DNA of 64,000 bases from Eledone cirrhosa (lineage: Eukaryota): the NCBI GenBank assembly GCA_964016885.1, contig OZ024744.1, positions 45,880,001 to 45,944,000 on the forward strand. The letters run 5' to 3'. The stretch's first letter is position 1. Each line of letters begins with the position of its first letter. The translations under genes and the position numbers were made by a program. Positions 1 through 64,000 of the stretch are shown piece by piece. The notes under the pieces are model-generated. The model saw only the letters and a program-made list of their open reading frames with translations, was not told the DNA's origin and ran no database searches.

Positions 1-1344
1 ATTTCATTTTTTTTCACCCGTTTTTTAATAAAGCATATATATGTAACTGTAGTTACTTAAATGAAATTATTTTTTTTTTATTTATTAAAAAATATAGATG
101 TAAGTGGATTTACTTAAATGAAATTATTTTTTTTTTCACGCGTTTTTTATTTTTTTATTTTTTTATTATAGCATATAGATGTAAGTGGAGTTACATAAAT
201 GAAATTATTTTTTTTTTCACGCGTTTTTTATTTTTTTTTAAAGAAAATCGATGTAGGCGGAGTTACTTAAATGAATTTTTTTTTTCATTAAAGCATATAG
301 ATGGAAGTGGAGTTACTTAAATGAAATTAATTAATTTTTTTATTTATTAAAGCATATAGATGTAAGTGGAGTTATTTAAATGAAATTATTATTTTTTTTT
401 TATTAAAACATATAGATGTGAGTGGACTTACTTAAATTAAATTTTTCTTTTCTTCACGCTTTTTTATTTTTTTATTTTTTTATTTTTTTATTTTTTTATT
501 TTTTTATTTTTTCATTAAAGCATATAGATGTAAGTGGAGTTACTTAGAAGAAATATATTTTTTTTAGCGTTTTTTATTTTTTTAAAGGATATATATATAA
601 ATGGAGTTACTTAAATGAAAATGTTTTATTTTTTTCACACGTTTTTTTTTTTCTTAAATTATATAGATGTAGCTGGAGTTACTTAAATGAAATTATTATT
701 ATTTTATTTTAGTAAAGCATATAGATGTAAGTGGAGGGTGTTACTTAAATGAAATTTTTTTTTATCATGCGTTTTTTATTTATTTATCTTTTTATAAAAG
801 CATATAGTTGTAAGTGGAGTTACTTAAATAAAAAAAATTTTCACGCATTTTTCAATTTTTATTTTATTTATTTTTATTTTTTTTATGTTTTTATTTTTAT
901 TTTTTTTTACTTTATTTTTTTTTTTTAATTATTTTTTTTATTAATGCATATAGATGTAAGTGGAGTTCAAGGAAATTATTTTTTTTTATTACAGCATATT
1001 GATGTAAGTGGAGTTACTTAAATTAATATTTTTTATTTTTGTTTACTTATTTTTTATTTTTTATTTTTTCTTAAAGCATAAAGATGTAAGTGGGGTTACT
1101 TAAATGAAATTATTTTATTTTTTTCACGCGTTTTTATTCTTTTATTTTTCCATTAAAGCATATAGATGTAAGTGGAGTTACTTAAATGAAATTTTTTTAC
1201 TTTCTTTCACGAGTTTTTTAGTTTTTTATTAAAGCATATAGATGTAAATGGAGTTACTCAAATGAAATTTTTTCATTTTTTTTCAAACGTTTTTTATTTT
1301 TTTATTTTTTTATTAAAGCATATAGATGTAAGTGGAGTTACTTT

Positions 1345-1533
1345 TGGCAGAATCGGTAGACGCTCGAACGCCATGCTTTGCAGCATAGAGTTCAAATCTG
1401 ATCTGAGTTAAAATCTGATCTGAGTTCAAATCCCGCCGAGGTTAACTTTGCCTTTCATTTTTACGGGGTCGATAAAATAAAGTACCAGTAATCTACTGAG
1501 TAAATTATTGGCCTTGTGCCTAACGTAGAAACA
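1345..1533 (+). mobile_element. tRNA-derived SINE copy, 5'-clipped, with a 17-bp internal duplication
   Basis: A-box-like TGGCAGAATCGG, B-box-like GAGTTCAAATCCC, central GCCTTTCAT...GGGGTCGATAAAATAAAGTACCAG, 3' end GTAGAAACA followed by (ATT)n. Confidence 0.8.
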
Positions 1534-3091
1534 ATTATTATTTTTTTTATTAAAGCATATAGAGATAAGTGGAGTTAGTTAAATGAAATTATTTTTTTAA
1601 ATATTATTGAAGCATATAGATGTAAGGTGAGTTACTTAATTGAATTTTTTTATTTTTTTCACGGGTTTTTATTTTTTTATTTTTTTATTAGAGCATATAG
1701 ATGTAAGTGGATTTACTTAAATGAAATTATTATTTTTTTCTTTTATTAAAGCATATAGATGTAAGTGGACATACTTAAATGAATTTTTTTTTTTTTTCAC
1801 GCGTTTTTTATTTTTCTAATTTTTCTTAAAAAAGCATATAGATGTAAGTGGAGTTACTTAAATGAAAGTATTTTTTTTTTATTACAGCATATAGATGTAA
1901 GTGGAGTTACTTAAATGAATTTTTTTTATTTTTGTCTACTCGTTTTTTATTTTTTATTTTTTATTTTTTCTTAAAACATATAGATGTAAGTGGAGTTACT
2001 TAAAAGAAATTTCTTTTTTCTAGCGTTTTTTATTTTTTTTAAGTATATATATATAAGTGGAGTTACTTAAATGAAAATGTTTTGTTTTTTTCACGCGTTT
2101 TTTATTTTTTTATTTTTTATTAAAGCATATAGATGGAGTTAGTTAAATGAAATTATTTTTTTTTTCTTAAAGTATATAGCTGTAAGAAGAGTTACTTAAA
2201 AGAAATTAGTATTTCTTTTTTATTAAAGAATATAGATGTGAGTGGAGTTATTTAAATGAAATTATTTTTTTTTATTACAGCATATAGATGTAAGTGGAGT
2301 TACTTAAATGAATTTTTTTTATTTTTGTTTATTCGTTTTTTATTTTTTATTTTTTATTAAAGCATATAGATGTAAGTGGAGTTACTTAAAAGAAATTTCT
2401 TTTTTTCTAGCGTTTTTTATTTTTTTAAGTATATATATATAAGTGGAGTTACTTAAATGAAAATGTTTTATTATTTTCACGCGTTTTTTATTTTTTATTT
2501 TTTTATTAAAGCTTATAGATGTAGGTGGAGTTACTTAAATGAAATTATTATTTTTTTTTTAATATATCATATAAATGTAAGTGGAGTTACTTAAATGAAA
2601 TTATTAGTTTTTTATTTTATTAAAGCATATAGATGTAAGTGGAGTTAGTTGAATGGAATTTTTTTTTTCAGCGTTTTTTATTTTTTTATTAAAGCATATA
2701 GATATAAGTGGAGTTATTTAAATGAAATTTTTTTATTTTTTTATTTATTAAACCATATAGATGTAAGTGGAGTTACTTAAATGAATTTGTTTTATTTTAC
2801 GCATTTTTTTTTTTTTTTGTTTTTTTCATTAAAGCTGTAAGTGGAGTTACTTAAATAAAAATTTTTTACATTTTGTCACCAGTTTGTTAGTTTTTAATTT
2901 AAGAATGTAGATGTAAGTGGAGTTACTTAAATGAAATTTTTTTACTTTCTTTCACGAGTTTTTTTAGTTTTTTTTATTAAAGCATATAGATGTAAATGGA
3001 GTTACTTAAATGAAATTTTTTCATTTTCTTTCAAGCGTTTATTATTTTTTATTTTTTTATTGAAGCATATAGATGTAAGTGTAGTTACTTT

Positions 3092-3263
3092 TGGCAGAAT
3101 CGGTAGAGGGTCGAACGCATATGCTTTGCAGCATAGAGATCAAATCTGATCTGAGTTCAAATCCCGCCGAGGTTAACTTTGCCTTTCATTTTTACAGGGT
3201 CCATAAAATAAAATACCAGTAATCTGCTGGCTAATTATTGGCCTTATGCCTAACGTAGAAACA
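3092..3263 (+). mobile_element. tRNA-derived SINE copy
   Basis: Same A/B-box-like motifs and body as 1345-1533. Confidence 0.8.
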
Positions 3264-4449
3264 ATTATTATTTTTTTTTGTTAAAGCATATAGAGGTAAT
3301 TGGAGTTAGTTAAATGAAATTATTTTTTTTATTATTATTGAAGCATATAGATGTAAGGTGAGTGAGTTAATTGAAATTTAATATTTTTTTCACGGGTTTT
3401 TATTTTTTTTTTTTTTTATTAAAGCATATAGATGGAGTTAGTTAAATGAAGTTATTTTTTTAAAATTAAAGTATTAGATGTAAGTGGAGTTAAATGAAAT
3501 TATTATTTTTTTTTATTAAAGCATATAGATGTAAGTGGAGTTACTTAAATGTAATTATTATTTTTTTTTTATTAAAGCATATAGATGTAAGTGAACTTAC
3601 TTAAATGAAATTTTTTTTTTTCACGCGTTTTTTATTTTTTTCTCTTTTTCGTAAAAAAGCATATAGATGTAAGTGGAGTTACTTAAATGAATTTTTTTTA
3701 TTTTTTATTTTTTATTAAAGCATATAGATGTAAGTGGAGTTACTTAAAAGAAATTTCTTTTTTCTAGCGTTTTTTTATTTTTTTAAGTATATATATATAA
3801 GTGGAGTTACTTAAATGAAAATGTTTTATTTTTTTCACGCGTTTTTTATTTTTTTATTTTTTTATTAAAGCTTATAGATGTAGGTGGAGTTACTTAAATG
3901 AAATTATTATTTTTTTTTTAATAAAGCATATAAATGTAAGTGGAGTTACTTAAATGAAATTATTAGTTTTTTTATTTTATTAAAGCATATAGATGTAAGT
4001 GGAGTTAGTTGAATGGAATTTTTTTTTCAGCGTTTTTTATTTTTTTATTAAAGCATATAGATATAAGTGGAGTTATTTAAATGAAATTTTTTTATTTTTT
4101 TATTTATTAAACCATATAGATGTAAGTGGAGTTACTTAAATGAATTTGTTTTATTTTACGCATTTTTTTTTTTTTTTGTTTTTTTCATTAAAGCTGTAAG
4201 TGGAGTTACTTAAATAAAAATTTTTTACATTTTGTCACCAGTTTTTTAGTTTTTAATTTTAGAATGTAGATGTAAGTGGAGTTACTTAAATGAAATTTTT
4301 TTACTTTCTTTCACGAGTTTTTTTAGTTTTTTTATTAAAGCATATAGATGTAAATGGAGTTACTTAAATGAAATTTTTTCATTTTTTTTCAAGCGTTTAT
4401 TATTTTTTATTTTTTTATTAAAGCATATAGATGTAAGTGTAGTTACTTT

Positions 4450-4621
4450 TGGCAGAATCGGTAGAGAGTCGAACGCATATGCTTTGCAGCATAGAGATCA
4501 AATCTGATCTGAGTTCAAATCCCGCCGAGGTTAACTTTGCCTTTCATTTTTACGGGGTCCATAAAATAAAATACCAGTAATCTGCTGGCTAATTATTGGC
4601 CTTATGCCTAACGTAGAAACA
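4450..4621 (+). mobile_element. tRNA-derived SINE copy
   Basis: Same family; amplified with the higher-order unit. Confidence 0.8.
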
Positions 4622-5578
4622 ATTATTATTTTTTTTTGTTAAAGCATATAGAGGTAATTGGAGTTAGTTAAATGAAATTATTTTTTTTATTATTATTGAA
4701 GCATATAGATGTAAGGTGAGTGACTTAATTGAAATTTAATATTTTTTTCACGGGTTTTTATTTTTTTTTTTTTTTATTAAAGCATATAGATGGAGTTAGT
4801 TAAATGAAGTTATTTTTAAAATTAAAGTATTAGATGTAAGTGGAGTTAAATGAAATTATTATTTTTTTTTATTAAAGCATATAGATGTAAGTGGAGTTAC
4901 TTAAAAGAAATTTCTTTTTTCTAGCGTTTTTTATTTTTTTAAGTATACATATATAAGTGGAGTTACTTAAATGAAAATGTTTTATTTTTTTCACGCGTGT
5001 TTTATTTTTTTATTTTTTTATTAAAGCTTATAGATGTAGGTGGAGTTACTTAAATGAAATTATTATTTTTTTTTTAATAAAGCATAAAAATGTAAGTGGA
5101 GTTACTTAAATGAAATTATTAGTTTTTTTATTTTATTAAAGCATATAGATGTAAGTGGAGTTAGTTGAATGGAATTTTTTTTTTCAGCGTTTTTTATTTT
5201 TTTATTAAAGCATATAGATATAAGCGGAGTTATTTAAATGAAATTTTTTTATTTTTTTATTTATTAAACCATATAGATGTAAGTGGAGTTACTTAAATGA
5301 ATTTGTTTTATTTCACGCATTTTTTTTTTTTTTTTTTTTTTTTTCATTAAAGCTGTAAGTGGAGTTACTTAAATAAAATTTTTTTACATTTTGTCACCAG
5401 TTTTTTAGTTTCTAATTTAAGAATGTAGATGTAAGTGGAGTTACTTAAATGAAGTTATTATTTTTTTATTTTATTATGCGGAGCGAACTTACTTAAATGA
5501 AATTTTTTCATTTTTTTTCAAGCGTTTATTATTTTTTATTTTTTTATTAAAGCATATAGATGTAAGTGTAGTTACTTT

Positions 5579-5750
5579 TGGCAGAATCGGTAGAGGGTCG
5601 AACGCATATGCTTTGCAGCATAGACATCAAATCTGATCTGAGTTCAAATCCCGCCGAGGTTAACTTTGCCTTTCATTTTTACGTGGTCCATAAAATAAAA
5701 TACCAGTAATCTGCTGGCTAATTATTGGCCTTATGCCTAACGTAGAAACA
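5579..5750 (+). mobile_element. tRNA-derived SINE copy
   Basis: Same family; amplified with the higher-order unit. Confidence 0.8.
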
Positions 5751-6959
5751 ATTATTATTTTTTTTTTTTAAAGCATATAGAGGTAATTGGAGTTAGTTAA
5801 ATGAAATTATTTTTTTTATTATTATTGAAGCATATAGATGTAAGGTGAGTGACTTAATTGAAATTTAATATTTTTTTCACAGGTTTTTATTTTTTTATTT
5901 TTTTTATTAAAGCATATAGATGGAGTTAGTTAAATGAAGTTATTTTTTTAAAATTAAAGTATTAGATGTAAGTGGAGTTAAATGAAATTATTATTTTTTT
6001 TTATTAAAGCATATAGATGTAAGTGGAGTTACTTAAATGTAATTATTTTTTTTTTTTATTAAAGCATATAGATGTACGTGAACTTACTTAAATGAAATTT
6101 TTTTTTTTTCACGCGTTTTTTATTTTTTTCTCTTTTTCTTAAAAAAGCATATAGATGTAAGTGGAGTTACTTAAATGAATTTTTTTTATTTTTGTTTATT
6201 CGTTTTTTATTTTTTATTCTTTATTAAAGCATATAGATGTAAGTGGAGTTACTTAAAAGAAATTTCTTTTTTCTAGCGTTTTTTATTTTTTTAAGTATAT
6301 ATATATAAGTGGAGTTACTTAAATGAAAATGTTTTATTTTTTTCACGCGTGTTTTATTTTTTTATTTTTTTATTAAAGCTTATAGATGTAGGTGGAGTTA
6401 CTTAAATGAAATTATTATTTTTTTTAATAAAGCATAAAAATGTAAGTGGAGTTACTTAAATGAAATTATTAGTTTTTTTATTTTATTAAAGCATATAGAT
6501 GTAAGTGGAGTTAGTTGAATGGAATTTTTTTTTTCAGCGTTTTTTATTTTTTTATTAAAGCATATAGATATAAGTGGAGTTATTTAAATGAAATTTTTTG
6601 ATTTTTTTATTTATTAAACCATATAGATGTAAGTGGAGTTACTTAAATGAATTTGTTTTATTTCACGCACTTTTTTTTTTTTTTTTTTTTTTTTTCATTA
6701 AAGCTGTAAGTGGAGTTACTTAAATAAAATTTTTTTACATTTTGTCACCAGTTTTTTAGTTTCTAATTTAAGAATGTAGATGTAAGTGGAGTTACTTAAA
6801 TGAAATTTTTTTACTTTCTTTCACGAGTTTTTTTAGTTTTTTTATTAAAGCATATAGATGTAAATGGAGTTACTTAAATGAAATTTTTTCATTTTTTTTC
6901 AAGCGTTTATTATTTTTTATTTTTTTATTAAAGCATATAGATGTAAGTGTAGTTACTTT

Positions 6960-7131
6960 TGGCAGAATCGGTAGAGGGTCGAACGCATATGCTTTGCAGC
7001 ATAGAGATCAAATCTGATCTGAGTTCAAATCCCGCCGAGGTTAACTTTGCCTTTCATTTTTACGGGGTCCATAAAATAAAATGCCAGTAATCTGCTGGCT
7101 AATTATTGGCCTTATGCCTAACGTAGAAACA
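6960..7131 (+). mobile_element. tRNA-derived SINE copy
   Basis: Same family; amplified with the higher-order unit. Confidence 0.8.
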
Positions 7132-10100
7132 ATTATTATTTTTTTTTGTTAAAGCATATAGAGGTAATTGGAGTTAGTTAAATGAAATTATTTTTTTTAT
7201 TATTATTGAAGCATATAGATGTAAGGTGAGTGACTTAATTGAAATTTAATATTTTTTTCACGGGTTTTTATTTTTCTATTTTTTTATTAAAGCATATAGA
7301 TGGAGTTAGTTAAATGAAGTTATTTTTTTTAAATTAAAGTATTAGATGTAAGTGGAGTTAAATGAAATTATTATTTTTTTTTATTAAAGCATATAGATGT
7401 AAGTGGAGTTACTTAAATGTAATTATTATTTTTTTTTATTAAAGCATATAGATGTAAGTGAACTTAGTTAAATGAAATTTTTTTTTTTTTCACGCGTTTT
7501 TTATTTTTTTCTCTTTTTCTTAAAAAAGCATATAGATGTAAGTGGAGTTACTTAAATGAAAGTGTATTTTTTTATTAAAGCATATAGATGTAAGTGCAGT
7601 TACTTAAATGAAATTATATATTTATTGTTTTTATTAAAGTATATAGATGTAAGTGGAGTTACCTAAATGAAATTATTATTATTTTATTTTATTAAAGCAT
7701 ATAGATGTAAGTGGAGGGTGTTACTTAAATGAAATTTTTTTTATCATGCGTTTTTTATTTATTTATCTTTTTATAAAAGCATATAGTTGTAAGTGGAGTT
7801 ACTTAAATAAAAAAAATTTTCACGCATTTTTCAATTTTTATTTTTATTTATTTTTATTATATTTATGTTTTTATTTTTTTTATTTTTTTTATTTTATTTT
7901 TTTTTTTTTATTAAAGCATATAGATGTAGGTGGAGTTCAAGGAAATTATTTTTTTTTATTACAGCATATAGATGTAAGTGGAGTTACTTAAATTAATATT
8001 TTTTATTTTTGTTTACTTATTTTTTATGTTTTATTTTTTCTTAAAGCATAAAGATGTAAGGGGGTTACTTAAATGAAATTTTTTCTATTTTTTCACGCGT
8101 TTTTATTTTTTTATTTTTCCATTAAAGCATATAGATGTAAGTGGAGTTACTTAAAATAAATTACTTTTTTCTAGCGTTTTTTATTTTTTTTAAGTATATA
8201 TATATAAGTGTAGATATTAAGTGAAAATGTTTTATTTTTTTCACGCGTTTCTTATTTTTTTTTTTTTTTCTTAAATTATATAGATGTAGGTGGAGTAATT
8301 TAAATGAAATTATTATTTATTTTTTTAATAAAGCATTTAAATGTAAGTAGAGTTACTTAAATGAAATTATTAGTTTTTTATTTTATTAAAGTATATATAT
8401 GTAAGTGGAGTTACTTAAATGAAATTATTTTATTTTTTTCACGCGTTTTTTATTAAAGCATATAGATGTCAATGTAGTTACTTAAATGAAATTATTTTAT
8501 TTTTTTATTTATTAAAGCATATAGATGTAAGTGGAGTTACTTAAATGAATTTTCTTTTTCACGCGTTTTTTATTTTTTTAAGTTTTTATTTTTTTGTTTT
8601 TTTATTAAAGCATATGGATGTAAGTGAAGTTACTTAAATAAAGTTATTTGTTTTTGTTCACGCGTTTTTTATTTTTTTATTAAAGCATATCGATGAAAGT
8701 GGAGTTACTTAAATGAATTTATTTTTTTCATTAAAAATATAGATGTAAGTGGAGTTACTTAATTGAAATTAATTAATTTTTTTATTTATTAAATCATATA
8801 GATGTAAGTGGAGTTACTTAAATGAAATTATAATTTTTTTATTTTATTAAAGCATATAGATGTAAGTGAACTTAAATGAAATTTTTTTTTTTTCACGCGT
8901 GTTTATTTATTTTTTTTCATTAAAGCATATAGATGTAAGTAGAGTTACTTAAGAGAAATATCTTTTTTCTAGCGTTTTTTATTTTTTTAAAGTATATATA
9001 TATGAATGGAGTTACTTAAATGAAAATGTTTTATTTTTTTGACGCGTTTTTTTTTTTTTCTTAAATTATATAGAGGAAATTATTATTTATTACTTAAATG
9101 AAATTATTATTTTTTTTTTTATTAAAGCATATAAATGTAAGTGGAGTTACTTAAATGAAATTATTAGTTTTTTTTTCATTAAAGCAGATAGATGTAAGTG
9201 GAGTTACTTAAATGAAGTTATTATTTTTTTATTTTCTTATGCGGAGCGAACTTACTTAAATGAAATTTTTTTTTTTTTCACGCGTTTTTATTTTTTAATT
9301 TTTTAATTAAAGCATATAGATGTAAGTTGAGTTAGTTAAATGAAATTATTTCATTTTTTTTCACCCGTTTTTTAATAAAGCATATATATGTAACTGTAGT
9401 TACTTAAATGAAATTATTTTTTTTTTATTTATTAAAAAATATAGATGTAAGTGGATTTACTTAAATGAAATTATTTTTTTTTTCACGCGTTTTTTATTTT
9501 TTTATTTTTTTATTATAGCATATAGATGTAAGTGGAGTTACATAAATGAAATTATTTTTTTTTTCAGGCGTTTTTTATTTTTTTTTAAAGAAAATCGATG
9601 TAGGCGGAGTTACTTAAATGAATTTTTTTTTTCATTAAAGCATATAGATGGAAGTGGAGTTACTTAAATGAAATTCATTAATTTTTTTATTTATTAAAGC
9701 ATATAGATGTAAGTGGAGTTATTTAAATGAAATTATTATTTTTTTTTTATTAAAACATATAGATGTGAGTGGACTTACTTAAATTAAATTTTTCTTTTCT
9801 TCACGCTTTTTTATTTTTTTATTTTTTTATTTTTTTATTTTTTTATTTTTTTATTTTTTTATTTTTTCATTAAAGCATATAGATGTAAGTGGAGTTACTT
9901 AGAAGAAATATATTTTTTTTAGCGTTTTTTATTTTTTTAAAGGATATATATATAAATGGAGTTACTTAAATGAAAATGTTTTATTTTTTTCACACGTTTT
10001 TTTTTTTCTTAAATTATATAGATGTAGCTGGAGTTACTTAAATGAAATTATTATTATTTTATTTTAGTAAAGCATATAGATGTAAGTGGAGGGTGTTACT

Positions 10101-10699
10101 TAAATGAAATTTTTTTTTATCATGCGTTTTTTATTTATTTATCTTTTTATAAAAGCATATAGTTGTAAGTGGAGTTACTTAAATAAAAAAAATTTTCACG
10201 CATTTTTCAATTTTTATTTTATTTATTTTTATTTTTTTTATGTTTTTATTTTTATTTTTTTTTACTTTATTTTTTTTTTTTTATTTTTTTTTTTTATTAA
10301 AGCATATAGATGTAAGTGGAGTTCAAGGAAATTATTTTTTTTATTACAGCATATTGATGTAAGTGGAGTTACTTAAATTAATATTTTTTATTTTTGTTTA
10401 CTTATTTTTTATTTTTTATTTTTTCTTAAAGCATAAAGATGTAAGTGGGGTTACTTAAATGAAATTATTTTATTTTTTTCACGCGTTTTTATTCTTTTAT
10501 TTTTCCATTAAAGCATATAGATGTAAGTGGAGTTACTTAAATGAAATTTTTTTACTTTCTTTCACGAGTTTTTTAGTTTTTTATTAAAGCATATAGATGT
10601 AAATGGAGTTACTCAAATGAAATTTTTTCATTTTTTTTCAAACGTTTTTTATTTTTTTATTTTTTTATTAAAGCATATAGATGTAAGTGGAGTTACTTT

Positions 10700-10888
10700 T
10701 GGCAGAATCGGTAGACGCTCGAACGCCATGCTTTGCAGCATAGAGTTCAAATCTGATCTGAGTTAAAATCTGATCTGAGTTCAAATCCCGCCGAGGTTAA
10801 CTTTACCTTTCATTTTTACGGGGTCGATAAAATAAAGTACCAGTAATCTACTGAGTAAATTATTGGCCTTGTGCCTAACGTAGAAACA
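10700..10888 (+). mobile_element. tRNA-derived SINE copy (paralog of 1345-1533)
   Basis: Shares the GACGCTCGAACG variant and the 17-bp duplication. Confidence 0.8.
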
Positions 10889-12446
10889 ATTATTATTTTT
10901 TTTATTAAAGCATATAGAGATAAGTGGAGTTAGTTAAATGAAATTATTTTTTTAAATATTATTGAAGCATATAGATGTAAGGTGAGTTACTTAATTGAAT
11001 TTTTTTATTTTTTTCACGGGTTTTTATTTTTTTATTTTTTTATTAAAGCATATAGATGTAAGTGGATTTACTTAAATGAAATTATTATTTTTTTCTTTTA
11101 TTAAAGCATATAGATGTAAGTGGACATACTTAAATGAATTTTTTTTTTTTTTCACGCGTTTTTTATTTTTTTAATTTTTCTTAAAAAAGCATATAGATGT
11201 AAGTGGAGTTACTTAAATGAAAGTATTTTTTTTTTATTACAGCATATAGATGTAAGTGGAGTTACTTAAATGAATTTTTTTTATTTTTGTCTACTCGTTT
11301 TTTATTTTTTATTTTTTATTTTTTCTTAAAGCATATAGATGTAAGTGGAGTTACTTAAAAGAAATTTCTTTTTTCTAGCGTTTTTATTTTTTTTAAGTAT
11401 ATATATATAAGTGGAGTTACTTAAATGAAAATGTTTTGTTTTTTTCACGCGTTTTTTATTTTTTTACTTTTTATTAAAGCATATAGATGGAGTTAGTTAA
11501 ATGAAATTATTTTTTTTTTCTTAAAGTATATAGCTGTAAGAAGAGTTACTTAAAAGAAATTAGTATTTCTTTTTTATTAAAGAATATAGATGTGAGTGGA
11601 GTTATTTAAATGAAATTATTTTTTTTTATTACAGCATATAGATGTAAGTGGAGTTACTTAAATGAATTTTTTTTATTTTTGTTTATTCGTTTTTTATTTT
11701 TTATTTTTTATTAAAGCATATAGATGTAAGTGGAGTTACTTAAAAGAAATTTCTTTTTTTCTAGCGTTTTTTATTTTTTTAAGTATATATATATAAGTGG
11801 AGTTACTTAAATGAAAATGTTTTATTATTTTCACGCGTTTTTTATTTTTTTATTTTTTTATTAAAGCTTATAGATGTAGGTGGAGTTACTTAAATGAAAT
11901 TATTATTTTTTTTCTAATATATCATATAAATGTAAGTGGAGTTACTTAAATGAAATTATTAGTTTTTTATTTTATTAAAGCATATAGATGTAAGTGGAGT
12001 TAGTTGAATGGAATTTTTTTTTTCAGCGTTTTTTATTTTTTTATTAAAGCATATAGATATAAGTGGAGTTATTTAAATGAAATTTTTTTATTTTTTTATT
12101 TATTAAACCATATAGATGTAAGTGGAGTTACTTAAATGAATTTGTTTTATTTTACGCATTTTTTTTTTTTTTTGTTTTTTTCATTAAAGCTGTAAGTGGA
12201 GTTACTTAAATAAAAATTTTTTACATTTTGTCACCAGTTTTTTAGTTTTTAATTTAAGAATGTAGATGTAAGTGGAGTTACTTAAATGAAATTTTTTTAC
12301 TTTCTTTCACGAGTTTTTTTAGTTTTTTTTATTAAAGCATATAGATGTAAATGGAGTTACTTAAATGAAATTTTTTCATTTTCTTTCAAGCGTTTATTAT
12401 TTTTTATTTTTTTATTGAAGCATATAGATGTAAGTGTAGTTACTTT

Positions 12447-12618
12447 TGGCAGAATCGGTAGAGGGTCGAACGCATATGCTTTGCAGCATAGAGATCAAAT
12501 CTGATCTGAGTTCAAATCCCGCCGAGGTTAACTTTGCCTTTCATTTTTACAGGGTCCATAAAATAAAATACCAGTAATCTGCTGGCTAATTATTGGCCTT
12601 ATGCCTAACGTAGAAACA
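12447..12618 (+). mobile_element. tRNA-derived SINE copy
   Basis: Paralog of 3092-3263 at the 9.35 kb offset. Confidence 0.8.
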
Positions 12619-13803
12619 ATTATTATTTTTTTTTGTTAAAGCATATAGAGGTAATTGGAGTTAGTTAAATGAAATTATTTTTTTTATTATTATTGAAGCA
12701 TATAGATGTAAGGTGAGTGACTTAATTGAAATTTAATATTTTTTTCACGGGTTTTTATTTTTTTTTTTTTTTATTAAAGCATATAGATGGAGTTAGTTAA
12801 ATGAAGTTATTTTTTAAAAATTAAAGTATTAGATGTAAGTGGAGTTAAATGAAATTATTATTTTTTTTTATTAAAGCATATAGATGTAAGTGGAGTTACT
12901 TAAATGTAATTATTATTTTTTTTTTATTAAAGCATATAGATGTAAGTGAACTTACTTAAATGAAATTTTTTTTTTTCACGCGTTTTTTATTTTTTTCTCT
13001 TTTTCGTAAAAAAGCATATAGATGTAAGTGGAGTTACTTAAATGAATTTTTTTTATTTTTTATTTTTTATTAAAGCATATAGATGTAAGTGGACTTACTT
13101 AAAAGAAATTTCTTTTTTCTAGCGTTTTTTATTTTTTTAAGTATATATATATAAGTGGAGTTACTTAAATGAAAATGTTTTATTTTTTTCACGCGTTTTT
13201 TATTTTTTTATTTTTTTATTAAAGCTTATAGATGTAGGTGGAGTTACTTAAATGAAATTATTATTTTTTTTTTAATAAAGCATATAAATGTAAGTGGAGT
13301 TACTTAAATGAAATTATTAGTTTTTTTATTTTATTAAAGCATATAGATGTAAGTGGAGTTAGTTGAATGGAATTTTTTTTTTCAGCGTTTTTTATTTTTT
13401 TATTAAAGCATATAGATATAAGTGGAGTTATTTAAATGAAATTTTTTTATTTTTTTATTTATTAAACCATATAGATGTAAGTGGAGTTACTTAAATGAAT
13501 TTGTTTTATTTCACGCATTTTTTTTTTTTTTTTTTTTTTCATTAAAGCTGTAAGTGGAGTTACTTAAATAAAAATTTTTTACATTTTGTCACCAGTTTTT
13601 TAGTTTTTAATTTTAGAATGTAGATGTAAGTGGAGTTACTTAAATGAAATTTTTTTACTTTCTTTCACGAGTTTTTTTAGTTTTTTTATTAAAGCATATA
13701 GATGTAAATGGAGTTACTTAAATGAAATTTTTTCATTTTTTTTCAAGCGTTTATTATTTTTTATTTTTTCATTAAAGCATATAGATGTAAGTGTAGTTAC
13801 TTT

Positions 13804-13975
13804 TGGCAGAATCGGTAGAGGGTCGAACGCATATGCTTTGCAGCATAGAGATCAATTCTGATCTGAGTTCAAATCCCGCCGAGGTTAACTTTGCCTTTCA
13901 TTTTTACGGGGTCCATAAAATAAAATACCAGTAATCTGCTGGCTAATTATTGGCCTTATGCCTAACGTAGAAACA
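13804..13975 (+). mobile_element. tRNA-derived SINE copy
   Basis: Paralog of 4450-4621 at the 9.35 kb offset. Confidence 0.8.
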
Positions 13976-16486
13976 ATTATTATTTTTTTTTGTTAAAGCA
14001 TATAGAGGTAATTGGAGTTAGTTAAATGAAATTATTTTTTTTATTATTATTGAAGCATATAGATGTAAGGTGAGTGACTTAATTGAAATTTAATATTTTT
14101 TTCACGGGTTTTTATTTTTTTTTTTTTTTATTAAAGCATATAGATGGAGTTAGTTAAATGAAGTTATTTTTTAAAATTAAAGTATTAGATGTAAGTGGAG
14201 TTAAATGAAATTATTATTTTTTTTTATTAAAGCATATAGATGTAAGTGGAGTTACTTAAAAGAAATTTCTTTTTTCTAGCGTTTTTTATTTTTTTAAGTA
14301 TACATATATAAGTGGAGTTACTTAAATGAAAATGTTTTATTTTTTTCACGCGTGTTTTATTTTTTTATTTTTTTATTAAAGCTTATAGATGTAGGTGGAG
14401 TTACTTAAATGAAATTATTATTTTTTTTTTAATAAAGCATAAAAATGTAAGTGGAGTTACTTAAATGAAATTATTAGTTTTTTTATTTTTTTATTTTTTT
14501 ATTTTTTCATTAAAGCATACAGATGTAAGTGGAGTTACTTAGAAGAAATATATTTTTTTTAGCGTTTTTTATTTTTTTAAAGGATATATATATAAATGGA
14601 GTTACTTAAATGAAAATGTTTTATTATTTTCACACGTTTTTTTTTTTCTTCAATTATATAGATGTAGCTATATAAATGAAATTATTATTTTTTTTTTATT
14701 AAAGCATATAAATGTAAGTGGAGTTACTTAAATGAAATTATTAGTTTTTTATTTTATTAAAGCATATAGATGTAAGTGGAGTTAGTTAAATGAAATTTTT
14801 TTTTCTTTTTTCACGCGTTTTTTATTAAAGCATATAAATGTAACTGTAGTTACTTAAATGAAATTATTTTATTTTTTTATTTATTAAAGCATATAGATGT
14901 AAGTGGAGTTACTTAAATGCATTTTTTTTCACGCTTTTTTTAATTTTTTAATTTTTTTATTAAAGCATATAGATGTAAGTGGAGTAACATGAATGAAATT
15001 ATTATTTTTTTTATTTTATTAAAGCATATGTAAGTGGTGTTATTTAAATGAAATTATTATTTTTTTTTTCACGCGATTTTATTTTTTTATTAAAGCATAT
15101 CGATGTAGGTGGAGTTACTTAAATGAATTTTTTTTTTCATTAAAGCATATAGATGCAAGTGGAGTTACTTAAATGAAATTAATTAATTTTTTTATTTATT
15201 AAAGCATATAGATGTAAGTGGAGTTATTTAAATGAAATTATTATTTTTTTTTTATTAAAGCATATAGATGTGAGTGGAGTTATTTAAATGAAATTATTAT
15301 CTTTTTATTTTATTAAAGCATATAGATGTATGTGGACTTACATAAATTAAATTTTTTTTTTCACGCGTTTTTATTTTTTTATTTTTTTATTTTTTCATTA
15401 AAGCATATAGATGTAAGTGGAGTTACTTAAAAGAAATTTCTTTTTACTAGCGTTTTTTATTTTTTTAAAGTATATATATATAAATGGAGTTACTTAAATG
15501 AAAATGTTTTATTTTTTCACGCGTTTTTTATTTTTTTATTAAAGCATATCAATGTAGGTGGAGTTACTTAAATGAAATTATTAGTTTTTTATTTTATTAA
15601 AGCATATAGATGTAAGTGGAGTTAGTTAAATGAAATTAATTTTTTTTTTTTCACGCGTTTTTTACTAAAGCATATAAACGTAACTGTAGTTACTTAAATG
15701 AAATTATTTCATTTTTTTATTTATTAAAGCATATAGATGTAAGTGGAGTTACTTAAATGAAATTATATATTTATTGTTTTTATCAAAGCATATAGATCTA
15801 AGTGGAGTTACTTCAATGAAATTATTATTTTTTTTTATTTATTAAAGCATATAGATGTAAGTGGAGTAACTTAACTGAATTTTTTTGTTTCACGCATTTT
15901 TTATTTATTTTTTTTTTTTTATTAAAGCATATAGATGTAGGTGGAGTTACTTAAATGAAATTATTATTTTTTTTATTAAAGCATATAAATGTAAGTGGAG
16001 TTACTTAAATGAATTTATTAGTTTTTTTATTTTATTAAAGCATATAGATGTAAGTGGAGATAGTTAAATGGAATTTTCTTTTTTCACGCGTTTTTTATTT
16101 TTTGTATTAAAGCATATAGATATAAGTGGAGTTATTTAAATGAAATTATTTTATTTTTTTATTTATTAAACCATATAGATGTAAGTGGAGTTACTTAAAT
16201 CAATTTTTTTTCACGCATTTTTTATTTTTTTATTTTTTTATTAAAGCATATAGATGTATGTGGAGTTACTTAAATGTAATTTTTTTACTTTTTTTCACCA
16301 GTTTTTTAGTTTTTAATTTAAGAATGTAGATGTAAGTGGAGTTACATAAATGCAATTATTATTATTTTTTTTATTAAAGCATATAGATGTAAATGGAGTT
16401 ATTTAAATGAAATTTTTTTTTTTTTTCAAACGTTTTTTATTTTTTTATTTTTTTATTGAAGCATATAGATGTAAGTGTAGTTACTT

Positions 16487-16674
16487 TGTCAGAATCGATA
16501 GAGGGTCGAACGCCATGCTTTGCAGCATAGAGTTAAAATCTGATCTGAGTTAAAATCTTATCTGAGTTCAAATCCTGCCGAGGTTAACTTTGCCTTTCAT
16601 TTTTACGGGGTCGATAAAATAAAGTACCAGTAATCTACTGGGTAATTGTTGGCCTTGTGCCAAAGGTAGAAACA
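16487..16674 (+). mobile_element. tRNA-derived SINE copy
   Basis: Same family; mutated A box (TGTCAGAATCG) and 17-bp internal duplication. Confidence 0.78.
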
Positions 16675-18717
16675 ATTTTTTTTCTTATTAAAGCATATAG
16701 ATGTAAGTGGCGTTACTAAGTTGAAATTTTTTTTATTTCACAATATTTTTATTTTTTTGTTTTTATTTTTTTTATTAAAGTATACAGATGTAGATGGAGT
16801 TACTTAAATGAAGTTATATTTTTTTTAAAGCATATAGATGGAAGTGGAGTTAGTCAAATAAAATTATTTTTTTTATTATTTTTAAAGCATATAGATGTAA
16901 CGTTAGTTACTTAATTGAAATTTTTTATTTTTTTCACGGGTTTTTATTTTTTTATTTTTTTATTAACGCATATAGATGGAGTTACTTAAATGAAATTATT
17001 ATTTTTTTTTATTAAAGCATATAGATGTAAGTGGAGTTACTTAAATGAAATTATATATTTATTGTTTTTATTAAAGCATATAGATGTAAGTGGAGTTACC
17101 TAAATAAAATTATAATTTTTTTATTTTATTAAATCATATAGAGGTAAGTGGAGGGTGTTACTTAAATGAAATTATATATTTATTGTTTTTATTAAAGCAT
17201 ATAGATGTAAGTGGAGTAACATGAATGAAATTATTATTTTTTTTATTTTATTAAAGCATATGTAAGTGGTGTTATTTAAATGAAATTATTATTTTTTTTT
17301 TCACGCGATTTTATTTTTTTATTAAAGCATATCGATGTAGGTGGAGTTACTTAAATGAATTTTTTTTTTTCATTAAAGCATATAGATGCAAGTGGAGTTA
17401 CTTAAATGAAATTAATTAATTTTTTTATTTATTAAAGCATATAGATGTAAGTGGAGTTATTTAAATGAAATTATTATTTTTTTTTATTAAAGCATATAGA
17501 TGTGAGTGGAGTTATTTAAATGAAATTATTATCTTTTTATTTTATTAAAGCATATAGATGTAAGTGGACTTACATAAATTAAATTTTTTTTTTCACGCGT
17601 TTTTATTTTCTTATTTTTTTATTTTTTCATTAAAGCATATAGATGTAAGTGGAGTTACTTAAAAGAAATTTCTTTTTACTAGCGTTTTTTATTTTTTTAA
17701 AGTATATATATATAAGTGGAGTTACTTAAATGAAAATGTTTTATTTTTTCACGCGTTTTTTATTTTTTTATTAAAGCATATCAATGTAGGTGGAGTTACT
17801 TAAATGAAATTATTAGTTTTTTATTTTATTAAAGCATATAGATGTAAGTGGAGTTAGTTAAATGAAATTAATTTTTTTTTTTCACGCGTTTTTTACTAAA
17901 GCATATAAACGTAACTGTAGTTACTTAAATGAAATTATTTCATTTTTTTATTTATTAAAGCATATAGATGTAAGTGGAGTTACTTAAATGAAATTATATA
18001 TTTATTGTTTTTATCAAAGCATATAGATCTAAGTGGAGTTACTTCAATGAAATTATTATTTTTTTTATTTATTAAAGCATATAGATGTAAGTGGAGTAAC
18101 TTAACTGAATTTTTTTGTTTCACGCATTTTTTATTTATTTTTTTTTTTTATTAAAGCATATAGATGTAGGTGGAGTTACTTAAATGAAATTATTATTTTT
18201 TTTTATTAAAGCATATAAATGTAAGTGGAGTTACTGAAATGAAATTATTAGTTTTTTTATTTTATTAAAGCATATAGATGTAAGTGGAGATAGTTAAATG
18301 GAATTTTCTTTTTTCACGCGTTTTTTATTTTTTGTATTAAAGCATATAGATATAAGTGGAGTTATTTAAATGAAATTATTTTATTTTTTTATTTATTAAA
18401 CCATATAGATGTAAGTGGAGTTACTTAAATCAATTTTTTTTTCACGCATTTTTTATTTTTTTATTTTTTTATTAAAGCATATAGATGTATGTGGAGTTAC
18501 TTAAATGTAATTTTTTTACTTTTTTTCACCAGTTTTTTAGTTTTTAATTTAAGAATGTAGATGTAAGTGGAGTTACATAAATGCAATTATTATTATTTTT
18601 TTTATTAAAGCATATAGATGTAAATGGAGTTATTTAAATGAAATTTTTTTTTTTTTTCAAACGTTTTTTATTTTTTAATTTTTTTATTGAAGCATATAGA
18701 TGTAAGTGTAGTTACTT

Positions 18718-18905
18718 TGTCAGAATCGATAGAGGGTCGAACGCCATGCTTTGCAGCATAGAGTTAAAATCTGATCTGAGTTAAAATCTTATCTGTGTTC
18801 AAATCCTGCCGAGGTTAACTTTGCCTTTCATTTTTACGGGGTCGATAAAATAAAGTACCAGTAATCTACTGGGTAATTGTTGGCCTTGTGCCAAAGGTAG
18901 AAACA
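18718..18905 (+). mobile_element. tRNA-derived SINE copy
   Basis: Paralog of 16487-16674. Confidence 0.78.
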
Positions 18906-21499
18906 ATTTTTTTTCTTATTAAAGCATATTGATGTAAGTGGCGTTACTAAGTTGAAATTTTTTTTATTTGACAATATTTTTATTTTTTTGTTTTTATTTT
19001 TTTTATTAAAGTATACAGATGTAGATGGAGTTACTTAAATGAAGTTATATTTTTTTTAAAGCATATAGATGGAAGTGGAGTTAGTCAAATGAAATTATTT
19101 TTTTTATTATTTTTAAAGCATATAGATGTAACGTTAGTTACTTAATTGAAATTTTTTATTTTTTTCACGGGTTTTTATTTTTTTATTTTTTTATTAACGC
19201 ATATAGATGGAGTTACTTAAATGAAATTATTATTTTTTTTTATTAAAGCATATAGATGTAAGTGGAGTTACTTAAATGAAATTATATATTTATTGTTTTT
19301 ATTAAAGCATATAGATGTAAGTGGAGTAACCTAAATAAAATTATAATTTTTTTATTTTATTAAATCATATAGAGGTAAGTGGAGGGTGTTACTTAAATGA
19401 AATTATATATTTATTGTTTTTATTAAAGCATATAGATGTAAGTGGAGTTACCTAAATAAAATTATAATTTTTTTATTTTATTAAATCATATAGAGGTAAG
19501 TGGAGGTTGTTACTTAAATGAAATTTTTTTTTATCATGCGCTTTTTATTAATTTACCATTTTATAAAAGCATATAGAAGTGGAGTTACTTCACTGAAATT
19601 ATTATTTTATTATTTATTAAGGCATATAGATGTAAGTGGTGTTACTTAAATAAAAAAAAATTTTCACGCATTTTTTTTTTTTATAAATTTTTATTTATTC
19701 ATTTATTTTTTTTTATTTTTTTTTTATTTCATTTTATTTATTTTTTTTTATTATTTTTTTTTATTTTTTTTTTTTATTTTTTTTTTTTTTTAAGCATGTA
19801 GATGTAAGTGGAGTTACTTCAATGAAATTTTTTTTTTTTATTACAGCATATAGATGTAAGTGGAGTTACTTATATTAATATTTTTTTATTTTTGTTTACT
19901 TATTTTTTATTTTTTATTAAAGCATATAGATGTAAGTGTGGTTACTTAAATGAAATTATTTTTTTTTTTTTCACGCGTTTTTATTTTTTTATTTTTCCAT
20001 TAAAGCCTATACATGTAAGTGGAGTTAAAAGAAATTACTTTTTTCTAGCGTTTTTTATTTTTTTGAAGTATATATATATAAGTGGAGATACTTAAATGAA
20101 ATTGTTTTATTTTTTTCACGCGTTTCTTATTTTTTTTTTCTTAAATTATATAGATGTAGGTGGAGTTATTATGAAATTATTATTTTTTTTTAATAAAGCA
20201 TATAAATGTAAGTGGAGTTACTTAAATGAAATTATTAGTTTTTTAATTTATTAAAGCATATAGATGTAACTCTAGTTACATAAATGAAATTATTATTTTT
20301 TTATTTTATTAAAGTATATAGATGTAAGTGAACTTAAATTGAATTTTTTTTTTTCACGCGTTTTTATTTTTTTATTTTTTTATTAAAACATATAGATGTA
20401 AGTGTTTTTACTTAAATGAAATTAATTAATTTTTTCATTTATTAAATCATATAGAAGTGGAGTTACTTAAATGAAATTATTATTGTTTTATTTTATTAAA
20501 GCATATAGGTGTAAGTGAACTTAAATGAAATTTTTTTTTTTCACGTGTTTTTATTTTTTTATTTTTTATTTAAAGGATATAGATGTAAGTGGAGTTACTT
20601 AAAAGAAATATATTTTTTCTAGCGTTTTTTATTTTTTTAAAGTATATATATATAAATGGAGTTACTTAAATGAAAATGTATTTTTTTCACTGTTTTTTCT
20701 TTTTTTTTTTCTTAAATTATATAGATGTAGGTGGACTTACTTAAATGAATTTATTATTTTTTTTTTTATTAAAGCATATAAATGTAAGTGGAGTTACTTA
20801 AATGAAATTATTAGTTTTTTATTTTATTAAAGCATATAGATGTAAGTGGAGTTAGTTAAATGAAATTATTCTTTTTTTTTTCACGCGTTTTTTATTAAAG
20901 CATATAGATGTAACTGTAGTTACTTAAATCAAATTATTATTTTATTTTATTAAAGCATATAGATGTAAGTGGACTTACTAACATTAAATTTTTTTTTTTT
21001 TCAAGCTTTTTTATTTTTTTATTTTTTATTTTTTTATTTTTTCATTAAATCATATAGATGTAAGTGGAGTAACTTAAAAGAAATTTCTTTTTTCTAGCGT
21101 TTCTTATTTTTTTAACGTATATATATATAAGTGGAGTTACTTAAATGTAAATGTTTTATTTTTTTCACGCGTTTATTATTTTTTTAATTTTTTATTAAAT
21201 TATATAGATGTAGAGTTACTTAAATGAAATTATTATTCTTTTTTTTTTAAAGCATATAAATGTAAGTGGAGTTACTTAAATGAAATTATTAGTTTTTTAT
21301 TTTATTAAAGCATATAGATGTAAGTGGAGTTAGTTAAATGAAATTATTTTATTTTTTTTCACGCGTTTTTTATTTTTTTATTTTCTTATTAAAGCATATA
21401 GATGTAAGTGGAGTTACTTTAATGAAATTTTGTTTTTATTACAGCATACAGATGTAGGTGGAGTTACTTAAATTAATTTTTTTATTTTTGTTTACTCTT

Positions 21500-24400
21500 T
21501 TTTTACTTAAATGAAATTATTATTTTTTTTTATTAAAGCATATAAAAGTAAGTGGAGTTACTTAAATGAAAGTATTTTTTTTTTATTAAAGCATATAGAT
21601 GTAAGTGGAGTTACTTAAATGAAAGTATTTTTTTTTTTATTAAAGCATATAGATGTAAGTGGAGTTACTTAAATGAAATTATATATTTATTGTTTTTCTT
21701 AAAGCATATAGATGTAAGTGGAGTTACCTGAATGAAATTATTATTTTTTTTATTTTATTAAAGCATATAGATGTAAGTGGAGGGTGTTACTTAAATGAAT
21801 TTTTTTTTTATCATGCGTTTTTTACTTATTTATCTTTTTATAAAAGCATATAGTTGTAAGTGGAGTTACTTCACTGAAATTATTATTTTATTATTTATTA
21901 AAGCATATAGATGTAAGTGGTGTTAGTTAAATGAAATTATTTTTTTTTTTTCACGCGTTTTTTATTAAAGCATATAGATGTAAATGTAGTTACTTAAATG
22001 AAATTATTTTATTTTTTTATTTATTAAAGCATATAGATGTAAGTGGAGTTACTTCACTGAAAGTATTATTTTATTATTTATTAAAGCATATAGATGTAAG
22101 TGGTGTTACTTAAATAAAAAAAATGTTCACGCATTTTTCCATTTTTATTTTTATTTATTTTTTTTTTTTATCTTTTATTTATTTTTTTTTTTTTCTTAAA
22201 GCATATAGATGTAAGTGGAGTTCAAGGAAATTATTTTTTTTTATTACAGCATATATATGTACGTGGAGTGACTTAAATTAATATTTTTTATTTTTGTTTA
22301 CTTATTTTTAATTTTTTATTTTTTCTTAAAGCATACAGATGTAAGTTGGGTTACTTAAATGAAATTATGTTATTTTTTTCACGCGTTTTTATTTTTTTAT
22401 TTTTCCATTAAAGCATATAGATGTAAGTGGAGTTACTTAAAAGACATTACTTTTTTATAGCGTTTTTTATTTTTTTAAGTATATATATATAAGTGGAGAT
22501 ACTTAAATGAAAATGTTTTATTTTTTCACGCGTTTCTTATTTTTTTTTTTTTCTTAAATTATTTTTTCATTAAAGCATATAGATGTAAGTGGAGTTAGTT
22601 AAATGAAATTATTTTATTTTTTTTCACGCGTTTTTTATTTTTTTATTTTCTTATTAAAGCATATAGATGTAGATGGAGTTACTTAAATGAAATTATTATT
22701 TTTTTTTATTAAAGCATATAAAAGTAAGTGGAGTTACTTAAATGAAAGTATTTTTTTTTATTAAAGCATATAGATGTAAGTGGAGTTACTTAAATGAAAT
22801 TATATATTTATTGTTTTTATTAAAGCATATAGATGTAAGTGGAGTTACCTAAATGAAATTATTATTTTTTTTATTTTATTAAAGCATATAGATGTAAGTG
22901 GAGGGTGTTACTTAAATGAATTTTTTTTTTATCATGCGTTTTTTACTTATTTATCTTTTTATAAAAGCATATAGTTGTAAGTGGAGTTATTTTATTATTT
23001 ATTAAAGCATATAGATGTAAGTGGTGTTAGTTAAATGAAATTATTTTATTTTTTTCACGCGTTTTTTATTAAAGCATATAGATGTAAATGTAGTTACTTA
23101 AATGAAATTATTTTATTTTTTTATTTATTAAAGCATATAGATGTAAGTGGAGTTACTTCACTGAAATTATTATTTTATTATTTATTAAAGCATATAGATG
23201 TAAGTGGTGTTACTTAAATAAAAAAAATGTTCACGCATTTTTCAATTTTTATTTTTATTTATTTTTTTTTTTTATCTTTTATTTATTTTTTTATTTTTTT
23301 TTTTCTTAAAGCATATAGATGTAAGTGGAGTTCAAGGAAATTATTTTTTTTTATTACAGCATATATATGTACGTGGAGTGACTTAAATTAATATTTTTTA
23401 TTTTTGTTTACTTATTTTTAATTTTTTATTTTTTCTTAAAGCATACAGATGTAAGTTGTGTTACTTAAATGAAATTATGTTATTTTTTTCACGCGTTTTT
23501 ATTTTTTTATTTTTCCATTAAAGCATATAGATGTAAGTGGAGTTACTTAAAAGACATTACTTTTTTATAGCGTTTTTTATTTTTTTAAGTATATATATAT
23601 AAGTGGAGATACTTAAATGAAAATGTTTTATTTTTTCACGCGTTTCTTATTTTTTTTTTTTTTCTTAAATTATTTTTTCATTAAAGCATATAGATGTAAG
23701 TGGAGTTAGTTAAATGAAATTATTTTATTTTTTTTCACGCGTTTTTTATTTTTTTATTTTCTTATTAAAGCATATAGATGTAGGTGGAGTTACTTAAATG
23801 AAATTATTATTTTTTTTATTTTATTAAAGCATATAGATGTAAGTGGAGGGTGTTACTTAAATGAATTTTTTTTTATCATGCGTTTTTTACTTATTTATCT
23901 TTTTATAAAAGCATATAGTTGTAAGTGGAGTTATTTTATTATTTATTAAAGCATATAGATGTAAGTGGTGTTAGTTAAATGAAATTATTTTATTTTTTTC
24001 ACGCGTTTTTTATTAAAGCATATAGATGTAAATGTAGTTACTTAAATGAAATTATTTTATTTTTTTATTTATTAAAGCATATAGATGTAAGTGGAGTTAC
24101 TTCACTGAAATTATTATTTTATTATTTATTAAAGCATATAGATGTAAGTGGTGTTACTTAAATAAAAAAAATGTTCACGCATTTTTCAATTTTTATTTTT
24201 ATTTATTTTTTTTTTTTATCTTTTATTTATTTATTTTTTTTTTTTTTCTTAAAGCATATAGATGTAAGTGGAGTTCAAGGAAATTATTTTTTTTTATTAC
24301 AGCATATATATGTACGTGGAGTGACTTAAATTAATATTTTTTATTTTTGTTTACTTATTATTAATTTTTTATTTTTTCTTAAAGCATACAGATGTAAGTT

Positions 24401-25790
24401 GTGTTACTTAAATGAAATTATGTTATTTTTTTCACGCGTTTTTATTTTTTTATTTTTCCATTAAAGCATATAGATGTAAGTGGAGTTACTTAAAAGACAT
24501 TACTTTTTTATAGCGTTTTTTATTTTTTTAAGTATATATATATAAGTGGAGATACTTAAATGAAAATGTTTTATTTTTTCACGCGTTTCTTATTTTTTTT
24601 TTTTTTCTTAAATAATTTTTTCATTAAAGCATATAGATGTAAGTGGAGTTAGTTAAATGAAATTATTTTTTTTTTTTTCACGCGTTTTTTATTTTTTTAT
24701 TTTCTTATTAAAGCATATAGATGTAGGTGGAGTTACTTAAATGAAATTATTATTTTTTTTTATTAAAGCATATAAAAGCAAGTGGAGTTACTTAAATGAA
24801 AGTATTTTTTTTTATTAAAGCATATAGATGTAAGTGGAGTTACTTAAATGAAATTATATATTTATTGTTTTTATTAAAGCATATAGATGTAAGTGGAGTT
24901 ACCTAAATGAAATTATTATTTTTTTTATTTTATTAAAGCATATAGATGTAAGTGGAGTGTGTTACTTAAATGAATTTTTTTTTTATCATGCGTTTTTTAC
25001 TTATTTATCTTTTTATAAAAGCATATAGTTGTAAGTGGAGTTACTTCACTGAAATTATTATTTTATTATTTATTAAAGCAGATAGATGTAAGTGGTGTTA
25101 GTTAAATGAAATTATTTTATTTTTTTCACGCGTTTTTTATTAAAGCATATAGATGTAAATGTAGTTACTTAAATGAAATTATTTTATTTTTTTATTTATT
25201 AAAGCATATAGATGTAAGTGGAGTTACTTCACTGAAATTATTATTTTATTATTTATTAAAGCATATAGATGTAAGTGGTGTTACTTAAATAAAAAAAATT
25301 TTCACGCATTTTTCAATTTTTATTTTTATTTATTTTTTTTTTTTTATCTTTTATTTATTTATTTTATTTTTTTTTCTTAAAGCATATAGATGTAAGTGGA
25401 GTTCAAGGAAATTATTTTTTTTATTACAGCATATATATGTACATGGAGTGACTTAAATTAATATTTTTTATTTTTGTTTACTTATTTTTAATTTTTTATT
25501 TTTTCTTAAAGCATACAGATGTAAGTTGGGTTACTTAAATGAAATTATTTTATTTTTTTCACGCGTGTTTATTTTTTTATTTTTCCATTAAAGCATATAG
25601 ATGTAAGTGGAGTTTCTTGAAAGACATTACTTTTTTATAGCGTTTTTTATTTTTTTAAGTATATATATATAAGTGGAGATACTTAAATGAAAATGTTTTA
25701 TTTTTTCACGCGTTTCTTATTTTATTTTTTTTCTTAAATTATTTTTTCATTAAAGCATATAGATGTAAGTGGAGTTAGTTAAATGAAATT
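21500..25790 (+). repeat. Four ~0.95-1.13 kb higher-order units
   Basis: Near-identical spurious 60-aa ORFs start at 21931, 23035, 23979 and 25106; shared markers include GAGTTCAAGG and AAGACATTAC. Confidence 0.88.
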
Positions 25791-27558
25791 ATTTTTTTTA
25801 TTATTTTTAAAGCATATAGATGTAACGTTAGTTACTTAATTGAAATTTTTTATTCTTTTCACGGGTTTTTATTTTTTTATTTTTTTATTAACGCATATAG
25901 ATGGAGTTACTTAAATGAAATTATTATTTTTTTTATTAAAGCATATAGATGTAAGTGGAGTTACTTAAATGAAATTATATATTTATTGTTTTTATTAAAG
26001 CATATAGATGTAAGTGGAGTTACCTAAATAAAATTATAATTTTTTTATTTTATTAAATCATATAGAGGTAAGTGGAGGGTGTTACTTAAATGAAATTTTT
26101 TTTTATCATGCGCTTTTTATTAATTTACCATTTTATAAAAGCATATAGAAGTGGAGTTACTTCACTGAAATTATTATTTTATTATTTATTAAGGCATATA
26201 GATGTAAGTGGTGTTACTTAAATAAAAAAAAATTTTCACGCATTTTTTTTTTTTTATAAATTTTTATTTATTTATTTATTTTTTTATTTTTTTTTTATTT
26301 CATATTATTTTACTTAAATGAAATTATTAGTTTTTTAATTTATTAAAGCATATAGATGTAACTCTAGTTACTTAAATGAAATTATTATTTTTTTATTTTA
26401 TTAAAGTATATAGATGTAAGTGAACTTACTAAATGAAATTTTTTTTTTTTTCACGCGTTTTTATTTTTTTATTTTTTTATTAAAACATATAGATGTAAGT
26501 GTTTTTACTTAAATGAAATTAATTAATTTTTTCATTTATTAAATCATATAGATGTAAGTGGAGTTACTTAAATGAAATTATTATTTTTTTATTTTATTAA
26601 AGCATATAGGTGTAAGTGAACTTAAATGAATTTTTTTTTTCACGTGTTTTTATTTTTTAATTTTTTATTTAAAGGATATAGATGTAACTGGAGTTACTTA
26701 AAAGAAATATATTTTTTCTAGCGTTTTTTATTTTTTTAAAGTATATATATATAAATGGAGTTACTTAAATGAAAATGTATTTTTTTCACGCGTTTTTTCT
26801 TTTTTTTTTCTTAAATTATATAGATGTAGGTGGACTTACTTAAATGAATTTATTATTTTTTTTTTATTAAAGCATATAAATGTAAGTGGAGTTACTTAAA
26901 ATGAAATTATTAGTTTTTTATTTTATTAAAGCATATAGATGTAAGTGGAGTTAGTTAAATGAAATTATTCTTTTTTTTTTCACGCGTTTTTTATTAAAGC
27001 ATATAGATGTAACTGTAGTTACTTAAATGAAATTATTTTATTTTTTTATTTATTAAAGCATATAGATGTAAGTGGATTTACTTAAATGAATTTTTTTTTC
27101 ACGCTTTTTTTTATTTTTTTATTTTTTCATTAAAGCATATAGATGCAAGTGGAGTTACTTAAATGAAATTAATTAATTTTTTTTTTTATTAAAGCATATA
27201 GATGTAAGTGGAGTTATTTAAATGAAATTATTATTTTATTTTATTAACGCATATAGATGTAAGTGGACTTACTAACATTAAATTTTTTTTTTTTTCAAGC
27301 GTTTTTATTTTTTTATTTTTTTATTTTTTTATTTTTTTATTTTTTTATTTTTTCATTAAATCATGTAGATGTAAGTGGAGTTACTTAAAAGAAATTTCTT
27401 TTTTCTAGCGGTTTTTATTTTTTTAACGTATATATATATAAGTGGAGTTACTTAAATGTAAATGTTTTATTTTTTTCACACGTTTATTATTTTTTTATTT
27501 TTTTATTAAATTATATAGATGTAGAGTTACTTAAATGAAATTATTATTCTTTTTTTTT

Positions 27559-27744
27559 GGTGGTGGATTGGCAGTATCGGTAGAGGGTCGGACGCCATGC
27601 TTTGATGCATAGAGTTACGGCCCTTGCTATTCTGAGTTCAAATCCCGCCGAGGTTAACTTTGCCTTTCATCCTTACGGGGTCGATAAAGTAAAGTACCAG
27701 TAATGTACTGGGTAATTTCTGGCCTTGTGCCAATAGTAGAAACA
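27559..27744 (+). mobile_element. Full-length 186-bp tRNA-derived SINE with a perfect 16-bp target-site duplication
   Basis: Flanked by ATTATTC(T)9 at 27543-27558 and 27745-27760; starts GGTGGTGGATTGGCAGTATCGG (A box) and contains GAGTTCAAATCCC (B box); paralogous sites at ~21235 and ~31175 are empty. Confidence 0.92.
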
Positions 27745-30700
27745 ATTATTCTTTTTTTTTAAAAGCATATAAATGTAAGTGGAGTTACTTAAATGAAATT
27801 ATTAGTTTTTTATTTTATTAAAGCATATAGATGTAAGTGGAGTTAGTTAAATGAAATTATTTTATTTTTTTTCACGCGTTTTTTATTTTTTTATTTTCTT
27901 ATTAACGCATATAGATGTAAGTGGAATTACTTTAATGAAATTTTGTTTTTATTACAGCATACAGATGTAAGTGGAGTTACTTAAATTAATTTTTTTATTT
28001 TTGTTTACTCTTTTTTTATTTTTTTTTATTAATGCATACAGATGTAAGTGGAGTTACTTAAATGAAATTATTTTTTTTTTTCACGCGTTTTTATTTTTTA
28101 ACTTTTTTCTTAAATTATATAGATGTAGGTGGAGTTACTTAAATGAAATTATTATTTTTTTTTATTAAAGCATATAAAAGTAAGTGGAGTTACTTAAATG
28201 AAAGTATTTTTTTTTATTAAAGCATGTAGATGTAAGTGGAGTTACTTAAATGAAAGTATTATTTTTTTTATTAAAGCATATAGATGTAAGTGGAGTTACT
28301 TAAATGAAATTATATTTTTATTGTTTTTATTAAAGCATATAGATGTAAGTGTAGGGTGTTACTTAAATGAAATTTTTTTTATCATGCGTTTTTTACTTAT
28401 TTATCTTTTTATAAAAGCATATAGTTGTAAGTGGAGTTACTTCACTGAAATTATTATTTTATTATTTATTAAAGCATATAGATGTAAGTGGTGTTACTTA
28501 AATAAAAAAAATTTTCACGCCTTTTTCAATTTTTATTTTTATTTTTATTTTTTTTGATATTTTTCTTTTTTTATTTGATATTTTTTTTTTATTAAAGCAT
28601 ATAGATGTAAGTGGAGTTCAAGGAAATTATTTTTTTTATTACAGCATATATATGTAAGTGGAGTTAGTTAAATTTATATTTTTTTATTTTTGTTTACTTA
28701 TTTTTAAATTTTTTATTTTTTCTTACAGCATACAGATGTAAGTGGGGTTACTTAAATGAAATTATTTTATTTTTTTCACGCGTTTTTATTTTTTTATTTT
28801 TCCATTAAAGCATATAGATGTAAGTGGAGTTACTTAAAAGACATTACTTTTTTCTAGCGTTTTTTATTTTTTTAAGTATATATATATAAGTGGAGATACT
28901 TAAATGAAAATGTTTTATTTTTTCACGCGTTTCTTATTTATTTTTTTTTCTTAAATTATTTTTTCTTTAAAGCATATAGATGTAAATGGAGTTAGTTAAA
29001 TGAAATTATTTTTTTTATTATTTTTAAAGCATATAGATGTAAGGTTAGTTACTTAATTGAAATTTTTTATTTTTTTCACGGGTTTATATTTTTTTATTTT
29101 TTTATTAACGCATATAGATGGAGTTACTTAAATGAAATTAATATTTTTTTTTGTTAATGCATATAGATGTAAGTGGAGTTACTTAAATGAAATTATATAT
29201 TTATTGTTTTTATTAAAGCATATAGATGTAATTGGAGTTACCTAAATAAAATTATAATTTTTTTATTTTATTAAATCATATAGAGGTAAGTGGAGGGTGT
29301 TACTTAAATGAAATTTTTTTTTTTCATGCGCTTTTTATTAATTTACCATTTTATAAAAGCATATAGAAGTGGAGTTACTTCACTGAAATTATTATTTTAT
29401 TATTTATTAAGGCATATAGATGTAAGTGGTGTTACTTAAATAAAAAAAAATTTTCATGCATTTTTTTTTTTTTTATAAATTTTTTTTAATTTATTTATTT
29501 TTTTTTTACTTTTTTTTTTTTTTATTAAAGCATGTAAATGTAAGTGGAGTTACTTCAATGAAATTATTTTTTTTTATTACAGCATATAGATGTAAGTGGA
29601 GTTACTTAAATTAATATTTTTTATTTTTGTTTACTTATTTTTTATTTCTTATTTTTTATTAAAGCATATCGATGTAAGTGGGGTTACTTAAATGAAATTA
29701 TTTTATTTTTTTTCACGCGTTGTAATTTTTTTATTTTTCCATTAAAGCCTATAGATGTAAGTGGAGTTAAAAGAAATTACTTTTTTCTAGCGTTTTTTAT
29801 TTTTTTGAAGTATATATATATAAGTGGACATACTTAAATGAAATTGTTTTATTTTTTTCACGCGTTTCGTATTTTTTTTTTTTCTTAAATTATATAGATG
29901 TAGGTGGAGTTACTTAAATGAAATTATTATTTTTTTTTTTAATAAAGCATATAAATGTAAGTGGAGTTACTTAAATGAAATTATTAGTTTTTTAATTTAT
30001 TAAAGCATATAGATGTAATCTAGTTACTTATATGAAACTATTATTTTTTTATTTTATTAAAGTATATAGATGTAAGTGAACTTACTTAAATGAAATTTTT
30101 TTTTTTTTCACGCGTCTTTATTTTTTTATTTTTTTATTGAAACATATAGATGTAAGTGTTTTTACCTAAATGAAATTAATTAATTTTTTCATTTATTAAA
30201 TCATATAGATGTAAGACGAGTTACTTAAATGAAATTATTATTTTTTTTATTTTATTAAAGCATATAGGTGTAAGTGAACTTAAATGAAATTTTTTTTTTT
30301 TCACGTGTTTTTACTTTTTAATTTATTATTTAAAGGATATAGATGTAAGTGGAGTTACTTAAAAGAAATATATTTTTTCTAGCGTTTTTTATTTTTTTTA
30401 AGTATATATATATAAATGGAGTTACTTAAATGAAAATGTATTTTTTTCACGCGTTTTTTCTTTTTTTTTTTCTTAAATTATATAGATGTAGGTGGACTTA
30501 CTTAAGTGAATTTATTATTTTTTTTTTCTATTAAAGCATATAAATGTAAGTGGAGTTACTTAAATGAAATTATTAGTTTTTTATTTTATTAAAGCATATA
30601 GATGTAAGTGGAGTTAGTTAAATGAAATTATTCTTTTTTTTTTCACGCGTTTTTTATTAAAGCATATAGATGTAACTGTAGTTACTTAAATGAAATTATT

Positions 30701-33429
30701 TTATTTTTTTATTTATTAAAGCATATAGATGTAAGTGGATTTACTTAAATGAATTTTTTTTTCACGCTTTTTTTTATTTTTTTATTTTTTCATTAAAGCA
30801 TATAGATGCAAGTGGATTTACTTAAATGAAATTAATTAATTTTTTTATTTATTAAAGCATATAGATGTAAGTGGAGTTATTTAAATGAAATTATTATTTT
30901 ATTTTATTAAAGCATATAGATGTAAGTAGACTTACAAACATTAAATTTTTTTTTTTTCAAGCGTTTTTATTTTTTTTTTTTTCATTAAATCATATAGATG
31001 TAAGTGGAGTTACTTAAAAGAAATTTCTTTTTTCTAGCGTTTTTTATTTTTTTAACGTATATATATATAAGTGGAGTTACTTAAATGTAAATGTTTTATT
31101 TTTTTCACGCGTTTATTATTTTTTTATTTTTTTATTAAATTATATAGATGTAGAGTTACTTAAATGAAATTATTATACTTTTTTTTTAAAGCATATAAAT
31201 GTAAGTGGAGTTACTTAAATGAAATTATTAGTTTTTTATTTTATTAAAGCATATAGATGTAAGTGGAGTTAGTTAAATGAAATGATTTTTTTTTTTTTCA
31301 CGCGTTTTTTATTTTTCTATTTTCTTATTAAATCATATAGATGTAAGTGGAGTTAGTTTAATGAAATTTTGTTTTTATTACAGCATACAGATGTAAGTGG
31401 AGTTACTTAAATTAATTTTTTTATTTTTGTTTACTCTTTTTTTATTTTTTTTTATTAATGCATACAGATGTATGTGGAGTTACTTAAATGAAATTTTTTT
31501 TTTTTTTTCACGCGTTTTTATTCTTTAATTTTTTTCTTAAATTATATAGATGTAGGTGGAGTTACTTAAATGAAATTATTATTTTTTTTTATTAAAGCAT
31601 ATAAAAGTAAGTGGAGTTACTTAAATGAAAGTATTTTTTTTTATTAAAGCATATAGATGTAAGTGGAGTTACTTAAATGAAAGTATTTTTTTTTATTAAA
31701 GCATATAGATGTAAGTGGAGTTACTTAAATGAAATTATATATTTATTGTTTTTATTAAAGCATATAGATGTAAGTGGAGTTACCTAAATGAAATTATTAT
31801 TTTTTTTATTTTATTAAAGCATATAGATGTAAGTGGAGGGGGTTACTTAAATGAAATTTTTTTTTATCATGCGTTTTTTACTTATTTATCTTTTTATAAA
31901 AGCATATAGTTGTAAGTGGAGTTACTTCACTGAAATTATTATTTTATTATTTATTAAAGCATATAGATGTAAGTGGTGTTACTTAAATAAAGAAAATTTT
32001 CACGCATTTTTCAATTTTTATTTTTATTTATTTTTATTTATTTTTTTGATCTTTTTTTTTTAATTTTTTTTTTTTTATTAAAGCATATAGATGTAAGTGG
32101 AGTTCAAGGAAATTATTTTTTTTTATTACAGCATATATATGTAAGTGGAGTTACTTAAATTAATATTTTTTATTTTTGTTTACTTATTTTTAATTTTTTA
32201 TTTTTTCTTAAAGCATACAGATGTAAGTGGGGTTACTTAAATGAAATTATTTTTTTTTTTCACGCGTTTTTATTTTTTTATTTTTCCATTAAAGCATATA
32301 GATATAAGTGGAGTTACTTAAAAGACATTACTTTTTTCTAGCATTTTTTATTTTTTTAAGTATATATATATAAGTGGAGATACTTAAATGAAAATGTTTT
32401 ATTTTTTCACGCGTTTCCTATTTTTTTTTTTCTTGAATTATTTTTTCATTAAAGCATATAGATGTAAGTGGAGTTACTTAAAAGAAATATCTTTTTTCTA
32501 GCGTTTTTTATTTTTTTAAAGGATATATATATAAATGGAGTTACTTAAATGAAAATGTTTTATTTTTTTCACACGTTTTTTTTTTTTTTTTTTTTCTTAA
32601 ATTATATAGATGTAGGTGGAGTTACTTAAATGAAATTATTATTTTTTTTTATTAAAGCATATAAATGTAAGTGGAGTTACTTAAATGAAATTATTAGTTT
32701 TTTTATTTTATTAAAGCATATAGATGTAAGTGGAGTTAGTTAAATGAAATTTTTTTTCTTTTTTCACGCGTTTTTTATTAAAGCATATAAATGTAACTGT
32801 AGTTACTTAAATAAAATTATTTTGTTTTTTCATTTATTAAAGCATATAGATGTAAGTGGAGTTACTTAAAAGAAATTTATTTTTTCTAGCGTTTTTTATT
32901 TTTTTAAAGTATATATATATAAATGGAGTTACTTAAATGAAAATGTTTTATTTTTTTCACGCGTTTTTTTGTTGTTTTTTTTCTTAAATTATATAGATGT
33001 AGGTGCAGTTACTTAAATGAATTTATTATTTTTTTTTTTATTAAAGCATATAAATGTAAGTGGAGTTACTTAAATGAAATTATTAGTTTTTTATTTTATT
33101 AAAGCATATAGATGTAAGTGGGGTTGCTTAAATGAAATTATTTTATTTTTTTTCATGCGTTTTTATTTTTTTATTTTTCCATTACAGCATATAGATGTAA
33201 GTGGAGTTACTTAAATGAAATTATTAGTTTTTTATTTTATTAAAGCATATAGATGTAACTGTAGTTACTTAAATGAAATTAATTATTTTTTTATTTATTA
33301 AATTATATAGATGTACGTGGAGTTACTTAAATGAAATTATAATTTTTTTATTTTATTAAAGCATATGATGTAAAATGAACTTACTTAAATGAAATTAATT
33401 AATTTTTTCATTTATTAAATCATATAGAT

Positions 33430-35370
33430 GTAAGTGGAGTTACTTAAATGAAATTATTATTTTTTATTTTATTAAAGCATATAGGTGTAAGTGAACTTAA
33501 ATGTAATTTTTTTTTCACGCGTTTTAATTTTTTTATTTTTTTATTTTTTCATTAAATCATATAGATGTAAGTGGAGTTACTTAAAAGAAATTTCTTTTTT
33601 CTAGCGTTTTTTATTTTTTTAACATATAAGTGGAGTTACTTAAATGAAAATGTTTTATTTTTTTCCCGCGTTTATTATTTTTTTGTAGGTGGAGTTACTT
33701 AAATGAAATTATTATTCTTTTTTTTTTAAAGCCTATAAATGTAAGTGCAGTTACTTAAATGAAATTATTAGTTTTTTATTTTATTAAAGCATGTAGATGT
33801 AAGTGGAGTTATTTAAATGAAATTATTTTATTTTTTTTCACGCGTTTTTTATTAAAGCATATAGATGTACCTGTAGTTACTTAAATGAAATTATATATTT
33901 ATTGTTTTTATTAAAGCATATAGATGTAAGTGGAGGGAGTTACTTAAATGAAATTTTTTTTTTCATGCGTTTTTTATTTATTCATCTTTTTATCAAAGCA
34001 TACAGATCTAAGTGGAGTTACTTCAATGAAATTATTATTTTTTTTATTTATTAAAGCATATAGATGTAAGTGGAGTAACTTAACTGAATTGTTTTGTTCC
34101 ACGCATTTTTTATTTTTTTTATTTTTTATTAAAGCATATAGATGTAGGTGGAGTTACTTAAATGAAATTATTATTTTTTTTTTTATTAAAGCATATAAAT
34201 GTAAGTGGAGTTACTTAAATGAAATTATTAGTTTTTTGTTTTATTAAAGCATATAGATGTAAGTGGAGACAGTTAAATGGAATTTTCTTTTTTCACGCAA
34301 TTTTTATTTTTTTATTAAAACATATAGATATAAGTGGAGTTATTTAAATGAAATTATTTTATTTTTTTATTTATTAAAGCATATAAATGTAAGTGTAGTT
34401 ACTTAAATGAAATTATTATTTTTTATTTTATTAAAGCATATAGGTGTAAGTGAACTTAAATGTAATTTTTTTTTCACGCGTTTTAATTTTTTTATTTTTT
34501 TATTTTTTCATTAAATCATATAGATGTATGTGGAGTTACTTAAAAGAAATTTCTTTTTTCTAGCGTTTTTTATTTTTTTAACATATAAGTGGAGTTACTT
34601 AAATGAAAATGTTTTATTTTTTTCCCGCGTTTATTATTTTTTTGTAGGTGGAGTTACTTAAATGAAATTATTATTCTTTTTTTTTTAAAGCCTATAAATG
34701 TAAGTGCAGTTACTTAAATGAAATTATTAGTTTTTTATTTTATTAAAGCATGTAGATGTAAGTGGAGTTATTTAAATGAAATTATTTTATTTTTTTTCAC
34801 GCGTTTTTTATTAAAGCATATAGATGTACCTGTAGTTACTTAAATGAAATTATATATTTATTGTTTTTATTAAAGCATATAGATGTAAGTGGAGGGAGTT
34901 ACTTAAATGAAATTTTTTTTTTCATGCGTTTTTTATTTATTCATCTTTTTATCAAAGCATACAGATCTAAGTGGAGTTACTTCAATGAAATTATTATTTT
35001 TTTTATTTATTAAAGCATATAGATGTAAGTGGAGTAACTTAACTGAATTGTTTTGTTCCACGCATTTTTTATTTTTTTTATTTTTTATTAAAGCATATAG
35101 ATGTAGGTGGAGTTACTTAAATGAAATTATTATTTTTTTTTTTATTAAAGCATATAAATGTAAGTGGAGTTACTTAAATGAAATTATTAGTTTTTTGTTT
35201 TATTAAAGCATATAGATGTAAGTGGAGACAGTTAAATGGAATTTTCTTTTTTCACGCAATTTTTATTTTTTTATTAAAACATATAGATATAAGTGGAGTT
35301 ATTTAAATGAAATTATTTTATTTTTTTATTTATTAAAGCATATAAATGTAAGTGTAGTTACTTAAATGAA
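33430..35370 (+). repeat. Tandem higher-order duplication, 959 bp period
   Basis: Identical 99-aa spurious ORFs start at 33948 and 34907. Confidence 0.9.
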
Positions 35371-35923
35371 ATTATTAGTTTTTTATTTTATTAAAGCATA
35401 TAGATGTAAGTGGAGTTAGTTAAATGAAATTTTTTTTTTTTTCACGCGTTTTTTATTTTTTTATTTTTTTATTAAAGCATATATATATAAGTGGAGTTAC
35501 TTTAATGAAATTTTGTTTTTATTACAGCATATAGATGTAAGTGGAGTTACTTAAATGAATTTTTTTATTTTTGTTTACTCTTTTTTTATTTATTTTTTTA
35601 TTAATGCATACAGATGTAAGTGGAGTTACTTAAATGAAATTATTATTTTTTTTTATTAAAGCATATAAAAGTAAGTGGAGTTACTTAAATGAAATTATTA
35701 ATTTTTTATTTTATTAAAGCATATAGATGTAAGTGGAGTTAGTTAAATGAACTTTTTTTATTTTTTTTCACGAGTTTTTTATATTATTATTTATTTTTTT
35801 ATTCAAGTATACAGATGAAAGTGGAGTTATCTATATGAAATCTTTTAATTTTTTTCACGGGGTTTTTATTTTTTTATTTAAGCATATACATGTAAGTGGA
35901 GTTACTTAAATGAAATTATTATA

Positions 35924-36110
35924 GGACGGTGGATTGGCAGTATTGGCAGAGGGTCGGATGCCATGCTTTGACGTATAGAGTTACGGCCCTTGCCATTCTG
36001 AGTTCAAATCCTGCCGAGGTTAACTTTGCCTTTCATCCTTACGGGGTCGATAAAATAAAGTACCAGTATTGCACTTGGTAATTGCTGGCCTTGTGCCTAA
36101 CGTTGAAACA
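35924..36110 (+). mobile_element. Full-length SINE copy (GGACGGTGGATTGGCAG 5' type)
   Basis: Same family with an intact 5' end, following AAATGAAATTATTATA. Confidence 0.82.
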
Positions 36111-39100
36111 GTTATTATTATTTTTTATTAAAGCATATAGGGATTACTGGAGTTACTTAAATGAAATTTTTTTTTTTTTCGCGCGTTTTTTATTTTTTTA
36201 TTTTAGCTTATAAATGAAAGTGGAGTTACTTAAATAAAAAATTTTCGTTTTTTTATTAAAGCATATAGATGCAAGTGGAGTTACTTAAATGAAATTAATT
36301 AATTTGTTTATTTATTAAAGCATATAGATGTTAGTGGAGTTATTTAAATGAAATTATTATTTTTTTATTTTATTAAAGCATATAGATGTAAGTGGAGGGT
36401 GTTACTTAAATGAAATTTTTTTTTATGATGCGTTTTTTATTTATTTATCTTTTTATAAAAGCATATAGATGTAAGTGGAGTTACTTCACTGAAGTTATTA
36501 CTTTATTATTTATTAAAGCATATAGATGTAGGTGGTGTTACTTAAATAATTTTTTTTCACCAATTTTTTATTTTTTTATTTTTTAAAAATTTTTTTTTTT
36601 ATTAATGCATGTAGATGTAAGTGGGGTTACTTAAATGAAATTATTAGTTTTTTATTTAATTAAAGCATATGTGGAGTTAGTTAAATGAAATTATTATTTT
36701 TTTTTTCACGCGTTTTTTATTTTTGTATTAACGCATATCGATGTAGGTGGAGTTACTTAAAGGAAATTTTTTTTTCATTAAAGCATATAGATGTAAGTGG
36801 AGTTACTTAAATGAAATTACTTAATTTTTTTTTTATTAAAGCATGTAGATGTGAGTGGAGTTATTTAAATGAAATTATTATTTTTTTTTATTAAAGCATA
36901 TAGATGTAAGTGAACTTACTTAACTGACATTTTTTTTTCACGCTTTTTTCTTTTTTTTTTTTTTCTTTAAAGCATATAGATGTAAGTGGAGTTACTTAAA
37001 AGAAATATATTTTTTCTAGCGTTTTTTATTTTTTAAAAATATATATATAAATGGAGTTACTTAAATGAAAATGTATTTTTTTCACGCGTTTTTTCTTTTT
37101 TTTTTTTAAATTACATAGATGTAGGTGGAGTTACTTAAATGAAATTATTATTTTTTTTTTTTATTAAAGCATATAAATGTAAGTTGAGTTACTTAATTGA
37201 AATTATTAGTTTTTTATTTTATTAAAGCATATAGATGTAACTGTAGTTACTTAAATGAAATTATTTTATGTTTTTATTTATTAAAGCATATAGATGTAAG
37301 TGGATTTACTTAAATGAATTTTTTTTCACGTTTTTTTTATTTTTTTATTTTTTTATTAAAGCATATAGATGTAAGTGGAGTTACTTAAATGAAATTACTT
37401 AATTTTTTTATTTATTAAAGCATATAGATGTAAGTGGATTTACATAAATGAAATTATTATTTTTTTTTATTAAAGCATATAGATGTAACTGTAGTTACTT
37501 AAATGAAATTATTTCATGTTTTTATTTATTAAAGCATATAGATGTAAGTGAACTTACTTAAATGAAATTTTTTTTTTCACGCGTTTTTATTTTTTTATTT
37601 TATATTTAAAGCATATAGATGTAAGTGGAGTTACATAAATGAATTTTTTTTTTCACGCTTATTTTTATTTTTATTTTGTTATTAAAGCATATAGATGTAA
37701 GTGGAGTTACATAAATGAAATTATTTTTTTCTTCACGCGTTGTTTATTTTTTTATTAAAGCATATCGATGTAGGTGGAGTTACTTAAATGAATTTTTTTT
37801 TCATTAAAGCATATAGATGCAAGTGGAGTTACTTAAATGAAATTAATTATTTTTTTAATTTATTAAAGCATTTAGATGTAAGTGAACTTATTTAAATGAA
37901 ATTATTATTTTATTTTATTAAAGCATATAGATGTAAGTGAACTTACATTAAATTTTTTTTTTTTCAAGCGTTTTTATTTTTTTATTTTTTCATTAAATCA
38001 TATAGATGGAGTTACTTAAAAGAAATTTCTTTTTTCTAGCGTTTTTTATTTTTTTAACATATAAGTGGAGTTACTTAAATGAAAATGTTTTATTTTTTTC
38101 CCGCGTTTATTATTTTTTTGTAGGTGGAGTTACTTAAATGAAATTATTATTCTTTTTTTTTTAAAGCATATAAATGTAAGTGCAGTTACTTAAATGAAAT
38201 TATTAGTTTTTTATTTTATTAAAGCATGTAGATGTAAGATGAGTTATTTAAATGAAATTATTTTATTTTTTTTCACGCGTTTTTTATTAAAGCATATAGA
38301 TGTACCTGTAGTTACTTAAATGAAATTATATATTTATTGTTTTTATTAAAGCATATAGATGTAAGTGGAGGGAGTTACTTAAATGAAATTTTTTTTTCAT
38401 GCGTTTTTTATTTTTTTATTAAAGCATATAGATGTAAGTGGAGTTACTTTAATGAAATTTTGTTTTTATTACAGCATATAGATGTAAGTGGAGTTACTTC
38501 AATTAATTTTTTTCATATTTGTTTACTCTTTTTTTATTTTTTTTTTTATTAATGCATACAGATGTAAGTGGAGTTACTTAAATGAAATTATTTTATTTTT
38601 TTTCACGCGTTTTTATTTTTTAATTTTTTTCTTAAATTATATAGATGTAGGTGGAGTTACTTAAATGAAATTATTATTTTTTTTTATTAAAGCATATAAA
38701 TGTAAGTGGAGTTACTTAAATGAAATTATTAGTTTTTTATTTTATTAAAGCATATAGATGTAAGTGGAGTTAGTTAAATGGAATTGTTTTTCAGCCATTT
38801 TTATTTTTTATTAAAGCATATAGATATAAGTGGAGTTATTTAAATGAAATAATTTATTTTTTTATTTATTAAACCATATAGATGTAAGTGGAGTTACTTA
38901 AATGAATTTGTTTTATTTCACGCATTTTTATTTTTTTATTTATTTATTTATTTATTTATTTTTTTTTTTTTATTAAAGCATATAGATGTAAGTGGAGTTA
39001 CTTAAATTAAATTTTTTTACATTTTTTCACCAGTTTTCTAGTTTTTAATTTAAGAATATAGATGCAAGTGGAGTTAAATTAAATTATTATTATTTTTTTT

Positions 39101-39293
39101 ATTAAAGCATTTAGATGTAAGTGGAGTTACTTAAATGAAATTTTTTTACTTTCTTTCACGAGTTGTTTAGTTTTTTATTAAAGCATATAGATGTAAATGG
39201 AGTTATTTAAATGAAATTTTTTCATTTTTTTTCAAGCGTTTATTATTTTTTTATTTTTTTATTAAAGCATATAGATGTAAGTGTAGTTACTTT

Positions 39294-39481
39294 TGTCAGA
39301 ATCGGTAGACGGTCGAACGCCATGCTTTGCAGCATAGAGTTAAAATCTGATCTGAGTTAAAATCTTATCTGAGTTCAAATCCTGCCGAGGTTAACTTTGC
39401 CTTTCATTTTTACGGGGTCGATAAAATAAAGTACCAGTAATCTACTGTGTAATTGTTGGCCTTGTGCCAAAGGTAGAAACA
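39294..39481 (+). mobile_element. tRNA-derived SINE copy
   Basis: Same variant as 16487 and 18718. Confidence 0.78.
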
Positions 39482-40359
39482 ATTTTTTTTTCTTATTAAA
39501 GCATATAGATGTAAGTGGCGTTACTAAGTTGAAATTTTTTTTTTTCACAATTTTTTTTATTTTTTTATGTTTTTATTTTTTTTATTAAAGTATACAGATG
39601 TAGATGGAGTTACTTAAATGAAGTTATATTTTTTTAAAAGCATATAGATGTAAGTGGAGTTAGTTAAATGAAATTATTTTTGTTATTATTTTTAAAGCAT
39701 ATAGATGTAAGGTTAATTACTTAATTGAAATTTTTTATTTTTTTATTTTTTTATTAACGCATATAGATGGAGTTACTTAAATGAAATTATTATTTTTTTT
39801 TCATTAAAGCATATAGATGTAAGTGGCGTTACTTAAATGTAATTATTATTTTTTTTTTATTAAAGCATATAGATGTAAGTGGTGTTACTTAAATGAAATT
39901 ATATATTTATTGTTTTTATTAAAGCATATAGATGTAAGTGGAATTACCTAAATAAAATTATTATTTTTTTATTTTATTAAATCACATAGATGTAAGTGGA
40001 GGGTGTTAATTAAATGAAATTTTTTTTTATCATGCGTTTTTTATTAATTTATCTTTTTATAAAAGCATATAGATGTAAGTGGAGTTACTTCACTGAAATT
40101 ATTATTTTATTATTTATTAAAGCATATAGATGTAAGTGGTGTTACTTAAATAAAAAAAAATTTTCACGCATTTTTTATTTTTTATTTATTTATTTTTTAT
40201 TTTTTTTTATTTTTTATTTTTTTTATTTATTTATTGATTTTTTATTTTTATTTTTTTAATTATTTTTTTTTTTATTAAAGCATGTAGATGTAAGTGGAGT
40301 TACTTAAATGAAATTAATTAATTTATTTATTTATTAAAGATGTAAGTGGAGTTACCTTT

Positions 40360-43300
40360 TGCAGAATCGGTAGAGGGTCGGACGCCATGCTTTGCAGCAT
40401 AGTGTTACGGCTCCTTCTGATCTGAGTTCAAATCCCGCCGAGGTTAACTTTGCCTTTCATCCTTACGGGGTTGATAAAATGAAGTACCAGTAATCTAAAT
40501 GAAATTTTTTTATTTTTTTCACGGGTTTTTTATTTTTTTATTTAAGCATATATATGTAAGTGGAGTTACTTAAATGAAATTATTATTTTTTTTTTTTTAT
40601 TAAAGCATATAGATGTAAGTGGAGTTACTTAAATGAAATTATTATTATTTTTTTTTATTAAAGCATATAGATGTAAGTGGAATTACTTAAATGACATCTT
40701 TTTATTTTTGTTCACGAGTTTTTTACTCTTTTATTAAAGCATATAGATGTAAGTGGGGTTTCTTAAATTAAATTATTATAGGGCGATGGATTGGCAGTAT
40801 TGGAAGAGGGTCGGACGCCATGCTTTGACCTATAGAGTTACGGCCCTTGCCATTCTGAGTACAAATTCCGCCGAGGTTAACTTTGCCTTTCATCCTTACG
40901 GGGTCGATAAAATAAAGTACCTGTAATGCACTGGGTTATTGTTGGCCTTGTGCCTAACGTAGAAACAATTATTATTATTTTTTATTACAGCATATAGAGA
41001 TTACTGGAGTTACTTAAATGATATTTTTTTATTCACGAGTTTTTTAGTCTTTTATTAAAGCATATAGATGTAAATGGAGTTTCTTTTTGCAGAATCGGTA
41101 GAGGGTCGGACACCATGCTTTGCAGCATAGAGTTACGGCTCCTTCTGATCTGAGTTCAAATCCTGCCGAGGTTAACTTTGCCTTTCATCCTTACGGGGTT
41201 GATAAAATGAAGTACCAGTAATCTACTGGGTATTTGCGGGCCTTGTGCCAATGGTAGTAATAATTATTTTTTTATCTTATTAAAGCATATATATGTAAGT
41301 GGAGTTACTTACATGAAGTTTTTTTCTTTTCTTTCAGGTGTTTTTTTTTTTTTTTTTTTTCTTAAAGCATAAAGATGAAAGTGGAGTTACCTAAATGAAA
41401 TTTTTTTATTTTTTTCACGGGCTTTTTATATTTTATTTAAGCATATAGATGTAAGTGGAGTTACTTAAATGAAATTATTATTATTTTTTATTATTAAAGC
41501 ATATAGAGGTAAGTGGAGTTACTTAAATGAAATTATTATTATTTTTTTTCATTAAAGCATATAGATGTAAGTGGAGTTACTTAAATGACATCTTTTTTTT
41601 TTTCACAGGTTTTTTAGTCTTTTATTAAAGCATATAGATGTAAGTGGATTACTTAAATGAAATTATTATAGGGCGGTGGATTGGCAGTATTGGGAGAGGG
41701 TCGGACGCCATGCTTTGACCTATAGAGTTACGGCCCTTGCCATTCTGAGTTCAAATCCCGCCGAAGTTAACTTTGCCTTTCATCCTTACGGGGTCGATAA
41801 AATAAAGTACCAGTAATCTACTTGGTAATTGCTGGCCTTGTCCCAATGGTAGGAACATTTTTTTTCCTTATTAAAGCATATAGATGTAAGTGGAGTTACT
41901 TAAATGAAATTTTTTTATTTTCTTTTACGAGTTTATTATTTTTTTATTTTTTTATTAAAGTATACAGATGTAAGTGGAGTTACCTAACTGAATTTTTTTT
42001 TTCACGAGTTTTTTATTTTTTTATTATTTTATTAAAGCATATAAATGTAAGTGGAGTTACTTAAATGAAATTATTATTATTTTATTTTATGAAAGCATAT
42101 AGATGTAAGTGGAGTTACTTTTTGCAGAATCGGTAGAGGGTCGGACGCCTTGCTTTGCAGCATAGAGTTACGGCTCCTTCTGATCTCAGTTCAAATCCCG
42201 CCGAGGTGAACTTTGCCTTTCATCCTACGAGGTCGATAAAATAAAGTACCAGTAATCTACTGAGTACTTTCTGGCCTTTAAATTAAAGTATACAGATATA
42301 AGTGGAGTTACTTAAGTGAAATTATTTTTTTTATTATTATTAAAGCATATAGATGTAAGTGGAGTTACCTAAATGAAATTTTTTAATTTTTTTAACGGGT
42401 TTTATATTTTTTTATTTAAGCATATACATGTAAGTGCAGTTACTTAAATGTAATTATTATAGGACGGTGGATTGGCAGTATTGGCAGAGGGTCGGATACC
42501 ATGCTTTGACGTATAGAGTTACGGCCCTTGCCATTCTGAGTTCAAATTCCGCCGAGGTTAACTTTGCCTTTCATCCTTACGGAGTCAATAAAATAAAGTA
42601 CTAGTAATGCACTGGCTAATTGTTGGCCTTGTGCCTAACGTAGAAACAATTATTATTTTTTTTTATTAAAGCATATAGAAGTAAGTGGAGTTACTTAAAT
42701 GAAATTATTATTATTTTTTTTATTAAACATGTAAATCTAAGTGGAGTTACTTAAATAAAATTATTATTATTTTTTTACTAAAGCATATAGATGTAAGTGG
42801 AGTTACTTAAATGAAATTATTATTATTTTTTTACTAAAGCATATAGATGTAAGTGGAGTTACTTAAATAAAATTATTATTATTTTTTTACTAAAGCATAT
42901 AGATGTAAGTGGAGTTACTTAAATGACAATTTTTTTTTTCACGAGTTTTTTAGTCTTTTATTAACGCATATAGATGTAAGTGGAGTTACTTAAATGAAAT
43001 TTTTTTCTTCCCGAGTTTTTTACTTTCTGATTAAAGCATATAGATGTAAGTGGAGTTAATTTTGGCAGAATCGGTAGAGGGTCGGACGCCATGCTTTGCA
43101 GCATATTGTTACGGCTCTTTCTTATCTGAGTTCAATTCCTGCCGATGTTCACTTTGCCTTTCATCGTTACTGGGTCGATAAAATAAAGTACCAGTAATCT
43201 ACTTGTAATTGCTGGCCTTGTGCCAATGGTAGAAACAATTATTTTTTCTTCTTATTAAAGTATACAGATGTAAGTGGAGTTACCTAAATGAAATTTTTTT

Positions 43301-46300
43301 TTTTTCACGGGTTTTTTATTGTTTTATTAAAGCATATAGATGTAAGTGAAGTTACTTAAAGGAAATTATTTTTTTTTATTAAAGCATATAGATGTAAGTG
43401 GAGTTACTTAAATGACATCTTTTTATTTTTTTCACGAGTTTTTTAGTCTTTTATTACAGCATATAGATGTAAGTGGAGTTACTTAAATGACATTTTTTTT
43501 AACGAGTTTTTTAGTCTTTTATTAAAGCATATAGATGTAAGTGGAGTTACTTAAATGACATTTTTTTTTCACGAGTTTTCTAGTCTTTTATTAAAGCATA
43601 TAGATGTAAGTGGAGTTACTTAAATGACATTTTTTTTTCCACGAGTTTTTTAGTCTTTTATTAAAGCATATAGATGTAAGTGGAGTTACTTAAATGACAT
43701 TTTTTTTTCACGACTTTTTTAGTCTTTTATTAAAGCATATAGATGGAAGTGGAGTTACTTTTGGCAGAATCGGTAGAGGGTCGGACGCCATGCTTTGCAG
43801 CATAGTGTTACGGCTCCTTCTGATCTGAGTTCAAATCCCGCCGAAGTTAACTTTGCCTTTCATCCTGACCGGGTTGATAAAATAAAGTACCAGTAATCTA
43901 CTGGGTAAATGCTGGCCTTCTGCCAATGGTAGAAACAATATTTTTTTTTATTATTAAAAGATATAGATGTAAGTGGATTTACTTAAATGAATTTTTTTAT
44001 TTTCTTTCACGAGTTTTTTATTTTTTTATTTTTTTTATTAAAGTATACAGATGTAAGTGGAGTTACCTAAATCAATTTTTTTTATTTTGTTCACGGGTTT
44101 TTTATTTTTTTATTAAAGCATATAGATGTAAGTGGAGTTACTTAAAAGAAATTATTATTTTTTTTTTTATTAAAGCATATAGATGTAAGTGGAGTTACTT
44201 AAATGACATCTTTTTATTTTTTTCACGAGTTTTTTAGTCTTTTATTACAGCATATAGATGTAAGTGGAGTTACTTAAATGACATTTTTTTTTCACGACTT
44301 TTTTAGTCTTTTATTAAAGCATATAGATGGAAGTGGAGTTACGTTTGGCAGAATCGGTAGAGGGTCGGACGCCATGCTTTGCAGCATAGTGTTACGGCTC
44401 CTTCTGATCTGAGTTCAAATCCCGCCGAGGTTAACTTTGCCATTCATCCTGACCGGGTTGATAAAATAAAGTACCAGTAATCTACTGGGTAAATGCTGGC
44501 CTTCTGCCAATGGTAGAAACAATTATTTTTTTTTCTTATTAAAGGATATAGATGTAAGTGGATTTACTTAAATGAATTTTTTTATTTTCTTTCACGAGTT
44601 TTTTATTTTTTTATTTTTTTTATTAAAGTATACAGATGTAAGTGGAGTTACCTAAATCAATTTTTTTTATTTTGTTCACGGGTTTTTTATTTTTTTATTA
44701 AAGCATATAGATGTAAGTGGAGTTACTTAAATGAAATTATTATTATTTTTTTTTATTAAAGCATATAGATGTAAGCGGAATTACTTAAATGACATCTTTT
44801 TATTTTTTTCACGAGTTTTTTACTCTTTTATTAAAGCATATAGATGTAAGTGGAGTTTCTTAAATTAAATTATTATAGTGCGGTGGATTGGCAGTATTGG
44901 AAGAGGGTCGGACGCCATGCTTTGACCTATAGAGTTACGGCCCTTGCCATTCTGAGTACAAATTCCGCCGAGGTTAACTTTGCCTTTCATCCTTACGGGG
45001 TCGATAAAATAAAGTACCAGTAATGCACTGGGTTATTGTTGGCCTTGTGCCTAACGTAGAAACAATTATTATTATTTTTTATTACAGCATATAGAGATTA
45101 CTGGAGTTACTTAAATGATATTTTTTTATTCACGAGTTTTTTAGTCTTTTATTAAAGCATATAGATGTAAATGGAGTTTCTTTTTGCAGAATCGGTAGAG
45201 GGTCGGACACCATGCTTTGCAGCATAGAGTTACGGCTCCTTCTGATCTGAGTTCAAATCCTGCCGAGGTTAACTTTGCCTTTCATCCTTACGGGGTTGAT
45301 AAAATGAAGTACCAGTAATCTACTGGGTATTTGCGGGCCTTGTGCCAATGGTAGTAATAATTATTTTTTTATCTTATTAAAGCATATATATGTAAGTGGA
45401 GTTACTTACATGAAGTTATTTTCTTTTCTTTCACGTGTTCTTTATTTTTTTATTTTTTTTATTAAAGCATACAGATGAAAGTGGAGTTACCTAAATGAAA
45501 TTTTTTTATTTTTTTCACGGGCTTTTTATATTTTATTTAAGCATATAGATGTAAGTGGAGTTACTTAAATGAAATTATTATTATTTTTTATTATTAAAGC
45601 ATATAGAGGTAAGTGGAGTTACTTAAATGAAATTATTATTATTTTTTTTCATTAAAGCATATAGATGTAAGTGGAGTTACTTAAATGACATCTTTTTTTT
45701 TTTCACAGGTTTTTTAGTCTTTTATTAAAGCATATAGATGTAAGTGGATTACTTAAATGAAATTATTATAGGGCGGTGGATTGGCAGTATTGGGAGAGGG
45801 TCGGACGCCATGCTTTGATCTATAGAGTTACGGCCCTTGCCATTCTGAGTTCAAATCCCGCCGAAGTTAACTTTGCCTTTCATCCTTACGGGGTCGATAA
45901 AATAAAGTACCAGTAATCTACTTGGTAATTGCTGGCCTTGTCCCAATGGTAGAAACATTTTTTTTCCTTATTAAAGCATATAGATGTAAGTAGAGTTACT
46001 TAAATGAAATTTTTTTATTTTCTTTTACGAGTTTATTATTTTTTTATTTTTTTATTAAAGTATACAGATGTAAGTGGAGTTACCTAACTGAATTTTTTTT
46101 TTTTCACGAGTTTTTTATTTTTTTATTATTTTATTAAAGCATATAAATGTAAGTGGAGTTACTTAAATGAAATTATTATTGTTTAATTTTATGAAAGCAT
46201 ATAGATGTAAGTGGAGTTACTTTTTGCAGAATCGGTAGAGGGTCGGACGCCTTGCTTTGCAGCATAGAGTTACGGCTCCTTCTGATCTCAGTTCAAATCC

Positions 46301-48893
46301 CGCCGAGGTGAACTTTGCCTTTCATCCTACGAGGTCGATAAAATAAAGTACCAGTAATCTACTGAGTACTTTCTGGCCTTTAAATTAAAGTATACAGATG
46401 TAAGTGGAGTTACTTAAATGAAATTATTTTTTTTATTATTATTAAAGCGTATAGATGTAAGTGGAGTTACCTAAATGAAATTTTTTAATTTTTTTAACGG
46501 GTTTTATATTTTTTTATTTAAGCATATACATGTAAGTGCAGTTACTTAAATGAAATTATTATAGGACGGTGGATTGGCAGTATTGGCAGAGGGTCGGATG
46601 CCATGCTTTGACGTATAGAGTTACGGCCCTTGCCATTCTGAGTTCAAATTCCGCCGAGGTTAACTTTGCCTTTCATCCTTACGGAGTCAATAAAATAAAG
46701 TACTAGTAATGCACTGGCTAATTGTTGGCCTTGTGCCTAACGTAGAAACAATTATTATTTTTTTTTATTAAAGCATATAGAAGTAAGTGGAGTTACTTAA
46801 ATGAAATTATTATTATTTTTTTTTATTAAACATATAAATCTAAGTGGAGTTACTTAAATAAAATTATTATTATTTTTTTACTAAAGCATATAGATGTAAG
46901 TGGAGTTACTTAAATAAAATTATTATTATTTTTTTACTAAAGCATATAGATGTAAGTGGAGTTACTTAAATGATAATTTTTTTTTTCACGAGTTTTTTAG
47001 TCTTTTATTAACGCATATAGATGTAAGTGGAGTTACTTAAATGAAATTTTTTTCTTCCCGAGTTTTTTACTTTCTGATTAAAGCATATAGATGTAAGTGG
47101 AGTTAATTTTGGCAGAATCGGTAGAGGATCGGACGCCATGCTTTGCAGCATATTGTTACGGCTCTTTCTTATCTGAGTTCAATTCCTGCCGATGTTCACT
47201 TTGCCTTTCATCGTTACTGGGTCGATAAAATAAAGTACCAGTAATCTACTTGTAATTGCTGGCCTTGTGCCAATGGTAAAAACAATTATTTTTTCTTCTT
47301 ATTAAAGTATACAGATGTAAGTGGAGTTACCTAAATGAAATTTTTTTATTTTTTCACGGGTTTTTTATTGTTTTATTAATGCATATAGATGTAAGTGGAG
47401 TTACTTAAAGGAAATTATTTTTTTTTATTAAAGCATATAGATGTAAGTGGAGTTACTTAAATGACATCTTTTTATTTTTTTCACGAGTTTTTTAGTCTTT
47501 TATTACAGCATATCGATGTAAGTGGAGTTACTTAAATGACATTTTTTTTTCACGAGTTTTTTAGTCTTTTATTAAAGCATATAGATGTAAGTGGAGTTAC
47601 TTAAATGACATTTTTTTTTCACGACTTTTTTAGTCTTTTATTAAAGCATATAGATGGAAGTGGAGTTACTTTTGGCAGAATCGGTAGAGGGTCGGACGCC
47701 ATGCTTTGCAGCATAGCGTTACGGCTCCTTCTGATCTGAGTTCAAATCCCGCCGAGGTTAACTTTGCCTTTCATCCTGACCGGGTTGATAAAATAAAGTA
47801 CCAGTAATCTACTGGGTATTTGCTGGCCTTGTGCCAAACAATTTTTTTTTTTTATTAAAGCATACAGATGAAAGTGGAGTTACCTAAATGAAATTTTTTT
47901 ATTTTTTTCACGGGTTTTTTATTTTTTTATTTAAGCATATATATGTAAGTGGAGTTACTTAAATGAAATTATTATTATTTTTTTTTATTAAAGCATATAG
48001 ATGTAAGTGGAGTTACTTAAATGACATTTTTTTTTCACGAGTTTTTTACTCATTTAATAAAGCATATAGATGTAAGTGGAGTTACTTACATCCCGAGGAG
48101 GTTAAGTTTGCCTTTCATCCTGACCGGGTTGATAAAATGAAGTACCAGTAATCTACTGGTTAATTGCTGGCCTTCTGCCAATGGTAGAAACAATTATTTT
48201 TTTTTCTTATTAAAGCATATAGATGTAAGTGGAGTTACTTAAATGAATTTTTTTTATTTTCTTTCATGAGTTTTTTAATTTTTTATTAAAGTATACAGAT
48301 GTAAGTGGAGTTACCTAAATCAATTTTTTTAATTTTGTTCACGGGTTTTTTATTTTTTATTTAAGCATATAGATGTAAGTGGAGTTACTTAAATGAAATC
48401 TTTTTTACTTTTTTTCACCAGTTTTTCATTTTTTATTTAAGCATGTAGATGTAAGTGGAGTTACTTAAATGAAATTATTATTATTTTTTTTATTAAAGCA
48501 TATAGATTAAAGTGGAATTAGTTAAATGAAACTTTTTTTACTTTTTTTTAGCAGCGTTTAATTTTTTATTTAAGCATGTAGATGTAAGTGGAGTTACTTA
48601 AATGAAATTATTATTTTTTTTTTTATTAAAGCATATAGATGTAAGTGGAGTTAGTTAAATGAAATTTTTTCATTTTTTTTCACGCGTTTTTTATTTTTTT
48701 TATTAAAGCATATAGATGTAAGTGGAGTTACTTTTGGCAGAATCGGTAGAGGGTCGGATGCCATGCTTTGCAGCATAGAGTTACGGCTCCTTCTGATCTG
48801 AGTTCAATTTGCCTTTCATCTTTACGGGGTCGATACAATAAAGTACCAGTTATCTACTGAGTAATTGCTGGCCTGGTGCCAATAGTAGAAACA
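40360..48893 (+). mobile_element. Dense cluster of ~18 SINE copies (full-length and 5'-clipped types) interleaved with Sat-A monomers
   Basis: Copies start near 40361, 40781, 41089, 41671, 42124, 42461, 43064, 43763, 44347, 44878, 45186, 45771, 46226, 46564, 47111, 47673, 48089 (partial) and 48736. Confidence 0.85.
40590..47840 (+). repeat. SINE-rich higher-order duplication, ~4.1 kb period
   Basis: SINE variants pair up at about 40781/44878, 41089/45186, 41671/45771, 42124/46226, 42461/46564 and 43064/47111 with shared private substitutions. Confidence 0.88.
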
Positions 48894-48954
48894 ATTTTTT
48901 TTTCTTATTAAAGCATATAGATGTAAGTGGAGTTACTTAAATGAAAATATAAGT

Positions 48955-48970
48955 GGCCCTTAAAAGGGCC
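48955..48970 (-). other. Histone-3'-end-type stem-loop motif (GGCCCT-TTTA-AGGGCC, then ACTT)
   Basis: The reverse complement matches the metazoan histone stem-loop consensus GGYYYU-UUUH-ARRRCC; it lies where Sat-A ends. Confidence 0.6.
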
Positions 48971-49081
48971 AAATTAGAAAACGAATTTAAGTTAATTAGA
49001 AAACAAGTCATGGTTATCAATAAATTGGATTTAATCATTTATATTTTCATAATCATGGTTATCAATGTAGAAAACAAGTCA

Positions 49082-49345
49082 TTTTCACCAACAGTGGAAT
49101 TACTTCTGACAGCTAATACCATGAACTTAAATTAATTTTCACTAACAGTGGAGTTACTTCTGACAGCTTATACCATGAACTTAAATTAATCTTCACCAAC
49201 AGTGGAGTTACTTCTGACAGCTAATACCATGAACTTAAATGAATTTTCACCAACAGTGGAATTACTTCTGACAGCTAATACCCTGAACTTCAATTAATTT
49301 TCACCAACAGTGGAGTTACTTCTGACTGCTAATACCATGAACTAT
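49082..49345 (+). repeat. Satellite B: 54-bp tandem repeat, 5 units
   Basis: Unit TTTTCACCAACAGTGGAGTTACTTCTGACAGCTAATACCATGAACTTAAATTAA starts at 49082, 49136, 49190, 49244 and 49298. Confidence 0.95.
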
Positions 49346-49789
49346 ATTTTCATCGTCATGGGTATCAATGTAGAAAACAAGTCATTTTTACCAACCCTGG
49401 AATTAACTTAAAGGAAAATATAGTTTGCCCTTAAAAGGGCCATATTAGAAAACAAATTTATGGTTATCAAATATTTTTCACCAACCCTTTATGAAGAAAT
49501 GTTTAGAAAACAAATTTTGTTCACCAACCTGATTCAAAAGTATGGATACAGTCGACATGGAGACAAGGGACAGTCACCATGGAGATTGATGGTATCTGCT
49601 GTAGTAGCGGTAGCGATGGAAAGATTGTGATGGTTAATTCCATTAACAATTTGGCCCTTTTAAGGGCCACCTATATTTTCATTTAAGTTAACTCCACTGT
49701 TGGTGAAAGTGACTTGTTTTCTACATTGATAACCATGACTATGAAAATATAGTTCATGGTATTAGCTGTCAGATGTAACTCCACTGTTG
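49305..49789. repeat. 142-bp inverted repeats (49305-49446 and 49648-49789) around a ~200-bp spacer; foldback core
   Basis: The reverse complement of 49648-49789 aligns without gaps to 49305-49446 with about 13 mismatches by eye. Confidence 0.92.
49653..49671 (+). other. Histone-3'-end-type stem-loop motif GGCCCTTTTAAGGGCC-ACC
   Basis: 6-bp stem with a GG base and U-A closing pair, UUUA loop and ACC 3' flank, as in replication-dependent histone mRNAs; no histone ORF upstream. Confidence 0.65.
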
Positions 49790-49979
49790 TTTAATAAAAG
49801 AAAAAAGAAAAAAACACGTGATACTTTCATTTAAGTAACTCCCCTTACAACTATATGCTTTAATAAAAAAAAAAATAATTTCATTTAAGTAACTCCACTT
49901 ACATCTATATGCTCAAATAAAAAAAAAATAAAAACAAACGCGTGAAAAAAAAAAAATTCCTTTAAGTAATTCCACTTAC
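49790..49979 (-). repeat. About three inverted Sat-A monomers (short right arm of the foldback)
   Basis: TTTCATTTAAGTAACTCCACTTACATCTATATGC with poly-A linkers is the reverse complement of the Sat-A core. Confidence 0.95.
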
Positions 49980-50145
49980 GCGTGGTAGTAATACGGAAAT
50001 AAACGATGTTTTGCTTTCATCGGCTGCTTCGACAGACAGCTTTATTCTTTATTTTTATTATTATATATGTAATATATATGTCTCCATACCTTTGATATTG
50101 TGTCTCACTATATCACACACCCTTTACCCAGGCTTTCAAATGTTC

Positions 50146-51535
50146 ATGTATGTATGTGTGTATATGCATATATATGTATGTATGTATGTGTGTATATGTA
50201 TATTTGTGTACGTCGCCATATATGCATGTGTGTATATGTATATTCGTGTACGTCGCCATATATGTATGTATGTTTGTGTGTATATGTATATTTGTGTACG
50301 TCGCCATAAATGTATGTATGTTTGTGTGTATATGTATATTTGTGTACCTCGCCATATATGCATGTATGTGTGTATGTATATGTATATTTGTGTACGTCGC
50401 CATATATGCATGTATGTATGTGTGTATATGTATATTTGTGTACGTCGCCATATATCTATGCGTGTATATGTATATTTGTTTACGTCGCCATATATGTATG
50501 TATGTGTGTATGTATATGTATATTTGTGTACGTCGCCATATATGTATGTATGTTTGTGTGTATATGTATATTTGTGTACGTCGCCATATATGCATGTATG
50601 TGTTTATGTATATGTATATTTGTGTACGTCGCCATATATGTATGTATGTGTGTATATGTATATTTGTGTACCTCGCCATATATGTATGTATGTGTGTATA
50701 TGTATATTTGTGTACGTCGCCATAGATGTATGTATGTATGTATGTATATGTATATTTGTGTACGTCGCCATATATGTATGTATGTGTGTATATGTATATT
50801 TGTGTACTTCGCCATATATGTATGTATGTGTGTATATGTATATTTGTGTACGTCGCCACATATGCATGTATGTATGTGTGTATATGTATATTTGTGTACG
50901 TCGCCATATATGTATGTCTGTATGTGTGTATATGTATATTTGTGTACGTCCTCTTCTATGTATGTCTGTATGTGTGTATATGTTTATTTGTGTACGTCGC
51001 CATGTATGTATGTATGTATGTATGTATGTATGTATGTATGTATGCATGTATGTATATGTATATTTGTGTACGTTGCCATATATGTATGTGTATATTTGTG
51101 TAGGTCGCCATATATATATGTATGTGTGTATATGTATAGTTGTGTACGTCGCCTTCTATGTATGTCTGTATGTGTGTATATCTTTATTTGTGTACGTCGC
51201 CATGTATGTATGTATGTATGTATGTATGTATGTATGTATGTATATTTGTGTACGTCGCCATATATGTATGTATGTGTTTATATGTATACTTGTGTACGTC
51301 GCCATATATGTATGTTTGTGTGTATATGTATATTTGTGTACGTCGCCATATATGTATGTATGTTTGTGTGTATATGTATATTTGTGTACGTCGCCTTATA
51401 TGCATGTATGTATGTGTGTGTATGTATATTTGTGTACGTCGCCATATATGTATGTATGTGTGTATATGTATATTTGTGAACGTCAACATATATATATATG
51501 TATGTATGTGTATATATGTATGTATGTGTGTATAT
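50146..51535 (+). repeat. Satellite C: ATTTGTGTACGTCGCCA core in a (TATG)/(TG) microsatellite matrix, ~35-50 bp units
   Basis: TATATGTATATTTGTGTACGTCGCCATATATGTATG recurs throughout. Confidence 0.95.
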
Positions 51536-52390
51536 GTGGAGTTACTTAAATGACATCTTTTTATTTTTTGCACGAGTTTTATAGTCTTTTATTACAGCAT
51601 TTAGATGTAAGTGGAGTTACTTAAATTAAATTTTTTTTTTCACGCGTTTTTTATTTTTTTTATTTTTTATTAAAGCATATAGATGGAAGTGGAGTTACTT
51701 TTGGCAGAATCGGTAGAGGGTCGGACGCCATGCTTTGCAGCATAGTGTTACGGCTCCTTCTGATCTGAGTTCAAATCCCGCCGTGGTTAATTTTGCCTTT
51801 CATCCTGACCGGGTTGATAAAATGAAGTACCAGTAATCTACTGGTTAATATCTGGCCTTCTGCCAATGGTAGAAACAATTTTTTTTTTCTTATTAAAGCA
51901 TATAGATGTAAGTGGAGTTATTTAAATGAATTTTTTTTATTTTCTTTCACGAGTTTTTTAGTTTTTTATTTTTTATTTTTTTTTTATTAAAGTATACAGA
52001 TGTAAGAGGAGTTACTTAAATGAATTTTTTTTTACTTTTTTTCACCAGTTTTTAATTTTTTATTTAAGCATGTAGATGTAAGTGGAGTTACTTAAATGAA
52101 ATTATTATTTTTTTTTTTATTAAAGCATATAGATGTAAGTGGAGTTACTTTTGGCAGAATCGGTAGAGGGTCGGATGCCATGCTTTGCAGCATAGAGTTA
52201 CGGCTCCTTCTGATCTGAGTTCAAAACCCGCCGAATTCAATTTGCCTTTCATCCTTACGGGGTCGATACAATAAAGTACCAATCATCTACTGAGTAATTG
52301 CTGGCCTGGTGCCAATAGTAGAAACAATTATTTTTTTTTCTTATTAAAGCATATAGATGTAAGTGGAGTTACTTAAATAAAAATATAGGT

Positions 52391-52406
52391 GGCCCTTAAA
52401 AGGGCC
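52391..52406 (-). other. Histone-3'-end-type stem-loop motif (minus strand GGCCCTTTTAAGGGCC-ACC)
   Basis: The plus strand reads GGTGGCCCTTAAAAGGGCC, a full consensus match on the minus strand. Confidence 0.65.
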
Positions 52407-52518
52407 AAATTAGAAAACAAATTTAAGTTAATTAGAAAACAAGTCATGGTTATCAAATCAATTGGATTTAATCATTTATATTTTCATAATCATGGTTATC
52501 AATGTAGAAAACAAGTCA

Positions 52519-53160
52519 TTTTCACCAACAGTGGAATTACTTCTGACAGCTAATACCATGAACTTAAATTAATTTTCACTAACAGTGGAGTTACTTCTGA
52601 CAGCTAATACCATGAACTTAAATGAATTTTCACCAACAGTGGAGTTACTTCTGACAGCTAATACCATGAACTTAAATTAATTTTCACCAACAGTGGAGTT
52701 ACTTCTGACAGCTAATACCATGAACTTCAATTAATTTTCACCAACAGTAGAATTACTTCTGACAGCTAATACCATGAACTTAAATGAATTTTCACCAACA
52801 GTGGAGTTACTTCTGACAGCTAATACCATGAACTTAAATTAATTTTCACTAACAGTGGAGTTACTTTTGACAGCTAATACCATGAACTCAAATGAATTTT
52901 CACCAACAGTGGAGTTAATCCTGACAGCTAATACCATGAACTTCAATTAATTTTCACCAACAGTGGAGTTACTTCTGACAGCTAATACCATGAACTTAAA
53001 TGAATTTTCACCAACAGTGGAATTACTTCTGACAGCTAATACACTGAACTTCAATTAATTTTCACCAACAGTGGAATTACTTCTGACAGCTAATACCATG
53101 AACTTAAATGAATTTTCACCAACAGTGGAGTTACTTCTGACAGCTAATACCATGAACTAT
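52519..53160 (+). repeat. Satellite B: 54-bp tandem repeat, 12 units
   Basis: The same unit as 49082-49345 recurs with strict 54-bp periodicity from 52519 to 53113. Confidence 0.95.
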
Positions 53161-53848
53161 ATTTTCATTGTCATGTGTATCAATGTAGAAAACAAGTCAT
53201 TTTTACCAACCCTGGAATTAACTTAAAGGAAAATATAGGTTGCCCTTAAAAGGGCCATATTAGAAAACAAATTTATGGTTATCAAATTTTTTTCACCAAC
53301 CCTTTATAAAGAAATGTTTAGAAAACAAATTTTGTTCACCAACCTTATTCAAAAGTATGGATACAGTCCACATGGAGACAAGAGACAGTCACCATGGAGA
53401 TTGATGGTATCTGCTGTAGTAGCGGTAGCGATGGAAAGATTGTGATGGTTAATTCCATTAACAATTTGGCCCTTTTAAGGGCCACCTATATTTTCATTTA
53501 AGTTAACTCCACTGTTGGTGAAAATGACTTGTTTTCTACATTGATAACCATGACTATGAAAATATAGTTCATGGTATTAGCTGTCAGATGTAACTCCACT
53601 GTTGTTTAATAAAAGAAAAAAGAAAAAAAACACGTGATACTTTCATTTAAGTAACTCCCCTGACATCTATATGCTTTAATAAAAAAAAATAATAATTTCA
53701 TTTAAGTAACTCCACTTACATCTATATGCTTTAATAAAAAAAATAATAATTTCATTTAAGTAACTCCACTTACATCTATATGCTCAAATAAAAAAAAATA
53801 AAAACAAACGCGTGAAAAAAAAAAATTCATTTAAGTAACTCCACTTAC
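53120..53848. repeat. Second foldback core: inverted repeats (~53120-53261 and ~53463-53604) plus about four inverted Sat-A monomers
   Basis: Paralog of 49305-49979; plus-strand stem-loop at 53468-53486. Confidence 0.9.
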
Positions 53849-54012
53849 GCGTGGTAGTAATACGGAAATAAACGGTTTTGCTTTCATCGGCTGCTTCGAC
53901 AGACAGCTTTATTCTTTATTTTTATTATTATATATGTAATATATATGTCTCCATACCTTTGATATTGTGTCTCACTATATCACACACCCTTTACCCAAGC
54001 TTTCAAATGTTC

Positions 54013-55809
54013 ATGTATGTATGTGTGTATATGTATATATATGTATGTATGTATGTGTGTATATGTATATTTGTGTACGTCGCCATATATGCATGTGTGT
54101 ATATGTATACTTGTGTACGTCCCCAAATATGTATGTATGTTTATGTGTATATGTATATTTGTGTACGTCGCCATATATGTATGTATGTTTGTGTGTATAT
54201 GTATATTTGTATACGTCGCCATATATGCAAGTATGTGTGTATGTATATGTATATTTGTGTACGTCGCCATATAAGCATGTATGTATGTGTGTATATGTAT
54301 ATATATGTATGTATGTATGTGTGTATATGTATATTTGTGTACGTCGCCATATATCTATGTGTGTATATGTATATTTGTGTATGTCACCATATATGTATGT
54401 ATGTATGTGTGTATATGTATATTTGTGTACGTCGCCATATATGTATGTATGTATATGTATATTTGTGTACGTCGCCATATATGTATGTATGTGTGTATAT
54501 GTATATTTGTGTACGTCGCCATATATGCATATATGTGTTTATGTATATGTATATTTGTGTACGTCGCCATATATGTATGTATGTATTTGTGTATATGTAT
54601 ATTTGTGTACATCGCCATATATGCATGTATGTATGTGTGTATATGTATATTTGTGTACGTCCTCTTCTATGTATGTCTGTATGTGTTTATTTGTGTACGT
54701 CGCCATATATGTATGTATGTATGGATGTATGTATGCATGTATGTATATATATATTTGTGTACGTCGCCATATATGCATGTATGTATGTGTGTATATGTAT
54801 ATTTGTGTACGTCGCCATATATGTATGTATGTATGTGTGTATATGTATATTTGTGAACGTCGCCATATATATATATATGTATGTGTGTATATGTACATGT
54901 ATGTGTGTATATGCATATTTGTGTTCGTCGCCATATATGCATGGGTGTGTGTATGTATATGTATATTTGTGTACGGCGCCATATATGCATGTATGTGTGT
55001 ATATGTATATTTATGTACGACGCCATATATGTATGTCTGTATGTGTGTATATATTTGTGTACGTCGCCATGTATGTATGTGTGTATATGTATATTTGTGT
55101 ACGTCGCCATATATGTATGTATGTATGTGTGTATATGTATATTTGTGTACATCGCCATATATGTATGTATGTGTGTATATGTATATTTGTGTACATCGCC
55201 ATATATGTATGTATGTGTGTATATGTATATTTGTGTACGTCACCATATATGTATGTATGTGTGTGTATGTATATTTGTGAACGTCAACATATATATATGT
55301 ATGTGTGTATATGTATATTTGTGTACGTCGCCATATATGTATGTATGTGTGTATATGTATATTTGTGTACGTCGCCATATATGTATGTATGTATGTGTGT
55401 ATATGTATATTTGTGTACTTCGCCATATATGTATGTATGTTTGTGTGTATATGTATATTTGTGTACTTCGCCATATATATATGTATGTATTTGTGTATAT
55501 GTATATTTGTGTACGTCGCCATATATATATGTATGTATTTGTGTATATGTATATTTGTGTACGTCGCCATATATGTATGTATGTGTGTATATGTATATTT
55601 GTCTACATCGCCATATATGTATGTGTGTATATGTATATTTGTGTACGTCGCCATGTATGTATGTATGTATGTATGTATATGTATATTTGTGTACGTCGCC
55701 ATATATGTATGTATGTGTGTATATGTATATTTGTCTACATCGCCATATATGTATGTGTGTATATGTATATTTGTGTACGTCGCCATGTATGTATGTATGT
55801 GTGTGTGTA
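54013..55809 (+). repeat. Satellite C array
   Basis: Same GTACGTCGCC core within TATG/TG microsatellite. Confidence 0.95.
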
Positions 55810-56152
55810 TTATTTCATCATTATTTCATTTCACGTCCGCTTTTTCCCTGCTTGCTGGAGTGGGACGGGAACTGATTCTGGCTTGATTTCTACAGCTGGA
55901 TGCCCTTCCTAACACCAATCTCATTTACAGTGAGTGCTGGGTGCTTTTTTGGAGTGGCACCTCCACGACCACTTTGCAGTGGAATGATATGAACTCCATT
56001 CCCTATCATCTCATTTCTACAGCTGAGTAAACTGGAGCAATGCGAAATAAAGTGTCTTGCTCAAGGAAGCAACACATCACCCGGTCTGAGAATTGAACTC
56101 CCAACCTTTCGATTGCAAGGCCAATGCTCTAACCAATAAGCCATGTACCTCC
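55810..56152 (-). mobile_element. Second tRNA-derived SINE family (~340 bp) with a CORE-like central segment
   Basis: The minus strand starts GGAGGTACATGGCTTATTGGTTAGAGC (A box), then GAGTTCAATTCTC (B-box-like), then CCTTGAGCAAGACACTTTATTTC (CORE-like, from recall), and ends in an ATG/AAT-rich tail. Confidence 0.8.
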
Positions 56153-56748
56153 ATGTATATGTATATTTGTCTACATCGCCATATATGTATGTATGTGTGT
56201 ATATGTATATTTGTGTACGTCGCCATATATATATGTATGTGTGTATATGTATATTTGTGTACGTCGCCATATATGTATGTATGTGTGTATATGTATAGTT
56301 CTGTACGTCGCCAAATATGTATGTATATTTGTGTATGTCGCCATATATGTATGTATGTATGTGTGTATATGTATATTTGTGTACGTCGCCATATATGCAT
56401 GTATGTATGTGTGTGTATGTATATTTGTGTACGTCGCCATATATGTATGTATGTGTGTATATGTATATTTGTGAACGTCAACATATATATATGTATGTGT
56501 GTGTATATGTATATTTGTGTACGTCGCCATATATGTATGTATGTATGTGTGTATATGTATATTTGTGTACGTCGCCATATATGTATGTCTGTGTGTATAT
56601 TTGTGTACGTCGCCATATATGTATGTATGTGTGTATATGTATATGTATATTTGTCTACATCGCCATATATGTATGTATGTGTGTATATGTATATTTGTGT
56701 ATGTCGCCATATATGTATGTGTGTATATGTATATTTGTGTACGTCGCC

Positions 56749-56779
<31 letters not shown>

Positions 56780-56865
56780 ATGTATGTATGTATGTATGTA
56801 TGTATGTATGTATGTATGTATGTATGTATGTATGTATGTATGTATGTATGTATGTATGTATGTAT
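56153..56865 (+). repeat. Satellite C array ending in an almost pure (TATG)n tract (~56753-56865)
   Basis: Read directly from the sequence. Confidence 0.95.
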
Positions 56866-59448
56866 TCTCTTTCTCTTAATTTCGAGTATATTTTTTTGAC
56901 CGGCCACCTTCCTGGTGGCAAGGTTGTAAAAGAAAAGAAATTGTCATCCCTTGAATCGCAAGAATGTTTTGCAAATTTTGAAGGTGCCAGCTATCGCAGC
57001 CATTTGTAGACTATGAATTAGGGAGCTGCGCTTTTTGTCCGCAAATCCAAGTTCAGTCATAACTTGGTCCAAGCGGGTTGGTATATAACCCGTAGCACCA
57101 ATAATGATGGGTATGAAGCTAAAGGTGTATCTTGGATACTGGATTTGTAAACTCCTCATCAATGGTCCGTAGATGTCCTCCTTCTCCTGTATTTTTCTGA
57201 CAACGTTTACATCAAGTGGTCAGCTCATCTCCACAACAGAACACGTTTTCAATGTGTGGTCCCAAACTACAATATCAGGCCGGTTGTGCTTTAATTTGGT
57301 GGCAGTTTTTATTTTCAGGTTCCACCAGTATTCCTTAGTGCCATCTGTCTCAATATATTCTTCCTCGTTTGTTGTTAATTTTGTTTTCCGAAGTGCGTTC
57401 CAGATAGTTCTAGCTATCCCATCGTGTCTCATGGGGAGGTAGTAGCGAGATGACATTCTTTCGCAGCTGGCAACAATGTGGCTTACATCCTCGATCTTTG
57501 TTTTACATAGCCTACATTTATTGTCAGCTGCTGGCCCTCCTCTTTTGTGCAGCAGATATTTGGTAGGGAGTTCTTGTTCCTGTATTGCATAGAGATATCC
57601 CTCAAGGTGTGATGTCATAAACTTGTCGGAACTCCATGCCAGGCTTTTTGAGTGGTTTATCCCCTCTATGGTCTGTGTTTTACGCCTCAAGTATCCATGC
57701 ACAACTTTCTCTGTAAATTGGTCAATTTTTTTTTCTTGTTTGAACATTGAATAGGATCTTCCGATTTCTCTGGGTGAGAGATTTATATCAGGCTTTATTC
57801 CATATCTCTCCTCCAGATCAGTCGCTATTCTAATGATATTTCTTTTTTTCATGCTCATAAACCAGAGCAAGATGGTCACCAACCTTATTCCTCTGTTGAA
57901 GGTGTTGCTTCAGTGTTACTATCCGGGTCTCATATGTTGTTAATATTGATTTTAGACCCCGGCCACCATCCTTGCGTGAGAAGTATAGCCTATCCACATC
58001 ACCATTGATGTTAAAGTTCCCAGTAACACTGAGAAGTTTTCGAGTTCTAACATCCATCTCACTTAGTTCTTGCAATGACCAGTTCAGTAGGCCAAATGTT
58101 GGCGTTAGAATTGGCACAGCATAGGTATTGTGGGCAATGTATTTGTTGTATGCTGACAGTTCTGATGACCATATTTTTTTTACTCTTCTGAGGTATTCAG
58201 TTCTGGTTCTCTCCTTATTTATGGGTCCATCATATCTGACATTCTCATCCTGTCCAAGATATCTGTAGTTGTCACCTGACTGCAGAGGTTGTATTGTCAG
58301 GCCGTTCATCTCTAGATTTCTAGAGGAGGGCACAGCTCTTCCACGTTTTACTGCCAAATATGCACACTTGGACTCACCAAATTTCATTTTGATGTCGGTT
58401 GAAAATTGTGTAATGAGGTCCAATTGTTTCTTGATGTCATTGATATTTGGCCCATACAACTTCAGGTCATCAACAAAGAAAAGATGGGAGATACTTCTGG
58501 GCCCACTTCTTTGTCCACCTTGTTTCCTGAGTAGGTAAGATAGTGGATTCAGTGAGAGAACGAAGAGTAGTACTGACAAGCTATCACCCTGAAAGATGCC
58601 CTTCTGGTAATGTATCCTATCAGTCTTAACCTGCTCCTTCTCACCTCTAAGGATCAAATTGGTGTACCAGTTCTTGGTCAGGCGTTCAACAGCAGCTACT
58701 AATGGTTGTGGGACTTTAGCTAACTGTAAAGCCTTAATAATCCACCCATGAGGTACACTATCAAATGCTTTTTGATAGTCCAGCCACACGACAGTCATGT
58801 TTCTGCGATTCTTTGTTGTTTTTTCCTGACTCATTTTGTTAGTTAGTAGGTGATCTATGCAACCCCACACCTCCCTCTTTCCACCAGCTTGCTCAGGTGT
58901 TATGATGTTGTTGGTAGCACAGTGATCCTGTAAGAACAGGTTAAGGCACCCAGTATATAATTTATACATGATGTTTTGGCAGGCAATTGGGCGGTAATTT
59001 TTAGCAAGGGTGGTTTGGCTATTTTTGGGAATTAGGAGAGTAGTGGCAGTTGATAACCATCTGGGCAGTTCTTGTGTGCCCTTAATGGTTTCTGTAAACA
59101 GCCGTATGAGATCTTGCCGATAGAAAGTGAAATTCTTCAACCAGTATCCTGTAATGAGGTCTGGGCCTGGCGATTTCCCATTCGACATTTTCTGTAGAGC
59201 TGTTTCCAGTATTGACTCATCTATGTCATATTGTTTTGTCTGGACATGTTGGCAGTAGTCCTGTTCCAGTTGTTTTAGCCAATTAGCTTGTCTGTTGAAT
59301 CCGTCATCCGTTTCCCATACATATCTCCAGTAGTTCTCAACCTGTTCTTTTGAAGGGGTGTCGTTTACAGGGATTGAGCTTTTGCCACCGAAGCTGCGAT
59401 AAACTGATTTAGGATCTCTGGCAAACAATCTATTTAGCACTTGTCGTT
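56866..59448 (-). mobile_element. 5'-truncated non-LTR retrotransposon with a restriction-like endonuclease (R4/Dong-like clade)
   Basis: Unique 2.58-kb block bounded by (TATG)n on both sides, encoding RT followed by CCHC and PD-(D/E)xK-type motifs; short 3' UTR at 56866-56943. Confidence 0.9.
56944..59448 (-). pseudogene. Disrupted RT-RLE polyprotein ORF (reverse transcriptase, CCHC zinc knuckle, restriction-like endonuclease)
   Basis: RT motifs YRPIAC, WLDYQKAFDSVPH, GIFQGDSLS, HLFFVDDLKLY and YRYLG; CRLC-x8-H-x4-C followed by RHD; RPDIVVWD...VVEMS*PLD. There is a frameshift in an A run at ~57845 and an in-frame TGA at 57220-57222. No native start codon is present. Confidence 0.92.
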
Positions 59449-60625
59449 TGTATGTATGTATGTATGTATGTATGTATGTATGTATGTATGTATGTATGTA
59501 CGTATGTATATGTATATTTGTATACGTCGCCATATATGTATGTATGTATTTGTGTATATGTACATTTGTGTACATCGCCATATATGCATATATGTATGTG
59601 TGTGTATCTATATTTGTGTACGTCGCCATATATGTATGTATGTGTGTATATGTATATTTGTGAACGTCGCCATATATATATGTATGTGTGTATATGTATA
59701 TATATGTATGTATATGTATATTTGTGTACGTCGCCATATATGCATGTATGTGTGTATGTATATGTATATTTGTGTACGTCGCCATATATGCATGTATGTA
59801 TGTGTGTATATGTATATTTATGTACGATACCATGTATGTATGTATGTATGTGTATATATTTGTGTACGTCGCCATATAGGTATGTATGTGTGTATATGTA
59901 TATTTGTGTACGTCGCCATATGTATATTTGTGTACGTCGCCATATATGTATGTATATGTGTATATGTATATTTGTGTACGTCGCCATATATGTATGTATG
60001 TGTATGTGTATATGTACATTTGTCGCCATATATGTATGTATGTATATTTGTGTATGTCACATTATATGTATGTATGTGTGTATATGTATATTTGTGAACG
60101 TCAACATATATATATGTATGTGTGTATATGTATATTTGTGTACGTCGCCATATATGTATGTGTGTATATGTATATTTGTGTACGTCGCCATATATGTATG
60201 TATGTATGTGTGTGTATGTATATTTGTGTACGTCGCCATATATGTATGTATGTATGTATGTGTGTATATGTATATTTGTGTACGTCGCCATATATGTATG
60301 TATGTGTGTATATGTATATTTGTGTACGTCGCCATATATGTATGTATGTGTGTATATGTATATTTGTGTACGTCGCCTTCTATGTATGTCTGTACGTGTG
60401 TATATGTTTATTTGTGTACGTCGCCATATATGTATGTATGTATGTGTGTATGTATATTTGTGTATGTCGCCATATATGCATGTATGTATATGTGTATATG
60501 TATATTTGTGTACGTCGTCATATATGTATGTATGTATATGTCATACATAAATACATATATGTATATGTATGTATGTATATGTATAAATATATATGTATGT
60601 ATATGCCATATATATATGTATATCT
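59449..60625 (+). repeat. (TATG)n tract followed by a Satellite C array
   Basis: Read directly from the sequence. Confidence 0.95.
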
Positions 60626-60631
60626 ATTTCA

Positions 60632-61236
60632 GGTCACCAGTTGGTGCTACTGGTAACATGTATCCCAGTACAATCTGTCCCATGGTCGGGTCGTTGGCGA
60701 CTAAAATGGCAACCCCACCAAGGTTTCTTGGTGATGAGGGTGACTTTGGACATCCTGCAGGACTAAAAAGAAAACCTGTGAAAGGGCAAAGGAGCTCTTA
60801 AGAGTCAATGGCCATCCAAAATCACCGGGAGAGATGACCCCTTAGCCTTTGTCAAGGCAGAATTCTAGGAGAAGGAAAACTCTGCTATAACACCTGCAAC
60901 ACTGATGGTATCCAATTATGTTGACTTGTTCTTTTTGGTAAATATCATCTTGGTTAAGCGAGTGGGACTGGCTTTGTGCAGTGCCTTTGCTCACTATAAA
61001 AGCTTCACGGCACAGGCATTGCCTTATATCTAGAGATCTCTCTGCACTTGTCATCACATGGTACCATGGGCCCAGCACTATGTGTCAATAATTGTCACAA
61101 GTGTAGTGTTTGTACCAGAGTTTTCGAGTCACTGGCTGGACTAAAAAGTCACACTCGTTCAACGCATCGGTAGGGGTTCTCCTACATGGATATAAAGTAG
61201 TGGCCGTACTCGAAAACGAGTTGGCAGCCACCACCA
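60632..61236 (+). mobile_element. Short (~600 bp) non-autonomous or internally deleted RTE-like retroelement
   Basis: 61102-61173 translates to CSVCTRVFESLAGLKSHTRSTHR*, a C-x2-C-x12-H-x4-H finger like the C-terminus of RTE-clade ORFs, followed by a short UTR and a (CCA)3 tail. The 5' part contains GGAGAAGGAAAACTCTG, recalled from RTE 5' UTRs but unverified. No RT is present. Confidence 0.6.
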
Positions 61237-61625
61237 TGTGTGTATATGTATATTTGTGTACGTCGCCATATATATATGTATGTGTGTGTGTATATGTATA
61301 TTTGTGTACGTCGCCATATATGCATGTATGTATATATATGTATATTTGTGTACGTCGCCATATATGCATGTATGTATGTGTGTGTATGTATATTTGTGTA
61401 CGTCGCCATATATATATGTATGTGTGTATATGTATATTTGTGTACGTCGCCATATATGTATGTATATGTATATTTGTGAACGTCGCCATATATGTATGTA
61501 TGTGTGTATATGCATGTATTTATGTGTGTATATGTATATTTGTGTACGTCGCCATATATGTATGTGTGTATATGTATATTTGTGTACGTCGCCATATATA
61601 TATGTATGTGTTTGTGCTGTGTGTG
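61237..61625 (+). repeat. Satellite C array (last block)
   Basis: Same GTACGTCGCC core. Confidence 0.93.
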
Positions 61626-62308
61626 TTTAGCCTTAACTTTTTATGTATATGTATATCATGCTTTTCTATGTGTTTTTGTGTTTTAGTTATAGTTTTTTTG
61701 TTTCCTCGCCTTTGTTGTTTGTCTTTACCCCCGTGGCTGTGCATGTTTGTTTTTATTTCATTTTTATTTTTATTCTTATTTTATATTTATTTTGGATCAT
61801 TTTGTTTGTTTTTATTCATTTATAATTTATATATATATTTTTTTGTATAAGGTTATTTATTTTTATTTTATTTTTTATTTTTATTATATTATTTTACCAT
61901 TTCATTTTCATATTTTAATGTATGTATATATTCTTATTTATATGTGCGTATATAGTCGTCCATCAACTACTATATACCTATTTTTCTTCTACCTTCATTT
62001 ATGTATACGTGTTTTCAAATGCGTACATACACATATATTTTTTACTATACACATGCAATGTATATGTAGATTTATCTATGCATGTATGTATATATAAAAT
62101 ATATATATATGTAGAAGTTATATTTAATTTGTTGGGATACAACAAGCAAATATTTTTATAACTGATATAAAGCACTCAACAAATTTTTGGAGTAAAAATA
62201 CAATATATTAACAAATGAAAAGCTCCAGGATAGTTCTATCCGGGAGCTTCCAACCGACATGGTCGCATTCTTTAAGGGTATGTCAATATTTGTTCATAAA
62301 ACTGATCT

Positions 62309-62384
62309 ATATTATATTTTATCTGATGAAAGGGCACCATAATTTGCTTTGGTGTCCTTGAAATATGTATAATGAAATAAATAT
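62309..62384 (+). ncRNA. Type I hammerhead ribozyme motif
   Basis: Stem I ATTTTAT (62316-62322) pairs with ATGAAAT (62372-62378) and is extended by ATATT/AATAT; core CTGATGA at 62323-62329; 10-bp stem II AAGGGCACCA/TGGTGTCCTT; GAAA at 62360-62363; minimal stem III T-ATGT-A; predicted cleavage after AUA at 62371. Confidence 0.75.
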
Positions 62385-63040
62385 GGTTTTATAAATATAG
62401 TTTCCATTTGTTAATATATATATATATATTCCCCTCTTCCGACCAACCCAACCACGGATTACACATATTGGACATCGCTCCCAAGAATCAACCACATCCC
62501 AAGGATATTACCCAGCATTCCACCACATCCTCTCCGGAACTACCTTAAGGACTCACCCACTGACATAGACTCAAAACATTTTTTTATTTCCCACACGCCA
62601 CCTACAACACGCATAAACACCACACACACGTGCGTACCACCACATATTTACACACTCAGCCTCCGGAATCCTCTCCCCCCACCCCTCTGACCCCTCCCCA
62701 TCCACACACCGACCTACACCCCACCCCACACACACCTTTTCCTGAACATGCAACCCCGTTCTTCCCCCAACTCTTACTTTCACATACACACACACACACA
62801 CGTACACCTACACACACACACACCACCTTCAGCCCTCCCCGCCTCCCTCTCCCCATTCCACCCGCCACCACCCCTACACGCCCACACCCTTCCACCACCT
62901 GTTTTACTTCATGTTTATTTTTATGTTTATTATGCTTTTATATTTAATTTCATTTGTACCGTTTCCTCTCACCCTTTTTTCTATATGTCTCTTCACCACT
63001 CCCCTACACACCCTTGGAACTCTCTTCCCACACACTTTTC

Positions 63041-63072
63041 ACCTGAAGAAGGGCTTATGCCCGAAACGTCGT
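63041..63072 (+). ncRNA. Minimal hammerhead motif of the Penelope-like-element type (probably degenerate)
   Basis: CTGAAGA-A-GGGC-TTAT-GCCC-GAAA-CG-TC; stem III is essentially absent (ACGT palindrome) and stem I is only ~2 bp. Confidence 0.6.
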
Positions 63073-63159
63073 TCCCCACCACCACCCCACTCCCAAGAGC
63101 GTGAAACTAATAACCCTTTGTTCGTACTGCCTCTGTTTTGTTCCCGTTCAATTTTTTAC

Positions 63160-64000
<841 letters not shown>

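Follow-up and report, generated by a model that had tools for sequence, protein, structure and literature searches.

Capture of a histone H4 mRNA 3' end by a Merlin transposon in Eledone cirrhosa and its possible use behind the transposase gene

Six hairpins of the histone mRNA type, found in a 64,000-nt window of the Eledone cirrhosa genome (contig OZ024744.1, positions 45,880,001 to 45,944,000), almost certainly represent the 3' end of a host histone H4 gene captured by a transposon. Its sequence characters identify the host element as a Merlin DNA transposon. Intact elements may plausibly make use of the SLBP/U7 pathway, and the favoured interpretation is that DNA transposons have repeatedly adopted the histone 3' end, which would probably tie transposase mRNA to S phase.

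A preliminary description of this DNA reported four exact copies of GGCCCT-TTTA-AGGGCC and two with one mismatch, and all six were recovered at its positions and on its strands (Table 1), for a chance expectation of 0.00 (100 shuffles). Their form is that of a histone hairpin, with a 6-bp stem, a 4-nt loop, G at the second position and ACC behind, the ACC being present, as reported, behind three of the four exact copies and replaced by ACT behind the fourth. The 5' flank is AATTT at the exact copies and AATAT at the mismatched ones. The covariance check proposed earlier, with the Rfam Histone3 model, was positive for two of the six (the plus-strand copies, 37 bits for a gathering score of 34) and negative for the other four. 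The six hairpins are not independent, because they lie in two cassettes, 92–96% alike, that arose from one tandem duplication, and within each cassette a single captured sequence is present three times. They do face outward from a 211-nt spacer, as had been described, and this orientation follows from the position of the hairpin within inverted repeats; the accompanying proposal that they end divergent transcripts is unlikely, because both copies lack the transposase frame, of which only a relic of 55–67 nt remains, and have no complete end. The last ~17 nt of the termini are missing, and no element terminus was found in the 64-kb window. Both window copies are dead and internally deleted, and their hairpins likely do nothing.

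Table 1. Features of the window (positions are counted from its first letter; L036 is the host H4 locus and L046 a transposase-bearing element)
Feature	Positions	Strand	Remarks
Satellite array	1..48908	-	Captured H4 downstream flank and T-rich arm of the element
Captured H4 3' end (exact hairpin 48955-48970 and downstream flank)	48909..48970	-	63 nt, 93.7% to L036 1733-1795; maps to L046 2460-2605; corresponds to the hairpin that follows the transposase stop codon of intact elements
Five 54-nt tandem repeats of element arm	49106..49342	+	
Second hairpin copy, one mismatch (last C to A)	49426..49441	-	
Spacer left by internal deletion	49442..49652	not assigned	Holds inner arm
Relic of first transposase codons	49585..49651	-	67 nt, 83.6% to L046 transposase start, and by translation
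Exact hairpin (49653-49668) and 30 nt of H4 flank	49653..49698	+	97.8% over 46 nt; Histone3 37 bits; upstream, antisense-facing hairpin of intact elements
Right arm of element	49699..50041	+	Ends ~17 nt before terminus; L013 match begins at element position 18
TATG-rich minisatellite, 44-48 nt	50137..51516	+	Outside the element; duplicated along with the cassette
Second cassette, captured H4 3' end (exact hairpin 52391-52406)	52345..52406	-	H4 match
Second cassette, twelve 54-nt repeats	52543..53157	+	
Second cassette, hairpin with one mismatch	53241..53256	-	
Second cassette, transposase start relic	53400..53454	-	
Second cassette, exact hairpin (53468-53483) and H4 flank	53468..53513	+	Histone3 37 bits
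Second cassette, right arm without terminus	53514..53908	+	

The hairpin and the 47 nt behind it agree in 62 of 64 letters with an intact host H4 gene at its 3' end, so the window hairpins are no chance palindromes. This donor locus has no element ends, and the H4 paralogs carry diverged forms of the same flank. Histone3 scores were 42.1 bits for the H4 donor, 34.0 bits for the hairpin that follows the transposase of L046 and 27.7 bits for a genuine host H3 gene. Every one of 35 host histone ends has an A at -2 or -3, and 34 of them have it at -3; it is absent here, and the earlier reservation about a 5' flank that is not A-rich stands. A second reservation, the missing purine-rich downstream element, falls, since none of the 35 host ends has such a motif. 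WWGT occurs at +12 to +24 in 33 of the 35 and may be the U7 site; the downstream flank of the element is the H4 gene's own and is thus of the host type. The distance from stop codon to hairpin in host histone genes is 19–40 nt in 34 of 35 and 114 nt in one. The host has an SLBP gene, and its best match to the Rfam U7 model, among only 65 candidates scored, reached 29.7 bits (threshold 34), with a 5' part that does not pair with the host histone flanks.

Exact copies of the element-type hairpin number 608 genome-wide (reversed control, 0). The transposase, as encoded by relatives of the window copies, is of the IS1595 type (Pfam DDE_Tnp_IS1595, PF12762; E 5e-18 and 2e-19), with D149, D210 and E247 in the alignment, in a single intronless frame of 300 codons, and its nearest named homologs are from Octopus (72–86% identical), with XP_014790296.1 and XP_029648038.1 as Octopus representatives. 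The inverted repeats begin with GG, and 385 exact 25-nt termini are present in the genome (control, 0). Exact 8-bp target duplications flank L003/L004, L050, L070, L056 and four of six giant units, and 27 small elements gave seven exact duplications, four with one mismatch and 16 unmatched. A transposase, GG repeats and 8-bp duplications of these kinds characterize Merlin/IS1016 elements (IS1595 family) in the accessible part of PMC8101967, in which internal tandem repeats of Merlin elements are said to be able to seed satellites, and the elements to be abundant in Octopus bimaculoides; the words histone, stem-loop, hairpin and polyadenyl do not occur in that text. Unlike the Merlin elements described there, those of Eledone hold a captured histone 3' end in their inverted repeats, and some copies are composite (giant) units of 22–31 kb. 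A virus within these giant units was considered and rejected, as the cargo frames seen in them, named by eye, were simple repeats and fragments of LINE, LTR-retrotransposon and Tc1-like type.

The origin proposed in the preliminary description, a mobile element or a virus-derived relic, is therefore borne out in its first half only. Histone-derived hairpins and flanks would also fit orphan histone pseudogenes or a virus relic, but these are scarcely credible: six-frame translations of the spacers contain no histone coding remnant, the spacer being a transposase relic, and the viral contigs yielded no exact hairpin and no relative of the Merlin alignment or of the Helitron helicase. Both are refuted by the element ends, target duplications and transposase.

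A search for longer relatives with reading frames ending at the loops, also suggested earlier, gave 30 loci selected by their transposase (three pairs of which overlap or are identical); 27 of these have a sense-strand hairpin behind the stop codon, 21 of them at a distance of 97–137 nt. An AATAAA precedes the hairpin by ~65 nt in most intact copies. The hairpin is also kept in gene-less elements, and a subfamily of small elements has adenines 5' of the stem, unlike the main family (AATTT or AATAT). The other Merlin families of the E. cirrhosa genome (19 loci) are without the hairpin. A second, antisense-facing hairpin lies upstream of the transposase in 27 of the 30 loci, and outward-facing pairs are common genome-wide; pairs 1.2 kb apart were considered as divergent histone gene pairs, a candidate that was rejected because they enclose transposases. 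Such pairs might be taken to serve containment at the RNA level rather than timing, by cutting transcripts before they cross the inverted repeats or enter neighbours, thereby limiting dsRNA and silencing, or to soak up SLBP, but this is improbable: the symmetry is explained by inverted repeats alone, and in the metagenome Merlins and Helitrons described below the hairpin is confined to the sense strand and to a place behind the gene.

The hairpin-bearing copies form one clade (37 of 44 rows, support 100/100), and none of the seven rows outside it has a hairpin, five of them keeping the repeat uninterrupted. Capture intermediates retain the native 5' flank or a stretch of ~500 nt from the H4 flank, and some lack the hairpin. 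Together, the hairpin-less sister elements and the intermediates show a recent capture. The Eledone Merlin appears to preserve this capture in progress, as the donor gene, the intermediates and ancestors that have no hairpin all persist in the same genome. During gap repair, an older element may have acquired a copy of several hundred bases from downstream of H4; this piece would then have entered the inverted repeats and been trimmed to the hairpin and 47 nt, one arm later growing into a satellite. Of the several hundred bases taken up, the hairpin and the two downstream motifs conserved in the host are all that the transposase-bearing line has retained, the AATTT 5' flank being derived from the element. 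Hairpin-less elements and ends have transposed, with intact target duplications.

In intact copies of the Eledone Merlin family, SLBP would bind the hairpin and U7-type cleavage would end the intronless transposase mRNA, giving it a histone-type, non-polyadenylated end, a possibility to which we give slightly less than an even chance. Synthesis and decay of transposase RNA would resemble those of histone RNA and keep pace with DNA replication. The transposase itself would be produced in S phase, the time at which a cut-and-paste move can add a copy, and might also be stored in eggs. Gain of copies by moving during replication is described for cut-and-paste elements in the accessible part of PMC5371812; as in the replication-coupled transposition of Ac/Ds and IS10, the arrangement would serve S-phase moving for copy gain, but the link would be mRNA 3' processing and decay, whereas Ac/Ds and IS10 sense hemimethylated DNA. 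The hairpin resembles the replication-dependent histone 3' end (RF00032; SLBP, U7 snRNP) in its 16 nt, its ACC and the host's downstream flank, and differs from it in following a transposase frame, in a 5' flank without adenines and in a longer 3' UTR.

Several observations argue against such use. The A at -3/-2, present in 35/35 host ends, has been lost, and full affinity of human SLBP reportedly depends on two adenines 5' of the stem (PMC10388802, accessible part); the stem is predicted to be one pair longer, and the hairpin lies farther from the stop codon than in any of the 35 host ends. To these may be added the upstream AATAAA, the transposition of hairpin-less ends, the retention of the hairpin in gene-less elements, and its absence from the other Eledone Merlin families and from most metagenome Merlin and Helitron families. 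Excess conservation of the hairpin among young copies was not significant (four changes in 320 cells, with ~7 expected from adjacent GC and AT rates) in 20 of the 30 loci, two having been dropped for lack of a stop anchor and eight for insertions, truncation, duplication or no hairpin; no stem covariation was found, the six pairs being invariant in 14 hand-picked rows. The hairpin could, thus, be a neutral passenger, captured by accident, perhaps because the element often lands near histone genes and the GC hairpin favours template switches, and spread by inverted-repeat homogenisation and satellite growth, with the transposase mRNA polyadenylated as usual. This is a serious possibility, though held at clearly below even, and is favoured by the lost adenines, the AATAAA, the hairpin-less intermediates, the gene-less carriers, the mobility of ends without the hairpin and the lack of excess conservation; what the transposase-bearing line retained of the H4 piece speaks against it, as does the same placement, with canonical flanks, in unrelated Merlin and Helitron families. 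It could hold for the Eledone Merlin family while the Helitron cases are functional.

The same hairpin placement recurs, apparently through independent origins, in metagenome Merlins and in Helitrons of the E. cirrhosa genome, and pathway use gains support from these independent cases. The hairpin was found in three of 46 metagenome Merlin loci (2/26 families), always in sense and 85–117 nt behind the estimated stop, with a shuffle expectation of 0 (strict) or 0.5 (relaxed) per set; the other 24 families are without it. All three loci (L229, L260 and L262) have adenines 5' of the stem; inverted repeats were not found in them, and the sequence match between L260 and L262 ends one base behind the hairpin. 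The 46 loci contain no remnants of H3 or H4, the only histones looked for. With helicase as the bait, 18 of 70 Helitron loci (two of 12 families) have the hairpin, none in antisense and none in coding sequence, and ten families are without it. Four Helitron families, with 55–77% helicase identity, share in their 3' regions only a hairpin block of 28–59 nt and the terminal hairpin. Their identity as Helitrons was read from 3' parts, with a Pif1-type helicase (PF21530, E 2e-14) and, in families A, B, C and F8, a terminal hairpin with CTAG. In Helitrons picked by pattern, the 5' adenines are present by construction, and no host donor was found for the Helitron hairpins (best matches 23–29 nt). 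Histone3 scores were all below 34 bits in metagenome Merlins (L229, 28.7; L262, 31.9; L260, 23.5) and in Helitrons (C, 33.6; B, 28.8; F1b, 28.6), and L277 and L358 failed the E 0.001 cut-off.

Invariant stems without compensatory changes, and the occurrence of the block within tandem repeats in some Helitrons, would also fit a DNA-level palindrome, a transposase or Helitron Rep binding site or a cruciform that merely resembles the histone element. This is very improbable, however: the Eledone Merlin hairpin derives from an H4 gene and is missing at ends that have moved, the loops are always pyrimidine-rich on the sense strand, the flanks follow histone genes, and one Merlin hairpin is letter-identical to a C. 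elegans histone hairpin (PMC1924863, accessible part of the supplement). Whether Merlin and Helitron, two unrelated superfamilies, have repeatedly put a histone 3' end behind their enzyme genes, yielding SLBP-bound, non-polyadenylated mRNAs that would be confined to S phase or maternally stored, is a question on which we stand evenly balanced.

Gene fragments are captured by Pack-MULEs and Helitrons, and the foldback element TU of sea urchins, which lies in a histone orphon, combines tandem repeats with long inverted repeats close to histone DNA. As with Pack-MULEs and Helitrons, host DNA has here been copied into a DNA transposon; unlike in those captures and in TU, a regulatory RNA element was captured that lies behind an autonomous element's own gene, and this recurs in unrelated families. 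No published link of the histone stem-loop to inverted-repeat transposons or Helitrons was found in a search with most subscription papers and Repbase outside its scope. Histone mRNAs are described, in the accessible part of PMC10388802, as the only known non-polyadenylated metazoan mRNAs, a rule that would fall if transposase mRNAs end in a histone stem-loop. These would be the first class of non-histone metazoan mRNAs on the histone pathway, with a new coupling of transposition to replication. Selfish elements would have a means, through their RNA, of being expressed in S phase and in eggs, and poly(A)-selected transcriptomes would miss such mRNAs.

Even if the hairpin is neutral, a satellite of about 58 kb can be traced to a 60-nt piece of H4 by way of a transposon arm. 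This array of captured H4 flank starts ~9 kb before the window (contig position about 45,871,000), near L208:1003, a place at which no element end was seen. Its 38-nt core (up to 4 edits) is present in 484 copies before position 48955 and in 87 more in L208; the units match the H4 locus at L036 1752-1795, and they are interrupted by 30 copies of a dispersed repeat of ~200 nt. Histone3 matches in such genomes must be treated with caution, as they mostly mark transposons (608 exact element-type copies versus 67 Pfam core-histone matches).

The six histone-type stem-loops reported in the preliminary description (window 48955–53483) all lie where it placed them, with none expected by chance, and their flanks match its account. 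Only the two plus-strand copies exceed the threshold of the Rfam Histone3 model, the other four remaining below it; most non-host scores also fall below, and so, at 27.7 bits, does a genuine H3 gene of the host. The hairpins form two cassettes, products of one tandem duplication, which adjoin the end of an AT-rich satellite occupying window 1–48,900. The window corresponds to G000:C28:45,880,001–45,944,000 of a 3.0-Gb genome in which the 19-nt hairpin-plus-ACC sequence occurs 608 times (reversed control, 0). At the first 30 of these loci it is embedded in long inverted repeats sharing an end that starts with GG. Exact element ends number 385 genome-wide. Longer copies are flanked by 8-bp target duplications and encode a transposase with the Pfam domain DDE_Tnp_IS1595, the nearest named homologs of which are from Octopus. 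A transposase of this type, GG ends and 8-bp duplications are described as defining features of Merlin (PMC8101967), and this combination of sequence features identifies the element as a Merlin DNA transposon. Its transposase frame (300 codons) is intronless, as are histone genes. Of 30 loci selected for their transposase, three pairs of which overlap or are identical, 27 have a sense hairpin behind the stop codon, 21 of them at 97–137 nt. The copies in the window are internal-deletion derivatives with a spacer retaining 55–67 nt of the transposase start; their right arms end about 17 nt before the terminus, which was found neither in the window nor at the array start about 9 kb upstream. Neither movement nor transposase production can be expected from these copies.

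The donor was sought among host histone genes retrieved via Pfam, of which 35 distinct 3' ends were compared. An intact H4 gene (locus L036) has the same hairpin (loop TTTC, versus TTTA in the element) and the same downstream flank, with 62 of 64 letters identical to the transposase-bearing copy L046. It is the best match among the 35 ends, followed by five further H4 genes in which the flank has diverged, and no match to the element ends was found in L036, both of which indicate transfer from host to element. Capture of a host H4 3' end by the element is almost certain. The lack of a purine-rich downstream element, previously raised as a caveat, loses its force, since none of the 35 host ends has one. 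WWGT is found at +12 to +24 in 33 of them, and a second, GATATG-like motif is often present near +40 in host histone 3' ends (loci L033–L044, L129–L158); such motifs without a purine-rich element suggest that the U7 RNA of this lineage is unusual. An SLBP gene is present in the host, and a search for a U7 gene gave no match above threshold. Histone-gene loci totalling 119 kb contain four separate insertions of the family (L039/L149, L043/L132, L137, L153), versus 2 ends in control loci totalling 414 kb; the element may prefer histone clusters, in a comparison of small numbers noticed after the fact.

In a midpoint-rooted tree of 44 transposase copies, those under 500 nt being left out, every hairpin-bearing copy falls in one clade of 37 (support 100/100). 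The seven copies outside lack the hairpin, and five of them retain an uninterrupted arm repeat, the one that the H4 piece splits in younger copies. Those hairpin-less members of the clade that were read (L051, L209, L216, L223) have undergone truncation or rearrangement. In five copies the first 126 codons are fused to H4 flank, about 500 nt long in the two read out, and a 600-nt subfamily carries in each arm the hairpin together with its native 5' flank. The H4 3' end would have been captured during gap repair and later trimmed to the hairpin plus 47 nt. The 600-nt subfamily (L099–L128) is clustered on C18, mostly at G000:C18:4.9–12.6 Mb, with repeated flanks, and many of its copies thus spread by segmental duplication, not by jumping.

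Similar hairpins recur in other elements. A metagenome set comprised 46 Merlin loci (26 families), 37 of which had sufficient DNA behind the gene. Three of the 46 have the hairpin, always sense and 85–117 nt past the estimated stop; adenines lie 5' of the stem and, in the two read, AATAAA is absent ahead of it. Shuffled controls gave 0 strict and 0.5 relaxed matches per 220 kb, the 300-nt zone making up 5% of the DNA. The three carriers represent two families, 49% and 26–39% identical to that of Eledone, and the hairpin of one Merlin locus, L229, is letter for letter that of C. elegans histone genes (C. elegans sequence in PMC1924863). Between the Merlin copies L260 (2433–2466) and L262 (2042–2057), the match stops one base behind the hairpin, as would be expected if a hairpin-ended RNA had been copied. 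Immediately after its first hairpin, L260 carries another variant that is fully paired.

A genome pattern search for the hairpin with a host-type 5' flank gave 84 matches (control, 0), of which 50 were read (the first 30 and the 20 others not near histone clusters). Histone genes or their relics account for 13 and three Helitron families for 36, and one is unclear. In 29 of the 36, a helicase match on the same strand ends 205–294 nt upstream, with no AATAAA or ATTAAA in between in 25. Of the 70 Helitron loci selected through their helicase, 18 (two of 12 families) have the hairpin in sense orientation after the gene, with none antisense and none in coding DNA. The Helitron terminal hairpin was rejected as an explanation, as it sits 190–500 nt further on. 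Across four families with helicases 55–77% identical, the 3' regions detectably share a 28–59-nt hairpin block and, in some pairs, the terminal hairpin, and nothing else, which points to selection on this block. In some members of the hairpin-bearing Helitron families (L277–L326, L327–L359) the hairpin behind the helicase gene is tandemly repeated (L341, L358), and a GAAC-containing 5' block resembling C. elegans histone flanks is common to them and L229.

The identity, donor, family, position and recurrence of the hairpins are established at the sequence level. With regard to function, SLBP would bind the hairpin behind the transposase and U7-type cleavage would end the mRNA, which would be S-phase-limited or maternally stored. 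A benefit of S-phase-timed transposase is known in principle: cut-and-paste elements gain copies when moving during replication (PMC5371812), and histone mRNAs are stored in oocytes (PMC12803260). Several observations speak against such a function in the Eledone Merlin family. The AATTT ahead of the stem originates from the element itself, an A at -2 or -3 is present in every one of the 35 host ends, and full-affinity binding by human SLBP reportedly needs two 5' adenines (PMC10388802). Most intact copies have an AATAAA ahead of the hairpin. Transposition took place without a hairpin in older elements and at the far ends of four giant units, and the hairpin is absent from the majority of Merlin and Helitron families. 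Excess conservation of the hairpin over neighbouring sequence was not significant among 20 copies, and no stem covariation was seen. Use as an mRNA end in the Eledone Merlin family is possible, just short of an even chance, and the odds that one or more of the families make use of it are even or slightly better. No prior account of a histone 3' end in Merlin arms, or of recurrence across Merlin and Helitron families, was found in the open-access literature searched; if RNA confirms use, this would be a regulatory strategy of a new kind in an element that is itself a known Merlin.

Giant composite units of 22–31 kb, bounded by the family's ends, carry a shared cargo of LINE fragments and simple repeats that runs to kilobases. 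Exact 8-bp duplications flank four of the six units tabulated below, and the 385 ends include many further pairs spaced in this way. Head-to-head transposase gene pairs within one pair of ends occur in this and another Merlin family (L003/L004, L050, L057/L061, L089). The core of the satellite in the window is the same H4 flank as the captured piece, with 484 copies ahead of the first hairpin and 87 further upstream. Within it (window 1–48800) lie duplications of a higher order, about 9.35 kb and about 2.2 kb in size, and 30 amplified copies of a dispersed repeat of about 200 nt, denser past 39,000, which we take to be an octopus SINE.

Coordinates of giant composite units and of other features of the window
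Feature	Location	Strand	Remarks
Giant composite unit	G000:C1:5550636-5578734		within L189-L207
Giant composite unit	C1:155773155-155798795		within L189-L207
Giant composite unit	C1:304002453-304030870		within L189-L207
Giant composite unit	C2:76985481-77016260		within L189-L207
Giant composite unit	C2:143994836-144016985		within L189-L207
Giant composite unit	C1:392475292-392498874		within L189-L207
LINE-type reverse transcriptase fragment	window 56870-59440	minus	inside 743-codon open frame; interrupted by minisatellite; named by eye
Long TA/CA microsatellite	window 63160-64000		source of all top inverted-repeat matches in the window
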